64,000 nt of DNA from IMG/VR virus record IMGVR_UViG_3300022602_000027. The stretch is one strand, 5' to 3'. This DNA is from a virus (Duplodnaviria > Caudoviricetes). The translations under genes and the position numbers were made by a program. Positions 1 through 64,000 of this stretch are shown piece after piece. The notes below the pieces were generated by a model that had not been told where the DNA came from, ran no database searches, and worked only from the letters and a program-made list of their open reading frames with translations. How positions within the stretch are numbered: the stretch's first letter is position 1; the number at the start of each line of letters is the position of its first letter.

Positions 1-208
1 AATCAATAGGCATAGCTACTTCGTCTTCGCCGATTCTTAAAACCATTGCAGGCGAATTGAAGCTTTCTAAGAATATTAAAGGCATAAACATAAAATCTGG
101 GTCTGCTGGTGAACTATTATCTAGTACTGCAAAACGAGTATTTTCGTCTACTTCTTCAGGTAAATTGTTTAATGAGAATGTTTCGTTATCTAATGTTAAT
201 ATCTGCAT
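1..208 (-). CDS. Hypothetical protein, 5' part only (runs off the left edge; absent from the ORF track)
   Basis: ATG at 208-206 after an AAGGA Shine-Dalgarno, just downstream of the uvsW stop. Frame is open to the window edge: MQILTLDNETFSLNNLPEEVDENTRFAVLDNSSPADPDFMFMPLIFLESFNSPAMVLRIGEDEVAMPID. Confidence 0.75.
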   Translation of the reverse strand, partial: MQILTLDNETFSLNNLPEEVDENTRFAVLDNSSPADPDFMFMPLIFLESFNSPAMVLRIGEDEVAMPID

Positions 209-214
209 GATTCC

Positions 215-1684
215 TTATTTTTGCCAATCTACTTTTTCTAAAGTAAATGGATATTTGGCATCCTTGTAAAATTTCTTCCTCGTTGTGAGGTGACGTTTTG
301 CAAATTTACAAGTCGAAGTTAGATCCCAGATCTGGACGAAATCTTTGTCCTCTGCTTTCCTAATACCGCGTCCAATAGATTGTATAACGCGGACAAAGCT
401 CTTTCCGGGTTCCAGAAGAACCAAATTAAAGATCCGAGGAATATTAATACCCACAGCGGCCACACCATAAGTCGCCACAGTAATTTTATTATCACTTGTT
501 GCATGTTCTTTATATTCCTCTTTTCTCTTTGTTCCTTTAACTTCGCCTGAAATAAACACAGCGTCGTCTATCATTTCTGTTAATAATTTGCCTGTATCAA
601 TCCTGTTAACTAGGATTAGTGTATTGCCTGATTCCGATAAGCCTTTAACGAGTTTACTAATATATGTCATCCTGTCTTTGTTAGTGACAAGATATTTTAA
701 TTCTTCTTGATAGGATCTAAATTCTGGTAAATCTATCATTTGTAGCACGTTTACATGAAGATTACTTAATATACCCATCTCCTGTAGCTGATGTGCTTTA
801 ATGCCGCCTACTACTGGTCCGATTGATGCAAAAATAGGTTGTGCTTCAAAATCATCTTTAGGAACTGTACCAGTTAGTCCCCAACGTATAGGAGCATTAC
901 ATAAATTCTGTGTAAGTAAATTCTTAAGAACTTCTGCTTTTGCCATGTGAACTTCATCAACAATAACAGTAGCAACACCATCTAAAAACTCTGCCAATGT
1001 TACTGCTAATTCTGCGTCCCAGTTCTTACTTTTCTTATCTAGGATGTTTAAACTTTGCCAAGTACAAATGGTATGCTTGTGATTTAACATCTTTCTATCA
1101 CCGTAATACACACCTACGTCTAATCCAACGTTGACAAAGTCTTCTTCTGTTTGTGTAACTAAATCCTTGTTAGGCACAATTACAATAGTACGTCCATATT
1201 TTTCTGCACAATGACTTAATGTTGCTGTCATAATTGTCTTACCGGCACCTGTAGCAACTTCTTGTAGTGCTTGTGTGTTTTCAAAGAATCGATTTACAAC
1301 TTCAACTTGATCGTCACGTAGTACAATAGGTTGCCCAGCAAATCGGTGTCCTTCGGGCCATACTTTACCTTGATCTGCCCAGTAATGAGTTGTTATAGGA
1401 TCAAACGAAATTTTCCCTGCATTTCTTAAATCTTCAACGTCTTCAATTTGAATGTGCATATCATATAATATTTCCATGCACTTTTCTAGCTGACTTAGAT
1501 AGCCGTTGCCACCAAGTCCAAACATACTAACTTTACCATCCCAACGTCCTAACTTATATGCAGGACGATATCTAGCAGTAGGATCTTCATATTTGAAGGT
1601 GTTGGCTAATTTTTTTCGTGCGTCTAGAGATAAGTTTTCAAACTTAATATTAACTTCATCTCTAATAACTAATCTTACTGCCAT
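215..1684 (-). CDS. uvsW: UvsW-like superfamily II DNA helicase
   Basis: Walker A ATGAGKT, DEVH box, motif III LTGT, motif VI QSIGRGIR; 489 aa; in a block with uvsY/uvsX/gp32. Confidence 0.92.
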   Translation of the reverse strand: MAVRLVIRDEVNIKFENLSLDARKKLANTFKYEDPTARYRPAYKLGRWDGKVSMFGLGGNGYLSQLEKCMEILYDMHIQIEDVEDLRNAGKISFDPITTHYWADQGKVWPEGHRFAGQPIVLRDDQVEVVNRFFENTQALQEVATGAGKTIMTATLSHCAEKYGRTIVIVPNKDLVTQTEEDFVNVGLDVGVYYGDRKMLNHKHTICTWQSLNILDKKSKNWDAELAVTLAEFLDGVATVIVDEVHMAKAEVLKNLLTQNLCNAPIRWGLTGTVPKDDFEAQPIFASIGPVVGGIKAHQLQEMGILSNLHVNVLQMIDLPEFRSYQEELKYLVTNKDRMTYISKLVKGLSESGNTLILVNRIDTGKLLTEMIDDAVFISGEVKGTKRKEEYKEHATSDNKITVATYGVAAVGINIPRIFNLVLLEPGKSFVRVIQSIGRGIRKAEDKDFVQIWDLTSTCKFAKRHLTTRKKFYKDAKYPFTLEKVDWQK

Positions 1685-2877
1685 TTGCCAATAACCTTAT
1701 TTTCAAACAAAACTTCTTTGTCGGACCATTCAACTATACAATCACAACAATTAGAGTATACAGCAGTTTTACCATGTCGTAAACCCATTTTGGTGTCTAG
1801 TGCAATAACACTCATAGGTTGCCAAGTATTTTTAAGAAAAAATTTAGGTAGCTTACCACTCATTACAACTGCTACCTTAGTGTCTTTACCTAAATTAGTA
1901 TTATATGATTTGTCTTTGATTAATTGATTAAATTGTTTTCCTACTTCGTCATTAGGTAATCTAAAATACACGCCAATACCATCAAAAATTCCATTTTTTT
2001 CTAAGGCATCATTTAGCATTTCTAAATTTTCTAAATATTTAGAATCAATAAACGTATCAAAGACTACTAGCATTGGAAGACGTTTTAAATTTATTAATGA
2101 TGCAATAACTGACGGCAAATCATAATCTTCCTTACCAATCCATACTTTTGTTTTAGTGCGGTTAGCAATAATTTCAGTTAAATTTTCACCAATTTTACGT
2201 GGAGCTTCGAGTGAGTACTGATATCGCATACTACGGTCAGCAATGATGTTATGATCAATAGCAGTTTCAATACCTAAGTCAGCAGTAATGTGTTTTTGAA
2301 AGTTTTGCCCAGGCATATTGGCAATTAAAAACTGATCAAAAAATGTATTACTCGACCATGATTTTATGGTGTTATAGTGATTTTTTATAGTTTCATCGAT
2401 ATCAAAATTTAATGGTGTAAATGCCTCAACTAGTTTTACAATATTTTTTTCAGTTAAGTCTGCCCAGTATTTCTTACCAGTATTTGATACAATTAGGTTT
2501 TCACAAGTGCGAGTTAAGTCTTGTAAAATTTTACGAATTTGTGATGAAAATGTAAATTCTATAACCATTACTAGTTCATCTTGTGAATTCTTTTCAAGAT
2601 ATATTTTTTTTACTTGTTCAACATACCTAAATGTTTTTGACCAAGTTGGCGCAGTAGTTGCTTCATCAATAGCCTCAGAAAAATTTGATAATTTCTTTTG
2701 ATACTCTTTAAGAATTTTAATTAATAGACGTCCTTGATTCTCTGTTATGAAGTAATTTGCTGTAATAGACTTGTATAGGTTGTTAAGTATATCAAAATCT
2801 TTTTTAGGGAACAAATTCTTAGCATAATCATCTGGGTGATCAATAATTTGTATTAATAGGTTATCTACTGTAGTCAT
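1675..2877 (-). CDS. Hypothetical protein (400 aa)
   Basis: Long ORF overlapping the uvsW start by 10 bp, with its own promoter-like element; no motif recognised. Confidence 0.75.
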   Translation of the reverse strand: MTTVDNLLIQIIDHPDDYAKNLFPKKDFDILNNLYKSITANYFITENQGRLLIKILKEYQKKLSNFSEAIDEATTAPTWSKTFRYVEQVKKIYLEKNSQDELVMVIEFTFSSQIRKILQDLTRTCENLIVSNTGKKYWADLTEKNIVKLVEAFTPLNFDIDETIKNHYNTIKSWSSNTFFDQFLIANMPGQNFQKHITADLGIETAIDHNIIADRSMRYQYSLEAPRKIGENLTEIIANRTKTKVWIGKEDYDLPSVIASLINLKRLPMLVVFDTFIDSKYLENLEMLNDALEKNGIFDGIGVYFRLPNDEVGKQFNQLIKDKSYNTNLGKDTKVAVVMSGKLPKFFLKNTWQPMSVIALDTKMGLRHGKTAVYSNCCDCIVEWSDKEVLFENKVIGKWQ

Positions 2878-2884
2878 ATTAGTT

Positions 2885-2913
2885 AGTGTACACTGACAAA
2901 GTTATAAATGCAA
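2885..2913 (-). promoter_or_regulatory. Sigma70-like promoter TTGCAT-N17-TACACT, 7 nt upstream of the ATG at 2877
   Basis: -35 at 2913-2908, -10 at 2890-2885, 17-bp spacer; the -10 lies in the perfect palindrome AGTGTACACT (2885-2894). Confidence 0.5.
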
Positions 2914-2921
2914 CCATTTAG

Positions 2922-2954
2922 AAAAAAATAGGCCTCAATATTATTTAAGGCCTA
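2922..2954 (-). terminator. Intrinsic terminator after uvsY
   Basis: Minus strand TAGGCCT-12 nt loop-AGGCCTA followed by T7. Confidence 0.7.
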
Positions 2955-2978
2955 CGGTATACCTTTTGGGCAAATTGA

Positions 2979-3434
2979 TTATAATGTTGCGTCTTCCATA
3001 CCAGCAACACGCAATTTTACAATATTTGTAATTTGCCATTGCTTCTGATCAAGTGCTTTGGTAATACCCAACCACTTGTTGCGTAGAAGAGCAAATTCGT
3101 TGATAATTTTTTCAAAATCGACTACATCTGATTCGCCTTCAACAAACTTTTCACAATCTCGTGAGCTTAGAGCACGTTGATAGTTTTCTAAGTACTTACG
3201 AAAGTGTTGGCTTTTAAGACGACGTAGTTCAATATTGAGATATTCTAAGATTGCTTCAATTTCTTGCAGTTGACTAAATCGTTGTTCGACAATACCGGGC
3301 ATACTTGCCGCGGCACGTTCAACATTACCACTAATACGGCATTCTAATCTTGCATCTTGTAACTCTGCATTAAAATAGTCTGCCGCATCTGGAATATTTG
3401 AAATATCTTTAGCAACCTTAGCGTACCAACTCAT
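2979..3434 (-). CDS. uvsY: UvsY recombination mediator protein
   Basis: 151 aa helical protein with T4 UvsY-like C-terminus (LLRNKWLGITKALDQKQWQITNIVKLRVAG); near uvsX. Confidence 0.75.
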   Translation of the reverse strand: MSWYAKVAKDISNIPDAADYFNAELQDARLECRISGNVERAAASMPGIVEQRFSQLQEIEAILEYLNIELRRLKSQHFRKYLENYQRALSSRDCEKFVEGESDVVDFEKIINEFALLRNKWLGITKALDQKQWQITNIVKLRVAGMEDATL

Positions 3435-3667
3435 TAAAACTCCAGTTCGTCGATATCATCATTGTCTTCACTATCCTCATCGAGGTAGTATTCAATTGCG
3501 CTATCTAAAACAGGATCTACTCCCATAGAACCCTGCATGATTCTATCAGTAGTACCAAAGTCTGCCAATAGATCTACATAACGCTCTGCTACTACTTCGA
3601 CTTGTTTCTTATCGATATAATCAGAAAATAGTACCCAGATATCACCAATTTGTTGTTCATTCAACAT
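3434..3667 (-). CDS. Small acidic hypothetical protein (77 aa)
   Basis: Overlaps the uvsX stop and the uvsY start (coupled junctions); acidic C-terminus. Confidence 0.7.
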   Translation of the reverse strand: MLNEQQIGDIWVLFSDYIDKKQVEVVAERYVDLLADFGTTDRIMQGSMGVDPVLDSAIEYYLDEDSEDNDDIDELEF

Positions 3668-4715
3668 CTTCTTCTTTCTCCTCAGGAATGGTTGTTGTTT
3701 CAGAAGTTTTCAAATGAAATTTATTCATTATCATATCTAATTTATCATCTTTCCATTCTTTTCGGTAGAATTTGAATTCCTCACCTGTCTCTGGATCAAC
3801 CCACTTCAAGCGGTTACCTTCTTGTTTTAATATGCCGGCTTTTTCGCACATATCAACCATACCTGAATAAGGATTCATACCTGTTTCGTATGGAATCTTA
3901 ATTTGCACAGTTTCAAAAGGCTTTGCGTAACGAGTTTTCATAATCTTACAAGCGGCACGAATACCCATTACATCTGACACTTTGTTACCATCCTCATCCT
4001 CTTTGAGTTTGAGTTTTTTCATAGCAACAACAATACTAGATGCGTAAACAAAACCTTGTCCACCTGAAATCTTGTCGTCTGGATCGAACATATCTTGGCT
4101 TGCGTATGTGTGATTTGTACAAACCATACCTACGTTATAATTACCAAACATGTTAACACAATTACGAACAAGAGCGGTTAGTGCTTTAGGCTTACGACCC
4201 ATGTCACCTTTCAAATCACCCGCTTCAAACTGATTAATATCAGTAGGTGTCAAAAGCATACCAAGGCTGTCTATGACAAAGAGGACCTTCGGACGGTCAG
4301 TCATTTCCTTGTATTCTTTCATGAATTCGTGAATGGTTTTTGCTACATCATCAATCATTGCCATGTTGAGTTTGAGCAACTTATCTTCACTTGTATCAAC
4401 ACCAAGTGCCTTTAACCATGCTTCATCTAACGCATTTTCTGTATCAACTAAGATAACATAAATGCCTTGAGCTTGTGCGTTGCGTACTAGGTTACCTGAA
4501 CAGATAAATGATTTTCCTGCACCTGATTCGCCGGCAAATACAGTAACTTTGCCAAGCGGAACACCTTTGTGGAAATCTCCACTGATTAGATAGTTCAGGG
4601 TATAATTACCTGTACTAACCCAATCTGTAGGATCATTAAATCCTACACCTAAACCATCAATTGACTTGGTTAGGGTTTTTCTAAACTTTGATAAATCGAA
4701 GGCTTTTGTAGCCAT
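3657..4715 (-). CDS. uvsX: UvsX/RecA-like recombinase
   Basis: Walker A GESGAGKS, Walker B VIDSLG, NHTY and ISGGQG RecA-family motifs; AGGAG SD. Confidence 0.93.
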   Translation of the reverse strand: MATKAFDLSKFRKTLTKSIDGLGVGFNDPTDWVSTGNYTLNYLISGDFHKGVPLGKVTVFAGESGAGKSFICSGNLVRNAQAQGIYVILVDTENALDEAWLKALGVDTSEDKLLKLNMAMIDDVAKTIHEFMKEYKEMTDRPKVLFVIDSLGMLLTPTDINQFEAGDLKGDMGRKPKALTALVRNCVNMFGNYNVGMVCTNHTYASQDMFDPDDKISGGQGFVYASSIVVAMKKLKLKEDEDGNKVSDVMGIRAACKIMKTRYAKPFETVQIKIPYETGMNPYSGMVDMCEKAGILKQEGNRLKWVDPETGEEFKFYRKEWKDDKLDMIMNKFHLKTSETTTIPEEKEEDVE

Positions 4716-4736
4716 ATTGAATCTCCTAAATGATTA

Positions 4737-4756
4737 TAGGGGACCGAAGTCCCCTA
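4737..4756 (-). other. cUUCGg tetraloop hairpin between gp32 and uvsX
   Basis: Minus strand TAGGGGAC-TTCG-GTCCCCTA with no U-tract; the stable hairpin type typical of T4 intergenic regions. Confidence 0.75.
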
Positions 4757-4765
4757 CCCGTGTGC

Positions 4766-5740
4766 TTACTTCTGACGATTGCGAATCATTGCCAAGATGT
4801 CTTGGGCACGTGAATCACCGCCTGCACTTGCTTCAGCTTTTGGTGCTGATGGAGCAGGTGCTGCCTTAGCCACTGGTGCCTCATCTGGATCGATGCTGTC
4901 ATCAACTGGCGCACTTGCTTTAGGAGTTGCTTTTACAGGATCGCCAGTTGCTTGGCCAATACCTGCTGGTTTGAAATATTGTCCCCAACGGTCCATGTCA
5001 TATGGTTCGCCGTCAACTGATGCTTCAAACATTTCTTTAATAACTTTCAACTCAACTTCACCTGGTTTCTTAGGCAAGAAATCTGACAAGTTATACAATC
5101 CATGTTGCTTAACTGCCGCTTGTTCGGCATCGCTTAGTGGACGCTCACGACGTGCCCAACTTGAAGTTGAGTAGTCAGCATAACCACCTTTAGATGTTTT
5201 CTTCATGCGATAGTCTAAGCCATTGATATAATCAGTTGGCAAATCTTCCAACTCTGGATCCACTAATGCGGCACGAATTGATTGGAAAATTTGAGGTCCA
5301 ATGATAAATCTACGGATTGGGTTTTCTGGAGTTTCTTTTTCTTGAAGTCCGTCTTCTACAACGAAACCTTGGAAAATATAACTACGCTTTTTCCAGTACT
5401 TACGACCCATATCTTCCAATGCTGGATCCTTAAACCAAGGACGCACTTCTGTCAAGATTGGACATGTGTCTCCATACATTTCCATGCATGGTACTTGTAC
5501 TGTGATGTTTTTGCTTTCAGATTCGCCTTTGATACCTGCAAAGGGAAGTTTGATCATTGCACGTTCAACCCAGAAAAATGTGTTATCTGTGTTGCCGTCT
5601 GGTAAGAATCGCAGAACGGATTCGTCACCTTCTTTTAAGTTCCAGAATGCGTAAATTGAATTATCGCCCCCAGTTCTTTCTCCTGAACCTTTTTGCTCAG
5701 ATGCTTTTAGTTTTGCTCGAATTTCAGCCAAAGTTGCCAT
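4766..5740 (-). CDS. gp32: gp32-like single-stranded DNA-binding protein
   Basis: RFLP motif, CxxxxGDxCP, KRYW-like RKYWKKRSY, flexible Ala/Pro-rich C-terminal linker; next to uvsX. Confidence 0.85.
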   Translation of the reverse strand: MATLAEIRAKLKASEQKGSGERTGGDNSIYAFWNLKEGDESVLRFLPDGNTDNTFFWVERAMIKLPFAGIKGESESKNITVQVPCMEMYGDTCPILTEVRPWFKDPALEDMGRKYWKKRSYIFQGFVVEDGLQEKETPENPIRRFIIGPQIFQSIRAALVDPELEDLPTDYINGLDYRMKKTSKGGYADYSTSSWARRERPLSDAEQAAVKQHGLYNLSDFLPKKPGEVELKVIKEMFEASVDGEPYDMDRWGQYFKPAGIGQATGDPVKATPKASAPVDDSIDPDEAPVAKAAPAPSAPKAEASAGGDSRAQDILAMIRNRQK

Positions 5741-5892
5741 AATATTTCTCCTTTAATATGCCTTTGTTTGCTTTTTATTTGCCTGTATGTTTTACGTCCT
5801 GTAAAACAAAAAGTGCATATACTTTGTAGTATACGCACTTTTATTTAGTATCGCAAGAAGAATCTTGCCTAAAATATGAGTATTTTACTCAA
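5741..5892 (-). promoter_or_regulatory. gp32 leader: overlapping sigma70-like (TTGCGA-N17-TATACT) and late (TAAATA) promoters, hairpins and an A-rich tract
   Basis: -35 at 5856-5851, -10 at 5833-5828, TAAATA at 5847-5842, 15-bp inverted repeat 5809-5842, hairpin GTTTTAC/GTAAAAC, A-rich stretch before AAGGAG. Confidence 0.6.
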
Positions 5893-8460
5893 TTATCTAT
5901 AATGTACCAAACTGACAATTCGTTTCAAATCATCGTAGCTGGTTGTCTCAGCAACTGACTCTTTGCCGACTGATACGTGTACATCTTGCGGATTTCCTGG
6001 TTCTTGATGATGTCCCATTTGATGTCCGTGATCAACTGGTTGGCTTGGATCTAATTTGTCAATCATTGTAATAACTTGTTTGACATGGTGTGGAGTAGCA
6101 CCTTTGAACGCACCATTTTTAAAATCTTTTAAAATTTTAATTTTAGCTCTCATTCCGCCAATTGTAAAATTCTTTTCTTGTGGATTAAAGAAACCGGTAA
6201 TTGATTTCATCATTTCTTCAATTGGAGCATCATGACGAGCTTGTGGTTTCGTTGGCATATCGCAACCACATTCTTCCATTGCTTCACCTAATGTCATTAC
6301 TCTATGTCCAAAATCTAATTTAGTGTTTAAATCAGCGCCTGCTTCAAAAACTCTAATTAGTTTTGCTTTAAGTTTTGCCATGCTTTCTGCTACAGGAGGA
6401 GCCGGAGGCATTGCACCTGTTTCAGGAGCAGTAGGTGCTTCTGCGGGAGGTGCACCTGCTTCTGGTCCTGGAGGAACTTCACCTTCTGGAGGCATTGCAC
6501 CTGCTTCTGGTCCTGGAGGAACTTCACCTTCTGGAGGAGCACCTGCGCCCATATCAGGGGGAACTTCTTCACCGCCTACTGGAACTTCTGGGCTAACATC
6601 TAATGCCTTGCTGGCTATTAATTCTTGTGCAATATCTTTTGCTCTAGGTGCAAAAGGTTCTTGAATTTCACCATCTGCAACATCTTTTAGATATAACTTA
6701 ATTGCAGTGCCGGCATCATCGTTATCAGATAAACCTTTTAAGAATTTTTCTGTAAATTGTTCGCTATCAATAATGCCTTTTAAACTTGCTACAGCATTGA
6801 TGCCATCAACACCTGGCTTTAATCCACCAGCCATTAATTGTTTTAATTGTTCAATAGCTTGTGTTCTTTTAGCAACATCTGGACTAAACAAGTTGTTATT
6901 GCCAATTGCAGTTTCTTCGTCTTCATTCATTAAGCTATCTATGAATGACTCAAATTGATCTTCTGGTAAGTTTGGAACATGGTGTTGTCCTAAACTTCCT
7001 CGAATATCATTTTTCATACGATTTCTTCTATCAGCTGTAAGTTTTCCTTTTGAGCTGCCTTTACTAGATATACTACCATACCCCCAGTTTTCAGGATCGT
7101 TGTGATGTTTAGGTAAATTATTTCTAGTATCTAATGGATCTGTCCATACAGTATCTCTATCAAATGTAGAGCGTTTTTGTCCAGGATCTTTTTTAGGTCT
7201 TTCTTTCATCCCGTACCCGTAATCTATATGATCGTAATCGTCGCTATCGCCTTTCTTTTGAGTAAACAGTTTACCTTTATACTTAGGATCACGCCACTTA
7301 GCAGATTCTTCCATGTCTTCATAATCTTTAGGATCATGTTCATTGTAGTGTAAGTGTTCTAATGCTTCTTGACGGCTCCAGTGATACTTACGCATCAAAT
7401 GTTCAATCTTTGCACTTTCATCATCGTCATCGTGATGATTTTCATCTAATAAATCATCTGGTGATAATTCTTTAACTGGAATTTCGCTTTCGTCTACTAA
7501 ACGGAAAATGTATGGGAACGCTGTTTTTAAATCTTCGTTAAATGTGCGGATTGTTAAACGATCAATCCAGTCATTCATAATTTCTTCTGGAATCATTTGA
7601 TCTTCTGCATCTTCAAATGATTCTGCAAATGCTTCATAATACGAAGGACGTTGTAGCATGGCTACTTCTTTTTTAACAGCTTCAATGCGTTCCATTACAC
7701 GTGGTGTAATGTCATTCATAGCTTCTGCTAAATTACCGTTGCGTGTAACATAGCCTTTGAATTTACGTAATTGTGTTAGTTCTTCTGAAAGGTTTGAAAT
7801 GTGTTGTCCAATTGAATCGTAAGGATTGCCACCATGTTTTAAATGTTCTGCCATTGCACGAGCACCGTTAAGGTGTTTGAATGGATATTTAAAACGCTCA
7901 CCGTCTGCATTTTCAACATAGATGCTGTCAATGTGCATTGTACGTCCAGCGGCAACTTCAGGATTAACAGGTTGACTGTGTTTAATAACTAGGCGAGCTT
8001 CGCCTAAATCTTGATAGCTCATACGAGCATTGCCGTACATCTTACTTTCCATAACAGGTTGTTGCGATTGCATAACTGGTTCTTCCTTAGGTTTCGCTTG
8101 AAAATTATAATCTCGTTTGTCTAGATGATCCTTGCCAATGTTTTGCACATGGAATTTTAATAAGCGATTTTTAGCAAATTGTCTAAAACTGCGAATAAAT
8201 CTAAATGCGCCATAGTGCTTGCTGTCAGCTAATTTTCCACTGATTTGCACAATGATGCCGTCATCTTCGTCTAGTGTAATAGCAATCGTTCCTAACTTTT
8301 CACCACTCTCTTCGTATTCAAACTCAAAGAATCGTGCTTTAGGAATATCGGTTTTTTTGCTTAAAACACCAGCATTTTCATCGCCAATCTTAATGTTAGG
8401 AAAACGTGTTTCAATTTTCCCATACAAATCCTTGGCTATACTATCTAAATTCTTGTTCAT
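5893..8460 (-). CDS. Large acidic hypothetical protein (about 855 aa), probably virion/head-associated
   Basis: Start re-called at ATG 8460 (MNKNL) because TAAATA sits 4 nt upstream and the track start overlaps the terminase gene; Glu/Asp-rich with Pro/Gly/Ala low-complexity segments. Confidence 0.7.
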   Translation of the reverse strand: MNKNLDSIAKDLYGKIETRFPNIKIGDENAGVLSKKTDIPKARFFEFEYEESGEKLGTIAITLDEDDGIIVQISGKLADSKHYGAFRFIRSFRQFAKNRLLKFHVQNIGKDHLDKRDYNFQAKPKEEPVMQSQQPVMESKMYGNARMSYQDLGEARLVIKHSQPVNPEVAAGRTMHIDSIYVENADGERFKYPFKHLNGARAMAEHLKHGGNPYDSIGQHISNLSEELTQLRKFKGYVTRNGNLAEAMNDITPRVMERIEAVKKEVAMLQRPSYYEAFAESFEDAEDQMIPEEIMNDWIDRLTIRTFNEDLKTAFPYIFRLVDESEIPVKELSPDDLLDENHHDDDDESAKIEHLMRKYHWSRQEALEHLHYNEHDPKDYEDMEESAKWRDPKYKGKLFTQKKGDSDDYDHIDYGYGMKERPKKDPGQKRSTFDRDTVWTDPLDTRNNLPKHHNDPENWGYGSISSKGSSKGKLTADRRNRMKNDIRGSLGQHHVPNLPEDQFESFIDSLMNEDEETAIGNNNLFSPDVAKRTQAIEQLKQLMAGGLKPGVDGINAVASLKGIIDSEQFTEKFLKGLSDNDDAGTAIKLYLKDVADGEIQEPFAPRAKDIAQELIASKALDVSPEVPVGGEEVPPDMGAGAPPEGEVPPGPEAGAMPPEGEVPPGPEAGAPPAEAPTAPETGAMPPAPPVAESMAKLKAKLIRVFEAGADLNTKLDFGHRVMTLGEAMEECGCDMPTKPQARHDAPIEEMMKSITGFFNPQEKNFTIGGMRAKIKILKDFKNGAFKGATPHHVKQVITMIDKLDPSQPVDHGHQMGHHQEPGNPQDVHVSVGKESVAETTSYDDLKRIVSLVHYR
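6452..6537. repeat. Exact 41-bp direct repeat, 45-bp period (PPEGEVPPGPEAGA units)
   Basis: gcacctgcttctggtcctggaggaacttcaccttctggagg at 6452-6492 and 6497-6537. Confidence 0.9.
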
Positions 8461-8470
8461 GTTATATTTA

Positions 8471-10072
8471 TCATATACCCGACGATATGAATATAGGCAA
8501 CGGTGGCTCAAACTCTGGATCTTCTGCCCAGTCGCTAGTTACACGTATGCGCTCAAATACATCTGGATCCCATTCTGATAGCACTTCGCTCATGCGTACA
8601 ACTAGCAATGTTGCTGATACTAAATCGTCATGTTGTCCTTCTTTAGCTTTAAAAGTTATATTATGGGCAATATAAGTTTTAAGCTCTGAAATTAAAGGAC
8701 GACTATGAACTGTCATCTTATCTTCTTCTATTAGGAATTTAACCTTAGCGCAAGCCGCAATTTTTGACCCATGCGTAGTGTTAAATCCTTTACGATATTT
8801 CTTAACATTACCTTTGCGTACAGCTTCTGTAAGCATTACTCCCGGGAACGTTTCTTCACCTAAATTGTCAATAACTACTAGGGCACTTTCACCGACTGTG
8901 TTATTTTCCACACTCCAGTAAATGTAATTGTATGCTTCTCCACCTACTTCATCATTAATATATTTTAATATATCACGCAGTATTTTAACCTGCTGTTGAA
9001 TAGGGGTTATATTATGTTGCCACTCTGCTACTTGTATCATAGAGGGCATTTCAAATACTTCAATAGCACCATAGTCGCCTCCGGTGCCTAGACTAGGATC
9101 TAATGCGGCTAGATAAACTTTACCTTCTTCAGGCTTTTTATACCATCGAACTTGCCCCATTTTAAACAAGGGCTCTCGTCCAACCATATCAATAAGTTTA
9201 AGTGAATTAATTAGTGTTTCATCGTATACTAAGAACTCACAACCGTATTCACGACGGAAACGTTCTTCACCGATACGTCCCATCTCAGTCTTTTTCCATT
9301 CTTCTCCACGATCTGGATGTTCCCACCAGTCTGCTTTAAATCCATGGAACCCGTTACGTCCTAATCCGTCTTCACGTGTGTCGCCATATTCATCAAATTT
9401 ATCCTGCGACTCTTTCCAAATAATAGCAAATGTATCTTCGTCACTGTTTGGTGTTGAAGTAATAATTGCTCGTCCACCAGTTGCTAGTGTTGGCGATATT
9501 GATGTCCAAAACTCTTCTGCAATATTAGGTTGCAAGAATGCAAACTCGTCACAGTATAGTAGGGAAATTGACATACCACGACCAGTATTGCCGGTAGTAG
9601 TAGCTGATACAATTCTTGATCCATTTTCAAACTCCATTGAGCCTTTGTTATAGTTTACCACACCTGCCCTAATATGGTCAGGACATAATTCGTATCCATA
9701 GCGGATGCGTTGCATAATTTCTTGTGCGCCTGTATATTTGTGCGCGGCAATTAGAATTGTTTGATCCGGATGAAACATAGCATACCACAACAAGTATGCC
9801 GACGCACAAGTTGTTTTACCACTTTGACGCGGTAGCATATTAATATTAAAACGAAAATCGTGATATGCGTCTAACAATCTTTCCTGATATTCATAGGGTT
9901 CAAATTTTATCTTACCTTTAACAGGGTGCTGAATATGAAAGAAGTTTTTAGAGAAATAGTGATAACCATTTTTGGGGTCAGCACAGGCTAGAAGGTCCTG
10001 GACCTGCTGTTCTGTAAACTTTTCTTTGGTGTGAGCCTTTTTTGTTAAGACCCCGTCGAGACTTTTTGTCAT
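8471..10072 (-). CDS. gp17: Terminase large subunit (gp17-like)
   Basis: Walker A PRQSGKT, Walker B LLYCDEFAF, TSTPN coupling motif, nuclease ALDPSLGTGGDY and HDDLV. Confidence 0.95.
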   Translation of the reverse strand: MTKSLDGVLTKKAHTKEKFTEQQVQDLLACADPKNGYHYFSKNFFHIQHPVKGKIKFEPYEYQERLLDAYHDFRFNINMLPRQSGKTTCASAYLLWYAMFHPDQTILIAAHKYTGAQEIMQRIRYGYELCPDHIRAGVVNYNKGSMEFENGSRIVSATTTGNTGRGMSISLLYCDEFAFLQPNIAEEFWTSISPTLATGGRAIITSTPNSDEDTFAIIWKESQDKFDEYGDTREDGLGRNGFHGFKADWWEHPDRGEEWKKTEMGRIGEERFRREYGCEFLVYDETLINSLKLIDMVGREPLFKMGQVRWYKKPEEGKVYLAALDPSLGTGGDYGAIEVFEMPSMIQVAEWQHNITPIQQQVKILRDILKYINDEVGGEAYNYIYWSVENNTVGESALVVIDNLGEETFPGVMLTEAVRKGNVKKYRKGFNTTHGSKIAACAKVKFLIEEDKMTVHSRPLISELKTYIAHNITFKAKEGQHDDLVSATLLVVRMSEVLSEWDPDVFERIRVTSDWAEDPEFEPPLPIFISSGI

Positions 10073-10077
10073 AACAC

Positions 10078-10083
10078 TATTTA
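10078..10083 (-). promoter_or_regulatory. Late promoter box TAAATA, 5 nt upstream of the terminase ATG
   Basis: TAAATA-GTGTT-ATG with no SD between; matches the core of the T4 late consensus TATAAATA. Confidence 0.65.
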
Positions 10084-10086
10084 CCG

Positions 10087-10114
10087 AAAAAAATAGACCC
10101 CTTAGGGTCTATTT
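10087..10114 (-). terminator. Intrinsic terminator upstream of terminase
   Basis: AAATAGACCC-TAAG-GGGTCTATTT followed by a T-run. Confidence 0.8.
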
Positions 10115-10146
10115 GGCACCTTGGACAGGGTGCTAACTGCGACGAA

Positions 10147-10851
10147 TTACTTCTTCATTTTTTCTGTTTCACGGCGAGCTTTATCACTCATGTTAGTTAC
10201 TTTGCCACGGCCGTCTTTGTTTGTAGCCTTGCGCCATGGAGTTTCTTCTTTCCATTTAGTAACTTCACCCTTTTCGTTCTTTTCTTCCGTACGTTCTTCT
10301 TTAATAGCCTGGTACATTTGACTTAAACGATTTACTAATGACTCATCATACTGACTTGGTTCACGCAATGGGTTTGTTCCTGAAGCACGGGCAACTGGGC
10401 TAATTTTGCCCTTGCTGTTCATATCATCGCCGCTGAATGTAACTGCATCAACACCGTGTGTATGATGTCCAGATCCACCGTACGCTGAATTACCCCATTC
10501 CTCGTGTTCGTCATCAATAACTTCTTCAACATCAGTCGGAGCAGTGGTAAATGGACTGTCATTACTTTGCCCTTCGTTGTCATTGCCCATGATAGGTTCT
10601 TCGTGCCCATGTTGATTATGGCCAGCATGTTCTTCACCTTGCTCAATGTTGCGCAACATATTCATAATGCTACGAAGTCCGCCTTCGCCTTGTCCGTTAA
10701 CATTAATAGTCATTGAAACATTGTCTTGCTGTCCTTGAGGACCTGCAGAAATAATTGCACCGGGAATTGGCATTGTGCCACATTCATCAACTTCAATTGC
10801 CTTTCCTTCCTGGATAGCATCCATCTTTGCGATTAAGTCTTTAAAATTCAT
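10147..10851 (-). CDS. Hypothetical protein, probable internal head protein (234 aa)
   Basis: Low-complexity acidic/His-rich body, basic C-terminus; coupled (TAATG) to the upstream gene that has a capsid-targeting-like N-terminus. Confidence 0.6.
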   Translation of the reverse strand: MNFKDLIAKMDAIQEGKAIEVDECGTMPIPGAIISAGPQGQQDNVSMTINVNGQGEGGLRSIMNMLRNIEQGEEHAGHNQHGHEEPIMGNDNEGQSNDSPFTTAPTDVEEVIDDEHEEWGNSAYGGSGHHTHGVDAVTFSGDDMNSKGKISPVARASGTNPLREPSQYDESLVNRLSQMYQAIKEERTEEKNEKGEVTKWKEETPWRKATNKDGRGKVTNMSDKARRETEKMKK

Positions 10852-11483
10852 TATCTTGCTCCCTTCATTGGATCAGTAATCTTATTTTGTTTTGTTCCAA
10901 TAGGACTAGCATGAGCTGTTTCCAACTTAGCTTGTTTTTCTTTACGATATTCTGGAGCAAGACCAGGAACGTCTTTAGCTAGGATCTGATCATTATATCC
11001 TTTGACTTGCGTACCTTGATGTTTTTCTTTGCCTAATTCTTTTAGTAATTGATATTTGTATTCGTCATTAACTAAGTTACTATGATTGCTAGGTTCTTGT
11101 TCTTTACCAACTAGAGCTTTACCACTTTTTGTATCATACTCGTGATTTATTTCATATTCTCTTTCTTCTGCTATGCTTCGAACTTTAACATGATTATGCG
11201 TAATTCCTAGTCCTGTAGCAACACGGTCACGAATTTGTAACCCAGTTGCTGGATAGTCTGTAGAAACATCATACACAGTCATTTGTGTATTTCTGTGCTC
11301 TGGAAATTCTGCTTGACGCTCTTGAATTGGAGTTGTTTTGCCAGAAGAAACTGACTGCACGTGGAATTCAGCAAGAGAGGCTTTGATTTGCTCTACTGCG
11401 TCTTTGGCGTGATCGCCAGCAATTTTAATCTTAAATTCATAGATTTTTTTGCTTTCTGTTAAGTATTCTTTAAATGATTTCAT
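10851..11483 (-). CDS. Probable internal head protein with a capsid-targeting-like N-terminus
   Basis: N-terminus MKSFKEYLTE resembles the T4 IPII/IPIII targeting sequence MKTYQEFIAE; TAAATA at 11507-11502. Confidence 0.55.
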   Translation of the reverse strand: MKSFKEYLTESKKIYEFKIKIAGDHAKDAVEQIKASLAEFHVQSVSSGKTTPIQERQAEFPEHRNTQMTVYDVSTDYPATGLQIRDRVATGLGITHNHVKVRSIAEEREYEINHEYDTKSGKALVGKEQEPSNHSNLVNDEYKYQLLKELGKEKHQGTQVKGYNDQILAKDVPGLAPEYRKEKQAKLETAHASPIGTKQNKITDPMKGAR

Positions 11484-11504
11484 AGTATGATCCTAGTCAT
11501 ATAT

Positions 11505-11987
11505 TTATTTTAAATTCTTCAATTTTTCTAACAAGCTATTACGATCTGTAATAATAACACCGTCGCCTTGAAGTGTTACACCCTCATCAGAGTTATTAGC
11601 ATCTTGATCTAATTTCTGCTTTTTCAGCTGTAAATCGATCATCTTTAACTTTTTATCTAGTTTAGCAGTTTTAGCAGTAATAGCGTTGCCTAACATACTT
11701 GCGGCTACTTCAAACAAACGTCCGCTATAACGTGCTTCTACGTTCATACCTAAGTCCATGATGTCTTCGTATGCTTCTGTAGCTTTTTTAGCAAGCTCGT
11801 CTAATTCGCTATCGCCTAAATCACCTAAACCCTTAACTGGCGGAAGTGCGGCTGATATTTTATCAAACTCAGCCATGTCTCGTAGAAACGGTTTAGCTAC
11901 ATCAGCTTTAGCCTGTTTTTTTTCTTCGTCCTTGACAATCTTTTTGCTTTCGGGAAGATTGAGAACCTCTTCTAATCGTTTAGTCAT
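11505..11987 (-). CDS. Probable terminase small subunit (gp16-like)
   Basis: 160 aa helical protein; RLFEVAASML resembles the gp16-family RAYEVA motif; C-terminal DRNSLLEKLK; near gp17 and gp4. Confidence 0.5.
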   Translation of the reverse strand: MTKRLEEVLNLPESKKIVKDEEKKQAKADVAKPFLRDMAEFDKISAALPPVKGLGDLGDSELDELAKKATEAYEDIMDLGMNVEARYSGRLFEVAASMLGNAITAKTAKLDKKLKMIDLQLKKQKLDQDANNSDEGVTLQGDGVIITDRNSLLEKLKNLK

Positions 11988-12001
11988 AATATTACTTATG
12001 C

Positions 12002-12430
12002 TTAGATTTGACTGAAGATATCATTTTCATTAAGAATCCTAAATTTAATACCTTGTTGTTTGCACCATAAGTTAGCAGCCGCCCATTTGGCTTGATTTTT
12101 AACAAATTGTGCTTGGTTGAATTTATTCTTACCTACACGTTCTAGTATAGTTTGACTAGCTGGTTTTATTTCTATCAGCTCTACGTGCATTTTATTATTT
12201 TTGTCCATGTACTGAATGAAAAAATCAGGAACATAAACAGTTTGACGTTCAGTTAGGGGATCTCTGTAGGGAATTTGTACAGCTTCACTAGCCCACTTAG
12301 CTACATTCTCGTTAGTATCACAGAAGTTCATAAAACTCCATTCCCAACTTGAACGATATGTTGGAGTTTTAGTTCCAACATATTTTTCAGGGTGTTTCAT
12401 TGTGAACTTGCCGCGAGCAAATTTAGCCAT
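12002..12430 (-). CDS. gp4: Head completion nuclease (gp4-like, TnsA/PD-(D/E)XK fold)
   Basis: PEKYVG...YRSSWE...WASE...IPY...YVPDF...IEIKP motif series. Confidence 0.88.
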   Translation of the reverse strand: MAKFARGKFTMKHPEKYVGTKTPTYRSSWEWSFMNFCDTNENVAKWASEAVQIPYRDPLTERQTVYVPDFFIQYMDKNNKMHVELIEIKPASQTILERVGKNKFNQAQFVKNQAKWAAANLWCKQQGIKFRILNENDIFSQI

Positions 12431-12431
12431 A

Positions 12432-12791
12432 TTACACTAAAATGTTACGTGCTTCAAACGTGGCAGTATTGATAGCAGTTCTATAGCCTAACTGGCTAGT
12501 TTTTTCTCTGTAGGAATTTAGAACTTGAGTAATTACTTGCCCAAGCTGTATTTCAGTTAGTCCTTTTAATTTGTCTAGTAAACTAAACACACTAACATTT
12601 TCTACTCTAGCTTGATTAAGTAAGATAATAGCAGTTGAATTTGCACTTGAATTATCAAATCCACGTTTAATAAAAAATCCAACAGTAGCATCTATTTCTG
12701 CCGCAGGAAAACTTACTTGCTTTGTAAAATAATTATCAAAAACTAATTTAACTCCGCCTGTCTGCGATATAGGTAAATTTCCAGTAATCAT
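12432..12791 (-). CDS. Hypothetical protein (119 aa)
   Basis: Tightly packed ORF in the structural operon. Confidence 0.65.
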   Translation of the reverse strand: MITGNLPISQTGGVKLVFDNYFTKQVSFPAAEIDATVGFFIKRGFDNSSANSTAIILLNQARVENVSVFSLLDKLKGLTEIQLGQVITQVLNSYREKTSQLGYRTAINTATFEARNILV

Positions 12792-13795
12792 TAATTAGCA
12801 CCTTTAGGGTTAGCAGTAGTACTGTTATTTGTATTTGTCTGCGGAAACGATACCCCAGGAATTCCGTTAACAGTATTAGTTGATGTTGGGGTTAGTGCGC
12901 CAGGTGTTCCTGAATTTGCTGTAGGAGCTTGGGTATTCTGAGCATTAGATATTTGTGTAATTACACTAGATAAGATTGACCCTTTGGCACTTTCAATATC
13001 TAATGTTTGTACAAAGCTAGGATCAATAACCGTTGGATCTGGATTAACTCCACCTAGTGTACTTGGGCTAACATCATAATGACTTTGTCCAAATCCTTCT
13101 ACGCCGCCTGCAGGATCTTGTGCAGGATCAGTTGAACCAATATCATACGTTACTGCTTCATACATAATTTTCATATCAAATTCACGAGGCTTACCGTCAG
13201 AATAATCAACTTTATTGTGAGTCCAACTAGTAATAATAGGATTGCTTAGAGTGTATTGAACATACTCGTGTCGAGCCATTTGATATATTTTTATATAACT
13301 AAAAAACGGATCTGTACTACCGTTGTCTAATCCGTATGATGTTGGAGTAAAATCAAATTTCTTTGTTGCATTTCTATCATAGGCACCGTTTACTTTTGCT
13401 GATAAAGAATCAGCAAAATAATAAGCATAATAATTTTGCCACAATTGATTAATTAATCCCATATTATCATCGTGAAATTTAATAGTTATTTCACCAGGCT
13501 TATGATAATATTGTACTACTTTTTTTCTGTTGTATTGATTTAGCGTTTCTGTTTGCACAGTATAGCTTGGTAAATCAATACTTTTAACTAGCATATTAAT
13601 TTCTTGCCCGTAACGCTGTATAAGATTAATATTTTGTAAGGCACCTGAATTAATTCCAAACGCTACATGAAACTGAAATCCAAACTTAGGCGCTAATCTA
13701 AATTGATCAGCATTAAACAGATCTGCGGCATGTTGCCAATCGCGCAAATATACGTTTGGATTAGATTTTAAATTTTGATCGGCTGTGAATCCCAT
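12791..13795 (-). CDS. Tail tube-like/baseplate tube initiator protein (gp19/gp54 superfamily)
   Basis: VKSIDLPSY...NQYNRK...ITIKFHDD tube-fold pattern; follows the tail tube gene; TAAATA-N5-ATG. Confidence 0.55.
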   Translation of the reverse strand: MGFTADQNLKSNPNVYLRDWQHAADLFNADQFRLAPKFGFQFHVAFGINSGALQNINLIQRYGQEINMLVKSIDLPSYTVQTETLNQYNRKKVVQYYHKPGEITIKFHDDNMGLINQLWQNYYAYYFADSLSAKVNGAYDRNATKKFDFTPTSYGLDNGSTDPFFSYIKIYQMARHEYVQYTLSNPIITSWTHNKVDYSDGKPREFDMKIMYEAVTYDIGSTDPAQDPAGGVEGFGQSHYDVSPSTLGGVNPDPTVIDPSFVQTLDIESAKGSILSSVITQISNAQNTQAPTANSGTPGALTPTSTNTVNGIPGVSFPQTNTNNSTTANPKGAN

Positions 13796-13843
13796 AGTAT
13801 TATTTATTTAAATAATTAAGTGCGTAGTTAATGAACACTCAAT

Positions 13844-13866
13844 AAAAAGCCTGCAACAGCAGGCTT
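13844..13866 (-). terminator. Intrinsic terminator after the tail tube gene
   Basis: AAGCCTGC-TGTT-GCAGGCTT followed by TTT. Confidence 0.75.
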
Positions 13867-13870
13867 AGTA

Positions 13871-14503
13871 TTAACCTAATGCGTTTTTACTACTATTCGC
13901 GCCGGGTGTTTGTACTGACTTAGTAGCGCCGATTGCTGGAACAGGAGCAGTTTGTACTGCATTGTCAAAGCGGATTGATAAGTCAATCATTACCGGACCT
14001 TGTTCTTTATAATCTAATGTTTGCCAGTTAGTTGATTCAACATAGCAACCATAACATTCCCATGTTTCTAAAACATTAGGGGTTTGCGATCCATTGCCGC
14101 CGTCTAACATTTCAATACGCATTGTGAATTTGTAATCACCAGCCGCAGCCGCTGAACTTTGTTCAAAGAAGTCAAATTGTTTCTGATTTTGTTCACCAAC
14201 TAAGCGACTAACATTACCGCTAACATCGTCACGCAATTTAACTGCAATAGGTTCCCAAGCTGGCTTGCCAGCATAGTGAATCTTACTATTGTAAATTTCA
14301 ATAACGTTATCTTGGAATTTAACGTTAGGACGACTTGCATCTGAAACTTGTTTTGTTAGTTCTGTTGTAGGAGTGCTTACACCAAAGTTTTCAAACGAAA
14401 TACGAAATCTGTATTTCAACTTTGGCATCAACATGCCTTGTGATGCCGCGCTCTGGTCGCTAGCTAAGGGTACTGTAAAGTTTGATAGTGCCGCAATTGC
14501 CAT
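13871..14503 (-). CDS. gp19: Tail tube protein
   Basis: KYRFRISF, YAGKPAWEPI, LRDD, WECYGCY, LSIRFDNA; directly after the sheath gene. Confidence 0.8.
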   Translation of the reverse strand: MAIAALSNFTVPLASDQSAASQGMLMPKLKYRFRISFENFGVSTPTTELTKQVSDASRPNVKFQDNVIEIYNSKIHYAGKPAWEPIAVKLRDDVSGNVSRLVGEQNQKQFDFFEQSSAAAAGDYKFTMRIEMLDGGNGSQTPNVLETWECYGCYVESTNWQTLDYKEQGPVMIDLSIRFDNAVQTAPVPAIGATKSVQTPGANSSKNALG

Positions 14504-14516
14504 TATATTCTCCTAA

Positions 14517-17500
14517 TTATTTGCCCAATCCTGCGACTGCGCCAGTGTTTTCTAAACGCAATGGAATGTAAATGAATTCCACTGCTTTAACTGGTTCAAT
14601 TGCGATGTCAACATACAACTCGTTAGCATCAATTCTGCTTGGAGTGTTGTTTGAAGTGTCACATACAACTAGATAGTCATATAGAGCACGTTCACCTGTT
14701 AAGTTAAGCAATAATTTTTCAATTTGTTGTTTAATTTCGTTACGTGTAATTGTATCGTTAGGTTCAAAAATGTATGGCTTAGCAATAGCATTTAATTGGT
14801 AACGTAAGTAAATTACTAAACGTGCAACGTTGATACGATCTAATGAACTAGCAACCAATTGACGTGTGTACTGTCCATAAGCTACTAATCCTGTACCGCC
14901 AATGTATGTAATTGGATTTACATGAACTGCGGCTAATGTATCACGCTGTCCTGTGTTTAAAGCAGTTGGATTAAATTCTCCTGTTTGTCCGTCAACATAA
15001 CCTACGCTACTTGCATTAGTTACACCGCCACGACGTACACCAGCTGGTGCAAACCATGGATAGCTAACATTGTCACTTAACGCGATTGTACGCAACATGA
15101 TATGACTTGGAGGAACAACGATGTCATTACCGTATAAGTCTGTTGTAAATGCCCATGGATAGTAAACTGCTGTGTTAGCGTCTGTTGTTACTAAACCTGC
15201 TTCGCCATCGCCAGTTGCATTGTTTACGTTGTTACCCCAGTTGCTTAAACTTGTAGCATCTGGTGTTAAGCGAGCTGGAGCATCAGCAACAATAAATGAT
15301 AGTAAACCGCGATCGTTATTTAGACTTACTAACGATGGCAGTGTTTCTAAATAACCTGGGCAACTGATAATATCAAATACGCGGCTGTCTTCATCGCGGA
15401 TTTGTTGATTACTATTAATCAATGCGTCTAATGCTTGAACAACAACAGCACGTTGAGCTTTACGTCCAAACTGTCCAACACCGCGATAGTCGTTTGGTGC
15501 GGCACTTACCCAACGATCTGGATAGTAGTAAGTCATGTATGGCTTGCCAGACATTAATGTATTTTGTGCGGCTGTGTTAACATAACCAGTTACATATTTC
15601 TTAACGTTAAATCCTGAACGACGTGTGTTCCATAGCAACATACCCTTTGGATATAGTGCTGGATTAGGAGCATCAAAGTCAACAAAGTCACTAGTAATCA
15701 ATGTACCTGATGTAGCACCTGCAATGTTCTGTGGACTTGCGGCACCTGTTTTTGCACTGGCACTATTTGTACTATCATCGTACCAACGTGCATCAGCAAA
15801 AATAATACCGTTTTGTGTTGTATGGTCTGCACTATTAACTAGTACCCATACTTTAGTTAAACTATTCCACTTGTAAAGTTGTGGCCATGTTTCTGTATTA
15901 CTTGAGTTTAACCATAAGTCACCATTTTGTAAACTACCACCTGTTGAGTTTGTAGTTGGTTGTGTAGCACTAATAATAGGACCATTAATATCTGTATTTG
16001 TTGCGGCATTAGAATATCCTACACCTTGGTTAACAACTACTTTACCAGCTGTTGAGCAATAACCTCTCCAGTATGTACCGTCATTAATCATGATGTCTAA
16101 ATCAGTAATAACTGTATCGTACCACAATGTACCATTTGCAGGAGTGGTTGTTGGTGCAGTTGCACTTGGTAATACTAGCGGAGTTGCACTAGCAATTGAA
16201 GCTGTATTAGCCCATGCTGTAACAAGATATTTTCCATCGCTACCAGTTGAGCTAGGATCTTGATAGAAGTTGCTAATACTAATTGTGCCTGAAGTAGTAA
16301 ATGCTTTATTAATTGGAGTATTTGTGCCGTCAGTAAAGCGAATGTCACCACCTTGTGTATGTGAAAGCACAATTTGATTGTTTGCATTAATTGTAGCTGT
16401 AACATTAGTTAATGTTTGCGCGGCATTATTAATTGCTGTAGCAAATGCTTGCGCATCAGTTGTAGCATTTCCTGTTGCTGTAAATGTAATTGCAGAACCA
16501 CTAACTTGTGGAGCTGCCAACATAGTTCCGCTACCAACTTGACTTGAAGAAAACGCTGTAACTGTATTGCTACCAGATGTAAATGTGCTAGCTGTAATTA
16601 CATTTGATGTTACTGTTGTAGCACCAGTTGATGTGCGTTGATAAATTTTGTAGTTAGCTAATGCAGGAGTTGCTTCTGTATCATTATATTTGATATAAAC
16701 TTGTCCAACTGGAATATTAGCACCACCGCCAGTTGCATCCAATGTGGCCATAGCTGATTGATTGTTTGGATATAACTGTGTTATAGCTTGTTGAATCCAG
16801 CTAGCTGTTGTGCCATTGTAATATTGAATATTAAAGTTAGCACCTAAGTTAACTGTTGTTGTTTTAATCCATAAACTACCTGTTGGATATCCATTTGTAC
16901 CTGAATATGTACCAGCTGAATAGTTACCATATTGTGGAACTTGATAATGTGGAGCAATAGTCAATGTTGGAGCATTGTATGTTCCAGCTGTCATACCTAA
17001 AGTTGTTAAACTTTGTGTACCAGCGGCAATAACTACTGCAACACCTGTTGAGTAGATGTTTAAGAATCCGTTTTGTACACTGGCTGTAATACCTGCGGTA
17101 GCTAATGCCGAACTAGCGTTAATTGCAGTTGCTAGTGTTGATAATGAAGTACCAGCATTGGTAATTGTGTTTGCATTGATAATGATTGTTTGACCACTTG
17201 TCAATGTTGGACTTGCCGCTGTTGAAGTAATTGTTGGCCATGATTTAACCCAAGCTGTTGTACCAACTTGAACCCATGCACTATTGCTTACAGCAATAGT
17301 TGATCCACCTGTACCATCATTGGCTGTGTTGTATGTCTTAAACCATAGGATGTTTGTGTTTGTAGCGGCTGAACATGCTACAACTGCGTAGTCGCCTGGA
17401 CTACCGTAACTGGCTAAAGGAGCATCATAAACATCTAATCCATCATTACCAGTCGCTGAGCTCAAATATTGTGTGCTAGTAATAACTGACAAGTTGTTAA

Positions 17501-18005
17501 TAGATTGTTGTTCTTGGAATGTTTGTCCGTTAGTTACAGTTGCGGCACTTGCGTTCCACTGGAATACACCGTAGTTTGTAGCTGTAGTATTCCACCAGTA
17601 TTGTCCAGCTGTTGGACTACCTGTTGGGATTGAAGCTGAACCTTCTAATTGAGCTAAGTCAACGTTAGCACGTACTACGTATGCTTGATTGCTTACACCT
17701 AAGAAACTGTAGGCAGCTTGTAGACCATATTCATTAACTTCACCAGCATTAACTGGATTGTCTTCTGCATCAGTTTGGAAGTAAGGTACACCAAATGTAG
17801 CGCCTAAGTCTGCTTGACTTGTTAATAGATATACTGCGCCAGCATTTGCTGTAAGTGTTCCTGGAGCAGTTCCTGTTCCAGCTGAATTCATTTTGTTCGC
17901 TTGCGTAGCGACTACGATTAAAGGTACGGTACCGGGTGCGGCTGGTGTGTAGAACGATTCGTCTACAACGGTTACGCTTACGCCTGGTGAACTTAATTGA
18001 GCCAT
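14517..18005 (-). CDS. gp18: Contractile tail sheath protein with a large insertion (1162 aa)
   Basis: LSSPGVSVTVVDES N-terminus; C-terminal PWFAPAGVRRG, VNPI, LDRINVARL, FEPND...TR, IEPVKAVEFIYI. Confidence 0.93.
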   Translation of the reverse strand: MAQLSSPGVSVTVVDESFYTPAAPGTVPLIVVATQANKMNSAGTGTAPGTLTANAGAVYLLTSQADLGATFGVPYFQTDAEDNPVNAGEVNEYGLQAAYSFLGVSNQAYVVRANVDLAQLEGSASIPTGSPTAGQYWWNTTATNYGVFQWNASAATVTNGQTFQEQQSINNLSVITSTQYLSSATGNDGLDVYDAPLASYGSPGDYAVVACSAATNTNILWFKTYNTANDGTGGSTIAVSNSAWVQVGTTAWVKSWPTITSTAASPTLTSGQTIIINANTITNAGTSLSTLATAINASSALATAGITASVQNGFLNIYSTGVAVVIAAGTQSLTTLGMTAGTYNAPTLTIAPHYQVPQYGNYSAGTYSGTNGYPTGSLWIKTTTVNLGANFNIQYYNGTTASWIQQAITQLYPNNQSAMATLDATGGGANIPVGQVYIKYNDTEATPALANYKIYQRTSTGATTVTSNVITASTFTSGSNTVTAFSSSQVGSGTMLAAPQVSGSAITFTATGNATTDAQAFATAINNAAQTLTNVTATINANNQIVLSHTQGGDIRFTDGTNTPINKAFTTSGTISISNFYQDPSSTGSDGKYLVTAWANTASIASATPLVLPSATAPTTTPANGTLWYDTVITDLDIMINDGTYWRGYCSTAGKVVVNQGVGYSNAATNTDINGPIISATQPTTNSTGGSLQNGDLWLNSSNTETWPQLYKWNSLTKVWVLVNSADHTTQNGIIFADARWYDDSTNSASAKTGAASPQNIAGATSGTLITSDFVDFDAPNPALYPKGMLLWNTRRSGFNVKKYVTGYVNTAAQNTLMSGKPYMTYYYPDRWVSAAPNDYRGVGQFGRKAQRAVVVQALDALINSNQQIRDEDSRVFDIISCPGYLETLPSLVSLNNDRGLLSFIVADAPARLTPDATSLSNWGNNVNNATGDGEAGLVTTDANTAVYYPWAFTTDLYGNDIVVPPSHIMLRTIALSDNVSYPWFAPAGVRRGGVTNASSVGYVDGQTGEFNPTALNTGQRDTLAAVHVNPITYIGGTGLVAYGQYTRQLVASSLDRINVARLVIYLRYQLNAIAKPYIFEPNDTITRNEIKQQIEKLLLNLTGERALYDYLVVCDTSNNTPSRIDANELYVDIAIEPVKAVEFIYIPLRLENTGAVAGLGK

Positions 18006-18037
18006 TGTGTTATCTCCATGATGACATACTGTTAATG

Positions 18038-18113
18038 TATTTATGGCTTTTGGACTTTTTGTACGAGTTATAGCGCCAGAAAAAGGGGTAAAAAAGGTGC
18101 GATTTTTTAAATA
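18038..18113. promoter_or_regulatory. Divergent late promoter boxes for the sheath and HNH genes
   Basis: TAAATA on minus at 18043-18038; TAAATA on plus at 18108-18113, 5 nt before ATG 18119. Confidence 0.6.
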
Positions 18114-18118
18114 TACAC

Positions 18119-18448
18119 ATGAGACCTTTATGCAACATGTGCGGTACTAGACCCTCGGCTATTAACTATCGTAAGCAAGGACGCATTTACTATAGACGTA
18201 AATGTGAAGGGTGTCTCGGTGGTAGGGGAGTTGCACGATGGTATCAGGCAGGATACCGTATTAAAAACGCTTGTGATAAATGCGGATTTAAATCACCCTA
18301 CAAAGAAGTATTTGCTGTATTCCATGTTGACGGAGATCTAAATAATTGCCGTCACTCTAATCTTAAGACTGTGTGTGCAAATTGTCAACGAGTCCTTCAT
18401 AAAGAGGGAGTTCGCTGGAGGCAGGGCGACCTAGTGCCTGATTTATAA
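18119..18448 (+). CDS. HNH endonuclease-like Zn-binding protein
   Basis: CxxC pairs, CDKCGF, HVDGDLNN...NLKTVCANC. Confidence 0.75.
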   Translation: MRPLCNMCGTRPSAINYRKQGRIYYRRKCEGCLGGRGVARWYQAGYRIKNACDKCGFKSPYKEVFAVFHVDGDLNNCRHSNLKTVCANCQRVLHKEGVRWRQGDLVPDL

Positions 18449-19070
18449 CACTCTTAATTTGAGTATATAAGTCGTCAATAGTTTCGTTATTATCTAAAGT
18501 ATAATCAAACTTAGTACCAACCCATGCTGTTTCGCTAGCATGAATTCCTACATTTTCTAATATACGTTTGCTAGTTGCCCAAGTTATATTCCCGTCTGGG
18601 CCTCTATTGGCACTTACTGCGGCATCATACCAGTCGGGTTCTGGACCACGAACAACACGTACTACAATACCGCCAGCGGCTTTAATTGATTTAATTTCAT
18701 TAGGAAAACGGCAGTCACTAATAACTATGTCATCTTTCGAGTTGCGTAGTTTATTCTCTAATGCGGCAATCCAAATATCGTCATGAAAAGCCTTGCGACA
18801 AACTTCAGTACCCCAGTATTGTAATACCCAACGCGGTGTTAAATTAGGCATGTTTAAGCGTTCTGCCCACCAAGGATCTACTTGTTCGCGCCACTCACGG
18901 GCTTGTTTTGTGCGTCCTTCTAGCATAGTGCGGTCCCATCCAAACACTTGTGCTACTGCATCTTTGAGTGAATTTGCAAACGATTCTCGTCGAAATCCGT
19001 GGAAGTTTGTCAAGTAATCAGCAATAGTATCTTTGCCAGAACCAATAAAACCGCATACGCCAATAATCAT
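18363..19070 (-). CDS. gp1: Deoxynucleoside monophosphate kinase (gp1-like)
   Basis: IIGVCGFIGSGKDT P-loop, SFANSLKD, RWVLQYWGTEVCR, ISDCRFPNE. Confidence 0.9.
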   Translation of the reverse strand: MIIGVCGFIGSGKDTIADYLTNFHGFRRESFANSLKDAVAQVFGWDRTMLEGRTKQAREWREQVDPWWAERLNMPNLTPRWVLQYWGTEVCRKAFHDDIWIAALENKLRNSKDDIVISDCRFPNEIKSIKAAGGIVVRVVRGPEPDWYDAAVSANRGPDGNITWATSKRILENVGIHASETAWVGTKFDYTLDNNETIDDLYTQIKSVINQALGRPASSELPLYEGLVDNLHTQS

Positions 19071-19076
19071 AAGAAT

Positions 19077-19123
19077 CCCCTGTAAGTAGTGCTAGTATAT
19101 AACACTTTTATTACAGGGGTCAA
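19077..19123 (-). promoter_or_regulatory. Sigma70-like promoter (TTGACC-N18-TATACT) inside an inverted repeat that covers the gp1 SD
   Basis: -35 at 19123-19118, -10 at 19099-19094; arms CCCCTGTAA / TTACAGGGG at 19077-19085 and 19111-19119. Confidence 0.6.
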
Positions 19124-19130
19124 ATTTTTA

Positions 19131-19919
19131 TTAGCCAGTTATGAAGTAATAACCAGTACCACCGGCTACTAATGTTTCCAATTCTTTATCTAATTTTTCC
19201 AATTCTTCTTTGGCTTCAGACAGCATAGCTGTACCGTTAAGTGTAATCGGACTGCCTGGTCCTGCAACTGATGCAAACTTGCTACGAGCTTGTCCTAACA
19301 TTTGTTTACATAATGCTAGTGTGTAAGTTTCTAGCCAGTGACGAGCTTGATAGTCTTGTAGTAATACCCAGTCTGGACGATAGTTATAGCATTGTACAAG
19401 TATCTGTTCACCTTGTGCAAAAGGACGTTGGAGGATATTTAAAATATGAGTAGTTGGCTTCCAAAGGAATTCAATATAACTACCAAACATACGTCCAACT
19501 AGTTTTTGATAGCCAGCAAAAGCATCATAAGTTGCTAGTCCGCCCATCATGCTACCTGACATCATATATGTATTGGTATATGCCAAGTTAAAGGGTTCAA
19601 ACAAAGTACCACCAGCACCAATACCGGTACGGCTACCAATAGCGCGGCGAAATACTTGACGTACTGTAATAACTTCATCAGGTAATCTGTATTCATTTTG
19701 ATCCTGTATAAGCTCTAAAAACATATAGCTTTCTTCTACAGCATTTGAACTGCGCTGACGGTATCTGCTAAGAGCACGATCTAAGCCCATTTCGTAATGT
19801 GCATCATCTAGTTCAACATCAACCATGCCGTCACCCAGCATTTTTCTACAGTAGTCAAATACTTTATTTCGCTCTACTACAGAAGTACTTTGTGTGCTTG
19901 ATGGTAAGGAATCGGCCAT
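19131..19919 (-). CDS. gp13: Neck protein gp13-like
   Basis: LGDGMVDVELD...H, LSRYRQ, YTLALCKQMLGQARSKF, ITLNG...L; divergent from gp14. Confidence 0.8.
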   Translation of the reverse strand: MADSLPSSTQSTSVVERNKVFDYCRKMLGDGMVDVELDDAHYEMGLDRALSRYRQRSSNAVEESYMFLELIQDQNEYRLPDEVITVRQVFRRAIGSRTGIGAGGTLFEPFNLAYTNTYMMSGSMMGGLATYDAFAGYQKLVGRMFGSYIEFLWKPTTHILNILQRPFAQGEQILVQCYNYRPDWVLLQDYQARHWLETYTLALCKQMLGQARSKFASVAGPGSPITLNGTAMLSEAKEELEKLDKELETLVAGGTGYYFITG

Positions 19920-19937
19920 TTTTTACTCTCCTAAGTA

Positions 19938-19957
19938 TATTTAGCTATCGATAAATA
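19938..19957. promoter_or_regulatory. Back-to-back divergent TAAATA late promoter boxes for gp13 and gp14
   Basis: TATTTA at 19938-19943 and TAAATA at 19952-19957. Confidence 0.65.
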
Positions 19958-19964
19958 TGTTACT

Positions 19965-21428
19965 ATGCCAAGATTAAGTCTATATAAACCGGAAAAAGGC
20001 AATGACTATAAGTTCATTGACCGCCAAGCTAGCGAAATGTTCACAGTAGGCGGTACAGACGTCTATTGGCACAAATATTTAGGTGCTAATACTAGTGCTG
20101 AAAATGCCACTGCGGACCAACCTAATTACCCAAGTGCAAAACTAACAAATATACAAGATTTGTTATTTTTAGAAAACCGCGATCGCACCTATGATACAGA
20201 GATTTATCGAGGACGTGGAATTTATAACGTTCAAAATATTGATTTTAACCTAAGTCAATTTGGTCTTTTTATTGACAATGACACGCTGTATATGAGTGTG
20301 CATATTAATGATATCATTAAAACATTAGGACGTAAACCAGTTACAGGAGATGTAATAGAGTTACCCCACTTACGAGATGATTTTGCTATTAATGATTTAA
20401 ACGTAGGATTACCGAGATATTATCAAGTAACAGACGTTGGTCGTGCTTCAGAAGGTTTTTCAGTTACTTGGTTCCCACACATCTACAGAATAAAATTAAA
20501 ACGTGTTGCTAACCAACAGCAATTTGCACAAATTTTTAGTGCGCCAGCAACTGACGTTAATGGCGATCCAGTAGTTGGAGCAAACACTACATTAGCTGAT
20601 TTGTTAAGCACTTACAATACTACATTAGGTATTACTAATCAAGTTGTAGCTCAGGCAGAAGCCGATGCTCCAATGAGCGGATATGAAACTAGACAATTTT
20701 ATACACTAGCAGTTGATCCTAATACGGGTAAACCAATTGTTAAAACAGCAGACGAATCAGATTTAGATGCTAGTCAAATAAGTTATCTTGCAAATGAAAA
20801 CGCCGGAGTACCAGTGCGTACTGGTTATACTGGATATTTAATTGGTGATGGCTATCCAGTTAATGGTTATGCATTTGGATTTGGAATTCAGTTTCCTGAA
20901 AATCCCGGGGTAGATGATTTCTTTTTACGTACAGACTTTTTGCCCAACAGATTGTTTCGATTTGATGAAAAGTCTAGTGCTTGGATTAAAGTAGAGGATG
21001 CTGTACGTATGGACATGACACAAACTGATTCACGTAGCACACTCAAAACTGGATTCATTAATAACAACAATTACACTTACAATGGACAAGTTGCTAGTGA
21101 TGTTGTAACATTAACATCTGGTTCTACTACTGTGTTTACTAGAATTTTATTTGCTACCGGAAGTGCAGTACCATATGTTGTTCTTAAACAAGGTATAACA
21201 ACAATGGCGTATGCATTAAGTGATTATCCAACTACATTGTATAGCACCTATACATACACAAGTCCGGCAAATACAACATCGGCTTGTTTAAAAATTACTT
21301 TACCTGTAATCAATGACGAACAACAAACCATACCAGTTGGCGGACAATGGACTGTAACACTATATAACACAAGAGAAGCAGAACGACAAAGCCTGTCAAC
21401 TGCTCTTAAACCTAAGGCGGACTTCTAA
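19965..21428 (+). CDS. gp14: Neck protein gp14-like with C-terminal extension
   Basis: DLLFLENRDR, LSQFGLFIDNDTL, GRKPVTGDVIELP; lies between gp13 and gp15. Confidence 0.65.
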   Translation: MPRLSLYKPEKGNDYKFIDRQASEMFTVGGTDVYWHKYLGANTSAENATADQPNYPSAKLTNIQDLLFLENRDRTYDTEIYRGRGIYNVQNIDFNLSQFGLFIDNDTLYMSVHINDIIKTLGRKPVTGDVIELPHLRDDFAINDLNVGLPRYYQVTDVGRASEGFSVTWFPHIYRIKLKRVANQQQFAQIFSAPATDVNGDPVVGANTTLADLLSTYNTTLGITNQVVAQAEADAPMSGYETRQFYTLAVDPNTGKPIVKTADESDLDASQISYLANENAGVPVRTGYTGYLIGDGYPVNGYAFGFGIQFPENPGVDDFFLRTDFLPNRLFRFDEKSSAWIKVEDAVRMDMTQTDSRSTLKTGFINNNNYTYNGQVASDVVTLTSGSTTVFTRILFATGSAVPYVVLKQGITTMAYALSDYPTTLYSTYTYTSPANTTSACLKITLPVINDEQQTIPVGGQWTVTLYNTREAERQSLSTALKPKADF

Positions 21429-22894
21429 TGCAATGGTTTTATGACGGACAAGTAAGACGATATCTTACACAAACAATTCGTGTTTTCAGTAACTTTGTAG
21501 TCAAGTACGGTGACGGTACATTGCATCCAATTCCTGTAATTTACGGTGATCAAGATCGTCAAGTTGCTAGTATATTAAATCAGAATTCAGAAAATTCTAT
21601 TGCAACTGTGCCTAAGATTGCTATCTATATAACTGGTTTAGAATTAGATCGTAATCGATTATCAGATCAAACTTATGTAGGTAAACTTAATTTTCGAGAA
21701 AGAGACGTTAATAGCGTTACTGGAAAATATACTACTAACCAAGGACGAAACTATACCGTAGAACGTCTAATGCCAACTCCATATAATTTAAAAATGAAGT
21801 GCGATATATGGGCATCAAGCACGGATCAAAAGTTACAAATACTTGAACAAATTCTAGTATTGTTTAATCCAAGTTTAGAACTACAAACTACAGACAACTA
21901 CATTGACTGGACTAGTTTAAGTGTATTAAATTTAGTTGATGTAACATGGAGTAGTCGTCAAGTTCCACAAGGAACGGACTCTGCAATTGACGTAGCATCA
22001 TTAACATTAGAAGCACCTGCATGGATCAGTCCGCCAGTTAAGGTTAAACATCTTGGAGTTATTACTAAAGTTATTACTAGTTTATACGGCTCAGAAGGCA
22101 CATATCCTAACGGGTACATTGACGGATTAGGCATTGACCCTGCACTACAGGGTAACAGCAATAGCACTAATTTTAGCGACTTGTTGGCTACAGAAGTAAC
22201 TACGATTACTGGTTATACTATTCAAGTATATAATGGGCAAGCTAGATTGTATGACAGTACTGATGGTTTTGTGCCATACGAACCTAGTTTAGATATTCCA
22301 GCATCTACAGGAACACCTGTAGATTGGATGAGTTTATTTGCACAATATCCAGGGCAATATGTTGCAGGGTCTAGTCAAATATACCTACAACAAACCACAG
22401 GAACTTATGTTATAGGAACTATTGCTGTTAACAGTCTAGATTCAACTATATTACAAGTTAATTACAATCCAGATACTTACCCTAGCAATACAGGCATTGA
22501 CAGTAACGGATTGTTATCAACTGATCCTGGTTATAATGCCGCAGGCAGTTATCGTGCCAACAGCCCAGGAACATTTGATGCTATTATAAATCCACAAACA
22601 TTTGTTCCTAATGCTCCTACAGCAGGAACTCGCTATCTTATCATAGAAGATATAGGAAATAGTATCAACGCAAATCCAGCAACAGCATGGGGCAGTTTAG
22701 TTGCAGTTACCAATGATATTATTGAATACACAGGTTCTGCATGGCAAGTTATTTTTAATGCCGTTCAAGAATCAGACACTATGATATGGCAGACGAATAT
22801 ATACACTGGAGTTCAATACTTATGGAACGGAGTTTCATGGGTTAAGAGCTTTGAGGGTGAATATAAGTCTGCACAATGGAAAATCATACTATAA
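21428..22894 (+). CDS. gp15: Tail terminator / sheath stabiliser gp15-like with C-terminal extension
   Basis: FYDGQVRRY, IPVIYG, MPTPYNL, QILEQILVLFNPSL. Confidence 0.8.
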   Translation: MQWFYDGQVRRYLTQTIRVFSNFVVKYGDGTLHPIPVIYGDQDRQVASILNQNSENSIATVPKIAIYITGLELDRNRLSDQTYVGKLNFRERDVNSVTGKYTTNQGRNYTVERLMPTPYNLKMKCDIWASSTDQKLQILEQILVLFNPSLELQTTDNYIDWTSLSVLNLVDVTWSSRQVPQGTDSAIDVASLTLEAPAWISPPVKVKHLGVITKVITSLYGSEGTYPNGYIDGLGIDPALQGNSNSTNFSDLLATEVTTITGYTIQVYNGQARLYDSTDGFVPYEPSLDIPASTGTPVDWMSLFAQYPGQYVAGSSQIYLQQTTGTYVIGTIAVNSLDSTILQVNYNPDTYPSNTGIDSNGLLSTDPGYNAAGSYRANSPGTFDAIINPQTFVPNAPTAGTRYLIIEDIGNSINANPATAWGSLVAVTNDIIEYTGSAWQVIFNAVQESDTMIWQTNIYTGVQYLWNGVSWVKSFEGEYKSAQWKIIL

Positions 22895-23325
22895 AAGAAT
22901 CAATAGTTTGTAGCGGAGCATTGTTTTACGCTAAATCTACACGACGATTCCTTTTACTGCAAAAAGCCCACGGTAAACACGAGGGCACTTGGGGGCTAGT
23001 GGGTGGTACTAACATTGTTGGAGAAACTCCATGGCAGGGGTTACAGCGTGAAATTACTGAAGAAATTGGTGTACACCCAAAAATAATTAAAACAATCCCC
23101 TTAGAAACATTTGTTTCAAACGATAGAGTTTTTAACTTTCACACATACTTGTGTGTAGTCGAAGACGAATTTGTGCCAACTTTAAGCGATGAGCACCAAG
23201 GGTGGGCGTGGGCTATTATAGATCGTGCACCTAAACCCCTGCATCAAGGATTGCGTAATAGTTTTTCAAGCAAAACTATTCGTACAAAATTACAAACAGT
23301 ATTTGATTTAGTGGAGCTAATCTAA
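22876..23325 (+). CDS. Nudix hydrolase
   Basis: Exact Nudix box G-TNIVG-E-TPWQGLQ-REITEEIGV (GX5EX7REUXEEXGU). Confidence 0.92.
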   Translation: MENHTIKESIVCSGALFYAKSTRRFLLLQKAHGKHEGTWGLVGGTNIVGETPWQGLQREITEEIGVHPKIIKTIPLETFVSNDRVFNFHTYLCVVEDEFVPTLSDEHQGWAWAIIDRAPKPLHQGLRNSFSSKTIRTKLQTVFDLVELI

Positions 23326-23945
23326 TGGATTCAAGAATTGATAACATATACGTTACCCCAATATATGTTGCTACTATTACAGAGCAAGAGGGATTCAATT
23401 TAATACAGCAAGAAGCTAAAAAAGCAATTGAAGCTTCTAAATTTTCAAGCAGAGAAGAATGGGGTCCAACTCATTATCTTTCTTCTACTACTTTTATTAA
23501 TGATGTTATTAAAGAACAAAACATGCAGATATTTTCTGCGGTAATGCATTCTCATTTAAAAGAGTATATGGATATTGTTGGGTTTGCCATGAGACCTTAT
23601 ATGGTAACTAGCTGGTTTAGTCTATTCCAACAACATCAATATGGGCAAATTCATACTCACGGAAACGCTGATGTTAGCGGTTGTTACTATGTAGAAACTT
23701 CAGGTGACGATGGAGATTTCTTTTTTGAAGACCCAAGACCGTCTAATGAAACTAGTTATGTGTTCAGCGGAAGATACATGTCTGGTCGTCGAGGATATAA
23801 ACCAAAGGTAGGACAAATGTTAATGTTTCCCGGTTACTTACCTCACGGTATTAAAACAAATACTAAAACTACAGATAGAGTTAGTTTAAGTTTTAATATT
23901 AAATTTATAGATCCACGATGTGAATTAAAGCAGAACAATGGTTAA
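23325..23945 (+). CDS. 2OG-Fe(II) oxygenase (HxH...H type)
   Basis: IHTHGNADVSGCYYV, FEDPR, MFPGYLPHGI, RVSLSFN. Confidence 0.85.
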   Translation: MDSRIDNIYVTPIYVATITEQEGFNLIQQEAKKAIEASKFSSREEWGPTHYLSSTTFINDVIKEQNMQIFSAVMHSHLKEYMDIVGFAMRPYMVTSWFSLFQQHQYGQIHTHGNADVSGCYYVETSGDDGDFFFEDPRPSNETSYVFSGRYMSGRRGYKPKVGQMLMFPGYLPHGIKTNTKTTDRVSLSFNIKFIDPRCELKQNNG

Positions 23946-24591
23946 AAAAATAGGAATTTTTGGAGATAGTTTTTCAGACCCAACGTGGAATGATAATAGT
24001 TACCAATCATGGCCTGAAATGTTAGCCGACCAATATCAAGTTACTAATTATTCTAAAAATGGATCTAGTCTTTGGTATTCTTATCAAAAATTAAAAAAAC
24101 ATATTTCAGAATTTGATGCTTGCGTTTTTGTTGCTACAATATGGGGAAGATTTTATCTAGAAGGATTAGATAAGCATTTAAATATTAATACAAATACATG
24201 GCCAACACAGCACGGTGTTAATTTAGGACAAACTTATTATGAATACTTTTTTTCGTTTGAGAGAGAACAAGTATTTCATAACTTCATGATTAACGACATA
24301 TTAAATTTAAAAAATGTTATTTTTATTCCAGCATTTCAAGAATGTGTAATTGATAACAAAGGTATTTCTCTTAATCATTATGCTAATGCTGAACTTCATC
24401 ACTATGGAGTATTAAATTATCAAGGTCCAGATGACAGAAAATGTCATCTTACTATTGAAAACAACAAGACAATTTATAAAAAAGTCTTAAATGCTATTGA
24501 ATCTAATTTAAATAGCATAGAGTTTTCAATGGACGAATTTATTCCGCCGTCTGAGCCGTTTAATTTTTATCTAAATCGAAACATAAAATGA
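23938..24591 (+). CDS. SGNH/GDSL hydrolase-like protein
   Basis: IFGDSFS block I, NYSKNGSS block II, late DDRKCHL His motif. Confidence 0.55.
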   Translation: MVKKIGIFGDSFSDPTWNDNSYQSWPEMLADQYQVTNYSKNGSSLWYSYQKLKKHISEFDACVFVATIWGRFYLEGLDKHLNINTNTWPTQHGVNLGQTYYEYFFSFEREQVFHNFMINDILNLKNVIFIPAFQECVIDNKGISLNHYANAELHHYGVLNYQGPDDRKCHLTIENNKTIYKKVLNAIESNLNSIEFSMDEFIPPSEPFNFYLNRNIK

Positions 24592-25199
24592 CTATAAAAA
24601 TTATAGAAAATTTAATACCATTAACTTGGCAACAAGATTTATTTGCATCTGCCAAAGAATGTTTCTATATCTATAAAGAAAATACATCTTATAAAGTTGA
24701 TGAGGCTACTTTTATTCAAGGAATGGATATTTTTATCGATGAAAATACCGTTGATACTTTACAGTTTGTTCATTATATAAACTGGGGAGCTCGTGATCAC
24801 AATCACATGTACCCTTTTATGAAACCATTAATTCATATGTTAGGGCAACAGCTAGGAAAAAAAATTAATAGAGTTCATAGAATGAAGATTAATCATACAT
24901 GTCCCCAACCAAATTTTACTGAAAATAATTATAATATTCCACATACAGACGATCCAGACCCTAAAAAATTTACAGCTATCTACTATATTAATGACAGTGA
25001 CGGTGATACATTTATTTTTAATGAAATGTATAATACAGAATGGCAAACAAAACCGATTGAAAAATTAACTATAGCAAGACGAGTTACTCCTAGAGCAGGA
25101 ACTGCTGTAGTATTTCCGGCAACACAACTACATGCTAGTTCAAATCCAATTAATACTAAAAGTAGATGGGTCCTAAACATTCTATTTGAGATTGAATAA
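24588..25199 (+). CDS. 2OG-Fe(II) oxygenase (HxD...H)
   Basis: PHTD, AIYYINDSDGDT, AVVFPATQLHAS, RWVLNI. Confidence 0.85.
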   Translation: MTIKIIENLIPLTWQQDLFASAKECFYIYKENTSYKVDEATFIQGMDIFIDENTVDTLQFVHYINWGARDHNHMYPFMKPLIHMLGQQLGKKINRVHRMKINHTCPQPNFTENNYNIPHTDDPDPKKFTAIYYINDSDGDTFIFNEMYNTEWQTKPIEKLTIARRVTPRAGTAVVFPATQLHASSNPINTKSRWVLNILFEIE

Positions 25200-25801
25200 T
25201 GAATATTGATCGATGGTTTCCTACTGTTATTAGTTGTTCTGATGATAATTTGACAGATAAGTTAGATATCTATCGTTCTTACTGCGAGGAAATAACTAAC
25301 GGTATTCCTCTTAGTAGACCATTTACTGGATCTCAACTAGTAAGTACGTTTAATCAACCAATGCCACAGTATGATCGTCCTATAGAAAAAGATTTAAGAT
25401 TTAACGAGTTATTTGATCTTATACTTGAAAAAGGATCAATGTTTGCAGAATTTTTAGGTTACAAATATAACTTAGAAATATCTCATGCTTGGGTTAATAA
25501 AATACAAGCCAACGATTACCACGAATTACATAACCATGCCCTAGGAGGTAATGCATTAATATCAGGAGTGTTCTATGTATCTGCGCCCTCAAGTGCATTT
25601 CTTAGATTTAGAGACAATATTGAAACATATAGTCCAGTTCCTCCTACAGCGCATACTCCTTACAATAACAAACATGCCACATATCAGTGCTTACCTGGAA
25701 GATTAATTCTTTTTAAATCTGATGTATTACATGGATACGATTCGCATCTTTCAGATGATGTAAAATATAGTATTGCTTTTGACTTATCGGTGAAATTATG
25801 A
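25199..25801 (+). CDS. 2OG-Fe(II) oxygenase (HxH...H type)
   Basis: HELHNH, ISGVFYV, PGRLILFKSDVLHG, KYSIAFD (Lys in place of the usual 2OG-binding Arg). Confidence 0.8.
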   Translation: MNIDRWFPTVISCSDDNLTDKLDIYRSYCEEITNGIPLSRPFTGSQLVSTFNQPMPQYDRPIEKDLRFNELFDLILEKGSMFAEFLGYKYNLEISHAWVNKIQANDYHELHNHALGGNALISGVFYVSAPSSAFLRFRDNIETYSPVPPTAHTPYNNKHATYQCLPGRLILFKSDVLHGYDSHLSDDVKYSIAFDLSVKL

Positions 25802-26424
25802 TTAACAAAGACTTCGCGTTTATTAAACCATTTGGGCCTGTTATATACAGTAATCTTCTTAATCCAGACGTAGTTAACGTATTGAATGAATGCAAAACGG
25901 TATCAGAATATATTGGTGATGATATTGGTTATATGCTTGCTGGAGCGATTAATTCTCAACTGAGATTAGTTAGAACCGCAGAACAAGAACAAATAATATA
26001 CGATCATATTTTTGAACATTTTGCTGCCTATATGGATAGAGATCCCGAATCACTTAAAAAAGAATATAAAATACCCAACAACGGTATCTGGTTAAATGTG
26101 CAACGAGCAGGCGAATTTAACCCGCCTCATCACCACGATGGACATTTTTCAGGGGTAATTTATCTAGAAGTGCCTCCTGAACTTGCAGAAGAAAATAAAA
26201 AGAAACCTGTAGGATTCCACTTACACGGCGAAATAAGTTTTTATTATGGCGACGATATTGGATGTCAAACGTATTTTCATATGATGCCAAGAGTTGCGCA
26301 GATGGTTATATTTCCAGCAAAGCTACAGCACGGAGTTCACCCTTTTTATAGTGATGTAAGACGAGTTTCAGTTGCATTTAACCTTTATAAACTTGCCGAA
26401 CCAATGCTGTTAGTTGATTCATAA
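25798..26424 (+). CDS. 2OG-Fe(II) oxygenase
   Basis: NPPHHHDGHFSGVIYL, MVIFPAKLQHGVHPF, RRVSVAFN. Confidence 0.85.
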   Translation: MINKDFAFIKPFGPVIYSNLLNPDVVNVLNECKTVSEYIGDDIGYMLAGAINSQLRLVRTAEQEQIIYDHIFEHFAAYMDRDPESLKKEYKIPNNGIWLNVQRAGEFNPPHHHDGHFSGVIYLEVPPELAEENKKKPVGFHLHGEISFYYGDDIGCQTYFHMMPRVAQMVIFPAKLQHGVHPFYSDVRRVSVAFNLYKLAEPMLLVDS

Positions 26425-26450
26425 CTATCTCCAACGGTAAAAAATACTAC

Positions 26451-26456
26451 TAAATA
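26451..26456 (+). promoter_or_regulatory. Late promoter box TAAATA inside the oxygenase cassette
   Basis: CTAAATA in the 57-bp gap before 26482, followed by an AAGGA SD. Confidence 0.55.
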
Positions 26457-26481
26457 CCCTACAATTAAGGAATGAATTACT

Positions 26482-27270
26482 ATGGATTCAAATTTACCAA
26501 TCGAACACTCACAAGAAACTCCAGTTGCGGTTAAACCAAAACGCCCTTTAGAAATTATCTATTTGGAAAATGTTGCCCGCTCAGACACATTTGCTAATGT
26601 ACTAGGGGATACTGATAAACCAGGTTGGGAATTTGGAAGAATGACTGACGAAACCGAAGATAAAGATACTGCTATTATGTTCTGGCAACAAAATATGCAA
26701 CGTAGTAGTTGGTGTTCTGAAGTTTTATGGTATGAATTATTAGCTAAATTAGAAGAAACTCATCCAGCTACAAAAAATTATCAATTTAAAGTAAAAGATG
26801 TTACCTGCGGCGGAAAAACTTTTGGCCAAGATGGCGGTATTCATACTGATTACGACTTTCAATTTACAGAAGAGGGTGACGGTTGGATGACTGTTTGTTT
26901 CTTTCCTAATAAAGAGTGGAATCCAGAATGGGGCGGAGAGTTTCAATTTTTTAATGACGCAGGGGATGTAATTGCAAGTTATTATCCAAAACCTAATACT
27001 GCGCTTGTATTTGATTCTAATATTCCGCATAGAGGTTTAGCTCCAACTCGTAATTGTAACAGATTGCGCAAATGCTTAACTTTTAAAACTTTTGTACATA
27101 AACAATGGTTTTTAGAATCCAATCCAGATGTAAAAATGATTGACGGTAGTGTTGTTCCCGGGCTAGTTAGTACACCAACAAGAACAGACATGGGTAATAC
27201 TAATTCTCCTGAACCAGCGGCAATTTTTACAGATCCAACGGCACCAGCTAAGAAAAATATTGTAGGTTAA
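26482..27270 (+). CDS. Prolyl-4-hydroxylase-like 2OG-Fe(II) oxygenase
   Basis: IHTD, WNPEWGGEFQFF, PKPNTALVFDSNIPHRG, RKCLTFK. Confidence 0.85.
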   Translation: MDSNLPIEHSQETPVAVKPKRPLEIIYLENVARSDTFANVLGDTDKPGWEFGRMTDETEDKDTAIMFWQQNMQRSSWCSEVLWYELLAKLEETHPATKNYQFKVKDVTCGGKTFGQDGGIHTDYDFQFTEEGDGWMTVCFFPNKEWNPEWGGEFQFFNDAGDVIASYYPKPNTALVFDSNIPHRGLAPTRNCNRLRKCLTFKTFVHKQWFLESNPDVKMIDGSVVPGLVSTPTRTDMGNTNSPEPAAIFTDPTAPAKKNIVG

Positions 27271-27272
27271 TT

Positions 27273-27482
27273 ATGGATCCAGGAATAAGAAGAACACATT
27301 TTCCAGATAGATTACTATTTGTTCCTATTAAGATTAGAGACGAACGTCTTGCAATTTGTAACAAATGTCCTAATAATAAAAATTTAGAATGCGTAGTAAA
27401 TGGAAAACCTGTATACTCTATGGTCACTAAAAAGAATTTAATGTGTCCCTTAGGATTTTGGTCTACACATTATGGCAGTTAA
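27273..27482 (+). CDS. Small Cys-rich protein (69 aa)
   Basis: ERLAICNKC...C...CPLGFW, four Cys; fills the gap exactly with coupled junctions. Confidence 0.65.
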   Translation: MDPGIRRTHFPDRLLFVPIKIRDERLAICNKCPNNKNLECVVNGKPVYSMVTKKNLMCPLGFWSTHYGS

Positions 27483-28200
27483 AATTGGTTGGTGTCCATG
27501 GCCTGAAAAAACACATTTAACTAATGACGGCCCTACTACTTATTACGGTCATGCCGAAATATTAGCTATACCTCCTCAGAAATTAGATACTTGGGATAAC
27601 AGTCATTCAGGGTTTACTAAATGCCCTGCTTTTAGTACATACGTTTCTAACACCTACATGATTTTTTCTAACATTGATGTTGAATTAACTTGGGATGCTA
27701 CTAACAAAGTATTAAACAGTAATTTACCCCAACATGCATATAATACTCATATTAATTTGCATTATCAAGATTTTGTACCAGATGTAGATCCTCCAATTGT
27801 TGCTTTAATGTCTAGTATGTTGTTTGTGGCCGACCAGCCAGTTGTAATGGAAATGACACCTCCTTACAATCATATCGACCCAGCATGGCGTATGATGCCC
27901 GGGTCTTTTAATATCTATAATTGGTTTAGACCAATTATACCTACTTTTGAAATGTTACATACAAAAGTATCTATTAAGCGTGGACAACCATTAATGTATG
28001 TTCGTTTTAAAACTGAAAATTTTAAAGATAATATTGTATTAGAACGTATAGAACGTACAGATGAACTAGAACATTTAGTTAATAGTTGTTTGTCAGTTAA
28101 AACATATCAACCATCCTTAAGTTGGCGTATTGCTAACTCTTTAAATCCCATTAGACCTAGGAAACTTTTAAAATCATGCCCACTAAAGAAATGGCTTTAG
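27472..28200 (+). CDS. Hypothetical protein (242 aa), aromatic/Pro-rich, predicted beta-rich
   Basis: KCPAF, MPGSFNIYNWFRP, IKRGQPLMYVRF; overlaps both neighbours. Confidence 0.65.
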   Translation: MAVKIGWCPWPEKTHLTNDGPTTYYGHAEILAIPPQKLDTWDNSHSGFTKCPAFSTYVSNTYMIFSNIDVELTWDATNKVLNSNLPQHAYNTHINLHYQDFVPDVDPPIVALMSSMLFVADQPVVMEMTPPYNHIDPAWRMMPGSFNIYNWFRPIIPTFEMLHTKVSIKRGQPLMYVRFKTENFKDNIVLERIERTDELEHLVNSCLSVKTYQPSLSWRIANSLNPIRPRKLLKSCPLKKWL

Positions 28201-29417
28201 ATCTATTTAGACCGAAGACTTTAGTAGTTGTTGGTGCAGGAACTGCCGGGATACAAGGGGTATGTCATTATCTTGCGTATCTAGCCAGTCATGGTTGGAT
28301 AATAACTCTTATTCATTCTCCTAAAATTAATATATTAGGCATAGGAGAAAGTACCAATCCTCCATTTGTAGAAGCATTAGAGGATGGAGCAAATTTTAAT
28401 ATACTTGATGATACAGAAAAACTAGATGCTACATTAAAATTTGGAACCCATTATGTAAATTGGAGGGACAATCCCTTTACGGTTCCTGTGCTTACTGGAC
28501 ATGCCGCTTTGCACATTAATACTTTTAAATTAAAAGAGTTTGCACTTCCACGTTTAAAATCAATATGGGGAGACAAATTTCAAATTATCGAAGGAACAGT
28601 CTCTGTATTAGAAAATTACGAAGAATCAGTACGTGTTGTAGTCGACGATAAAGATTATTATTTTGATTATGCTGTTGATAATCGAGGATTTCCAGATTCG
28701 TATGATGACTATAATATAATTGAAGACAATCCAGTTAATCATGCACTCATCCACAACACCCCTGAACGACTTGATTTAAATGCTACACTACACCAAGCAA
28801 CACCAGACGGATGGATGTTTGGTGTTCCGTTAACATCGAGAACTAGTTATGGGTATTTGTTTAACGACAAATTAACCACAGTAGAACAAGCAAAAATTAA
28901 TTTTAGTAAAGAAATTAATGTACCTGTTGAAGAATTAAACAATATAGAATATAAATTTAAATCATATTATGCAAACAAAGTCTTAGATAAAAGAATTATT
29001 AAGAATGGAAATAGGGCTGTATTTTTTGAGCCTATGTTTGCCAACAGTTTATGGTTGTATAAAAATATTGATAAGGCATTTATTAGTTACATGAAAGGAT
29101 TTTTTACAGAAGAAAAAACAAATGAAATATTCAATAATATATCTCAAGATGTAGAAGAGTTAATTTGTTATTTTTATCATGGCGGCAGCATTTATAACAC
29201 AGAATTCTGGCAACTTGTTAAGCCCTATGCTAGTAAAAAATTAGAAAATAGTAGATCTTTTAATGTTATGAAAAGTCTAATGCGTCGACAATATAAGTTT
29301 AAACAATTTGATCCAACAGTAAACGAATACAGTTGGGTGTTTGGTGAAAAACACATGTTTAGTATAGATGAAAAATTAGGTTATAATTATTTTTCTGCCC
29401 CAGATGAAAACAATTAA
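28176..29417 (+). CDS. Divergent tryptophan-halogenase-family flavoprotein (413 aa)
   Basis: GAGTAG FAD motif, LGIGEST, ATLKFG..YVNW, GWMFGVPL (variant WxWxIP), FFEPM. Confidence 0.75.
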   Translation: MPTKEMALDLFRPKTLVVVGAGTAGIQGVCHYLAYLASHGWIITLIHSPKINILGIGESTNPPFVEALEDGANFNILDDTEKLDATLKFGTHYVNWRDNPFTVPVLTGHAALHINTFKLKEFALPRLKSIWGDKFQIIEGTVSVLENYEESVRVVVDDKDYYFDYAVDNRGFPDSYDDYNIIEDNPVNHALIHNTPERLDLNATLHQATPDGWMFGVPLTSRTSYGYLFNDKLTTVEQAKINFSKEINVPVEELNNIEYKFKSYYANKVLDKRIIKNGNRAVFFEPMFANSLWLYKNIDKAFISYMKGFFTEEKTNEIFNNISQDVEELICYFYHGGSIYNTEFWQLVKPYASKKLENSRSFNVMKSLMRRQYKFKQFDPTVNEYSWVFGEKHMFSIDEKLGYNYFSAPDENN

Positions 29418-29440
29418 ATATCACAAATATAGGAAATAGT

Positions 29441-31027
29441 ATGCCAAGTATAGACAAAATTGTAGTTTTAGGTGGAGGTTCAGCTGGGTGGATGACAGCC
29501 GCAACACTTAAACATCATCTTCCCAACAAAGAAGTATATGTAATTGAAAGTCCCAACATACCAACTGTAGGAGTAGGTGAAAGCACTATTGGTCAAATCA
29601 ATGCTTGGCTACATGATTTAGATATTAAAGACGAAGATTGGATGGTTCATTGTGATGCTAGTTATAAACTAAGCATCAAATTTACTGACTTTTACAAAGA
29701 AAATTCAGGAGGATTTCATTATCCATTTGGACTTCCACATGTCGATGGCACTATATTTGGAATTAATGACTGGTACTTTAAGAAAATGAAGTATCCAGAA
29801 ACTCCTAACAGCGATTACGCTTATACTTATTATCCAGCTACTATGCTTTCTGAGGCAAATAAAATTATCACAAATGAAGATAATAAAATGCCGTCATGGA
29901 GATTTAGCAATGATACTGCTTATCATTTTGATGCGGCAAAATTTGGTGCATGGTTAAGAGACGGGTATTGCAAGCCTCGAGGAGTTATACATATTCCTAG
30001 CGAAGTAATTAGTGTACAAACTAATGATAAAGGTGTTGAGAGTCTTACATTAACTGACGGTAGTTTAGTTACTGCTGATTTGTTTATTGATTGCACAGGA
30101 TTTAAGGCAATGCTAATTGATAAAGCATTAGGAGTTCCTTTTATACCCTTTGATCATATGTTGCCTAACAACAGTGCATGGGCTACAAGAATTCCTTATC
30201 AAGACAAAGCAAAAGAATTACAACCATATACTAATTGTACTGCTATTGAAAACGGTTGGGTTTGGAACATTCCTCTTTGGAGTCGAACAGGAACTGGGTA
30301 TGTTTACAGTGATAAGTTTGTAAGTGATGCAGATGCCTTAGAACAATTTAAAAATTATTTACGCAGACGTGATCCTGTTGTTATTCCAGAAGAAATAATT
30401 GATACTTTAGAATTTAAAAATATCAAAATGCGCATTGGTATACATAAAGAAATTTATTCTAAAAATGTATGTGCTATTGGTTTAGCGGCTGGATTTATTG
30501 AACCTTTAGAAAGCAATGGATTATTTACTGTACATGAATTTGTTACTAAATTAGCAAAAACTTTGCGAAGAGAAAGTATTAGTCAGTGGGATAAAGACAC
30601 GTTTAATACTAGTTGCCGTAGAGATTTTAAAACATTTGCACAATTTGTTTCATTGCACTACGCTCTAAGCCAAAGAGATCAAACAGCATATTGGCAAGCA
30701 ATAAATGAAAAACAATTTAGTCTTGACATGGTTAATGACAATATAAACAAATCCGGGTTTGAAGATTTAATGTTTAGTAGAATGAATGGCAATACATACA
30801 CATTAGATTTAGGCGGAATACCTGCTATTGCTGCCGGCATGGGATATTTTCCATTAGACGAAAGTAGTGTTAAACGCAGTATGTATGTTAATAATCATAC
30901 AATGTTACGTGAAGTTATAGAAAATACACTCGAACGCTGGAAAACACAAGAAGCAGAATGGCAATCTATTGTCAACGAAGCTCCTACCCTACTTGAATTT
31001 TTATCTGAAATGTATGCTTCTAAGTAA
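29441..31027 (+). CDS. prnA: Flavin-dependent halogenase, tryptophan halogenase (PrnA) family
   Basis: GGGSAGWMTA, VGVGEST, ASYKLSIKF (catalytic Lys), AYHFDA, FIDCTGF, GWVWNIPL, GFIEPLESNG; TAAATA at 29415-29420. Confidence 0.9.
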   Translation: MPSIDKIVVLGGGSAGWMTAATLKHHLPNKEVYVIESPNIPTVGVGESTIGQINAWLHDLDIKDEDWMVHCDASYKLSIKFTDFYKENSGGFHYPFGLPHVDGTIFGINDWYFKKMKYPETPNSDYAYTYYPATMLSEANKIITNEDNKMPSWRFSNDTAYHFDAAKFGAWLRDGYCKPRGVIHIPSEVISVQTNDKGVESLTLTDGSLVTADLFIDCTGFKAMLIDKALGVPFIPFDHMLPNNSAWATRIPYQDKAKELQPYTNCTAIENGWVWNIPLWSRTGTGYVYSDKFVSDADALEQFKNYLRRRDPVVIPEEIIDTLEFKNIKMRIGIHKEIYSKNVCAIGLAAGFIEPLESNGLFTVHEFVTKLAKTLRRESISQWDKDTFNTSCRRDFKTFAQFVSLHYALSQRDQTAYWQAINEKQFSLDMVNDNINKSGFEDLMFSRMNGNTYTLDLGGIPAIAAGMGYFPLDESSVKRSMYVNNHTMLREVIENTLERWKTQEAEWQSIVNEAPTLLEFLSEMYASK

Positions 31028-31586
31028 TTTTTTATATGAATTTCATTGGGATGAATTTAATATTCATCGAGATGCTCTTATAGAGCATTGTTTAAAAAAT
31101 GAAAAACCTAATACTATAGAATCAAATATTGCTGTAGATGCAAAAACTAATCTTTGGGAAAGCACATTTCATTTTTTAGAAGATAATAATCCGGCAGTTG
31201 TTGCACTAAAACTATGGATGGTTTGTGCTGTTGAAGATTTTATCTGTCGATCTAATCATAAAAAATATAAACTTGCAATAACAGAGTGTTGGGCACATCT
31301 TACAAGGACTAACGGATGGCATGCTCCTCACGCTCATCCAGGTAGTACATGGTCTGGAATATTTTATGTTGATGAAGGTGATAAAAATTGCGGGGGTACT
31401 ACTTGTTTTATTTCGCCATTTAATGTTGAACGTAAACCTGGATTAGATTTCTTTCAAAATGAATGCCGGGTAGTCACCAAACCCGGCATGATGATTATAT
31501 TTCCTAGCTCTCTTATTCACTACGTGCAACCTTACATAGGCACAGCACCAAGAATTACGATAGCATTTAATTCTATCTGTATTTAA
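31014..31586 (+). CDS. 2OG-Fe(II) oxygenase (HxH...H type)
   Basis: Start re-called at ATG 31014; HAPHAHPGSTWSGIFYV, PGMMIIFPSSLIHYV, RITIAFN. Confidence 0.85.
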   Translation: MLLSNFLYEFHWDEFNIHRDALIEHCLKNEKPNTIESNIAVDAKTNLWESTFHFLEDNNPAVVALKLWMVCAVEDFICRSNHKKYKLAITECWAHLTRTNGWHAPHAHPGSTWSGIFYVDEGDKNCGGTTCFISPFNVERKPGLDFFQNECRVVTKPGMMIIFPSSLIHYVQPYIGTAPRITIAFNSICI

Positions 31587-32057
31587 TTATTGATTAACAA
31601 TATTTGGAATAGTGCTCGGAGCGGCTTGATTATATCCTGATCCAGGATTAGTAGGTACAACAACATCAGGCTGTCCTGCACCGGGTGGTGTAGTTAACAT
31701 AGCAGGTTTAGGAATAGCTGCCTTAACACTAGCAATATGTTGAGCCCATTCGCCATTAGGGCTAATGGTACCAGTTGACATTAACTCTCTATAAAGCATA
31801 TCCATTTGATCGTTCACTCCAGCATACGCTCGCATACGTTGCATATAAAACGGCTCTACGGTATTACCAAATTGATCTCGATTAGCCGCATGTGGATCTT
31901 CAAAAGTACCGTCTGGCAATAATAAGAAATAAGTTTCTGTGTTATCAGGACAGTCAGTCCAATACAAACCAGTGTGCGTTTCAAATTGTTCAGCTTCGCT
32001 GTTAACAATTTGCACTACACGGTTTGTAGCTGTTTCTATAAGTGCTCTTTTTGTCAT
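31587..32057 (-). CDS. Probable tail fibre assembly chaperone
   Basis: Follows three fibre genes; RMRAYAGVNDQMDMLY...W..HI..VKA.IPKP pattern; TAAATA-N5-ATG. Confidence 0.5.
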   Translation of the reverse strand: MTKRALIETATNRVVQIVNSEAEQFETHTGLYWTDCPDNTETYFLLLPDGTFEDPHAANRDQFGNTVEPFYMQRMRAYAGVNDQMDMLYRELMSTGTISPNGEWAQHIASVKAAIPKPAMLTTPPGAGQPDVVVPTNPGSGYNQAAPSTIPNIVNQ

Positions 32058-32077
32058 AATACTATTTATCCTATCTT

Positions 32078-33055
32078 TTATCTATATTCGTAGACTATAC
32101 ATATTCCATTGCCGCCGGGGAATCCGCCTTGTCCATTGTGGCTACCAGAAACAGTACTACCACCGCCACCATATGGTATCGGAGCACCGGTATTTTTTTG
32201 TGCAGAATGATAAGTAGGAGCACCATTACCAAAATATCCAGCTCCGCCAGTGGCATCATACCCTGAACTACTGTTACTCTGATCATTATTACTGTGACCA
32301 CCGTTAGTTCCACCTTTGGAATTTAGGGTGCCGCCATATCCATATCCGCCGTGACCGCTAGCATGTCCGTAATTCGCATCTGCGCCATATCCGCCACTAG
32401 CTGACAAATAACCGCCAAAACTTGTAGTGCCCCCTGCACCAATATTTGCATAGTACGAAGCACCACTAGTACCAGTACCTATAGTAACACTAACTGATGT
32501 AATGCCTGACGCCGCTAATATTGTTTCAGAATATCCGCCAGCGCCGCCACCAATATTATAGCTAGTTCCACCGCCACCTGCACCAACACAAACAACGTGA
32601 ATTTGATTAACATCAGTACCACTTTTAGTATAAGTTCCTGAACTAGTAAATGTATAGATATTTTTTAAACGACCTTTTAGTGTATTATCGTGATAAGTCT
32701 TTGCGGCATTTTGTGTAACAGCATAGCTGTTTGTAGCATTATTAGTATAACCACTTTGATTCATGTTAGTATCATTAGATACTTGACTGATTGTTCCGCT
32801 ACCTACACTTAAACTACTAGTACCAACAGTATTAGGTGTGCTAGTTCCGTGGTTTGTAACACTAATAGTTCCGCCAGTAATACTAACACTACTAGCATCT
32901 TGATTGCCTAGACTGTTAGCAACTAATACAGGCACATTACTTGAATTGCCAATCCACATTTTTTTATCTGGGATATTAATTGCTACTTCTCCAGGTTGTA
33001 AACTTGAAGGAGTATTTCCTGGTGTTGTTGAATTTTTAAACTGAAATAAAGGCAT
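32078..33055 (-). CDS. Gly-rich tail fibre/receptor-binding protein, paralog 3
   Basis: N-terminal P.SLQPGEVAIN..DKKMWIGN anchor; C-terminal VVCVGAGGGG...GGAGGYSE...GICIVYEY Gly-rich domain. Confidence 0.7.
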   Translation of the reverse strand: MPLFQFKNSTTPGNTPSSLQPGEVAINIPDKKMWIGNSSNVPVLVANSLGNQDASSVSITGGTISVTNHGTSTPNTVGTSSLSVGSGTISQVSNDTNMNQSGYTNNATNSYAVTQNAAKTYHDNTLKGRLKNIYTFTSSGTYTKSGTDVNQIHVVCVGAGGGGTSYNIGGGAGGYSETILAASGITSVSVTIGTGTSGASYYANIGAGGTTSFGGYLSASGGYGADANYGHASGHGGYGYGGTLNSKGGTNGGHSNNDQSNSSSGYDATGGAGYFGNGAPTYHSAQKNTGAPIPYGGGGSTVSGSHNGQGGFPGGNGICIVYEYR

Positions 33056-33056
33056 A

Positions 33057-33998
33057 TTATTTAAACTCGTAAACTATGCAAATTCCACCCTTACCGTTTT
33101 GACCGTAAGTAGCTTGATTGCCGGCACTACCGCCTGTGCCAAAACCGGCATTTGGAGTATAAGTCCATGTATTATGACAGCTAGGATTTCCGCCACCAAA
33201 GAATCCTGACCCGCCAACTCCGCCGCCACCGGAGCCATTGTTTTGACTGGTCAAATGTCCTGAGCCCCCGCCACCTGGCACGTTAACTTGTCCGCCGTAT
33301 CCGTACCCACCGTGTCCACCACTATGAGTATTATTATTGTTAGCTCCATATCCTCCACTAGCTGATAAGTATGAACCAAAACTAGTTGTGCCACCTTGCC
33401 CATAGTTTCCATAGTAGCCACCGCCACCGCCACCACCGCCTACAGTAATAGTAACTGGCGTTGATATATTTGATATAAGGAAAAATCCTTCTGCATAGCC
33501 TCCAGCGCCGCCACTTTCGTGATATCCAGCGGCACCGCCGCCACCTGCAACGCAAATAACTTTAACACGATTAACTGCTGAACTACTTGGATTGTAACTA
33601 CTATTTCCAGTATAAGAATAAATGTTTAATAATGTATTTGTACCATAAGTATCTACATAAGTTTTAACAGCATTTTGGGTTGGTAAAGTATTTGCATTTG
33701 TTCCTAATGTTGATGAGCTGTTATCAACACCTGTTAATGCTGTACTTGAGCCAACAGTTAAACTAGTAGTGTTTAAGTTAGTTGCAGTTAATGTAGTATT
33801 ATTAATTGCACCACCAGAAATATTAACGTTGCTACTAGTTTGATTACCTAAAGTACCAACAACAATTACAGGATTTCCACTTGCATTACCTACGTGCATG
33901 TGCGGAGTTTGTGTTGAATGGGCTATCTCACCTTGTAATAGCGTTCCAGTTGTAGGTACAGATGTTGAAGTTGAATATTTTGTTGAAATTATTGGCAT
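33057..33998 (-). CDS. Gly-rich tail fibre/receptor-binding protein, paralog 2
   Basis: Same architecture: LLQGEIA, PTQNAVKTYVD, VICVAGGGG, GGAGGYAE, GICIVYEF. Confidence 0.7.
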   Translation of the reverse strand: MPIISTKYSTSTSVPTTGTLLQGEIAHSTQTPHMHVGNASGNPVIVVGTLGNQTSSNVNISGGAINNTTLTATNLNTTSLTVGSSTALTGVDNSSSTLGTNANTLPTQNAVKTYVDTYGTNTLLNIYSYTGNSSYNPSSSAVNRVKVICVAGGGGAAGYHESGGAGGYAEGFFLISNISTPVTITVGGGGGGGGYYGNYGQGGTTSFGSYLSASGGYGANNNNTHSGGHGGYGYGGQVNVPGGGGSGHLTSQNNGSGGGGVGGSGFFGGGNPSCHNTWTYTPNAGFGTGGSAGNQATYGQNGKGGICIVYEFK

Positions 33999-33999
33999 T

Positions 34000-34944
34000 T
34001 TATTTGTACTCGTAAACTATGCATACACCACCTTGTCCAGTAACACCTGAACCGTGTGTACTGGCTCCGCCTGCACCTAATGCCGCATTGGCATAATTCC
34101 ACGGATCGCTATGTCCGTAGTGGCCGCTTTCAATACCGCCTCCAAAAAAGCTAGCTCCGCCATGTCCTGGATTGTGATTTGATGTTGAATATTCATTTCG
34201 ATGTCCGCTTCCACCACCACCGTAGCTGTTGATATTTCCGCCGTAGCCTAAACCACCTTGTCCTCCAGAATGAGTTTGATTGTTGTTAGCACCGCTTCCG
34301 CCGCTTGCTGAACAATATCCGCCAAAGCTGGTTGAGCCACCAGAGTTATAATTTCCATAGTAGCCACCGCCACCGCCACCACTGCTTGATACAGTAACAC
34401 TAACAGTACTGATGCCGCCGGCTGAAATTAGCAATTCTGCATAGCCGCCACCGCCACCACTTTCACCATAAGTAGCTGCAGCCCCACCACCTGCACCTAC
34501 GCACACAACTTTAATATAAGCAACATCGCTACCGCTCTTAGTGTAAGTTCCACTACTAGTGAATACGTACATGTTTTTAAGAGCACCTTTTTTACTGTTA
34601 ACATAAGTTGCCACTGCTAACTGTGTTGGAGTAGATGTTTGACTAGTTCCTAAAGCAGTATTAGTATCAATTGCTGTAATTGCAGGACTATTACCATTAA
34701 TTTGTAAGTTTGTTGCTGTAATTGCGGCTTGTGTAGTATTACCAACTGGAGTATTATTAATTGATCCGCCAGTAATACTAACACTAGATGCCGCTTGACC
34801 AGCCAATGGAGTAGTAAGTAATACTGCTGTAGCGCCATTACCTACCCACATTTTATTATCAGTAATATTATAACCCATTTCACCCGCGGCTAACGTTGGG
34901 GTAACGCCGGTTGATGTACTGGTTTTAATTTTGATAATTGGCAT
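34000..34944 (-). CDS. Gly-rich tail fibre/receptor-binding protein, paralog 1
   Basis: LAAGEMGYNITDNKMWVGNG, PTQLAVATYVN, VVCVGAGGG, GGGGGYAE, GVCIVYEY. Confidence 0.7.
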   Translation of the reverse strand: MPIIKIKTSTSTGVTPTLAAGEMGYNITDNKMWVGNGATAVLLTTPLAGQAASSVSITGGSINNTPVGNTTQAAITATNLQINGNSPAITAIDTNTALGTSQTSTPTQLAVATYVNSKKGALKNMYVFTSSGTYTKSGSDVAYIKVVCVGAGGGAAATYGESGGGGGYAELLISAGGISTVSVTVSSSGGGGGGYYGNYNSGGSTSFGGYCSASGGSGANNNQTHSGGQGGLGYGGNINSYGGGGSGHRNEYSTSNHNPGHGGASFFGGGIESGHYGHSDPWNYANAALGAGGASTHGSGVTGQGGVCIVYEYK

Positions 34945-34946
34945 TT

Positions 34947-35507
34947 TTAGAACGTCCCGCCTACGATTGTACCACTACCTGTCATAGTAGTGTTTAAAGT
35001 TAATGTATTGATTGTTGCATTTGCCGCAGTAGTACCACCGATAGTCACATTATCGATAGTTCCTAATGTAGCAGGTGCAATAATGACTTGTCCTGAACCT
35101 GTTGGGCTAATAGTAACTGTAGCATTAGCTGGCGTTAGTGCAACTACACCGTTAGCTGTTAAGTTGTTAACAAACGTATTAGCACCATTTGAACTAGTTA
35201 ACTGATAGTTTGTACCATCTGAATAGATTGTAACTGTTGCACCGGCTACTAAATTGTAACTAGTTGCAGTTCCTGATTGTCCAGGACCTTGAATATAGCC
35301 ACCATTAGTAACTGAACTCATTGTAATTACACCAGATGTACTATTGTAAAAAGTTTGTGTAGAACCTTGGTATGTAACAGGGCTAGCTAACTGTACAGTA
35401 TATGGTGCAGTTCCAGTAAATTCTGTATAAAGCCCCTGTGCAGGAGTACCAATTGTTGATCCAGAAGAAATTGTTCCTGTTGTGTTGACTGTATTATAAC
35501 GTGCCAT
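34947..35507 (-). CDS. Thr/Gly-rich structural protein (186 aa)
   Basis: Fibre-like composition; tightly packed in the structural operon. Confidence 0.6.
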   Translation of the reverse strand: MARYNTVNTTGTISSGSTIGTPAQGLYTEFTGTAPYTVQLASPVTYQGSTQTFYNSTSGVITMSSVTNGGYIQGPGQSGTATSYNLVAGATVTIYSDGTNYQLTSSNGANTFVNNLTANGVVALTPANATVTISPTGSGQVIIAPATLGTIDNVTIGGTTAANATINTLTLNTTMTGSGTIVGGTF

Positions 35508-35519
35508 ATTTTACTCCGA

Positions 35520-35858
35520 TTAAGATGTTGATGTTTCAATACCGTAGATATTGACGTTAGTTGCTGAACCACCTGATGAAACTACAAAGTTAGCACCCGG
35601 CCCTGCTACAACACCTGTACGTTCAAATACACCGTATGCAACTATGCTAGTTTGATATTCATACGCTTCACTAGGTACTGGACTACCAGTTGTACTAGCA
35701 CCAATATACATTCTTATTGTAACAGTTGCGTTAGTTGTGTTTGTAAATGAAATGTTATATACACCGTAGTATCCAGTTGGAACTGAATACAGTAATGTAT
35801 AGTTTGTAAGACTACCCGCTGTTAGCTGGGTAGTACCTTTTATCCCTGATCCTGCCAT
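35520..35858 (-). CDS. Small beta-rich structural protein (112 aa)
   Basis: LLYSVP..., NISFTN, VNIYGIE; resembles 62581-62907 and the two ends of 56810-57610. Confidence 0.6.
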   Translation of the reverse strand: MAGSGIKGTTQLTAGSLTNYTLLYSVPTGYYGVYNISFTNTTNATVTIRMYIGASTTGSPVPSEAYEYQTSIVAYGVFERTGVVAGPGANFVVSSGGSATNVNIYGIETSTS

Positions 35859-35873
35859 ATTAATTCTCCAATT

Positions 35874-38800
35874 TTATCTTTGTCCGAAGAACATAAGAGC
35901 AACTGGTGCTCCGTCTATTCCGCCGGTAAACGTCATTTTACTAGTTACGTAAATTTGATTACCTGTAGTATTACTTATCGTATTGTTAGCGATATAGATT
36001 TGCCCCGAAGTTAATGTATTTACGTTTAACGAGCTTGATCCGCCACCAATTTGGGCTGTAATATACGATTTAATCGCTTTTTGTGTTGGTACAATATTGT
36101 CACTATTTGCTGTAAAGTACGGGTCTGTACTAAATTGCGTAATAGTTGCTGAGCCTGTACCAACGCTCAAGTTACCCAATGTCAAACTCTGCAATCCGCT
36201 TAGAGCAAAAGCACTAGCGTTCAATGTAGCAGTACCAGTTGACTGTTGAACTCCGAACAAGTTACCAACGTTGAAGTTACCGTCTTGGTCAGTACTTGTA
36301 AAGAACACGCGACCACCACCAGTAGCATATGACTGATTAGCTTGGATAGCATTGCCAGGAACTACGTTAGGATAGTTAGTTTGTGTTTGATTACCTGTAC
36401 CAATATACAAGAAGTCATGTCCAGTTAAACGAACTTGACTGTATTTTAGTCGGGTAGTAATTAAGTTACCGTGCGCTGGTGCTAACAATGTACTTAATGC
36501 TGGATTAATTTGGAAAGTTGCGGTATATGCGCCTGCAACACCTAAAATGTTAGTTACCTGCACTAGTTTATACCATTGTGCGCTACCAGTGATGCTTGCA
36601 AACTGTACGTTTGCACCTGCTGTTGGCAATGCATATAAATTGCTTACGTTAATGAAGCTTGAATTTTGATATATATCGCCATATCCGTCGCCTGCTGTAT
36701 TTGCAGTAGCGGTAGCATTATTCAAACCTCTGTTAGTGAAACTTGGGTTTGCTAACACTCCGTCACTCATACGTACACGAGTTGGTGCTGTAATTACTTT
36801 GTTTGGATCAAACTGTGTTACTATTGCACCTGCTGTGTAAATCATACCAGTTGGACTTGTTGTTGTTAGTGTAACAGGAGTTGTACTACCTGCTGTAGCA
36901 GTAACTTGGAACTGAGTACTTGTAACACTTGATCCGATTACATAGTAAGTTGTGTTAGTTGTTAAACTGCCACTTGCTATACTAAATTCAATTGGTTGAT
37001 TATTAGCTAAACTTGTTGATAAGTTTGTAGTATCATCAGTTGTGATTAAATTAGTACTTGTTGTTGTAGCTGTAACGTTACCTTTAGCAAATCCGCTTCC
37101 TGGTTCAACAAAACGTATTTCAGTAATAGCGTTACTTAAGACTTTCATACGTCCTAATGGAGTTGCGCCAGTACGTATACTTGCTGCCGCTGTACCGCTG
37201 GTGCTACTTACTGCAACCCAAATAGGTTGTACGCCAATTACTGTACTTGATAAATTACTTGGATTACCAAATGCGATTGCACTCCAGTTTGTTGAACTTG
37301 GCATTGTACGTAATGTCCAAACAATTCCATCAGGACTTGTTGCGGCAACGTTACCTTGAGCGATTGCAAAGAATAAACCTTGTGAATAATACACTTTAGT
37401 CCATGTGTATGCAGAACTTAAAACGCTAACGTTTGTTCCTGCACATGCTGGGTTAGCAGTCCATGTTGTACCATAGTTAACTGTATATGCTACTGCTCCA
37501 GTTGTTGCTAATGCAACAAACTTATTATTGCCGTAGGCAATGCTAGTCCAAGTTGTTGAACTTGGAAGTGTGCCACCGGCGCTCCAAGATTGGCCGTTAT
37601 TTGATATACTAGTTACGTTACCACCATTATTAATTGCAATAAATGTTCCAGAAGAGTTACCTCCTGCACCATATGCAACTGCTGAGTAATATCCTGCGCT
37701 TAATGATGTTAGAGTTCTTGAAATCCAGTTGCTTGCGGCAATTGGGTTTGAACTTGATGCCGCTGTAGCTGTTCCGCTTGCGCCACCAACTGCTACATAA
37801 ACACCATTACCGTAAGCTAAACCATACAAGTTTAGTACAGAAATATAAGCTGTGCCTCCAAGTGCAGTCCATGATGATCCTAAAGTAGACACAATGTTAT
37901 AAGCAAAATAAGTACCAGTTGATGCTGTTGTACTCATTGCTAAGAATAATGCACTTGTGTCTAAAATAGTAATGCTTGGCACACTTGTATAACCATAACC
38001 ATAGTTGGTTACGTTCAATGAAGTTACTGCACCATTACTATAGTTAGGCGTTGCACTTGCTTGAGTAGCAACATAGGTAAATGTAGCTGTACCATTTGTT
38101 ACGTTTGTATATCCTGTAGAAGTTGTGTAATCAAATGTAGGAGTAGTACTACTTGTAGTACCGCTAGCCGTACATAAATAAATTCTTCCACTGGCCGCTA
38201 CCTGATAATAAGTACCGTTAGTAACTGCACCACTTACTGGATATGCTGTAGGTGTTAAACTCTGTGGTTGGCTAAATGTTACTGTAGGAGCACTAAAGTA
38301 ATTTTTACCCCATGCATTCATAGTCGCACTAGAAAGAATACTTGTAACCGCAGTAACAGTTGGAGCACTTGTGTATCCAGAACCGTTAATTGTCATAGTT
38401 ACTGTTTGGATAGCTCCGTTTAAAACAGTACATGTTGCAGTTGCGCCCGAACCTCCGCCGCCAACAAATACGATTGTTGGAGGTGTTGTATAGTTATATC
38501 CGCCGTTAACAACGGTTACACTAACAATCTGTGTTGCACTAGTACCAGTTCCGACCACTGCTGTTAGAACTGCGCCAGCACCACCAAAACCACCAATAAC
38601 TGCTGTAGCTGTAGCGCCTTGGCCACCGCCGTATACAACGTTACTCCATGATTGACTGCTTGGTAATGCGCCACCTGAACTCCATGATGTGCCATTTGTT
38701 GAATAGCTAGTTGCTGTACCGGTGTTAGCTACTGCTACAAAACGTCCTGCACCATAAGCAAGTGATCCATATGTACCACTTGTAATTGTTCTACTAGTAG

Positions 38801-41800
38801 CTGTATAACCAGGAGCACTATAACTAATGCGTGGCTCAATAATATAAGCAGATGTTAAATCTAATGACGAAGCTATTGCTGTTCCAGGAACAACATGATC
38901 CCATCCGCCAACATAAACTGCTGTACCAATTGTACCAGTTGAGCTGGCACTACCAGTAGCTGTAATAGTAACTGTTGTACCAGCAAACGGTGTTGTACTT
39001 ACTGCAAATGAACTTGTTGTTAAGTTAGTTGCGTTTACAAAATATGTTGTACTAGTATCAACTCCATTAAATGCTGTACCAAACGAAATAGTTTGTCCAG
39101 CTGTTAATGTGTTAGTTGCTGTGATTAAATTATTAACTGTTGACGATGCTGTTACAGTTACAGTTGTAACTGTAGTTGTAGTTACAGCGGCAATGTTAGC
39201 ATTGCTAGCTGTAATAGTTGCACCTGTAGCTAATGTAAATGCACTAGCTGTTACACCTTGTACATAATATGCAGTTAACGCAGACAATCCGCCAACGGCT
39301 GTGCCTAAGAATATTGGCATACCATTGTACATGTTAGCTGTACTTGATACTGTTAATGTATTTTGTGTACCAGTAATTGTTGTACTAGATTGTACAACAG
39401 TTGTGTTTGTTTGCCAAGTTGATCCTGCACCAGAACCACTAATGTTAGCAGTAATGTAAACACCTGCGGCAATTGTACCACCTGTCAAGAACATACCTAC
39501 TGCAATAGTACCAGTTACTGTACCAACAGTTAATACACCACTGCTGTTAATAGAGCTAGTTGACATAGTAGCAGTAGCATTAGTTGTAGCTGTAACTGCA
39601 AATGGTGCAATACTATCGCGAATTACTAGGGCAACTTTAGTAGGATTTGAATATGATAAAATATTAGCATATTGACCTACACCTGTACCTGCAACAATTT
39701 GAACTCTATCTCCATTATAAGCATTAGTTAATGCTGTATCTGTGGCTGCAATAGTAATAGAATAGTTGTTGCTAGTTGATTGTCCAACGTTAGTTGCAGT
39801 AACATAGTTACTACCACCTGTTCCGTTACCATTGTTTAAGTCAATTAGACGTGTTTCAAATAATGCCGCATCACGGAATTCGTCTTGGAAGGCTGCCGCG
39901 TTATAACCTGATCCGCTAATACTTGGAACGCTACTTGTATAGTTAGTACCAGCATTTTGATATTCAAAACGCAATACTTGGTTAGTAGCATCAGTTACAA
40001 CGTTTGTAATTTGTGCTGGGTTAGCACGATTGTTTAATGTACCATATAATGGAACTTCTGTTGTATCAACACCCTCGGCAACAACACCGTATGTACCATA
40101 TGATGAGTTACCGTTAGTAGCACGGATACGTCCACCTAAATCTGCTAGGTAACCTGCATAACTGTAGTAGTTAAACACTGAAACAAGTTCTGATAATGAT
40201 CCTGCACCAGTTGTTTGCCAGCCAATACCGTCACCAATAATACATGTGTAGTCGTTACTAACCATTGAGTGATAACCGCCAGCGTGTAATGCTCCGTCAA
40301 CCTTAGCACCATAACATGCATAGCCAAACATTGTACAGTTTTGTACATAGCAACTACGTGAATAAATCCATGCGTTGCTATCGTTAGGTCCAAATCCTGG
40401 ATCAAGACTTGTATATGCGCCGCCAGTTGGACGTTTAGTTCCAAACGTTGTACTTGCTGTACCTAAGTAACCTGTTAATCCATTCATAGTCATGTTGCGA
40501 ACGCCACATGCATTACGAACTAGCCACATGTTACTTTGTGCTGAACCGTTTACACTATTCAATAAAACTTGTGCATAGCGTAAACTTCTGTAGTTACCTG
40601 TATATTGTAAATCATAAACAATAGCATTTAGATAATAACCAATATCTTGCTGAGTTGCAGCCACTGGATAATAGTAAACTGCGTTCATTGCAGGAGTTGA
40701 TACAGTTGTTAATGCAACAGTAGCACCAGTTGCTCCTGTATTAATATTAGTAAATCCTTCGCTAGTTGTTACTGTAAATGTTGTTGTGCTTGGAACTGAG
40801 GCAACATAGTATGTTGTTCCTGCTGTTAATCCACCTGATACAAATCCAGTATAACTAACAGAGCTACTTGTACTTGCAACTGTTCCTGGATTGAATACTG
40901 CACCACCTACACTAGTTGCAGATACTGTAATTGCTCCAGCACTTGCTGTTAACACATAGTAAACTGTACCAGCAACAATGTTACCAAAACTAGTACCAAA
41001 TATAACACTACCATTAGGAACAATTCCTGTAATAGAGTTAACTGTAATTGTATTACCAGTACTAGTCGATGCTGTTGCAGTTGTTGATGCTGTTGTTGCT
41101 ACAAATTGTACAGGATCATTAACAACAAATCCATGTGCTGTACCTGTTGTAATTATATTTGTACTTGTAGTAGTTGAACTAACATTATATGTATACTGTG
41201 ATGCATAATAAGCAGTAACTTCAGATTGTAAGAATGGAATATTAGCACGTAATATTTCAGCACCTGCAATAATACCTAAATTATTATTATAAGTTATAGT
41301 ACCATTCATCTGCGGTTGAATATACTGACTTGTACCAACATAACTAATAATTGTATTAATATTGTTAGTTGCTGTAGTTAATTGAGTAAGATATGTTGAA
41401 CTGCTTAATGTATTTGCCACTAGTGTTTGCAAATAATTCAATGCCGCTACAGTTACAGTTAATTCGTAACCTTGTACTTTGTAATCTTGTACACGATTAT
41501 AAGCACGACCTGCTTGTACAGTAGCATAATTACTACCTAATAATGTATCAAGGAACATGGCTAACGTTACGTTGAACACGTCACGTTGTGTGTATGATTG
41601 CAAATATGTAAATGCAGTATAGTTTGTATTGATGTAGTTAACAACACTTGTTTGATATGTTGATACACTAGAACTTACTGAACTCCAAGCCGCTAATGCT
41701 GTTGAACTAGCGTTTGTTAGTTGTGGCATACCAATAGTTTGAACAACAATTGACAAACTTGTACCGTTGGTAAATGAAGTTAATGCACTTCCGTTATAAC

Positions 41801-44800
41801 TTGCTGATAATGTAAATGTTGTTGTACTACCTACGCTTTGAACAAAGTAAGGTGTTCCAGAACCAATAATAGTTGATACTAAACCGTTAGTAGTTGTTTG
41901 TGGAATAATAATATCACCTACGCTTAACCCGTGAGCCGCACTGGTTGTAAATGTTGTACCACTAGCGATAGTTGTAATTGTAACTGTTTGCGCACCATTA
42001 GTTAAACCATTAGTGATAAAGTTAGTAACATAACCAATCAACGTATTCATACGTCCAGCATCACGTGAGCTACCTGCTACAGTGCTAGATGTTGGTAATA
42101 CTTGAGTTACGGTTGATTGTAATGAGCTACCATAACTTGTACCTGTAATAACATATGAACCTAGTAATGTTCCAACATATCCAACAGTTGCCGCAAAGGC
42201 TGCGCCAAAGCCTGATGATATTTCAGTGCCATATAGTGCTGAGTAATAACTCATTCCTGCGTTAGCACTCGCCCATGAGCCGCCGTAAGCCATATCATAG
42301 TGGATAGCATCTAAAATGTATCCCATATCGCGTTGAGCTTTTGCAAGACTATAGTTAGGATTAGTTAATAATGAACTATAGTTAGTGTTAAAGTAAGCAA
42401 CACTTTCAGCAATTAAATATGCACGGTTAGCTTCTAACATACCAATAGCAGTACCTGGATCAGATACTGTTACATATTGTACACCACCAGCACTTACTTG
42501 TGTTACGTTAAGAACAATATCATTGGTTGACGATACTCCTCCAATACTTGCTCCGCTAATACGTAGTCGACTACTTGTAGTATAACCAGTACCTGCTGTA
42601 GTTGGAACTACTGTATAAGCATAATATCCGTTACCGTTTGATAAACGTGTAATTGTAAATGCCGCTGTACCATCACCACCACCTGTTACACTTAACGCTG
42701 TCACGTTTGTATATGTAGCTTGCGGTAATGCTAATTGTGGCCATGTAATTTGTGCCGGGGCCGCTGGACCGCCTTGTAAGTATGATGTTAAATCATCAAT
42801 AGTAGTCTGAATTTGTGCAACAGCGCCACTTGCCGCAATTTGTTTCATTTTGTAATACATGAAATTAATTGCACTCAATGTTGGTGGTAGTTCACCACTG
42901 CTTGTTGAACGTAAATTTGTAGCACTTGTATTAGCACGATTAAATGCTCGAGCAATTTGAATAGCATTAAAGTTGCTACCGTACACCATGTCATATGCCA
43001 TGTAAGTTGCAATTAATGTAGCATCACGATTAATTAAACTTGGATTTGCGTATGTCACTGCTTGATAATACTTGTAAACCCATCCTTGTGCATCACTTGC
43101 AATGTTACTGATTAATGGTGTTACTGTGTTAAAGGCTGTTTGTAATGAAACTGATTGTGCTCCAATGTATGGCAATACTTGAGTATCGGGTGATGTTGGA
43201 TTATTAATATAATTAATAACGTTCTGAATACGATCGCCTGCAAAGTTAGAGGCTGCTACGCCACCATCACCGCCTACTGTGACTTGTACAACGTTATTAC
43301 CCGATGTTGCGCTAAAACCTGTTCCTCGTGCAACTGTAATGATTGCCGCTCTTAAGCGAGTTAGTGCGGCTGTATACGCGGCTGTTTGTGCCGCAGTAAT
43401 TTGTAAAATATTTAACGAATAATAAGCCGCACCTGCAATTAAACTTTGTGTGTTACCACCATAAGTTAAATCATATAGTACGCTGTCTAAAATGTAAGTA
43501 ATATCACGAACACCCAATCCGTATTGTGTTGCATTACTTGTAGTAAATCCAGATGTTCCTGGGTTGTTAGCCAAATATTGTAGAGTTTCTGTAATTAAGA
43601 AATTATAATTTTGTTGGATTTGTGTAAATGCAGTTGCATAACCAGTAGTAGTACCAGTTGGATTACTGCCAGAAGTTGTTGCATAGGCTGTGTTAGTTAT
43701 ACTACCTGCACTATAACCTGTTGGTTGTGGCAATTGAATTACAGGAGTACTGCTTAAACCTGTAGCAACTAATTCGTAAAGAATGTTAAAACTACTTTGT
43801 AAGTTAGTAATAGCAGTTGAGCTACCTGTAGTTGCCGCAGGTAAACTTGTAACTTGTGGTGTTGTATTGCCAGTAGTTGGAGTAATTGATGTATTACTCA
43901 TCAATTGTGGCACTAAAGTTTTAATTCTGTTTAGTGCAACCACTGCCTTAGGTACAACTGTAGCTAATGTTACATCAGCTGGGTATGGTTGTACAACTGT
44001 TGATCGTAATTCGTCTCCAAGCAATGCTGTATACGCAGGCACATTGATTGGAAGAATTTCATTATATGTACCAGTTTTAATACTAATTGTAGTAGCAGGA
44101 GTAACTACTGCTGGTAAAATATTATTAGTTGTACCAGCATTTAAACATGCAGTCAAATAGCCAACAAGTGTTTGTGCTTTTGATTGTGCGCCAGACTCAA
44201 CAGTGTAGTTTGTATTAATTTGTTGAATTGCTTTGGTTGTTTGTACAGTACCAGCTATAGTTTGTCCGCCAGATGTTGAACTTGCAAAACTTACACTTCC
44301 TGAACTGCTAGCAGTAACTTGCCATGTACCGTTATAACCAGTTGGTGTCATTCCAGCAATAGTTATATAACTACCAACTGTGAATGCCGCGCCTGTGTAT
44401 GTTACAGTAGCAACTGTGCCCGTGCCACTTGCACCGGTTGTTGCGATTGCTGGATTTAATGTTAATTGATAGTTAGTACTAGGAGCAGTATTACCTAATA
44501 TTGCTGGAATTAATGTTCCTGACAAATAGTTTAAACTTGAAACAAATGGAGTAATATCATAAGCATTAACACCTGAGATATAAGTTGAACCATTTGATGT
44601 AAAGAATGACTGTATATTAGTAGTAGTTTGATATGTACCGTTATGGGTAATATCGTAAATTAAACCTTGAATTACTAAACCACTATCTCTTTCTGCTTTA
44701 CTTTGAACATATGAGTATGTACCAACGTTAGCTGTACCTGTACCAACTGTAAATAATGTTGGAACTAAGGCAAGAGCGTAACTTGTTGCAATTGAGAATG

Positions 44801-47672
44801 TTGTGCCTGAAAGTATTTGAGCAACATAGTATGTTGTACCTGCAACAATATTACCTGAACTTGTTGTGAATACAATTGGCATTCCAACATACATGTTGTT
44901 AGTAGTTGTTTGCGCAACTGTGCTTGTTCCGCCAACTGTAATTACAGTAGTTGCTGTACCAGTTACGTTAAAACTGTATTGGTAATAAATGAAGTTATTT
45001 ACTTCCTTCATCATGAATTGCTTATTAGCAGTCATTAAGAATTTAGTATTAGGATTTAAATAACCGTCTTCAACTTGTTGACAAGCATAACGAATACTTG
45101 CCCATGGTTTATCAACTGTAGTACCTTGACCATTACCTGTTGCGTCTACACCGTTTGTTGCAACAAAAACTAAGTTTTGAATTTGTCCATAATATTGCCA
45201 TGAAGGGCTAGTTCCGTTTACACGTAAAACTTGTCCGTCTGTACCGATTGGTAAACGGGTTGGGCCATTGGCTCCGTAATAGAACATGTCACCTTGTGTA
45301 GTAAGAACAGCTTGTTCTGTACCAGATGCCATTAAGTTCCAATATGTACCAGTTGTGTCGTTATCTGGGCGATTACCTGTGGCACCAACGTGTGCTAATG
45401 TACAAATATAAGTACTTACACCCCATAACACAGTATCACCAAGTACATAAGATGTGCCTGATGCCCATGTTACTGAGATACCAGTCCAACTAACACCACC
45501 TGCTTGGATAACACCGCCTGTTACAGTATTAACTGTAATAATTAAATCGTTAGCTGGGCTAACACCACCTAATGCTGTGCCAAGAACTTTAATAGTATTT
45601 GATGCGGCATAACCAGTACCGCCACCTGTTACGGTAACAGTATATGTTGTATTTTTTGCTAAAACAGTAAAGGTTGCACCTGTACCTGTACCAATAATAT
45701 TAGTTGTTGCAGGACTTGTGTATGTATTATAACTAGGATTCCATTTAACACCAGAATTTAACTGTGCCCAATATGTTGAGAATGGAGGTTTAGGATTAGT
45801 TGTACCAACTGAAGATCCGCTAGCTGTTGTTAATGTAACAGGAGCTCCGCCAACTGTTGTACTTACAGTAAATGTTAATCCGCCTGTTGGGATAGTTAAC
45901 ACATAGTACTGTTGTGTTGTTGATAGTCCACCTAGTGCTGTTCCAAACGTAATTGGTAATCCAGTCACTAAGTTTAGTGTTGATGAAACAGTAATTAAAT
46001 TGTTTACACCAGTAATTGTTTGATTAACAATAGCTGTTCCGCTATAATTTGTTTGCCATGTTGTACCGCTACCACCAGTAATCCAATATGTATTAGCTGT
46101 TAAACCGCCGCCGCTTAAGAACATACCGATAGCTACTGTACCAGTTACTGTTCCGCCAATAGTTAATACACCAATGTTGCTAATAGTTGTATTAGCCATT
46201 GTTGCTGTAGAGTTAGTAGTTGCTGTTGCTGTAACAGTTTGAACAGCATTATCTGCCACTGCTAGATATGTATATCCGTCAACACTAACAACATCACCAA
46301 TTCTATAACCAGTTTGTCCTGATTGTAATCCAGTTGGACTTGCTGACCATGCACCGGCATAAGTTAATCCAGTAGTAAATGGTTGCCAGTAACTTGTTGC
46401 TGTACTAGGATTTTGTCCAGAATTGTTTTGTAGCGCAACGTATGTGTAACCACCGTAGCTTACTACGTCACCTTGTACGTAACTGGTTGCATTTGCCCAT
46501 GAGTTTTGATATTCAAAACCGCCAACAAATAAACTAAAGTTTGCTGAGGCAAATGATGCGCTTGATGTATGAGCAGTTGTACAAATCCAAAGACTTGCAC
46601 CATAAGTTACAATATCATTTACACGATATCGAACACTTGAACCACTCCATGTTCCTTGATAGTATACACCTGCATTAAATGTACTCCATGAGCTTTGATT
46701 AGCTTCTAACCCTAATGTTAGTGTGTTAGCAGATACGTGTGGAGTATTACACACATAAGTATAGCCACCATAACTAACTAAATCATTTAATTTGTAACGA
46801 GTGTTAATAGTCCAAGCGCCAATCCAGTTAATGTTGCTTGAGTATGCTACCCAGTATTCAATAGCAAATGTTAAACCTACAGCAGTACCAGCAGTTGTTG
46901 TGATAGCTGGACCGCCTTGAGTTGCGCTTAAAGTAAATCCTGTGCTTAACCCGTTAGTAGCAATAATATAATATGTACCGTTAGCTACTACTCCAGAACC
47001 TGTGTTTGTACCAGAAATTACAACTGCCATTCCAACGTTTAATGTAGTTGATGAACAGGTAAATGTTCCATTAGCACCAATTGCAGGACTGCTAATTGCA
47101 TTATTCTGACTGTTTTCTAAACCTAACTGGCTTGCACCTGCGACTGTACCGAATACAGTTGCAGTTAATGTTTGAGCTAATGCATAACTTACAGTTGTAG
47201 TTGTACATGCTGTAACTGTGAATGTTCCGTTGAATGCTGTTTGTGCTGAAAATCCAGCAACTGTAATACTTGCACCAACTAGGTAAGGTTGAACAACTTG
47301 TTGAGCAAATGTAATAGTTGCTGTTGAGCCGTTAGCAGTTGCGGCAGATGCAGTTAGAGTAGCTGTGGCGCTAGTACTAGTATGTGCTGTTTCGCACTGA
47401 TAGATAATACCACCATATAAGGCTAAATCGCCAATGTTATATGCTGTAGCATTTAACCATGTACCTCTCCATTGTGATCCGTCTGCAATTAAATTCCATA
47501 AAGTTGGATTAGCAGTTAAATCAGTTGAAAAAGAAGAAGATGCTGAATTAGAAATTACGCAAATATATGTTTTTCCGCCAACTGTTACTATATCGTCGAC
47601 TACATATGATCCGCCTGCTGTCCAAACACCTTGGTATACGGGTTTAATTCTACCTAATTTATATTGCGCCAT
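35874..47672 (-). CDS. Giant virion-associated adhesin/depolymerase-like protein (3932 aa)
   Basis: Seven N-terminal W..xY..GDxVxYGGxxYxC repeats (CBM5/12-like), pectin-lyase-like beta-helix motifs (KPWASIRYA, KTGTY.E.LP, GDELR, RNMT), YGxGxFVA propeller-like repeats, C-terminus shared with 47723-56404; TAAATA at 47700-47695 and SD. Confidence 0.8.
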   Translation of the reverse strand: MAQYKLGRIKPVYQGVWTAGGSYVVDDIVTVGGKTYICVISNSASSSFSTDLTANPTLWNLIADGSQWRGTWLNATAYNIGDLALYGGIIYQCETAHTSTSATATLTASAATANGSTATITFAQQVVQPYLVGASITVAGFSAQTAFNGTFTVTACTTTTVSYALAQTLTATVFGTVAGASQLGLENSQNNAISSPAIGANGTFTCSSTTLNVGMAVVISGTNTGSGVVANGTYYIIATNGLSTGFTLSATQGGPAITTTAGTAVGLTFAIEYWVAYSSNINWIGAWTINTRYKLNDLVSYGGYTYVCNTPHVSANTLTLGLEANQSSWSTFNAGVYYQGTWSGSSVRYRVNDIVTYGASLWICTTAHTSSASFASANFSLFVGGFEYQNSWANATSYVQGDVVSYGGYTYVALQNNSGQNPSTATSYWQPFTTGLTYAGAWSASPTGLQSGQTGYRIGDVVSVDGYTYLAVADNAVQTVTATATTNSTATMANTTISNIGVLTIGGTVTGTVAIGMFLSGGGLTANTYWITGGSGTTWQTNYSGTAIVNQTITGVNNLITVSSTLNLVTGLPITFGTALGGLSTTQQYYVLTIPTGGLTFTVSTTVGGAPVTLTTASGSSVGTTNPKPPFSTYWAQLNSGVKWNPSYNTYTSPATTNIIGTGTGATFTVLAKNTTYTVTVTGGGTGYAASNTIKVLGTALGGVSPANDLIITVNTVTGGVIQAGGVSWTGISVTWASGTSYVLGDTVLWGVSTYICTLAHVGATGNRPDNDTTGTYWNLMASGTEQAVLTTQGDMFYYGANGPTRLPIGTDGQVLRVNGTSPSWQYYGQIQNLVFVATNGVDATGNGQGTTVDKPWASIRYACQQVEDGYLNPNTKFLMTANKQFMMKEVNNFIYYQYSFNVTGTATTVITVGGTSTVAQTTTNNMYVGMPIVFTTSSGNIVAGTTYYVAQILSGTTFSIATSYALALVPTLFTVGTGTANVGTYSYVQSKAERDSGLVIQGLIYDITHNGTYQTTTNIQSFFTSNGSTYISGVNAYDITPFVSSLNYLSGTLIPAILGNTAPSTNYQLTLNPAIATTGASGTGTVATVTYTGAAFTVGSYITIAGMTPTGYNGTWQVTASSSGSVSFASSTSGGQTIAGTVQTTKAIQQINTNYTVESGAQSKAQTLVGYLTACLNAGTTNNILPAVVTPATTISIKTGTYNEILPINVPAYTALLGDELRSTVVQPYPADVTLATVVPKAVVALNRIKTLVPQLMSNTSITPTTGNTTPQVTSLPAATTGSSTAITNLQSSFNILYELVATGLSSTPVIQLPQPTGYSAGSITNTAYATTSGSNPTGTTTGYATAFTQIQQNYNFLITETLQYLANNPGTSGFTTSNATQYGLGVRDITYILDSVLYDLTYGGNTQSLIAGAAYYSLNILQITAAQTAAYTAALTRLRAAIITVARGTGFSATSGNNVVQVTVGGDGGVAASNFAGDRIQNVINYINNPTSPDTQVLPYIGAQSVSLQTAFNTVTPLISNIASDAQGWVYKYYQAVTYANPSLINRDATLIATYMAYDMVYGSNFNAIQIARAFNRANTSATNLRSTSSGELPPTLSAINFMYYKMKQIAASGAVAQIQTTIDDLTSYLQGGPAAPAQITWPQLALPQATYTNVTALSVTGGGDGTAAFTITRLSNGNGYYAYTVVPTTAGTGYTTSSRLRISGASIGGVSSTNDIVLNVTQVSAGGVQYVTVSDPGTAIGMLEANRAYLIAESVAYFNTNYSSLLTNPNYSLAKAQRDMGYILDAIHYDMAYGGSWASANAGMSYYSALYGTEISSGFGAAFAATVGYVGTLLGSYVITGTSYGSSLQSTVTQVLPTSSTVAGSSRDAGRMNTLIGYVTNFITNGLTNGAQTVTITTIASGTTFTTSAAHGLSVGDIIIPQTTTNGLVSTIIGSGTPYFVQSVGSTTTFTLSASYNGSALTSFTNGTSLSIVVQTIGMPQLTNASSTALAAWSSVSSSVSTYQTSVVNYINTNYTAFTYLQSYTQRDVFNVTLAMFLDTLLGSNYATVQAGRAYNRVQDYKVQGYELTVTVAALNYLQTLVANTLSSSTYLTQLTTATNNINTIISYVGTSQYIQPQMNGTITYNNNLGIIAGAEILRANIPFLQSEVTAYYASQYTYNVSSTTTSTNIITTGTAHGFVVNDPVQFVATTASTTATASTSTGNTITVNSITGIVPNGSVIFGTSFGNIVAGTVYYVLTASAGAITVSATSVGGAVFNPGTVASTSSSVSYTGFVSGGLTAGTTYYVASVPSTTTFTVTTSEGFTNINTGATGATVALTTVSTPAMNAVYYYPVAATQQDIGYYLNAIVYDLQYTGNYRSLRYAQVLLNSVNGSAQSNMWLVRNACGVRNMTMNGLTGYLGTASTTFGTKRPTGGAYTSLDPGFGPNDSNAWIYSRSCYVQNCTMFGYACYGAKVDGALHAGGYHSMVSNDYTCIIGDGIGWQTTGAGSLSELVSVFNYYSYAGYLADLGGRIRATNGNSSYGTYGVVAEGVDTTEVPLYGTLNNRANPAQITNVVTDATNQVLRFEYQNAGTNYTSSVPSISGSGYNAAAFQDEFRDAALFETRLIDLNNGNGTGGSNYVTATNVGQSTSNNYSITIAATDTALTNAYNGDRVQIVAGTGVGQYANILSYSNPTKVALVIRDSIAPFAVTATTNATATMSTSSINSSGVLTVGTVTGTIAVGMFLTGGTIAAGVYITANISGSGAGSTWQTNTTVVQSSTTITGTQNTLTVSSTANMYNGMPIFLGTAVGGLSALTAYYVQGVTASAFTLATGATITASNANIAAVTTTTVTTVTVTASSTVNNLITATNTLTAGQTISFGTAFNGVDTSTTYFVNATNLTTSSFAVSTTPFAGTTVTITATGSASSTGTIGTAVYVGGWDHVVPGTAIASSLDLTSAYIIEPRISYSAPGYTATSRTITSGTYGSLAYGAGRFVAVANTGTATSYSTNGTSWSSGGALPSSQSWSNVVYGGGQGATATAVIGGFGGAGAVLTAVVGTGTSATQIVSVTVVNGGYNYTTPPTIVFVGGGGSGATATCTVLNGAIQTVTMTINGSGYTSAPTVTAVTSILSSATMNAWGKNYFSAPTVTFSQPQSLTPTAYPVSGAVTNGTYYQVAASGRIYLCTASGTTSSTTPTFDYTTSTGYTNVTNGTATFTYVATQASATPNYSNGAVTSLNVTNYGYGYTSVPSITILDTSALFLAMSTTASTGTYFAYNIVSTLGSSWTALGGTAYISVLNLYGLAYGNGVYVAVGGASGTATAASSSNPIAASNWISRTLTSLSAGYYSAVAYGAGGNSSGTFIAINNGGNVTSISNNGQSWSAGGTLPSSTTWTSIAYGNNKFVALATTGAVAYTVNYGTTWTANPACAGTNVSVLSSAYTWTKVYYSQGLFFAIAQGNVAATSPDGIVWTLRTMPSSTNWSAIAFGNPSNLSSTVIGVQPIWVAVSSTSGTAAASIRTGATPLGRMKVLSNAITEIRFVEPGSGFAKGNVTATTTSTNLITTDDTTNLSTSLANNQPIEFSIASGSLTTNTTYYVIGSSVTSTQFQVTATAGSTTPVTLTTTSPTGMIYTAGAIVTQFDPNKVITAPTRVRMSDGVLANPSFTNRGLNNATATANTAGDGYGDIYQNSSFINVSNLYALPTAGANVQFASITGSAQWYKLVQVTNILGVAGAYTATFQINPALSTLLAPAHGNLITTRLKYSQVRLTGHDFLYIGTGNQTQTNYPNVVPGNAIQANQSYATGGGRVFFTSTDQDGNFNVGNLFGVQQSTGTATLNASAFALSGLQSLTLGNLSVGTGSATITQFSTDPYFTANSDNIVPTQKAIKSYITAQIGGGSSSLNVNTLTSGQIYIANNTISNTTGNQIYVTSKMTFTGGIDGAPVALMFFGQR

Positions 47673-47722
47673 GTTATTTTATTCCTCTTGATAATATTTA
47701 TCAATTTCAGTTTTTACAATTT

Positions 47723-50700
47723 TTAGTTTGCATTATTTCTATGGAAACCGCCTCTTGCGAAGAAACTCATCGCTGCCATGTTTCCATCTACCCCAATATT
47801 AACAAATCCTGCGTTTAATACTTGTCCAAAGTAAATCTTTGATGTCATTTTTACGTTAGATCCTGTAGTTCCATTTGGAATTGTTGATTTAATAAAGTTA
47901 GGAGCACCTACTACCACTGTACCAGCTGTTAATTGTCCGGTAAATGTATTAGCACCACCTTGACTTAAACGACTAGTTAGATAAGTTTTGATTGATTTTT
48001 GTGTAGGAATTACAGTATCACTATTAGCACTAAATGTACTATCTGTACTAAACTGTGTAATTACAACACTTGATCCACCAACTGAAATACCACCTAAACT
48101 CAAGCTGTTTAATCCAGTTAATCCAAATTGTGATGCACTTAAAGTAACAATACCAGTTGCTTGTTGAACACCAAATAAGTTACCAACTTTAAAGTTACCA
48201 TCTTGGTCAGTACTTGTGTAGAATACACGACCATAGTTAGCTTCAACTGTTTGATTATTAGGATATGCTAATGCATCACTGGTATATGGATATTGTGAAT
48301 TTACAAAATCTCCCGATCCAATGTACAAGAAATCATGGTTAGTTAAACGTGCTTGACTGTATTTTGTACGAATACTAATTAATGTACCATTAGCTGTTGC
48401 ATTAGCAGTTGTAATTGCAGGGCTTACTGATACGTTAGCTTCTAAATTAGGAACAGATGTTCCGTATACTGCGTATGCACTTGTAACTTTATAAATTTGA
48501 CTTACGCCAGTAATAGTCAAGTTATCACCCGGGCTTGGTAAACGTGTTAAATTATTTAAAATAACTTGCAAGCCTGTTTGATATTGATCAGCAAATCCAG
48601 CTCCAGTTACAAGAACTACAGTTGAATTGCTGTTATAACCAGAACCCTTATTATAGAATGATGGGCTACTTAATACTCCGTTTGCTAATCGAATAAGAAC
48701 TTGTACGTTAGTAGTAACGTTTGGATCAGTTACAGTAAGTTGAGGAGCAGAATTAACATAAGTTGCCGCACCTGTTACATAACCAGATCCTGGTTCCCAT
48801 TCATTAATACCGCTAATAATACCAGATGCTACACTAGCACGACCTTTAGTCTTAGTTCCTGAGCTAATTACACTTCCAGCATTTTGTCCGTTTAATGTAG
48901 AAATTACACCGTAGTAGTTTGTTGAGTTAAACCCAAATGCAGTGGCATTGCTGTAAGGCTGACTTGCAACTGTTTGATAATTCCATTGTAAACAATCTTC
49001 ACTGGTATATGCTGTAGACGATCCTGAAGCTAATGCAGTCCATACACCTTGACCATAAACAACTACGTTTGCTGGTATAGAAATATTACTACTATACCAA
49101 GTTGAACCATTTTGAGTATATGCTGGAGTATTATTTGTACTAGATACAGCAACAAAAGTACCGTTACCGTATGCAACACTCGACCAAGTAGTGCTTGCTG
49201 GTAGCGTACTTGCATACCATGTAATGCCATCCATACTATAAGCGGCCGCTGTTGATGCAGAAGTTCCTGCGATTGCAACAAACATATTATTTCCGTAAGC
49301 AATACTTGACCATGTACTAGATGTTGGTAATCCAGGACGTAAACCTGTAACAGTTCCTAGCACATTAACTGTGTATGTTCCTGTTAATGCAAATGTTACT
49401 TGTGTTGTTGAGCAACTTGCAACTGTAAATGTTCCGTTTACATTGTTTGTTGGGCTAGTAGTTTGTAGTGGACTAAATCCTGTTAAGGTAATTGTTGATC
49501 CAACTTGATAAGGAGCAATTGATTGACTAGCAAATGTTAAAGTTGCTGTTCCTGCGCTAACTGTAAAAGCTGTAGCAGTTAATGTTGAACTTGTTTGCGG
49601 AGTTGACCATGTAACTCCGTAGTTTGTACTATATGCGCCTGTACTAGTTCCTGTTGCAAACGCCACAAATGTTCCGTTACCATAAGCAATGTTTGTCCAG
49701 TTTGCAGTAGATGGTAGTGTATAACTTCTCCATCCTAATCCGTTTGCTTTACTAACTGCAACTACGTTACTTCCGCTAACTGCACCGCCGGCAATTGCAA
49801 CCCAATAATTATTACCATAAGCAATGCTTGTCCATTGTTGTGACGAAGGTAGTGTTATACTAGACCATGTTTGTCCATCATTAGATACAGCGGCAGTTTG
49901 TCCACTACTTGGTAATGCCATCCATGTGTTATTACCGTATGCCATCGAATTCCAATTAATTCCGCTGGTTAAAGTTACTGCACTTGTGTATGTAGCTTGT
50001 GCAAATACAGGAGAACTCCAAGATAATCTTGGTTCAATAAAATACAAACTAGAATTATCTAGTACTGATTGAATTGGTGTCCCTGGATTGATATGATCCC
50101 ACCCAACTGCGGCAACGTTCATAGATCCAGTTTTAGTTATTAGTGCAAAAGGCGATGCACTAGTTGAAGTTCCAGATACTGTACCAGTTGCAGTTGATAC
50201 TGCAAATGTACTTCCTGTTGGAGACGGTATTGATTGAACATAATATGTTGTACCAATAGTTACATTACCAAACAAACTAGTTGAGAATGTAGCAGTCATA
50301 CTACCTGACGCACTTAAGGTTAAAGTTTTAACAGCGTTAGTACTTGTTCCTACCATAGAACCAGTTGTACCCGATAGGGCAAATGATGTTGGGCAAGTTC
50401 TAGCAGTCATTGTTCCAGCTCCGCCAGCCATTGTTACTGCACCGCCGCCTGGAGTTTGACTAATTGTAAATGTTGTACTGTTGTTAATCGCAAGAATGTA
50501 GTAAACAGTTCCTGAAATAATGTTAGTTTCCCAACTTGTTCCAACAAAGTTAATTGGTTGATTAGCAACAAATCCTGTTGTTGAAGATACTGTTAACAAG
50601 TTAGTACCGTTGGCAGTAGCTGTCATTGGCACTGTAATTAAAGAACTTGCAATAGTAAATTGTGTACTATTAACAATACTGCTAATATAGTATTTTGTAC

Positions 50701-53700
50701 TGTCAGTAACATTATCATAAACTGTGTTAGTAAACACAATTGGATTTAATGGAACCAATGAGCCAGTTGAGCTACATGTTAAAGTATTTGTACCAGCGGT
50801 AGTTGCGGTTACGGTTACAGTTACTAGTGTTGTTGAAATAGTAAAATCGCCAGCATCAATAATATCATTAATGTAATATACTGTACTATCAGTAACACCA
50901 CCTAAAGCAGTTCCTGTAAACTGTATTGGATAATTAACAACCATATTAGTCGTTGTAGCTTGCAAATAATTGTTGTTTGCAATATAATTTAATACCATAG
51001 TTCCAGATGCTGTATTCAACGCATAAGTTGTTCCAGCATAGTTAGCACTAATCTGGAATGTTGTCGAACTTAAAATTGCACTAACATAATATACATATCC
51101 AGTAACTACATCACTAAACAATGAGCCTGCACCTGCAGAGAATGTAACACCCATATTAAGAGTTAATCCTGCTGTACTTGAGCATACAAAATAGTTGCTA
51201 GTCCCACCAACTGCTGAAGTTACAGTAGTTTGTGCAAGGTTAGTAGACGTTACAGAAGTAGTAAAATAAGTTGGAATAAATTGTACTGGTTGATTTAAGT
51301 ATAGGGTACTTGTATTTGCAGTGTTTAAAGTAAACAATCCACTACCACTATTAGTGCTAGTAATTTGTAAACTAGTAAATGATTCTTTTAGTACCCAAGC
51401 AAATTTTGGAGTAGCACCAGTAGTACGACTATCAAAATAGCTGATGTATCCGTATTGACCTGCACCTGTTCCGCTATTAATAAACACACGCAATCCTGTA
51501 TAGTTAGCGTTAGTATTTGTATCTGAGGTTGATAATTGTATATATTGATTGGTTCCGCCCTGAGCACTATTACTTGCTGTCAAGTATCCGGCGCCACCAG
51601 TTATACCATTACCGTCAGTAACAACATAAGTTTGGAATGTACTTGCACTTCTAAGTTCATCACCAATTGTAACTACGCCGGTACCTGAACCAGTAATGTT
51701 ATAATTTGCATAAGCTGTATACTTAGATGTTGAAGCAACTTCTAAATAAAAGTTTGGTTTGTAAGTACTTCTAGATAATTCAAGTTGGCTACCGTAGAAA
51801 TATGTGTACTGTCCAGCAGTGCCACTATATCCACGTGGATACAATCTAAATTGTAATTGAGTGTTTAATCCAGTTGTGTCATTAATAGTCATCCACAATC
51901 TATACCAACCAACAGTACTACCTGTAGTAGAAATTGCTTGATTAATTGCACCATATTGTGTTGGTAATAGTCCTCCGTTAGCATTGCTTGGAGTTACTGT
52001 TCCTGTAATAAAGTTATAATTAATACTGCTAGTTGCTGTACTAGATCCAGAAAATATACCGTATAAATCTATACTAGTTGCTGTACCTTGTTTTACATAA
52101 ACGCTTACTGTATAGTTTAATGCACTATTAACTGGAACAGTTCCTGTTGCTGTTACGTTTAAAATAGCACTACCTGTCAATCCAGTTACGGTAATGATAC
52201 AATCATTAACGCTGTTAACACCACCTAAACTTCCACCAGCAATAAACAACTGGTTACCAGTAACATATCCGCTTCCGCCAGCATACACAGTAACTAGATA
52301 AGCTGTACTAGTTACAGTAATGTTAAATGCCGCACCTGTTCCAGAACCACTAACGTTAACTGCACTCACGTTTGTATAAGTTGTTCCGGCTGCTGGAACT
52401 GCTACGTTTTGATAAACATAACTTCCGTCAGGACCAGAAGTTAAACCTTGTAAAGTCCATGCTTCTACGTTACCGGTTAGTGCTGTTGTATTTTTAGCAA
52501 AAGTTACGTTACCGTCAGACACCCAACTTGCACCTAAGAAGTTGTTGCTGTAATTTAACATGTTAGTTGTTGGTAAATTATATGACGAACCGCCATTTGA
52601 ATAACTTAGTCTTAGTAACTGTGCCGCACTACCGTAAGAGCTTTGCACAGTTGCTTGAACTTGTGAGCTTTGATTAAAAATATTTCCAGTAGCAGGAGTT
52701 TCCGTTACATCATAACCTTCTGCAATAACACCGTATACACCATAAGATGAATTACCATTTGTTGCTCGAATGCGTCCACCACCTTCTGCAAAATATCCAG
52801 CATAACCATAATATGAGAATACTGATACGGCTTCAGTTAAAGATCCAGGACCTGTACACCAAATACCAATACCATCATTAACAATGTGAGTAAAATCGTT
52901 ACAAACAATAGATTTATTTCCACCATTGTGTAAATTTCCATCAATTTTAAGAGCAGTACATCCGTTACCAAAAGCAGTAACGTTTTGTACATAAGGACTG
53001 CGACGGAAAATCCAAGCAGTAGTATCGTTTGGTCCTGTACCAGGATCTAAACAAGCATAGCTTCCACCTGTTGGACGTTGAATTAAGTAAGTATCAATAC
53101 CGCCTAATGTTCCTAATAACCCAACAAGCGTCATGTTACGTAAACCTGTTCCATTACGTAAACGGAACATATCTTTTAGACAATCTCCAGCATATACAGT
53201 CATACTGCCGTTTGTATAAGTGCTTAGTTGAACTAATGTTGAACCAGTATTGCCAACTGCTGTTATTGGACCTGTTGCACCACCGCCTGATATTGTTGTA
53301 ACTGTAATATTAACATCATTAACTGATAAATTAACAGTTCCTGTGCCAGTTGCGGCTACAGCTGACGCTGTAAATGATGTTCCAACAAGATTAGATGCCG
53401 CTCCACATAATGTAAAGTTAGTTGTTCCCACACTGGCAATAGTATAAACAGTTCCTTGCACCATTGCTGTTGCGGCAATTGTTGGTGCGCCAACGGCAGC
53501 ACCAGTAATTCTTAATCTGTCTCCAATAGCATATCCGGTTCCAGCATAACTAACCACTACAGAATATCCGCCTGCACTTGTAGGACTAATATTAAATGTT
53601 GCTGTTGATCCAGAACTTGCAATATTAACTGCTGATAGGTAAGTGTAAGTACCTGTAGTGCTAGTAATACCAAATTGATTTGTTGTAGTATTAATTGTTG

Positions 53701-56404
53701 AACCAACAATATAGTATTTTTGTCCTGTAGTTATTCCGCCAAATCCTGCGTAAGTTGTTCCTATTACGTTTAAAATATTTGATGCGGCAAACATAACTGG
53801 CATTTGATCAGCCATTGAAGTTACATTGCCAACTGTAAACAAGTTTGTAACTGAACTACTAGCTGTGGCAGTTGTATTGATACTAATTGCAGGTTCTACT
53901 ATTACTCCACGTAATTCATCACCAAAAATTGCAGTATTTTCTGGAACTGAAATTGGAAGAGTTTCTGGGTAAGTTCCTGTTTTAACAAAAATTGTAATAC
54001 TTATACCAGTATTAGGTGGAGGTAAATTAGCAGTGCTTTGATTAGACAATGCACTAGTAACGTATCCCATTAATGTAGCGGCAGTGCCTGCGCCGGATAT
54101 ACCAGTAACTGCGTTAATTTCAGCTGTGGCTAAACCAGTTGTTTGATATAAAACTGGTGTTATTCCGTTAGTTACTTGATAACTAGTTGCCGGTGCTGTT
54201 TGACCAATTGCATTACTTATTAATCCAGTCAAATATGTTAGCATTGGTAGATAGTAAGGAACGTCTGCCGCTACTGCTGTACTATAAAAAATAGTTTGTT
54301 GATTATAAGCAAAGAAACTTAGTGCGGCTGCTACGGTTTGACTGTTGCCTCCGCGGCCAATATCATACGCTAGTGCATCAATAATGTATCCTGCATCACG
54401 AGATGCTTTAGTACTATTAAAAGCATATGAACTTGTGTATGGAGAAATATTATTTGTAATTTGATAGTTAGCCCATTGAATCATTTCAGCTAACATCCAT
54501 GCTTTATTAGCAACTAATAATGCTACAGTATTTGGAAATTGTGTTCCGCTAGCAATTAAATTACAAGCATACGCTATTGATTTAAATGGCTGATCCCATG
54601 TTGTTCCATACGTTGGGAGATTTTGTCCGGTTGATGAGCATACATAGTATACGTTTGGTACTGAATTTATTTTAGTCCATGTTGGTACAGCACTAGTGTC
54701 TCTTAAAACCAATGCGTTAGAAGTTCCAATTGGTAACGCTGTATAACTAGATGTAGAAGAATTATAATACTCCATATCACCTAGTGTGTTCATTGCATTT
54801 TTTCTAGCATGAGGAACATAAAATACCCAATAGGTATTACTAGTATCTGTATCTGGTCTGTTATTACCTTGTGCTCCGCCTGACGCTGAATAAGAAGCAG
54901 TATGACTTTGGATACAAACATAAGTACCATTTTGCCATACAGCAATATCGCCTACAGTATAGAACGTTCCATTTGTCCAAGTTTTAGTCCAGTAGGTTCC
55001 TGGTATTAATAAATTCCAATAAGATGGGTTAACACCAACAAACGTTACTGGTTGACTTTGAGTTAACGTTGCAGTAGAATCTGGGCCAGCACTTAATGTT
55101 GCTGTATTAAGGGTACCTGTAGTAGCAGTAGTACCGGATGTTTGACTAGCACTAACAGTCCAAGAAGTGCCTCCGCCACTAACAATAAAAACACCTGCGG
55201 CAATGTTGCCGCCTGACAACTGCATACCTACTGCAATCGTACCAGTTACTCCGCTTACGGTTAATGTAGTACCAGTAGTTGCAAAAGTTCCAGTAAATGT
55301 TGCAGTAGATGTGTTTGTAGTTACTACTGTTTGTCCTTGTGTAAATCCTACACCAGTAATATACATGCCTGGAACAACACCTGTAACGGTATTAACATTA
55401 ACAAGTGTGCCTGAACTACCATAAGTGTTATAATTAGTTGCTACTGCAAAAGATGCAGGATCTTGTGCAGAATTATTTGCAGTAACCGAATACAATCTAC
55501 CATGACGATGGACTATATCACCAACAACATAAGTTGTTAAACTTGACCATTCACCTAAAAATGCAAACCCTTGTGTAAATAATGACCAACTAGCAGGAGT
55601 AGTGCTTGGAGTATTTCCAGTGTTATTAACGGTCTTACTGATGTAAGTGTAACCACCGTACTCAATAGTATCACCTAATTGATAAGTTGATCCAGCACTC
55701 CATGGATTTGAAGGAGCATATTCTAAACCTGGCAACCATAATGACCAATTTGCAGGAGTAAATGATGCATCGGTATTATAAGTAGTACATTGATATATGT
55801 TTGCACCTTCTTTTACCAAGTCATTAATTTTATATCTAGTTCCACCTACCCATGCTCCGGTATAATTGATGTTACTATAAAATGTTTTCCATGCGCTTTG
55901 GTTAGCTTCTAGCCCTAATGCGTTAGTAGCCGCACTAGTATGGTTAGAAATACATTGATATATGATACCGCCATACTTAACAACATCGCCTAATCCGTAT
56001 ACTGTATTTGGAGCCCAAGTAATATGCCAGTTAGTAAACTGAGTGTATTCAGTCCAGTAGCTTGATTGACTAGCAAAAGCAGAAGATGTATGCTGTGTAT
56101 TACAATAGTAAAGTTGTCCACCAAAGATTGCAATATTTCCTAAACTGTATGCAGTACCAGAATTCCATGCTCCAGTAAATGTTTTACCATCAATAATTAA
56201 ATTCCATAATGGGGTACTTGCACCTGATTGAGTAACATAGTATAAGTCGTTATAAAAACTAGATGAATTACTAGTGTTAGCAATTAAGCAGACATAAGTT
56301 TTACCTTGATAGCTTACAATCGCATCTTTGATGTAGGTAGTATTAGGTTGCCACGGACCTTGCCATGTAAAACGTAATCTACCAATTTTAAATTCTGCTG
56401 CCAT
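47723..56404 (-). CDS. Giant virion-associated adhesin/depolymerase-like protein (2893 aa), paralog of 35874-47672
   Basis: Same domain order; RSPYVQN, DGNLHNGGNKS, GGRIRATNGNSSYG, YSQARLTNHDFLYIG, STDQDGNFKVGNLF. Confidence 0.8.
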   Translation of the reverse strand: MAAEFKIGRLRFTWQGPWQPNTTYIKDAIVSYQGKTYVCLIANTSNSSSFYNDLYYVTQSGASTPLWNLIIDGKTFTGAWNSGTAYSLGNIAIFGGQLYYCNTQHTSSAFASQSSYWTEYTQFTNWHITWAPNTVYGLGDVVKYGGIIYQCISNHTSAATNALGLEANQSAWKTFYSNINYTGAWVGGTRYKINDLVKEGANIYQCTTYNTDASFTPANWSLWLPGLEYAPSNPWSAGSTYQLGDTIEYGGYTYISKTVNNTGNTPSTTPASWSLFTQGFAFLGEWSSLTTYVVGDIVHRHGRLYSVTANNSAQDPASFAVATNYNTYGSSGTLVNVNTVTGVVPGMYITGVGFTQGQTVVTTNTSTATFTGTFATTGTTLTVSGVTGTIAVGMQLSGGNIAAGVFIVSGGGTSWTVSASQTSGTTATTGTLNTATLSAGPDSTATLTQSQPVTFVGVNPSYWNLLIPGTYWTKTWTNGTFYTVGDIAVWQNGTYVCIQSHTASYSASGGAQGNNRPDTDTSNTYWVFYVPHARKNAMNTLGDMEYYNSSTSSYTALPIGTSNALVLRDTSAVPTWTKINSVPNVYYVCSSTGQNLPTYGTTWDQPFKSIAYACNLIASGTQFPNTVALLVANKAWMLAEMIQWANYQITNNISPYTSSYAFNSTKASRDAGYIIDALAYDIGRGGNSQTVAAALSFFAYNQQTIFYSTAVAADVPYYLPMLTYLTGLISNAIGQTAPATSYQVTNGITPVLYQTTGLATAEINAVTGISGAGTAATLMGYVTSALSNQSTANLPPPNTGISITIFVKTGTYPETLPISVPENTAIFGDELRGVIVEPAISINTTATASSSVTNLFTVGNVTSMADQMPVMFAASNILNVIGTTYAGFGGITTGQKYYIVGSTINTTTNQFGITSTTGTYTYLSAVNIASSGSTATFNISPTSAGGYSVVVSYAGTGYAIGDRLRITGAAVGAPTIAATAMVQGTVYTIASVGTTNFTLCGAASNLVGTSFTASAVAATGTGTVNLSVNDVNITVTTISGGGATGPITAVGNTGSTLVQLSTYTNGSMTVYAGDCLKDMFRLRNGTGLRNMTLVGLLGTLGGIDTYLIQRPTGGSYACLDPGTGPNDTTAWIFRRSPYVQNVTAFGNGCTALKIDGNLHNGGNKSIVCNDFTHIVNDGIGIWCTGPGSLTEAVSVFSYYGYAGYFAEGGGRIRATNGNSSYGVYGVIAEGYDVTETPATGNIFNQSSQVQATVQSSYGSAAQLLRLSYSNGGSSYNLPTTNMLNYSNNFLGASWVSDGNVTFAKNTTALTGNVEAWTLQGLTSGPDGSYVYQNVAVPAAGTTYTNVSAVNVSGSGTGAAFNITVTSTAYLVTVYAGGSGYVTGNQLFIAGGSLGGVNSVNDCIITVTGLTGSAILNVTATGTVPVNSALNYTVSVYVKQGTATSIDLYGIFSGSSTATSSINYNFITGTVTPSNANGGLLPTQYGAINQAISTTGSTVGWYRLWMTINDTTGLNTQLQFRLYPRGYSGTAGQYTYFYGSQLELSRSTYKPNFYLEVASTSKYTAYANYNITGSGTGVVTIGDELRSASTFQTYVVTDGNGITGGAGYLTASNSAQGGTNQYIQLSTSDTNTNANYTGLRVFINSGTGAGQYGYISYFDSRTTGATPKFAWVLKESFTSLQITSTNSGSGLFTLNTANTSTLYLNQPVQFIPTYFTTSVTSTNLAQTTVTSAVGGTSNYFVCSSTAGLTLNMGVTFSAGAGSLFSDVVTGYVYYVSAILSSTTFQISANYAGTTYALNTASGTMVLNYIANNNYLQATTTNMVVNYPIQFTGTALGGVTDSTVYYINDIIDAGDFTISTTLVTVTVTATTAGTNTLTCSSTGSLVPLNPIVFTNTVYDNVTDSTKYYISSIVNSTQFTIASSLITVPMTATANGTNLLTVSSTTGFVANQPINFVGTSWETNIISGTVYYILAINNSTTFTISQTPGGGAVTMAGGAGTMTARTCPTSFALSGTTGSMVGTSTNAVKTLTLSASGSMTATFSTSLFGNVTIGTTYYVQSIPSPTGSTFAVSTATGTVSGTSTSASPFALITKTGSMNVAAVGWDHINPGTPIQSVLDNSSLYFIEPRLSWSSPVFAQATYTSAVTLTSGINWNSMAYGNNTWMALPSSGQTAAVSNDGQTWSSITLPSSQQWTSIAYGNNYWVAIAGGAVSGSNVVAVSKANGLGWRSYTLPSTANWTNIAYGNGTFVAFATGTSTGAYSTNYGVTWSTPQTSSTLTATAFTVSAGTATLTFASQSIAPYQVGSTITLTGFSPLQTTSPTNNVNGTFTVASCSTTQVTFALTGTYTVNVLGTVTGLRPGLPTSSTWSSIAYGNNMFVAIAGTSASTAAAYSMDGITWYASTLPASTTWSSVAYGNGTFVAVSSTNNTPAYTQNGSTWYSSNISIPANVVVYGQGVWTALASGSSTAYTSEDCLQWNYQTVASQPYSNATAFGFNSTNYYGVISTLNGQNAGSVISSGTKTKGRASVASGIISGINEWEPGSGYVTGAATYVNSAPQLTVTDPNVTTNVQVLIRLANGVLSSPSFYNKGSGYNSNSTVVLVTGAGFADQYQTGLQVILNNLTRLPSPGDNLTITGVSQIYKVTSAYAVYGTSVPNLEANVSVSPAITTANATANGTLISIRTKYSQARLTNHDFLYIGSGDFVNSQYPYTSDALAYPNNQTVEANYGRVFYTSTDQDGNFKVGNLFGVQQATGIVTLSASQFGLTGLNSLSLGGISVGGSSVVITQFSTDSTFSANSDTVIPTQKSIKTYLTSRLSQGGANTFTGQLTAGTVVVGAPNFIKSTIPNGTTGSNVKMTSKIYFGQVLNAGFVNIGVDGNMAAMSFFARGGFHRNNAN

Positions 56405-56419
56405 GTTATATTTTTCCTA

Positions 56420-56800
56420 TTAAGTTGCTGACACTGTCTGCAACGCACTGTATACGTACGGTTGATTTATTTGAACTACAAGATTTCCTTGACTATCAAG
56501 GAAATAATAGCAATTTTTGCTATCCCATCGATATTGATCAAAAACTAAATTTGGATAAGGGCGTGTATGAGTAGTTGCATTTCTTCCATCAAAATAATCA
56601 ACACCGTATTCAAAATTTTCAAAGTTATTTAAACTTGATCCAGGAACGTTTAAAGGAATAGATGCTGAACTTGTAATTTGATCTACTTTATAAAAATAAA
56701 GTGTGCCGTCATCTAATCTTTGTAGTCCGTAGAAATATCTAGGATTACCTTCACCTAGTAAATCATTTGAGTTATATTCATTACCAACATAGTATGTCAT
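56420..56800 (-). CDS. Hypothetical protein (126 aa), Tyr/Asn-rich
   Basis: ORF with AAGGA SD in the structural operon. Confidence 0.65.
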   Translation of the reverse strand: MTYYVGNEYNSNDLLGEGNPRYFYGLQRLDDGTLYFYKVDQITSSASIPLNVPGSSLNNFENFEYGVDYFDGRNATTHTRPYPNLVFDQYRWDSKNCYYFLDSQGNLVVQINQPYVYSALQTVSAT

Positions 56801-56809
56801 AATTTATCC

Positions 56810-57610
56810 TTAGCTTATTTCAACGTAACTTAAAACAGCATCCATACTACTAGTAACGTTTGACCAAATCATTACGTTAGTACTTGCTCCTAATACTAAT
56901 CTTTCTCCGCCATTAATAACTCTTGCGCTAGTGTTTGGTGGTATTACAATATTTTGTACAAAATAAGCTGTAGTGTTTGCCACTGTGTCTTGCAGTTGTA
57001 CACTTGCAACAATAATTGTTGCAGTTATGTTTGTTAAACTTAATCCAATAGCTGTTGTTGTTGCACTAGAGTTAGTTGTTAAAATACAAGGACTAAGTGT
57101 TCCAGCTACAGTCATAGATCCAGTACCAGTACTTGCAAAAGTAATAGTTGAAGTTGTTCCTGATGTAACATAATATGTACCATTATATCCTGTAGGAGTC
57201 ATGCCAACTATGTTTACAAGAATGCCTGTTGGAAACGGTGCTACTGATTGTGTAGCAAATGTTATTGTAGCAATGTTTAAAGTGTAAGTTATGCCACTCG
57301 GAGTTCCGGTTGTTGTTACTACACCTGTACCGCCTAGTGTAGTTGACAAAGTAAATGTAGTTGATCCGTTAGTAGCAATAATATAATAAGTTGTTGGATT
57401 TGTATAACCGGTAATGGTAACGCCGCCTAGTGTTCCACTAATAGTTACTGTTTGTCCAACAGCTAAGTTAGTGTTGCTACTGCAACTAAATTGTCCGCCA
57501 ATACCTGTAACAGTTACACCGCTTAAAGTACTGCTAGCTCCAGATGCCGCTGTAGGAGTTATTTGAGTTCCTACACTTGCTAGTAATTTATTTTTAAATA
57601 GAGTTGTCAT
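56810..57610 (-). CDS. Structural protein (266 aa): small beta-rich core split by two inserted modules
   Basis: MTTLFKN...VGT N-terminus and IGLSLTN...GGERLVL...DAVLSYVEI C-terminus flank about 150 aa of Thr/Gly-rich modules. Confidence 0.65.
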   Translation of the reverse strand: MTTLFKNKLLASVGTQITPTAASGASSTLSGVTVTGIGGQFSCSSNTNLAVGQTVTISGTLGGVTITGYTNPTTYYIIATNGSTTFTLSTTLGGTGVVTTTGTPSGITYTLNIATITFATQSVAPFPTGILVNIVGMTPTGYNGTYYVTSGTTSTITFASTGTGSMTVAGTLSPCILTTNSSATTTAIGLSLTNITATIIVASVQLQDTVANTTAYFVQNIVIPPNTSARVINGGERLVLGASTNVMIWSNVTSSMDAVLSYVEIS

Positions 57611-57613
57611 TGA

Positions 57614-58669
57614 TTATCCTAATGTCAGTGCTGTTTGTACGCCAATATCTTGAGCAGTACTTGAAGTTACACCACTGCTACTACCAGCAACACTTCCCCA
57701 GGTTGAGCCATTATAAACTTCAACATACCCTTGATCAGTATTAAATCGAATCATACCGGTTGTTTCATACAACGATGATGGGCGATTTGCTGTAGTACCT
57801 ACAGGAATTACAACTCCGTAAGTTCCATTAAATTGAAAGTAGCCGCTTCCTGTGTTAACAAATTGTGTTACGGCATTGTTAGAAGTATTTGTAAGTGTAT
57901 TTGTTGTAAATCTTAAATTACCTACTACAACACCTGCTGAACCAGTTGTATTAAAAACAACATCTGTGTTGCTATTAATGGCGCTGATACTGTTTCCAGT
58001 AATAGTTAGTCCACTAGTATTTGCAGTTGTAGCGTTAACTGTTGTAACGTTTGCTGTTGTTGATGTTAATGTGTTGGTATAGACATTTGCCCAAGTTAAA
58101 CTATTTGAACCTAATGTATATGTATTTGTTACTGATGGCAAAATATTACTATTAACTTCGCCAGTAAATGTAATAGTATCGTTGCTAGCGGCACCTAATT
58201 GAATATTTCCATCAGCCGTAATATTTCCAGTAGCATGTAAATTACCAGTTACTAGTACATTTGAATTTAGATTAATTACACCTGTACCATTAGCAGTAAA
58301 ATTAATAGCACCGCTCGCATTAGTAGATGCTAGAGTATTTCCAGTTAGACTTAAATTACCAACTAACGCTGTACCTTGATAGATAGTAGCATTTGATCCT
58401 TGTGGACTAAATGTAATTGTTGAGTTGTTAGTTGAAATTGTGCTACCTGAAAAGGTTAGCAATCCTAGTGTAGCTGACCCACTAGTGTATAAATTTGTTG
58501 TTCGGGTAGTTCCATTAACTGAGAGATCGTTCGTTGGACTAGAAGTATTAATACCCACGCGGCTATTAATAACATCTAAATAGAGAAGGTTCGTCTCGAA
58601 GGCTAAATTTTGCCCGTTGCGGAGCAAATTATCCTTTAAGAGCGGACCGGAAATTCGACCAACAGCCAT
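57614..58669 (-). CDS. Fibre/baseplate-associated structural protein (351 aa)
   Basis: GRISGPLLKDNLLRNG, RVGINTSSP, C-terminal GTTANRP...GMIRFNTD..VEVYNGSTW; AAGGAG SD. Confidence 0.7.
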   Translation of the reverse strand: MAVGRISGPLLKDNLLRNGQNLAFETNLLYLDVINSRVGINTSSPTNDLSVNGTTRTTNLYTSGSATLGLLTFSGSTISTNNSTITFSPQGSNATIYQGTALVGNLSLTGNTLASTNASGAINFTANGTGVINLNSNVLVTGNLHATGNITADGNIQLGAASNDTITFTGEVNSNILPSVTNTYTLGSNSLTWANVYTNTLTSTTANVTTVNATTANTSGLTITGNSISAINSNTDVVFNTTGSAGVVVGNLRFTTNTLTNTSNNAVTQFVNTGSGYFQFNGTYGVVIPVGTTANRPSSLYETTGMIRFNTDQGYVEVYNGSTWGSVAGSSSGVTSSTAQDIGVQTALTLG

Positions 58670-58785
58670 GAGCTCTCCTTGTACCCCCGTGTTTCACGGA
58701 TAACCACCTTTTCATCCCGTATAATTAGGGCTCTTTGCGGGTTTACCACAGTCGGATATCGTAATGCTTGGTCAAGCACTACAGT
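58670..58785 (-). ncRNA. Putative structured cis-regulatory 5' leader RNA
   Basis: About 115 nt, more GC-rich than its surroundings, between TAAATA (58796-58791) and the SD; several stems (GTAGTGCTT/AAGCATTAC, GTGG/CCGC, CCC/GGG, CCGTG/CACGG). Confidence 0.5.
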
Positions 58786-58820
58786 ATTAGTATTTAGCTG
58801 TTTTGATTTTTAAGGGTTGA

Positions 58821-60818
58821 TTACCCTAAGATTAAGTCCCAAGCATACATGGTATCGTTAACTTGGCTTTGAGTTAGTACCGCTGAAGTTCCTCCTACAG
58901 GATTCCAACTTGTTCCATTATAAACTTCACTGTAGCCTAGTGTTGAATTATATCGAACTTGCCCTTGAACTGGACTTGCGGGATAGTTGCTACTTGTACC
59001 TGCTGGAAATACAACACCGTTATTTCCTGTAAATTGAATATATCCATTTCCTGTGCTACTAAATGTTACTGTAGAACTAGGAAATGTTATGGTATTAGCT
59101 GTATTAAAATAATAGTTACCATTAAAATTTAAATATCCTGTACCAGAAGTACTAAAACTAATATCACTATTAGCGGTATTAGTAATAGTATTACTATTAA
59201 AATCAATATTTCCAGCAAATAAATCTGTTACAGTTACAGTAGTTGCGGCTAATGTTGTAGCAGTATCTATAACAGAATATAAATTACTCCATGATAAATT
59301 AGGGCCACCACTGACTGATAACCCATAAGTTGCGCCAACTGCATTGTAGTTATTTGTTATCTGTGTACTATTAAGTGCAACATTGTACACACGCATAGCA
59401 TAGTATGTACCAACACAGTTATCAGTAGGACCAATTCCACTGTTAGCATGTCTTGATGCAAAATATAATCCAGTAGTAGCATATCCTCCGCTAGGCCCTG
59501 TAAATGTTTTTGTACCTAATGATGTACCATTCTGATAAACTGTTACACTTGTTCCACTTATTACAAAGTCCCATACATTTATGTTTGTAATATTGGATAC
59601 AGTAAAATTAGCTGTTCCACTAGCACTACCAACGTTCAGAGATGTTGTTGAAAGAAAATATGCAAGGTACCCTTTTCCTGCGGACCAACTGTCATTGCCC
59701 CACATTGTTGACCAAAAAGTAGTTGGGTTAAGTGATGCAATCATACTAATAGTAAATGTATTGCTAGAAATATTATACACTGTAGAAATATATGTACCAG
59801 TTTCACTACCGCTAATACTAATTCCACCACCATCGTTACTTGTGTAACTCAAGTACGAATTATTACCAGCTAATGTTCCATTATTGCTGTTACCCGAAGT
59901 ATCAGTCCAAGTTGTTCCAACTGTAGCAGTACTAGGTGCCGTAGCTAAATTAATTTGTAAACCAGTTGTAATTATTGCAGGAGCACTACCTGCACTACCT
60001 AATGTGTAAGTATTAGTAACATTAGGTAAAATATTACTATTAACTTCTGCGCCAAACGTAATTGTTTCAGCGGCATTGGCGCCAAGTGTAATATTGCCGT
60101 CCCAGGTAATGTTTCCAGTAGCGTGTAAATTACCATTAGCTGTTACTTGAACACTGCCATTACCGTTGGCAAAATTAATTAATCCAGTTGTAGTTTGTGA
60201 AAAAGAGTAACTAACTCCAGATGAAAATACACCATTAGAAATAGTTATTGTAGTTGCCCCAGCATTAACATTAGTTACTATCCAAGTTGGTTGCCCAGTT
60301 ACATACCAAGTACCGTCTGCGGTGACTTGAGTTAAATTATTAGAACCAGTAAATCCAGAAGAAAACAATCCAACGTTGGTACTTGACCCTGATACATCTT
60401 GATAACTATTGGTTGTAATTGTAGAAGTATTAGGAGTAATGTTAATACTATCATTAGTTACAGTATCACTAAATGTATTACCATAAAGATATAAATTACT
60501 TGTACTTAGACCAGGTGTTACAATGCTAGGATTACTATTTTGACTAGGACTAATTGTAATAGTTGTTAGTACTTGCTGAATTGTACTACCGCTTACTACC
60601 CAATTTTGAATATCAGCAATATTATCAACTATCAAATTAGTTGAATCAATCGCACTAGGTGCGTATAAATCGCTAACTGGTGCATTATTGTTAGTACCAA
60701 TTCGTTTATTAACTACGTCAAGGTACAGAACTTTATTGTCAAATGCTAAGTTTGATCCATTACGTAGTAAATTATTTGCTAGTAATGGACCGCCTATTCT
60801 ACCTTGTTGGACGGACAT
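58821..60818 (-). CDS. Paralog of 57614-58669 carrying a LamG/concanavalin-A-like insertion (665 aa)
   Basis: GRIGGPLLANNLLRNG N-terminus; WTDTSGNSNNGTL...FTISMI...MRVYNVALNSTQITNNYNA; GQVRYNS..SEVYNGTSW. Confidence 0.7.
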   Translation of the reverse strand: MSVQQGRIGGPLLANNLLRNGSNLAFDNKVLYLDVVNKRIGTNNNAPVSDLYAPSAIDSTNLIVDNIADIQNWVVSGSTIQQVLTTITISPSQNSNPSIVTPGLSTSNLYLYGNTFSDTVTNDSINITPNTSTITTNSYQDVSGSSTNVGLFSSGFTGSNNLTQVTADGTWYVTGQPTWIVTNVNAGATTITISNGVFSSGVSYSFSQTTTGLINFANGNGSVQVTANGNLHATGNITWDGNITLGANAAETITFGAEVNSNILPNVTNTYTLGSAGSAPAIITTGLQINLATAPSTATVGTTWTDTSGNSNNGTLAGNNSYLSYTSNDGGGISISGSETGTYISTVYNISSNTFTISMIASLNPTTFWSTMWGNDSWSAGKGYLAYFLSTTSLNVGSASGTANFTVSNITNINVWDFVISGTSVTVYQNGTSLGTKTFTGPSGGYATTGLYFASRHANSGIGPTDNCVGTYYAMRVYNVALNSTQITNNYNAVGATYGLSVSGGPNLSWSNLYSVIDTATTLAATTVTVTDLFAGNIDFNSNTITNTANSDISFSTSGTGYLNFNGNYYFNTANTITFPSSTVTFSSTGNGYIQFTGNNGVVFPAGTSSNYPASPVQGQVRYNSTLGYSEVYNGTSWNPVGGTSAVLTQSQVNDTMYAWDLILG

Positions 60819-60832
60819 CGTAGTCTCCTAGC

Positions 60833-62581
60833 TTAGGCGTCAAAACCTAATAGTGCTGTGACTGTTTTACCGTAAGGTACTGGACTAGTAAACTGTAGAT
60901 AGTTACCAGTATATGAAATTGTAGGTTCAGTAAGAGTTAAAGAAGTTAACACTGGAATAGTACTAGTAATAACTGCTTTACTAATAGTTACATTTAACAA
61001 TGCATCAGTTGTAGGATCTGTATTATAACTTAAAACACAAGTAGGTACAGTAAATGTTAATCCGCTTGGACTACCTGCTGTTGTAGATATACCTGTTGTT
61101 GCTCCAGGATATGATCCTAATGTAAATGTAGTAGTTCCATTAGTAGCAATAATATAGTATGTGCCGTTAGATACAACTCCTGATCCACCATTAGTACCAC
61201 TAATTGTAACTGCTTGATTAACAGCCAATGTAGTTGATGTACAACTAAATGCACCAGCGTTGCTGGTAATTGAAACTGTAGATAGTGTTGTTGAATTAGG
61301 TATGCTAGCCGATCCACTTACTACTGCGCCAAGAATATTTACAGATGGATAAATTGCTGTTCCACTAGTAACTGTTCCTGCGGTAATCATAGATCCTGTA
61401 GCCACACATGTGTAACTTACACTTGAACTTGTGCTAGCGGTTACTGTATATTTTCCATTATAGCCTGTTGGAGTAAATCCTGCAACTACAATAGTATCAC
61501 CTATAGCAAATGGATTACCAGTTTGAGAAGCAAATCCAATAGTTGCTGTTACACCTGTACCAGTAATAGTTTCACTGGCTGTTAATGCTGTTGAGCTAAC
61601 TGTATAACTTGTAGCTGTTAAAGGTACAGGACTTCCACTAGTACCACTAGCAATTGATTGGCTTTGACTTAATGTATAAGTTCCCACACCGCCTGTACCT
61701 GAGCCAAGAGCTGAGATATAAGTACCTGGAGTCATATTGCTACCAGTTACTACCATACCTATAGTAATGATGCTTGATGTAACTGCTGTAACGTTTAAAG
61801 TTGTACTGCTTGCAGTAGTATAACCTGTAAATGCCGCTGAGTTTGCGGCTACAATAGTTTGTCCAGAAATACCAGTACCACTTAGTGTCATTCCAGTAGT
61901 AGGTGCTGATCCACTTGTTACTGTTAATGTAGTACCTGTAGTTGTTGATGGACCACTACCGTTAGAAATAAAACCAGTAAATGAAACTGATCCACTGCTA
62001 CTAGTACTTGTTCCAATTAAACTTGTACTAAAAAATATTTGTGTCGATGAAACTGTTGCCGCTTGACTAACAGTTCCAATATATGCTTCGCCAGCAATCG
62101 ATGGGCTAGCAGTTACTGAATAGTTTGCTCCGGATAATTGAAGAACGTTTTCAACAACTACTAAAATATTTTGTCCACCGTACTGTCCATTTGATGCACC
62201 GCCACTTTGCGGAATATCAGTTGAGTAGTAAAGTTTATTAGGAATGTATGCTGAATTTAAAGGACCAAATAAAGTAGTTTGTCCATCACCTGCACCTAAA
62301 TTTTGTTGTATAATTGCAGTAGGTTCTTTAAATCTTAAAGGTCTCCAGTTGGCTGTTGCGCTCCCTGTTGAACCTTGATATACTTCAACTTCGTTAGTTG
62401 TTGTATTGTATCGCATTGCACCTAAGTATGTTCCGTTTCGTTGAGACGTTGTTCCGTTAGGTAGTACTAGACTTCCTAAATTAACAGGACTTACGAACAC
62501 ATTGGTATTAGACACATCTGAATAAACAGTTGTATCGTTTGGTGTTCTACGATTAATGTTTTGGCGTTTTAAATATCTCAT
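60833..62581 (-). CDS. Modular structural protein (about 582 aa)
   Basis: Start re-called at ATG 62581 (MRYLKRQ), overlapping the upstream TAA; GTTSQR...GAMRYNTTTNEVEVY, NILVVVENVLQ, C-terminal FTSPVPYGKTVT. Confidence 0.7.
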   Translation of the reverse strand: MRYLKRQNINRRTPNDTTVYSDVSNTNVFVSPVNLGSLVLPNGTTSQRNGTYLGAMRYNTTTNEVEVYQGSTGSATANWRPLRFKEPTAIIQQNLGAGDGQTTLFGPLNSAYIPNKLYYSTDIPQSGGASNGQYGGQNILVVVENVLQLSGANYSVTASPSIAGEAYIGTVSQAATVSSTQIFFSTSLIGTSTSSSGSVSFTGFISNGSGPSTTTGTTLTVTSGSAPTTGMTLSGTGISGQTIVAANSAAFTGYTTASSTTLNVTAVTSSIITIGMVVTGSNMTPGTYISALGSGTGGVGTYTLSQSQSIASGTSGSPVPLTATSYTVSSTALTASETITGTGVTATIGFASQTGNPFAIGDTIVVAGFTPTGYNGKYTVTASTSSSVSYTCVATGSMITAGTVTSGTAIYPSVNILGAVVSGSASIPNSTTLSTVSITSNAGAFSCTSTTLAVNQAVTISGTNGGSGVVSNGTYYIIATNGTTTFTLGSYPGATTGISTTAGSPSGLTFTVPTCVLSYNTDPTTDALLNVTISKAVITSTIPVLTSLTLTEPTISYTGNYLQFTSPVPYGKTVTALLGFDA

Positions 62582-62907
62582 TATACTGGTAGTGTACTTA
62601 CAACAATTGATAGGTATGATGTTGTTCCTGATTGAACCCAAATAGCATCTCCGTTACCTAATACTAATTTTTCTTGATCTAAACTTACAGTTTCAGTTGC
62701 TGGAATTAGTAACGCATTTATAATTATGTTAGCAGTTGTGTTCGATTGCCCGCTAGGTACTGCCCATACTGTTACTGTATCTGCTGTGCTGGCATTACTA
62801 TTACAAATGATTATAGAAGTAATGGCATTGCCGATACTAGGACTAGTTACAGTTGGTAATGTTACTGCTGTTGCTGAAGTTGTTATTTGTTGTGCGTTTA
62901 ATGCCAT
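62581..62907 (-). CDS. Small beta-rich structural protein (108 aa)
   Basis: AITSIIICN, IPATETVSLDQEKLVLGNGD; same family as 35520-35858. Confidence 0.65.
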   Translation of the reverse strand: MALNAQQITTSATAVTLPTVTSPSIGNAITSIIICNSNASTADTVTVWAVPSGQSNTTANIIINALLIPATETVSLDQEKLVLGNGDAIWVQSGTTSYLSIVVSTLPV

Positions 62908-62916
62908 AATCTGTCC

Positions 62917-64000
62917 TTATAGTAAAATACTTAGCAGTACTGCTCGTTTTCTACTTATTAATTCATCTGCTGTTTGTACTGTACTATTTACAATATACAA
63001 ACCTGTGCGTCCTGGTCCAACAGTAGAACTTGAATACATTTGTGTGCTAGAACTCATTGTACCACTGTTATAACTTAATGTTGCTTGATTGTCAAATCTT
63101 GTATAAGCATTAACTTCAATAGTGCCACTATTTGCAGTCAATATTAAATTGTTACTGCTAATATCGTTAATAGTGTCACCATATATACGAACACTACCTA
63201 CTGTTAAACTTCCGCTGGCGCTAGTTGTAGTTCCGCTTGAGGCAGTTCCTGTAACTGCGGCAAAGTATCCAATTGGATTTGTTATGACAGGATTGTTTAC
63301 ATTAAACTGAATTTGTCCTGTTGCGGCAGTTGTACCTGTAATTGCAACACTTCCAAACGTACTGTTGGTAAATGTTAATCCAGTTGTTGTTCCTGCTGTA
63401 GTTGCTAATGCTACATTACCTAAAGTTTGTAGTGTAAATGTATTGTATCCGTTAGTTGCTGAAATTTTATAAGTTGATGTTACTGGATAGTTGACAATAC
63501 CACCTGATCCAGTTAGTGTTCCACTTATTGTAATTTGCATTCCAACAAACAAGGAAGCGTTACTACAGAAAAATTGTCCGGCAGTTCCGGTAATTATAAC
63601 TCCACTAAGAGTTGGAGTTAAAGGAAATTGTATAATATTAGTAAGAGCTTGTCCCCAATTAGAGCCTGTATAACTGCTGGCTACATAATTGTTCAAGTAC
63701 TGAATATTTGGAATATGATAATTTGATAATCCTAAACTAGCATAATTGTATGCGCTAGAATTTAATGTATTTGTTACACCATCATATACTGCACCAGAAT
63801 TAACAATAGACAATGCGTAAGCTCCGCCTTGCAAATCAAATGCTAAGTCGCCGCTTGTGTCTGTTGTAATTGTTCTTAATTGAAGTGCGTTTAAAACTTG
63901 TGCGCCATCTGTTGCGCCTGTTCTTAGTACAAATGTACCTGTGCCAGTTAATGGACTAACAGTTCCTGATTCGCCAGGAATTGTTGAGTCGTAATGTTTA
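62917..64000 (-). CDS. Structural protein, 5'-truncated by the window edge
   Basis: Frame stays open upstream of the track start (KHYDSTIPGESG...DLAFDLQGG) to the window end; C-terminal GRTGLY...DELISRKRAVLLSILL. Confidence 0.7.
   Translation of the reverse strand, partial: KHYDSTIPGESGTVSPLTGTGTFVLRTGATDGAQVLNALQLRTITTDTSGDLAFDLQGGAYALSIVNSGAVYDGVTNTLNSSAYNYASLGLSNYHIPNIQYLNNYVASSYTGSNWGQALTNIIQFPLTPTLSGVIITGTAGQFFCSNASLFVGMQITISGTLTGSGGIVNYPVTSTYKISATNGYNTFTLQTLGNVALATTAGTTTGLTFTNSTFGSVAITGTTAATGQIQFNVNNPVITNPIGYFAAVTGTASSGTTTSASGSLTVGSVRIYGDTINDISSNNLILTANSGTIEVNAYTRFDNQATLSYNSGTMSSSTQMYSSSTVGPGRTGLYIVNSTVQTADELISRKRAVLLSILL

Follow-up and report, generated by a model that had tools for sequence, protein, structure and literature searches.

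The gene clusters closest to the locus analysed here have been described in cyanophages. The dioxygenase-halogenase cluster of Syn9/Syn10 (gp38-gp54; Iyer, Abhiman, de Souza and Aravind 2010, NAR, PMC2938197) contains many dioxygenases, Trp-halogenases, and a Cys protein with a dUTPase fold. Its authors proposed a role in secondary-metabolite synthesis and drew no connection to fibres (PMC2938197). In S-SSM6a-type jumbo cyanophages, a cluster encoding an amino-acid halogenase and several 2OG and cupin hydroxylases has been read as decorating a metabolite or the capsule during pseudolysogeny (Iyer et al. 2021, Viruses, PMC7824862). Cyanomyoviruses also carry a hypervariable region between g15 and g18 (Millard et al. 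2009, as reviewed in PMC2984593). In vitro, the iodinase VirX1, whose active site is large and open, halogenates numerous small molecules; no natural substrate of it is known (PMC8407142). Finally, the T-even gp38 adhesins are glycine-rich receptor binders of the fibre tip (PMC3157838).

The stretch of DNA analysed here (64,000 nucleotides, hereafter the window) belongs to an uncultured freshwater jumbo T4-like phage near PA5oct and Phosso. Assignment to the classical cyanomyoviruses was rejected; the closest gp15 relatives are the jumbo phages Phosso, Atu_ph07, and PA5oct-like phages. The window carries a Syn9-type oxidative tailoring island, the gene set of which is already known from cyanophage Syn9. 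As the initial annotation had observed, twelve mostly overlapping or abutting plus-strand ORFs occupy positions 22876-31586. They form a coupled block with junctions of 1-25 nt overlaps or a 2-nt gap, apart from two wider gaps of 57 nt (26425-26481) and 23 nt (29418-29440). Its products are a Nudix hydrolase, six oxygenases of the 2OG type, two flavin halogenases, a 242-aa DUF6065 protein, a weakly SGNH-like protein, and a 69-aa protein containing four Cys. All twelve genes are under purifying selection (dN/dS 0.04-0.30) and are functional. The conserved island core consists of a P4H-type oxygenase, the 4-Cys mini-protein, DUF6065, two VirX1-like flavin halogenases (one short, one full), and a PF13759 oxygenase.

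Upstream of the island on the plus strand lie a virion structural protein in the gp14 position (19965..21428; phrog_11591, 5e-87), a gp15-like tail-sheath stabiliser with a long C-terminal extension (21428..22894; PF16724, 1e-24), and the Nudix hydrolase with its canonical Nudix box (22876..23325; PF00293 (NUDIX), 2e-15). The Nudix gene follows gp15 in 77/80 relatives, at 63-93% identity, and likewise in the PA5oct-like Cassandra. It had been counted as a cassette member; it is a conserved gp15 partner, present even without any island, and was rejected as island cargo. The slot between this gp15-Nudix pair and the convergent distal-fibre operon is hypervariable: relatives have anywhere from none to more than 15 genes there, oriented either way. 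It is empty in many relatives and holds NAD-salvage genes in Phosso; in other relatives its cargo includes a subtilase, GroES/GroEL, an OMP-like protein, methyltransferases, and a carbamoyltransferase. Position within the virion gene region, noted in the initial annotation, is therefore weak evidence by itself.

The unrelated cargo of the slot agrees with a recombination-tolerant dump between converging late operons, where accessory genes, each useful by itself, accumulate without a common function and fibre proximity is incidental. Hypervariable regions in cyanomyovirus structural modules are already known (PMC2984593), and PF13759 genes, which encode abundant aquatic-phage 2OG oxygenases, are scattered elsewhere. 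We nevertheless consider this unlikely because halogenases, dioxygenases, and DUF6065 recur together at unrelated genome positions and in unrelated phage lineages, the order OxyE, Cys69, DUF6065, halogenases is maintained in relatives down to 35-47% protein identity, and Gly_rich_2 genes co-occur in all of the gp38-like records described below.

Pfam matches over the cut-off bear out the six oxygenases and two halogenase-family proteins named initially. PF13759 is matched at 23325-23945, 25199-25801, 25798-26424, and 30969-31586, and PF13640 at 24588-25199 and 26482-27270. The PF13759 oxygenase-like proteins, all on the plus strand, are OxyA (23325..23945; HTH...H...RxS, dN/dS 0.04), OxyC (25199..25801; HNH...H...KxS), OxyD (25798..26424; HHH...H...RxS), and OxyF (31014..31586; HAH...H...RxT). 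The start of OxyF is most likely ATG 31014, which gives 190 aa and matches the calls in relatives, and not TTG 30969. The plus-strand OxyB (24588..25199; PF13640, 6e-7) and OxyE (26482..27270; PF13640, 7e-9) are prolyl-4-hydroxylase-type 2OG oxygenases with an HTD...H...R motif; OxyE has a C-terminal tail and invariant residues in alignment A7. Pairwise identity among the cassette oxygenases is 17-24%. PF13759 oxygenases are also scattered in related genomes without a halogenase or such fibres, with 11 matches in one 96%-complete genome.

Between OxyE and the halogenases lie two further proteins, both encoded on the plus strand. Cys69 (69 aa; 27273..27482) has four invariant Cys (CxxC...C...C), which substantiates the Cys-rich protein reported earlier, together with a CPxGFWS motif and a dN/dS of 0.17-0.30. 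In relatives its gene always adjoins the DUF6065 gene. The neighbouring 242-aa ORF (27472..28200), left unnamed in the initial annotation, encodes U242, a divergent DUF6065 protein whose fold is dUTPase-like and in which a single Cys (C51) is invariant. By hhalign, U242 matches the DUF6065 set at 93%, and this set matches Syn9 gp43 at 99.9%; the Atlas score is 0.97, with an Atlas TM of 0.80 to DUF6065 clusters. The AF2-predicted structure (pLDDT 83) has dUTPases as its best Foldseek matches. U242 is thus the counterpart of Syn9 gp43. The remaining cassette protein, on the plus strand at 23938..24591, is SGNH/GDSL-like: the GDS block is its one clear feature, and the PF13472 match is weak (E 0.009, under the cut-off, 39 residues). 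This protein belongs to a virus-only family near DUF6071, has DUF6071/Lipase_GDSL as Atlas neighbours, and shows a dN/dS of 0.06.

The predicted dUTPase-like fold of U242, the Nudix gene upstream of the cassette, and the position of DUF6065 downstream of DNA ligase in two other phage contigs might suggest that nucleotides or phage DNA are the substrate of these two proteins and of the oxygenases and halogenases. This appears very improbable. U242 retains just the one invariant Cys and lacks the dUTPase-type acidic motif, the Nudix pairs with gp15 even where the island is absent, no cassette oxygenase matches the TET/JBP or AlkB families in Pfam, and late timing would be odd for precursor modification.

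The two halogenase homologues, also on the plus strand, differ in completeness. Hal528 (29441..31027; PF04820 Trp_halogenase, 3e-105) is a predicted full-length flavin-dependent halogenase of 528 aa with all family motifs; no deposited phage halogenase reaches 50% identity to it. Among solved structures, VirX1 of Syn10 (PDB 6QGM) is the closest relative, aligning end to end (E 1e-112) and matching in GxGxxG, GVGEST, the region of the catalytic Lys, GWxWNIPL, and FIEPLES. Hal413 (28176..29417; 413 aa, Trp_halogenase 2e-24, dN/dS 0.09) is a short, divergent homologue. It retains GxGxxG, GxGES, and Lys, but WxWxIP is changed to GWMFGVP and EPLES to EPMFA, and it lacks ~100 internal residues and the C-terminal domain. 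Hal413-type relatives of 393-408 aa recur in other records.

Such an enzyme set could modify, step by step, a metabolite derived from an amino acid, a peptide, or a sugar within the infected cell, and might in this way yield a halogenated secondary metabolite or a surface-polysaccharide decoration. This is the published reading of the same gene set in the Syn9 and S-SSM6a clusters (PMC2938197, PMC7824862). An array of many distant oxygenases also resembles multi-step pathways such as that of cephamycin, VirX1 accepts many small molecules in vitro, and PF13759 and DUF6065 occur in many non-fibre contexts. Because the relatives' islands hold carbamoyltransferase, methyltransferases, subtilase, and GroES/GroEL, a small-molecule pathway or a general accessory slot would fit them. 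On the other hand, no NRPS, PKS, or flavin-reductase families were found in the scan of 40 window ORFs other than the giant ones, as stated in the initial annotation, nor did the window yield an ATP-grasp enzyme, a precursor peptide, or an exporter. In the partly annotated islands of close relatives, no transporter, exporter, or scaffold gene was seen, and NRPS, PKS, ATP-grasp, and precursor peptides were likewise not found. If made late, from the structural operon, a metabolite would hardly have time to be of use to the host, and a small-molecule pathway does not explain why full-length halogenases are so tightly paired with fibre-tip genes. A small-molecule pathway is therefore possible but doubtful.

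Late timing is suggested by the promoter-like motifs. A plus-strand ATAAATA box (19951..19957) lies 8 nt upstream of the gp14-like start and is the probable start of a plus-strand late operon extending into the cassette; ATAAATA is seen 8 times vs 35 expected. The TAAATA boxes at 26451 and 29415 pointed out initially are real and conserved, and each falls in one of the two wider intergenic gaps. The first (26451..26456, plus strand), in the 57-nt gap and 26 nt before OxyE, heads the conserved island core and is kept in L096, L098, L102, and L103 though the flanks diverge. The second (29415..29420, plus strand), 21 nt before Hal528, is kept in the same relatives, with two copies in L096, again between diverging flanks. 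TAAATA occurs 50 times vs 120 expected, and 17/50 occurrences are in intergenic DNA, which makes up 2.4% of the sequence. The motif is enriched at structural gene starts: 13/50 are within 45 nt upstream of starts, including the terminase, tube, sheath, gp13, gp14-like, and giant-protein genes. Sigma-70-like sites show no excess (62 vs 65 expected). Since the cassette continues a late-type structural operon, the boxes are conserved and enriched, and sigma-70-like sites are not in excess, the cassette is probably expressed late, from the structural operon and two internal TAAATA promoters, as had been predicted.

The fibre genes lie on the minus strand. Three tandem Gly_rich_2 fibre-tip paralogues (325, 313, and 314 aa; 32078..34944; PF21722 and PF18454; alignment A1) converge on the cassette as the initial annotation described, but another gene lies between. 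This last gene of the fibre operon (31587..32057, minus strand; 156 aa, phrog_1787) abuts the cassette with no spacer, is always found between fibre triplet and island in relatives, and possibly functions in fibre assembly. One of the three paralogues has an Mtd_N-type N-terminus. The fibre-tip proteins contain just 1-2 Trp each and no collagen-like repeats. In a set of 30 Gly_rich_2 proteins linked to halogenases, there are conserved positions for His, Tyr, and Asn.

The genomic link between the halogenase-bearing island and fibre-tip genes is real and recurrent, and has been found in three distinct architectures. In the window clade, the island is abutted by Gly_rich_2 triplets (window, L096, L098, L102-L107, G001) or single genes (L009, L031, L071). 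In Syn9, S-WAM1, and P-TIM40, Gly_rich_2 genes and halogenases share a strand, with the Gly_rich_2 genes upstream and one small gene in between. In Sf-CH11, the order is P4H, 2OG, halogenase, 2OG, 2OG, and then a Gly_rich_2 gene. A tblastn search with Syn9 gp38 gave full-length matches in just 20/50,697 phage records, and in all 20 a VirX1-like halogenase lies within ~3.6 kb of a Gly_rich_2 fibre-tip gene, though the cultured-phage records stand for only about ten independent lineages. No full-length halogenases were found in relatives without such fibres (the 96%-complete G008 and the partial records G006, G007, and G009). In G001 and G004, island genes share the strand of the fibre operon and come immediately after the fibre genes. 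L096 and the window have 85-97% identity across cassette, 156-aa gene, and fibres, against 67-70% for the flanking p186 and p112; the first three therefore belong to one mosaic block. The island core is inherited together with the glycine-rich receptor-binding fibre-tip gene triplet.

Co-inheritance is accounted for equally well if the enzymes alter a host surface molecule or outer-membrane receptor ligand recognised by the adjoining fibre tips, since enzyme set and fibre type would then travel together; this could keep progeny off debris or exclude competitors. Bacterial homologues of the halogenases and dioxygenases sit with TonB-dependent receptors (PMC2938197), and capsular polysaccharide decoration has been suggested for jumbo-phage clusters (PMC7824862). 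Against such receptor-side action, all proteins look cytoplasmic, with no signal peptides or membrane proteins apparent on reading the cassette sequences. Exclusion functions are usually expressed early, whereas the boxes here are late-type. Receptor-side action appears improbable.

Modification of the fibre tips themselves is the best single reading, held tentatively and at somewhat less than an even chance; we infer its late timing, its substrate, and all its chemical steps. What is observed is the gene content with its motifs and fold, the purifying selection, the statistics of the promoter motifs, and the linkage with fibre genes. The cassette enzymes would act late in infection, on fibre tips that are still folding in the cytoplasm. 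The halogenases would draw on halide and reduced flavin from the host, the oxygenases would consume Fe, 2-oxoglutarate, and O2, and together they would covalently modify exposed side chains, with the conserved His and Tyr, and Asn or Trp in loops, as candidates. This may tune stability or receptor binding. Fibre-tip modification is favoured by the halogenase linkage in three architectures and 20/20 gp38-like records, its absence from relatives without such fibres, the placement of the G001 and G004 island genes, the shared L096 mosaic block, and the late-promoter-like boxes. The open active site of VirX1 with no natural substrate known (PMC8407142), the conserved His/Tyr/Asn, and the lack of a scaffold-building enzyme among the scanned ORFs also argue for it. 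The G002 and G003 islands adjoin C1q-like fibres, not glycine-rich ones, and S-B64 has a single halogenase amid replication genes, both of which weaken it. Flavin halogenases of the VirX1 class usually act on free small molecules, the cassette enzymes have no protein-docking domains, and neighbouring genes co-inherit through physical closeness alone.

The initial interpretation, post-translational modification of virion proteins, is partly supported. The likely late expression, the functional state of the genes, and the recurrent halogenase/fibre-tip linkage are in its favour, but PF13759 and DUF6065 also occur far from fibres, the fibres are poor in Trp and have no collagen-like repeats, and nothing links the giant proteins, once candidate substrates, to the enzymes. 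The recurrent pairing of island and glycine-rich fibre genes offers a testable guess at viral halogenase substrates.

By comparison with known systems, the Gly_rich_2 proteins resemble T-even gp38, by description only: these are small, glycine-rich proteins of the fibre tip whose Gly blocks are separated by variable loops, and they are encoded at the fibre operon's end. To our knowledge, T-even gp38 undergoes no enzymatic modification, and T-even phages have no such enzyme island. The S-SSM6a cluster shares carbamoyltransferase and methyltransferase genes with islands of the window phage's relatives, whereas the window cassette has no carbamoyltransferase, methylase, or HAD phosphatase. Like the g15-g18 region, the slot is an accessory-gene hot spot in the structural module beginning after gp15. 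However, gp16-gp18 do not follow it here, and the genes for terminase, tube, and sheath are found upstream, on the opposite strand. The slot extends to a convergent fibre operon, and its cargo is oxygenases and halogenases, not carbon-metabolism genes. From Syn9, the island differs in its carrier, a freshwater jumbo phage of PA5oct/Phosso kin and not a cyanomyovirus, and in converging on fibre genes where the Syn9 cluster follows them. No JmjC/MINA-type member was detected in the island, one of its halogenases is short and degenerate, and it adds the 4-Cys mini-protein and the SGNH-like protein. Common to Syn9/Syn10 and the island are several 2OG-type dioxygenases, distantly related and arrayed in tandem, two Trp-halogenase-type enzymes with the Rossmann fold and Lys, a one-conserved-Cys dUTPase-fold protein (DUF6065, gp43 in Syn9), and Gly_rich_2 genes directly beside the halogenases.

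The enzyme cassette described in the initial annotation is confirmed by database analysis, with corrections. As it had claimed, twelve plus-strand ORFs occupy 22876-31586, and they overlap or abut except at two gaps, one of 57 nt and one of 23 nt. Six of the products (OxyA-OxyF) form a tandem array of dioxygenases from two Pfam families, only 17-24% identical to the first of the array. OxyB and OxyE (+) match PF13640, the prolyl-hydroxylase-type oxygenases, and both contain the HTD...H...R facial triad plus the basic residue for 2OG. OxyA, OxyC, OxyD, and OxyF, encoded within 23325-26424 and 31014-31586 (+), match PF13759 and retain the distal His and R/K-x-S/T. In these four proteins the HxD/E motif is replaced by HxH (HTH, HNH, HHH, and HAH, respectively, against HTD in OxyB). 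Both solved PF13759 members, the uncharacterised 2RG4 and 3BVC, read HIH, and HxH is therefore a trait of the family and not of this window. The motif suggests that PF13759, a family very abundant in aquatic phages, may differ from a standard hydroxylase in metal site and chemistry.

Hal528, the full-length halogenase (29441-31027), has a full Pfam Trp-halogenase match over its 528 aa. It aligns end to end with VirX1, the Syn10 halogenase (PDB 6QGM; 1e-112), and every halogenase motif is present: GGGSAGW, SYKLSIKF, GWVWNIPL, and FIEPLES. By its motif set, Hal528 is classed as a flavin-dependent (Trp-type) halogenase. The catalytic glutamate is presumably the second E of EPLES (PrnA E346). The shorter Hal413 (28176-29417; 413 aa) has a partial match, and GxGxxG and the Lys are retained in both proteins. 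Hal413 has GWMFGVPL in place of WxWxIP and FFEPMFA in place of EPLES, and it lacks ~100 residues and the C-terminal domain. Homology places it in the halogenase family, and these substitutions make its competence as a halogenase doubtful. VirX1 itself is trimeric; its site is large and open, its in-vitro scope is broad, and its natural substrate is not known (PMC8407142).

Three further ORFs complete the picture of the island. The SGNH-like ORF (23938-24591) contains block I (GDSFSD) and is placed near the DUF6071/Lipase_GDSL viral clusters of the Atlas; its Pfam GDSL match falls below the cut-off, and no clear GxND (block III) or DxxH (block V) can be read in its sequence. The 69-aa ORF (Cys69) combines four invariant Cys with a CPxGFWS motif. 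Syn9 gp44 was considered as its relative and rejected on comparison. The 242-aa ORF (U242, 27472-28200), which the initial annotation had left unnamed, has been identified from profile, Atlas, and fold evidence as a divergent DUF6065 protein. In profile-profile comparison (hhalign), U242 matches the DUF6065 set from the relatives at 93%, and this set matches Syn9 gp43 at 99.9%. The link between U242 and gp43 runs through the DUF6065 alignment, since their direct comparison gives no significant match. The Atlas score of U242 is 0.97. An AlphaFold model from three sequences was unusable (pLDDT 37), while 28 sequences gave a pLDDT of 83, with dUTPases as all of the best solved matches and a TM of 0.80 to the DUF6065 clusters. 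C51 is invariant across the 28 sequences.

Fusion proteins among the Atlas clusters join DUF6065 to a PF13640 oxygenase in viruses (382 aa) and to Cupin_8/JmjC in Pseudomonadota (546 aa). Because of these fusions, the domain architecture points to a working partnership between the dUTPase-fold domain and oxygenases. A complex prediction for OxyE, Cys69, and U242 scored 0.21, against a mark of 0.32, and counts neither for nor against such a complex.

The carrier of this cassette is not a classical cyanomyovirus. The closest relatives of its large terminase and gp15 are the jumbo phages Phosso, PA5oct-like phages, Atu_ph07, and SCTP-2, and the window DNA has been recovered repeatedly from freshwater lakes, in metagenomes of 16 studies. 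From this kinship and recurrence, we conclude that the phage is an uncultured freshwater jumbo T4-like phage. No nucleotide match came from a megablast search of 50,697 phage records with the cassette. The minus strand upstream carries the terminase and tube genes and that of a 1162-aa sheath protein. Within these tail genes, with the terminase on one side and the tube on the other, is a TnsA-like endonuclease gene (12002-12430, minus strand; PF08722, 9e-22) that may be a mobile nuclease.

The Nudix hydrolase gene (22876-23325, +; PF00293, 2e-15) had been counted as a cassette member. Its Nudix box, defined by GX5EX7REUXEEXGU, is directly readable as GTNIVGETPWQGLQREITEEIGV, and the gene is instead a fixed partner of gp15, the pair being present in 77 of 80 IMG/VR relatives (gp15 61-83% identical) and in the PA5oct-like phage Cassandra. 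The Nudix gene is followed in these relatives by anything from no gene at all, the convergent structural operon then beginning immediately, to more than 15 genes, which can lie in either orientation. The 173 dereplicated island proteins include ~74 that are 2OG-oxygenase-like, 18 halogenases, and ~16 that are DUF6065 or U242-like. The others include GroES/GroEL, carbamoyltransferase, methyltransferases, subtilase, radical-SAM enzymes, and fibre genes, and in phage Phosso the same slot is occupied by NAD-salvage genes. The earlier claim that the cassette lies in the virion gene region is true, but with slot cargo this variable, position in the virion module is by itself weak evidence for its role. 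Cyanomyoviruses are known to have similar hot spots following g15.

Several relatives illustrate this variability. In L061 (2747-4743), L068 (2396-4363), L004-L007, and L014, the island head immediately behind the Nudix gene is taken by GroES and GroEL genes or by a GroES-like gene alone. In L017 (11867-15972; also L015 and L018-L025, gp15 74-76% identical), the three fibre genes are replaced by other genes on the fibre-operon strand. These encode a 133-aa protein with a long terminal Cys/Asn repeat (NCNCNC...), a 488-542-aa radical-SAM enzyme, a 306-331-aa protein without an assigned role, and a short (400-aa) halogenase homologue. Judged from these products, the set resembles one for the maturation of a peptide or protein. 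The gene order of the window is shared by two close relatives, L096 and L098. For all twelve genes, including those of Hal413, Cys69, U242, and the SGNH-like protein, dN/dS is 0.04-0.30. In L096, whose cassette is mostly 93-97% identical, an extra 516-aa halogenase gene with its own TAAATA box lies between the short and full halogenases (6712-8262); by this comparison it is a recent single-gene gain or loss inside the island.

Late expression had been proposed from internal TAAATA boxes. T4-type late promoters have a TATAAATA-like box ~10 nt upstream of late transcript starts, recognized with a gp55-type sigma factor. The exact octamer is absent from the window (1-64000; 11.7 expected). TAAATA occurs 50 times against 120 expected, and ATAAATA occurs 8 times against 35 expected; both are strongly depleted in coding sequence, yet they stand before structural genes. 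The intergenic 2.4% of the sequence holds 17 of the 50 TAAATA copies, and 13 copies lie no more than 45 nt from a start, most structural genes among them. Sigma-70-like sites show no enrichment. The internal boxes are real: the sole two gaps of the cassette hold one each, and both are kept in L096, L098, L102, and L103 while their flanks diverge. Based on these boxes, the cassette is probably expressed late. The P-HM2 expression paper contains nothing on these genes. At 31586/31587 the converging operons terminate on neighbouring bases; neither a spacer nor a terminator-like hairpin separates them, so antisense overlap is expected between the late transcripts of the two sides.

Facing the cassette on the minus strand are a 156-aa gene (31587-32057) and three fibre genes (32078-34944) of the Gly_rich_2 family (PF21722), one with an Mtd_N start. 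The six IMG/VR loci with relatives of these fibres (42-75% identical) all have the triplet, the 156-aa gene, and a convergent island in the order oxygenase, Cys69, DUF6065, halogenases, halogenase, oxygenases. In G001 the same fibres are followed by halogenase and oxygenase genes on the fibre strand, and in G004 the entire island is on that strand. Single Gly_rich_2 genes are found at the island edge in L009, L031, and L071. Between L096 and the window, the cassette, 156-aa gene, and fibres are 85-97% identical against 67-70% for the next genes, p186 and p112; by this identity profile they are one mosaic block.

The pairing is also found in cultured cyanophages, independently of the window clade. 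Syn9 gp38 and gp39, two S-WAM1 genes, and P-TIM40_44 are Gly_rich_2 genes located one small gene upstream of halogenases, and Sf-CH11_97 is a Gly_rich_2 protein immediately downstream of the Sf-CH11 island. A tblastn search with Syn9 gp38 matched 20 of 50,697 phage records, representing roughly ten lineages and not twenty independent events, and a VirX1-like halogenase lies within ~3.6 kb in all 20. The same search with the first window fibre gave nothing, possibly due to low-complexity masking, and Sf-CH11_97 matched others only in the shared N-terminal anchor. No full-length halogenase has been found in relatives without such fibres, namely G008 (356 kb, 96% complete) and the partial G006, G007, and G009.

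The initial annotation had suggested checking whether cassette content and fibre type co-vary. Full-length halogenases do lie almost always beside glycine-rich fibre-tip genes, in the window and in cultured cyanophages, but the same cannot be said of every oxygenase. Related genomes carry PF13759 oxygenases at scattered sites, with 11 matches in the halogenase-free G008, and a DUF6065 gene follows the DNA ligase in other phage contigs. For this reason, only the pairing of full-length halogenases with fibre tips is robust, and the idea that all six oxygenases are necessarily fibre-directed is rejected. S-B64 has a lone halogenase amid replication genes. A tie to the Gly_rich_2 domain specifically is also rejected, as the similar islands of G002 and G003 adjoin three C1q-like fibres. 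In the closest relatives by gp15 (80-83%), L091 (10010-12912) and L092 (4480-7390), three tandem fibre genes, equal in size to those of the window, abut a halogenase-rich island, and their tips are C1q-like (GRFTAPVxGxYxF...GYLIG), rich in Trp and His, and not glycine-rich.

The window fibres contain 1-2 Trp each. Conserved His, Tyr, and Asn positions are common to them and to 27 other Gly_rich_2 proteins linked to halogenases. Across the Gly_rich_2 tips of distant phages, conservation covers three His, two Tyr, two Asn, and Glu positions as well as an invariant SxF, a pattern that could mark a metal site or modification sites. Collagen-like (GXY)n repeats, as a possible P4H substrate, were searched in the fibres and giant proteins, with only chance runs inside Gly blocks.

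Aquatic phages are rich in 2OG oxygenases, and VirX1 is already in use as a biocatalyst. To our knowledge, the natural substrate is known for none of these oxygenases, nor for VirX1. We tentatively favour fibre-tip modification as the best single explanation, though we hold it at somewhat less than an even chance. Under this explanation, the Gly_rich_2 receptor-binding tips would be enzymatically modified. A little more doubtful is its broader form, in which these and perhaps C1q-like tips are halogenated and hydroxylated before assembly and are the natural substrates of VirX1-type halogenases and of part of the aquatic-phage 2OG oxygenases. If this broader form is true, the tips would be the first virion proteins known to be halogenated, and phages would have a chemical way of tuning their host range. 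A literature search turned up no study of phage fibres being hydroxylated or halogenated, and none connecting these enzymes to fibre proteins.

A small-molecule pathway, the reading given to the same gene set in the literature, ranks second and seems rather unlikely to us. Synthesis of organohalogen metabolites was proposed for Syn9, whose ten dioxygenases, two Trp halogenases, and dUTPase-fold Cys protein were called unprecedented (Iyer et al. 2010, PMC2938197). For a related jumbo-cyanophage cluster, metabolite or capsule decoration was proposed (Iyer et al. 2021, PMC7824862). Sullivan et al. 2010 connected the numerous 2OG oxygenases of cyanophages with nitrogen status or with DNA repair. 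Action on the receptor side, nucleotide chemistry, and a functionless pile-up of genes rank behind the small-molecule pathway. The adjacency of halogenase and fibre genes turns the substrate question into a concrete experiment on virions of the growable phages Syn9, Syn10, or S-WAM1. Modified fibres would reveal a chemical layer in phage host recognition that sequence-based host prediction has missed, and unmodified fibres would add weight to the small-molecule reading.

The nearest deposited relatives of the window halogenase and oxygenases are those of cyanophages, at less than 50% identity. The Syn9-type cluster comprises an array of distantly related dioxygenases, Trp-halogenases with the Rossmann motif and Lys, and a dUTPase-fold Cys protein, and all of these are matched in the window. 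Syn9 also has a JmjC/MINA-type member (gp49), whereas no cassette protein has a JmjC or Cupin_8 match in Pfam; other examples of the cluster do not need one. By its gene content, the cassette belongs to the known Syn9-type cluster, and the phage lineage that carries it is new.

Follow-up and report, generated by a model that had tools for sequence, protein, structure and literature searches.

The 127-nt non-coding leader of a fibre-like gene in an uncultured T4-like large phage (positions 58670-58796 of the 64,000-nt stretch of DNA analysed here, the window) was shown by comparison with its relatives to form, as RNA, a hairpin close to the 5' end (P1), an H-type pseudoknot composed of two helices (S1 and S2), and a second hairpin (P4) shortly before the ribosome-binding site. 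It is probably the 5' untranslated leader of a late tail- or baseplate-fibre mRNA, acting in cis on the translation of that gene, and the reading best supported by the sequences is that of a cis-acting translational operator which would sequester the ribosome-binding site. A structured leader at this position had been proposed in a preliminary description made from the letters of the window alone; it is indeed present and conserved, and all of the elements listed there were found, namely P1 (58761-58782), GUGGUAAACC (58741-58750), GUGGUUAUCC (58698-58707), CCGUG-AAA-CACGG (58687-58699) and the Shine-Dalgarno (SD) region (58672-58679).

The gene content of the window includes tail sheath, terminase and giant fibre proteins. 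The genes around the leader, and all leader features described below, are located on the minus strand. The leader lies between a T4-type late promoter box (TAAATA, 58791-58796) and the start codon (ATG, 58669-58667) of a 351-aa open reading frame (57614-58669), the product of which begins with MAVGRISGPLLKDNLLRNG. This product matches PHROG families of unknown function and has no match in Pfam or PDB, and the neighbouring genes match tail-fibre families. The G+C content of the leader is 45%, compared to about 36-38% in its surroundings, in agreement with the enrichment noted earlier. Upstream, a 665-aa open reading frame ends with a stop codon at 58821-58823, which is enclosed by a hairpin (GGGU-AAUCA-ACCC, 58814-58830) followed by UUAAAAAU; this hairpin is below the criteria of the terminator scan and is not kept in relatives. 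The TATAAATA-like box of a T4-type late transcription unit is present as CTAAATA (58791-58797) and represents a putative promoter, from which transcription probably starts, by analogy with T4, about 6 nt downstream of TAAATA. The box is found at the same distance in every collected leader, the apparent universality of both TAAATA and the SD being inflated by the regular expressions used for collecting, which demanded both. At six other genes of the window the distance from TAAATA to ATG is 24-38 nt, as opposed to 127 nt here, which agrees with T4-type late leaders being short elsewhere in this phage. The start codons of these six genes are located at 11483, 18005, 19919 and 47672 (minus strand) and at 26482 and 29441 (plus strand), and the genes with short leaders include those for the tail sheath and for a 3932-aa fibre protein.

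A protein-guided scan of IMG/VR yielded 80 loci, all of which carry the leader or its 3' part in one copy each; two of these loci are cut at the 5' end, and one (L044) retains only the last 29 nt of the leader. Leaders added by two scans of IMG/VR with DNA patterns, in which the protein was ignored, raised the total to 106 unique sequences. Every one of them, including those collected by DNA pattern alone, precedes an open reading frame starting with MA(V/I)GRI(S/T)GPLLK (consensus start of all 106: MA(V/I)GRI(S/T)GPLLK.NL.R.G..LAFE). The conserved part of this reading frame comprises the 32 N-terminal amino acids (32 codons), and the total length ranges from 347 to >3989 aa, which suggests a fibre gene with a conserved attachment end and an exchangeable distal part. 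In metagenomes, at least 563 relatives of the fibre N-terminus were detected, and the leader was present in 74 of the 80 loci examined from among them; two of the other six are without upstream DNA. The leader precedes this fibre gene in hundreds of phage contigs from fresh water and the sea (lakes and oceans), with a single copy at each locus searched. Its conservation greatly exceeds that of the protein, for which identity is 41% in some relatives.

Among isolated phages in GenBank, neither a full-length relative of the gene (protein searches) nor the leader (megablast with the region and searches with the leader DNA) was found. In bacterial and archaeal genomes, the freshwater leader pattern gave no match and the marine pattern three confirmed ones. 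Two of these are located on contigs of the metagenome-assembled genome (MAG) 'Candidatus Neomarinimicrobiota RS350' (L319:3082-3207 on PBPT01000016, 335 kb, and L324:1533-1658 on PBPT01000082, 153 kb). A tail sheath gene of the T4 type is present twice in the same MAG and shares 53% identity with that of the window, for which reason the contigs look phage-derived, either as phage contigs binned into a bacterial MAG or as a phage infecting that bacterium. The third match, also with the leader, is a 29-kb contig of a Dehalococcoidia MAG (L321). Some of the marine variants (L396, L400 and L401, at about 320-453) begin the gene with GUG and show an extra hairpin, GGGAGAGAUACCC, nested inside P1 beside the GACC motif.

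Folding of the window's leader as a single sequence was not better than that of shuffled sequences (z = -1.15, +0.74 and -0.69) and is uninformative when taken alone; the case for the structure therefore rests on comparison with relatives. For this purpose, 100 IMG/VR leaders were aligned with a covariance model that contained P1, a local helix P2 and P4 only. In this alignment, 92.0% of the pair cells were canonical and the covariation amounted to 0.444, compared to 0.159 in shuffles, none of which (0 of 500) reached 0.444. The 70 distinct metagenome leaders gave closely similar values (92.8% canonical; covariation 0.458 against 0.158 in shuffles, 0 of 500). When the pairing partners were slid, the covariation dropped to about 0.05-0.11 (0.05-0.08 in the IMG/VR set). 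Both conservation and covariation of homologous leaders, on which the preliminary description had made its proposal depend, are thus strong.

P1, the hairpin at the 5' end (GUAGUGCUU-GACC-AAGCAUUAC, 58761-58782, 9-10 bp), covaries in all nine modelled pairs, e.g. column 38-78 with AU36/UA27/CG15 and column 23-86 with CG55/UA27. Its loop (GACC at 58770-58773) reads G(A/G)(C/U)C in 96 of the 106 leaders and GACC in 89. P4 (CCGUG-AAA-CACGG, 58687-58699), which directly abuts S2, is likewise supported by covariation (column 173-197: CG64/GC35), and marine relatives have GGGAC...UCCCC or GGCAC...UGCC at this place. The closing pair of P4 is non-canonical and covaries (A.G51/GC30/UU11). No further helices were found when all positions were compared with each other by mutual information, and pairing of the 5' end with the GUAU tail to close the structure was unsupported in this comparison.

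Of the pseudoknot, helix S2 was no part of the search model. Positions were counted as a1-a18 and b-7 to b9 from the G of the first and second GG(U/C)... motif, respectively, and anchored mutual information in the 106 leaders gave the first sign of the knot, a covariation of a11, the base after AACC, with b-1, two bases before the downstream GGUU. In the 100 IMG/VR leaders this pair occurs in five canonical types (CG44, AU36, GU11, GC4, UA1) with four non-pairs, and in the 70 metagenome leaders as CG30, AU22, GU8 and GC7 with one other. Its state changed at least 25 times on the tree of the fibre N-terminus, and seven of seven independent contrasts point the same way (p about 0.016). The pair belongs to S2, the 5' strand of which is UAAACCC (58739-58745, core AACCC at 58739-58743) and the 3' strand G-(U bulge)-GGUUA, followed by the U that closes P4 (58700-58707). 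In rare variants, changes in pairs of S2 that are invariant otherwise are compensated on the opposite strand, as in L358 (GGCC(C)/G-bulge-GGCC), L398 (GGAC(C)/G-bulge-GUCC), L382 (AGCC/GGCU) and L384 (UUGCC/GGCAA), so that compensatory changes back all pairs of S2 except one. The pair a6/b5 depends on the lineage: most marine forms have U-A, L354, L383 and L400 have C-G, and in freshwater leaders like that of the window the two bases are a mismatch (A.A).

S1 consists of 3 bp between UGU (58748-58750) and GCA (58736-58738), the latter following the 5' strand of S2 without a linker. Its outer pair was canonical in all of the 100 leaders (UA90/AU6/CG3/GC1), and six of six independent contrasts have the same direction (p about 0.03). 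An extension of S1 by a local GG/CC pairing, as proposed by RNAalifold, was rejected, since it is lost in L358, L382 and L398, which retain S2. The order of the strands is thus S1 5', L1 (GG), S2 5' (AACCN), S1 3', L3 and S2 3' (N'-bulge-GGUU), i.e. the topology of an H-type pseudoknot, backed by the covariation of both helices. L1 (58746-58747), which would cross the deep groove of S2, is GG in all of the 106 leaders, with GA or GUA in three rare variants. L3 (58708-58735) is A-rich and contains an optional, variable hairpin, P3 (58716-58730), which is weak in the window (CCC/GGG); in relatives, the number of hairpins in L3 varies from zero to two, or a longer insertion occupies this place. 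Conserved in L3 are an A at a15, a G at a17 and two A's before the 3' strand of S2. A small open reading frame in the leader was discarded, the insertions in L3 not being multiples of three, as was a tRNA-like reading of GGUUAGAG, for which ARAGORN was negative and no partner for a D-stem was found. S2 and P4 probably stack on each other.

The pseudoknot changes the interpretation of two motifs to which the preliminary description had drawn attention. The two copies of GUGGUWAWCC reported there are both present; they are not repeated sites, however, but contain the two strands of S2, and since they covary with each other as a helix, a pair of twin binding sites for a protein is ruled out. The CCGC following the first copy had been thought to choose between the upstream and the downstream GUGG. 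Instead, this segment pairs both ways simultaneously: its last two bases and the following A form the GCA strand of S1, which pairs with the upstream UGU, and its first two C's together with the preceding AAC form part of S2, which pairs downstream. Pairing of CCGC with the downstream GUGG in the register originally suggested works only if a11 is C, and the conserved register is AACC(N)/(N')-bulge-GGUU. The mutually exclusive folds derived from this choice found no comparative support, the local GG/CC being lost in rare variants in which S2 is kept by compensation.

Pairs of the G-U type occur on the leader strand only (e.g. UG90 in S1), which indicates that selection acts on the RNA, or on a single strand. 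This bears on the idea that promoter, leader and N-terminal codons form a conserved linker at the level of DNA, which serves as a homology arm for the swapping of fibre genes between phages. T4-type phages have mobile regulatory cassettes, and the conservation of the leader and the first 32 codons in front of a gene of such variable length would suit this idea. Compensatory changes, strand-specific G-U pairs and variable stems with maintained pairing, on the other hand, show selection on RNA structure rather than on DNA identity, and as the explanation of the leader a homology arm appears highly improbable; such a role could coexist with one of the RNA.

Rfam 15 gave no hit on the whole window at the gathering score, none at E <= 10 on 58600-58900, and none on the leader in seven divergent loci at E <= 1, in line with the earlier remark that no recognisable riboswitch or ribozyme consensus is matched; a hit to a described family, the other outcome that would have spoken against the preliminary proposal, was thus not obtained. 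A small, pseudoknotted and highly conserved phage fold that matches no known family might be taken for a self-cleaving ribozyme of a new type or for a small RNA in its own right. It always occupies the same register, though, with the promoter on one side and the SD and start codon of a single gene on the other, no ribozyme family is matched, and no terminator follows (no intrinsic terminator was found in the terminator scan), which makes this explanation extremely improbable. HDV-like or other ribozyme topologies were rejected, the strand order being unsuitable and a family match lacking.

Two candidate contacts link the leader to the coding region. The SD region (AGGAGAGC, 58672-58679) is complementary to CGCUCUU in codons 9-11 (CCG CUC UUA; 58638-58644, +26 to +32), hereafter the anti-SD. 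The mean duplex energy of the SD with +26 to +32 is -8.25 kcal/mol, compared to -3.5 +/- 1.3 kcal/mol for the remainder of the gene's first 140 nt, which makes this segment the best partner within them. The SD region takes the form GAGAGC(G), GGGAGCG or, in marine leaders, AAGAG, and the duplexes amount to -8 to -13 kcal/mol in most of the freshwater forms. The second contact is a candidate loop-loop interaction between (C)GACCAA of the P1 loop and the complementary UUGGUCG in codons 3-5 (58656-58662, +8 to +14).

Synonymous sites are unusually fixed in the first twelve codons, often in favour of codons that are rare elsewhere in the same genes. At codon 9, CCG is used in 90 of 101 sequences, compared to 9% of all other prolines, and at codon 10 CUC in 89 of 101, compared to 3% of all other leucines. 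AAG makes up about 75% at codon 12 (21% of lysines elsewhere). Codon 4 is GGU in 102 of 103 sequences (41% of glycines elsewhere), and codon 5 is CGN in all 103, with AGA accounting for 35% of arginines elsewhere. The translational role assumed in the preliminary description thus gains support from a complementarity between SD and coding region that is enforced by rare codons. Compensatory cases in this duplex are few: GAGAGCU/AGCUCUU (L087 and L108), GGAGAGA/UCUCUU (L313, L316 and L263) and AAAAG/CUUUU (several marine leaders). The register of the duplex varies between lineages, so that no column-by-column score is available, and some sequences are mismatched. In the window's full-length minimum free energy fold, the anti-SD is paired with AAGAGC of L3 instead of the SD; this pairing is not general, because the AAGAGC segment is absent from relatives with a minimal L3. 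Pairing of the SD with codons 9-11 of its own gene is accordingly supported by the sequences, less firmly than the helices of the leader.

A similar grade applies to the contact of the P1 loop with codons 3-5, which is supported mostly by the two conserved complementary motifs. Compensatory cases are L037 (GAUCGA/UCGGUC) and L013 (GACCG/CGGUC), and the only exception at codon 4 (GGA, in L090) is found in a leader without the GACC loop. In the clade without this loop, codon 3 is GUA or AUA and not GUU or AUU; GGUCG is nonetheless kept. In several lineages (e.g. L012:2880-3003 and L253:560-688), the bases just after P1 read UGGUUA, GGGUC or GGUCC; they are complementary to GACC(A) of the P1 loop and resemble the UUGGUC target in codons 3-5. 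In some lineages UGGUY comes after P1, and its pairing with the P1 loop is sterically excluded, as there is no linker to span the stem of 9-10 bp.

Four metagenomic orthologs (L357, L361, L364 and L397, at about 420-490) lack the structured leader and have an ordinary late leader of 28 nt. They encode lysine (AAA) in place of Arg5, use UUA, CUU or CUA at codon 10, and have ordinary codons 9-11. Since these leaderless orthologs have lost the constraints on the coding region, the latter depend on the leader, and the four loci are best regarded, from their sequences, as natural cases in which the entire device is absent or has been lost. The codon pattern also weighs against an element for mRNA stability or processing, in which RNases that depend on the 5' end would be kept off the late fibre transcript by the 5' hairpin and the knot, or a processing cut would be guided by them, with no direct effect on ribosome binding. 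Bacterial and T4 mRNAs are stabilised by 5' hairpins, and P1 would be only a few nucleotides away from the putative 5' end. Such an element leaves unexplained the rare codons of the anti-SD, their complementarity to the SD and the loss of both in the leaderless orthologs, and a stabiliser would not need near-invariant loop bases; it is considered very unlikely.

For the translational operator, the following mechanism can be envisaged. As a scaffold, the rod of pseudoknot and P4 would hold P1 close to the start region. Base pairing between the SD and codons 9-11 would form a loop, inside which codons 3-5 would probably be contacted by the loop of P1; with both contacts in place, the ribosome-binding site would be shut within a single compact fold. 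The closed fold might hold down the translation of a low-copy structural protein, with a low output despite the strong late promoter; alternatively, translation might be off until the fold is opened by a factor, by processing or by a physical condition. Against this reading, the pseudoknot does not touch the SD, so that the role as a scaffold is a conjecture.

A related explanation is a riboswitch-like or protein-responsive switch, with the knot as an aptamer. By binding a small molecule, an ion or a protein of phage or host, it would open or close the start region and so make the synthesis of the fibre depend on the condition of the infected cell. The knot is a compact one of the H-type with a near-invariant GG in L1 and conserved A's in L3, its sequence is conserved far above that of the protein, and the downstream SD/anti-SD helix resembles an expression platform. 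In some pseudoknot riboswitches a variable hairpin is inserted in L3, as is the case here. In contrast, no Rfam riboswitch is matched even at the relaxed threshold, the gene is structural and not metabolic, and the invariant loop bases are explicable as base triples that merely stabilise the knot. Moreover, no covariation was found for a second, exclusive fold, the alternative GG/CC being lost where S2 is kept, and no other comparative evidence for a second fold was obtained. A switch of this kind is regarded as unlikely, and as quite unlikely the more specific proposal of a new riboswitch-like class in uncultured T4-like phages, with the pseudoknot as its sensor domain and a small molecule, ion or protein that opens or closes the clamp on the start site of a host-recognition fibre gene.

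Several known systems share features with the leader described here. The gene 32 pseudoknot of T2, T4 and T6 is also an H-type knot in the 5' leader of a T4-type phage gene and acts in cis on translation, as the present leader probably does; it serves as the nucleation site for protein that binds cooperatively to an unstructured, A/U-rich stretch. There is no sequence likeness between the two, and the gene concerned encodes a fibre protein here and the ssDNA-binding protein gp32 there. Furthermore, the leader of the window follows a late promoter, and its knot is followed at once by the covarying P4 and by an SD complementary to the coding region, in place of an unstructured A/U-rich operator. 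The operators of E. coli rpsO (S15) and of the alpha operon (S4) are likewise pseudoknotted mRNA leaders and govern the access of ribosomes to the start site, as is proposed here. They are found on genes for ribosomal proteins, extend into the ribosome-binding site and serve as binding sites for the gene product, whereas the leader here belongs to a fibre gene and its knot is separated from the SD by 20 nt (end of S2 at 58700, start of the SD at 58679).

With H-type riboswitches (preQ1-I/II, SAM-II/V, fluoride and guanidine-III) the leader has in common a small knot, an A-rich L3, conserved loop bases and tolerance of a hairpin insertion in L3. It differs from them in that no covariance model is matched, the SD lies outside the knot and the context is not metabolic; the association with genes for ligand metabolism or transport that is typical of riboswitches is absent, all 106 leaders preceding the same fibre-type gene. 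In the T4 late genes soc, e, 49 and I-TevI, hairpins at the ribosome-binding site hide the SD in local secondary structure, as may be the case for the SD of the present late gene. There, the late promoter is located inside the hairpin, so that late transcripts escape sequestration, whereas here the promoter is 127 nt upstream, both arms are contained in the late transcript and the anti-SD is located in codons 9-11.

A survey of IMG/VR by Fremin et al. 2023 (PMC10690425) reported 8495 candidate structured RNAs, among them cis-regulatory candidates upstream of GP20 and GP32 genes. The text of that paper, in which the word 'tail' occurs zero times, mentions no fibre-gene leader; as far as this text allows a comparison, the leader may be one of the unnamed DNAVirus_N candidates. 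A literature search for the sequence of the motif returned unrelated primers only. Lacking the defining features of each of the systems likened to it and without a match in Rfam, the leader is classed here as a new RNA family among the cis-acting pseudoknotted translational leaders.

Tail fibres decide the host range of a phage, and to our knowledge almost nothing is known about the post-transcriptional control of their synthesis. The leader offers a compact RNA of about 170 nt, with a knot, a hairpin probably stacked on it and two candidate contacts into the coding region, and with the leaderless orthologs as a natural control. If it responds to a factor, it would represent a new class of phage regulatory RNA, and if the reading as a sensor is true, conditions inside the infected cell would determine how the phage adjusts its apparatus for adsorption. 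If the leader is not responsive, it would still illustrate clearly how rare codons near the start codon become fixed for the sake of RNA structure.
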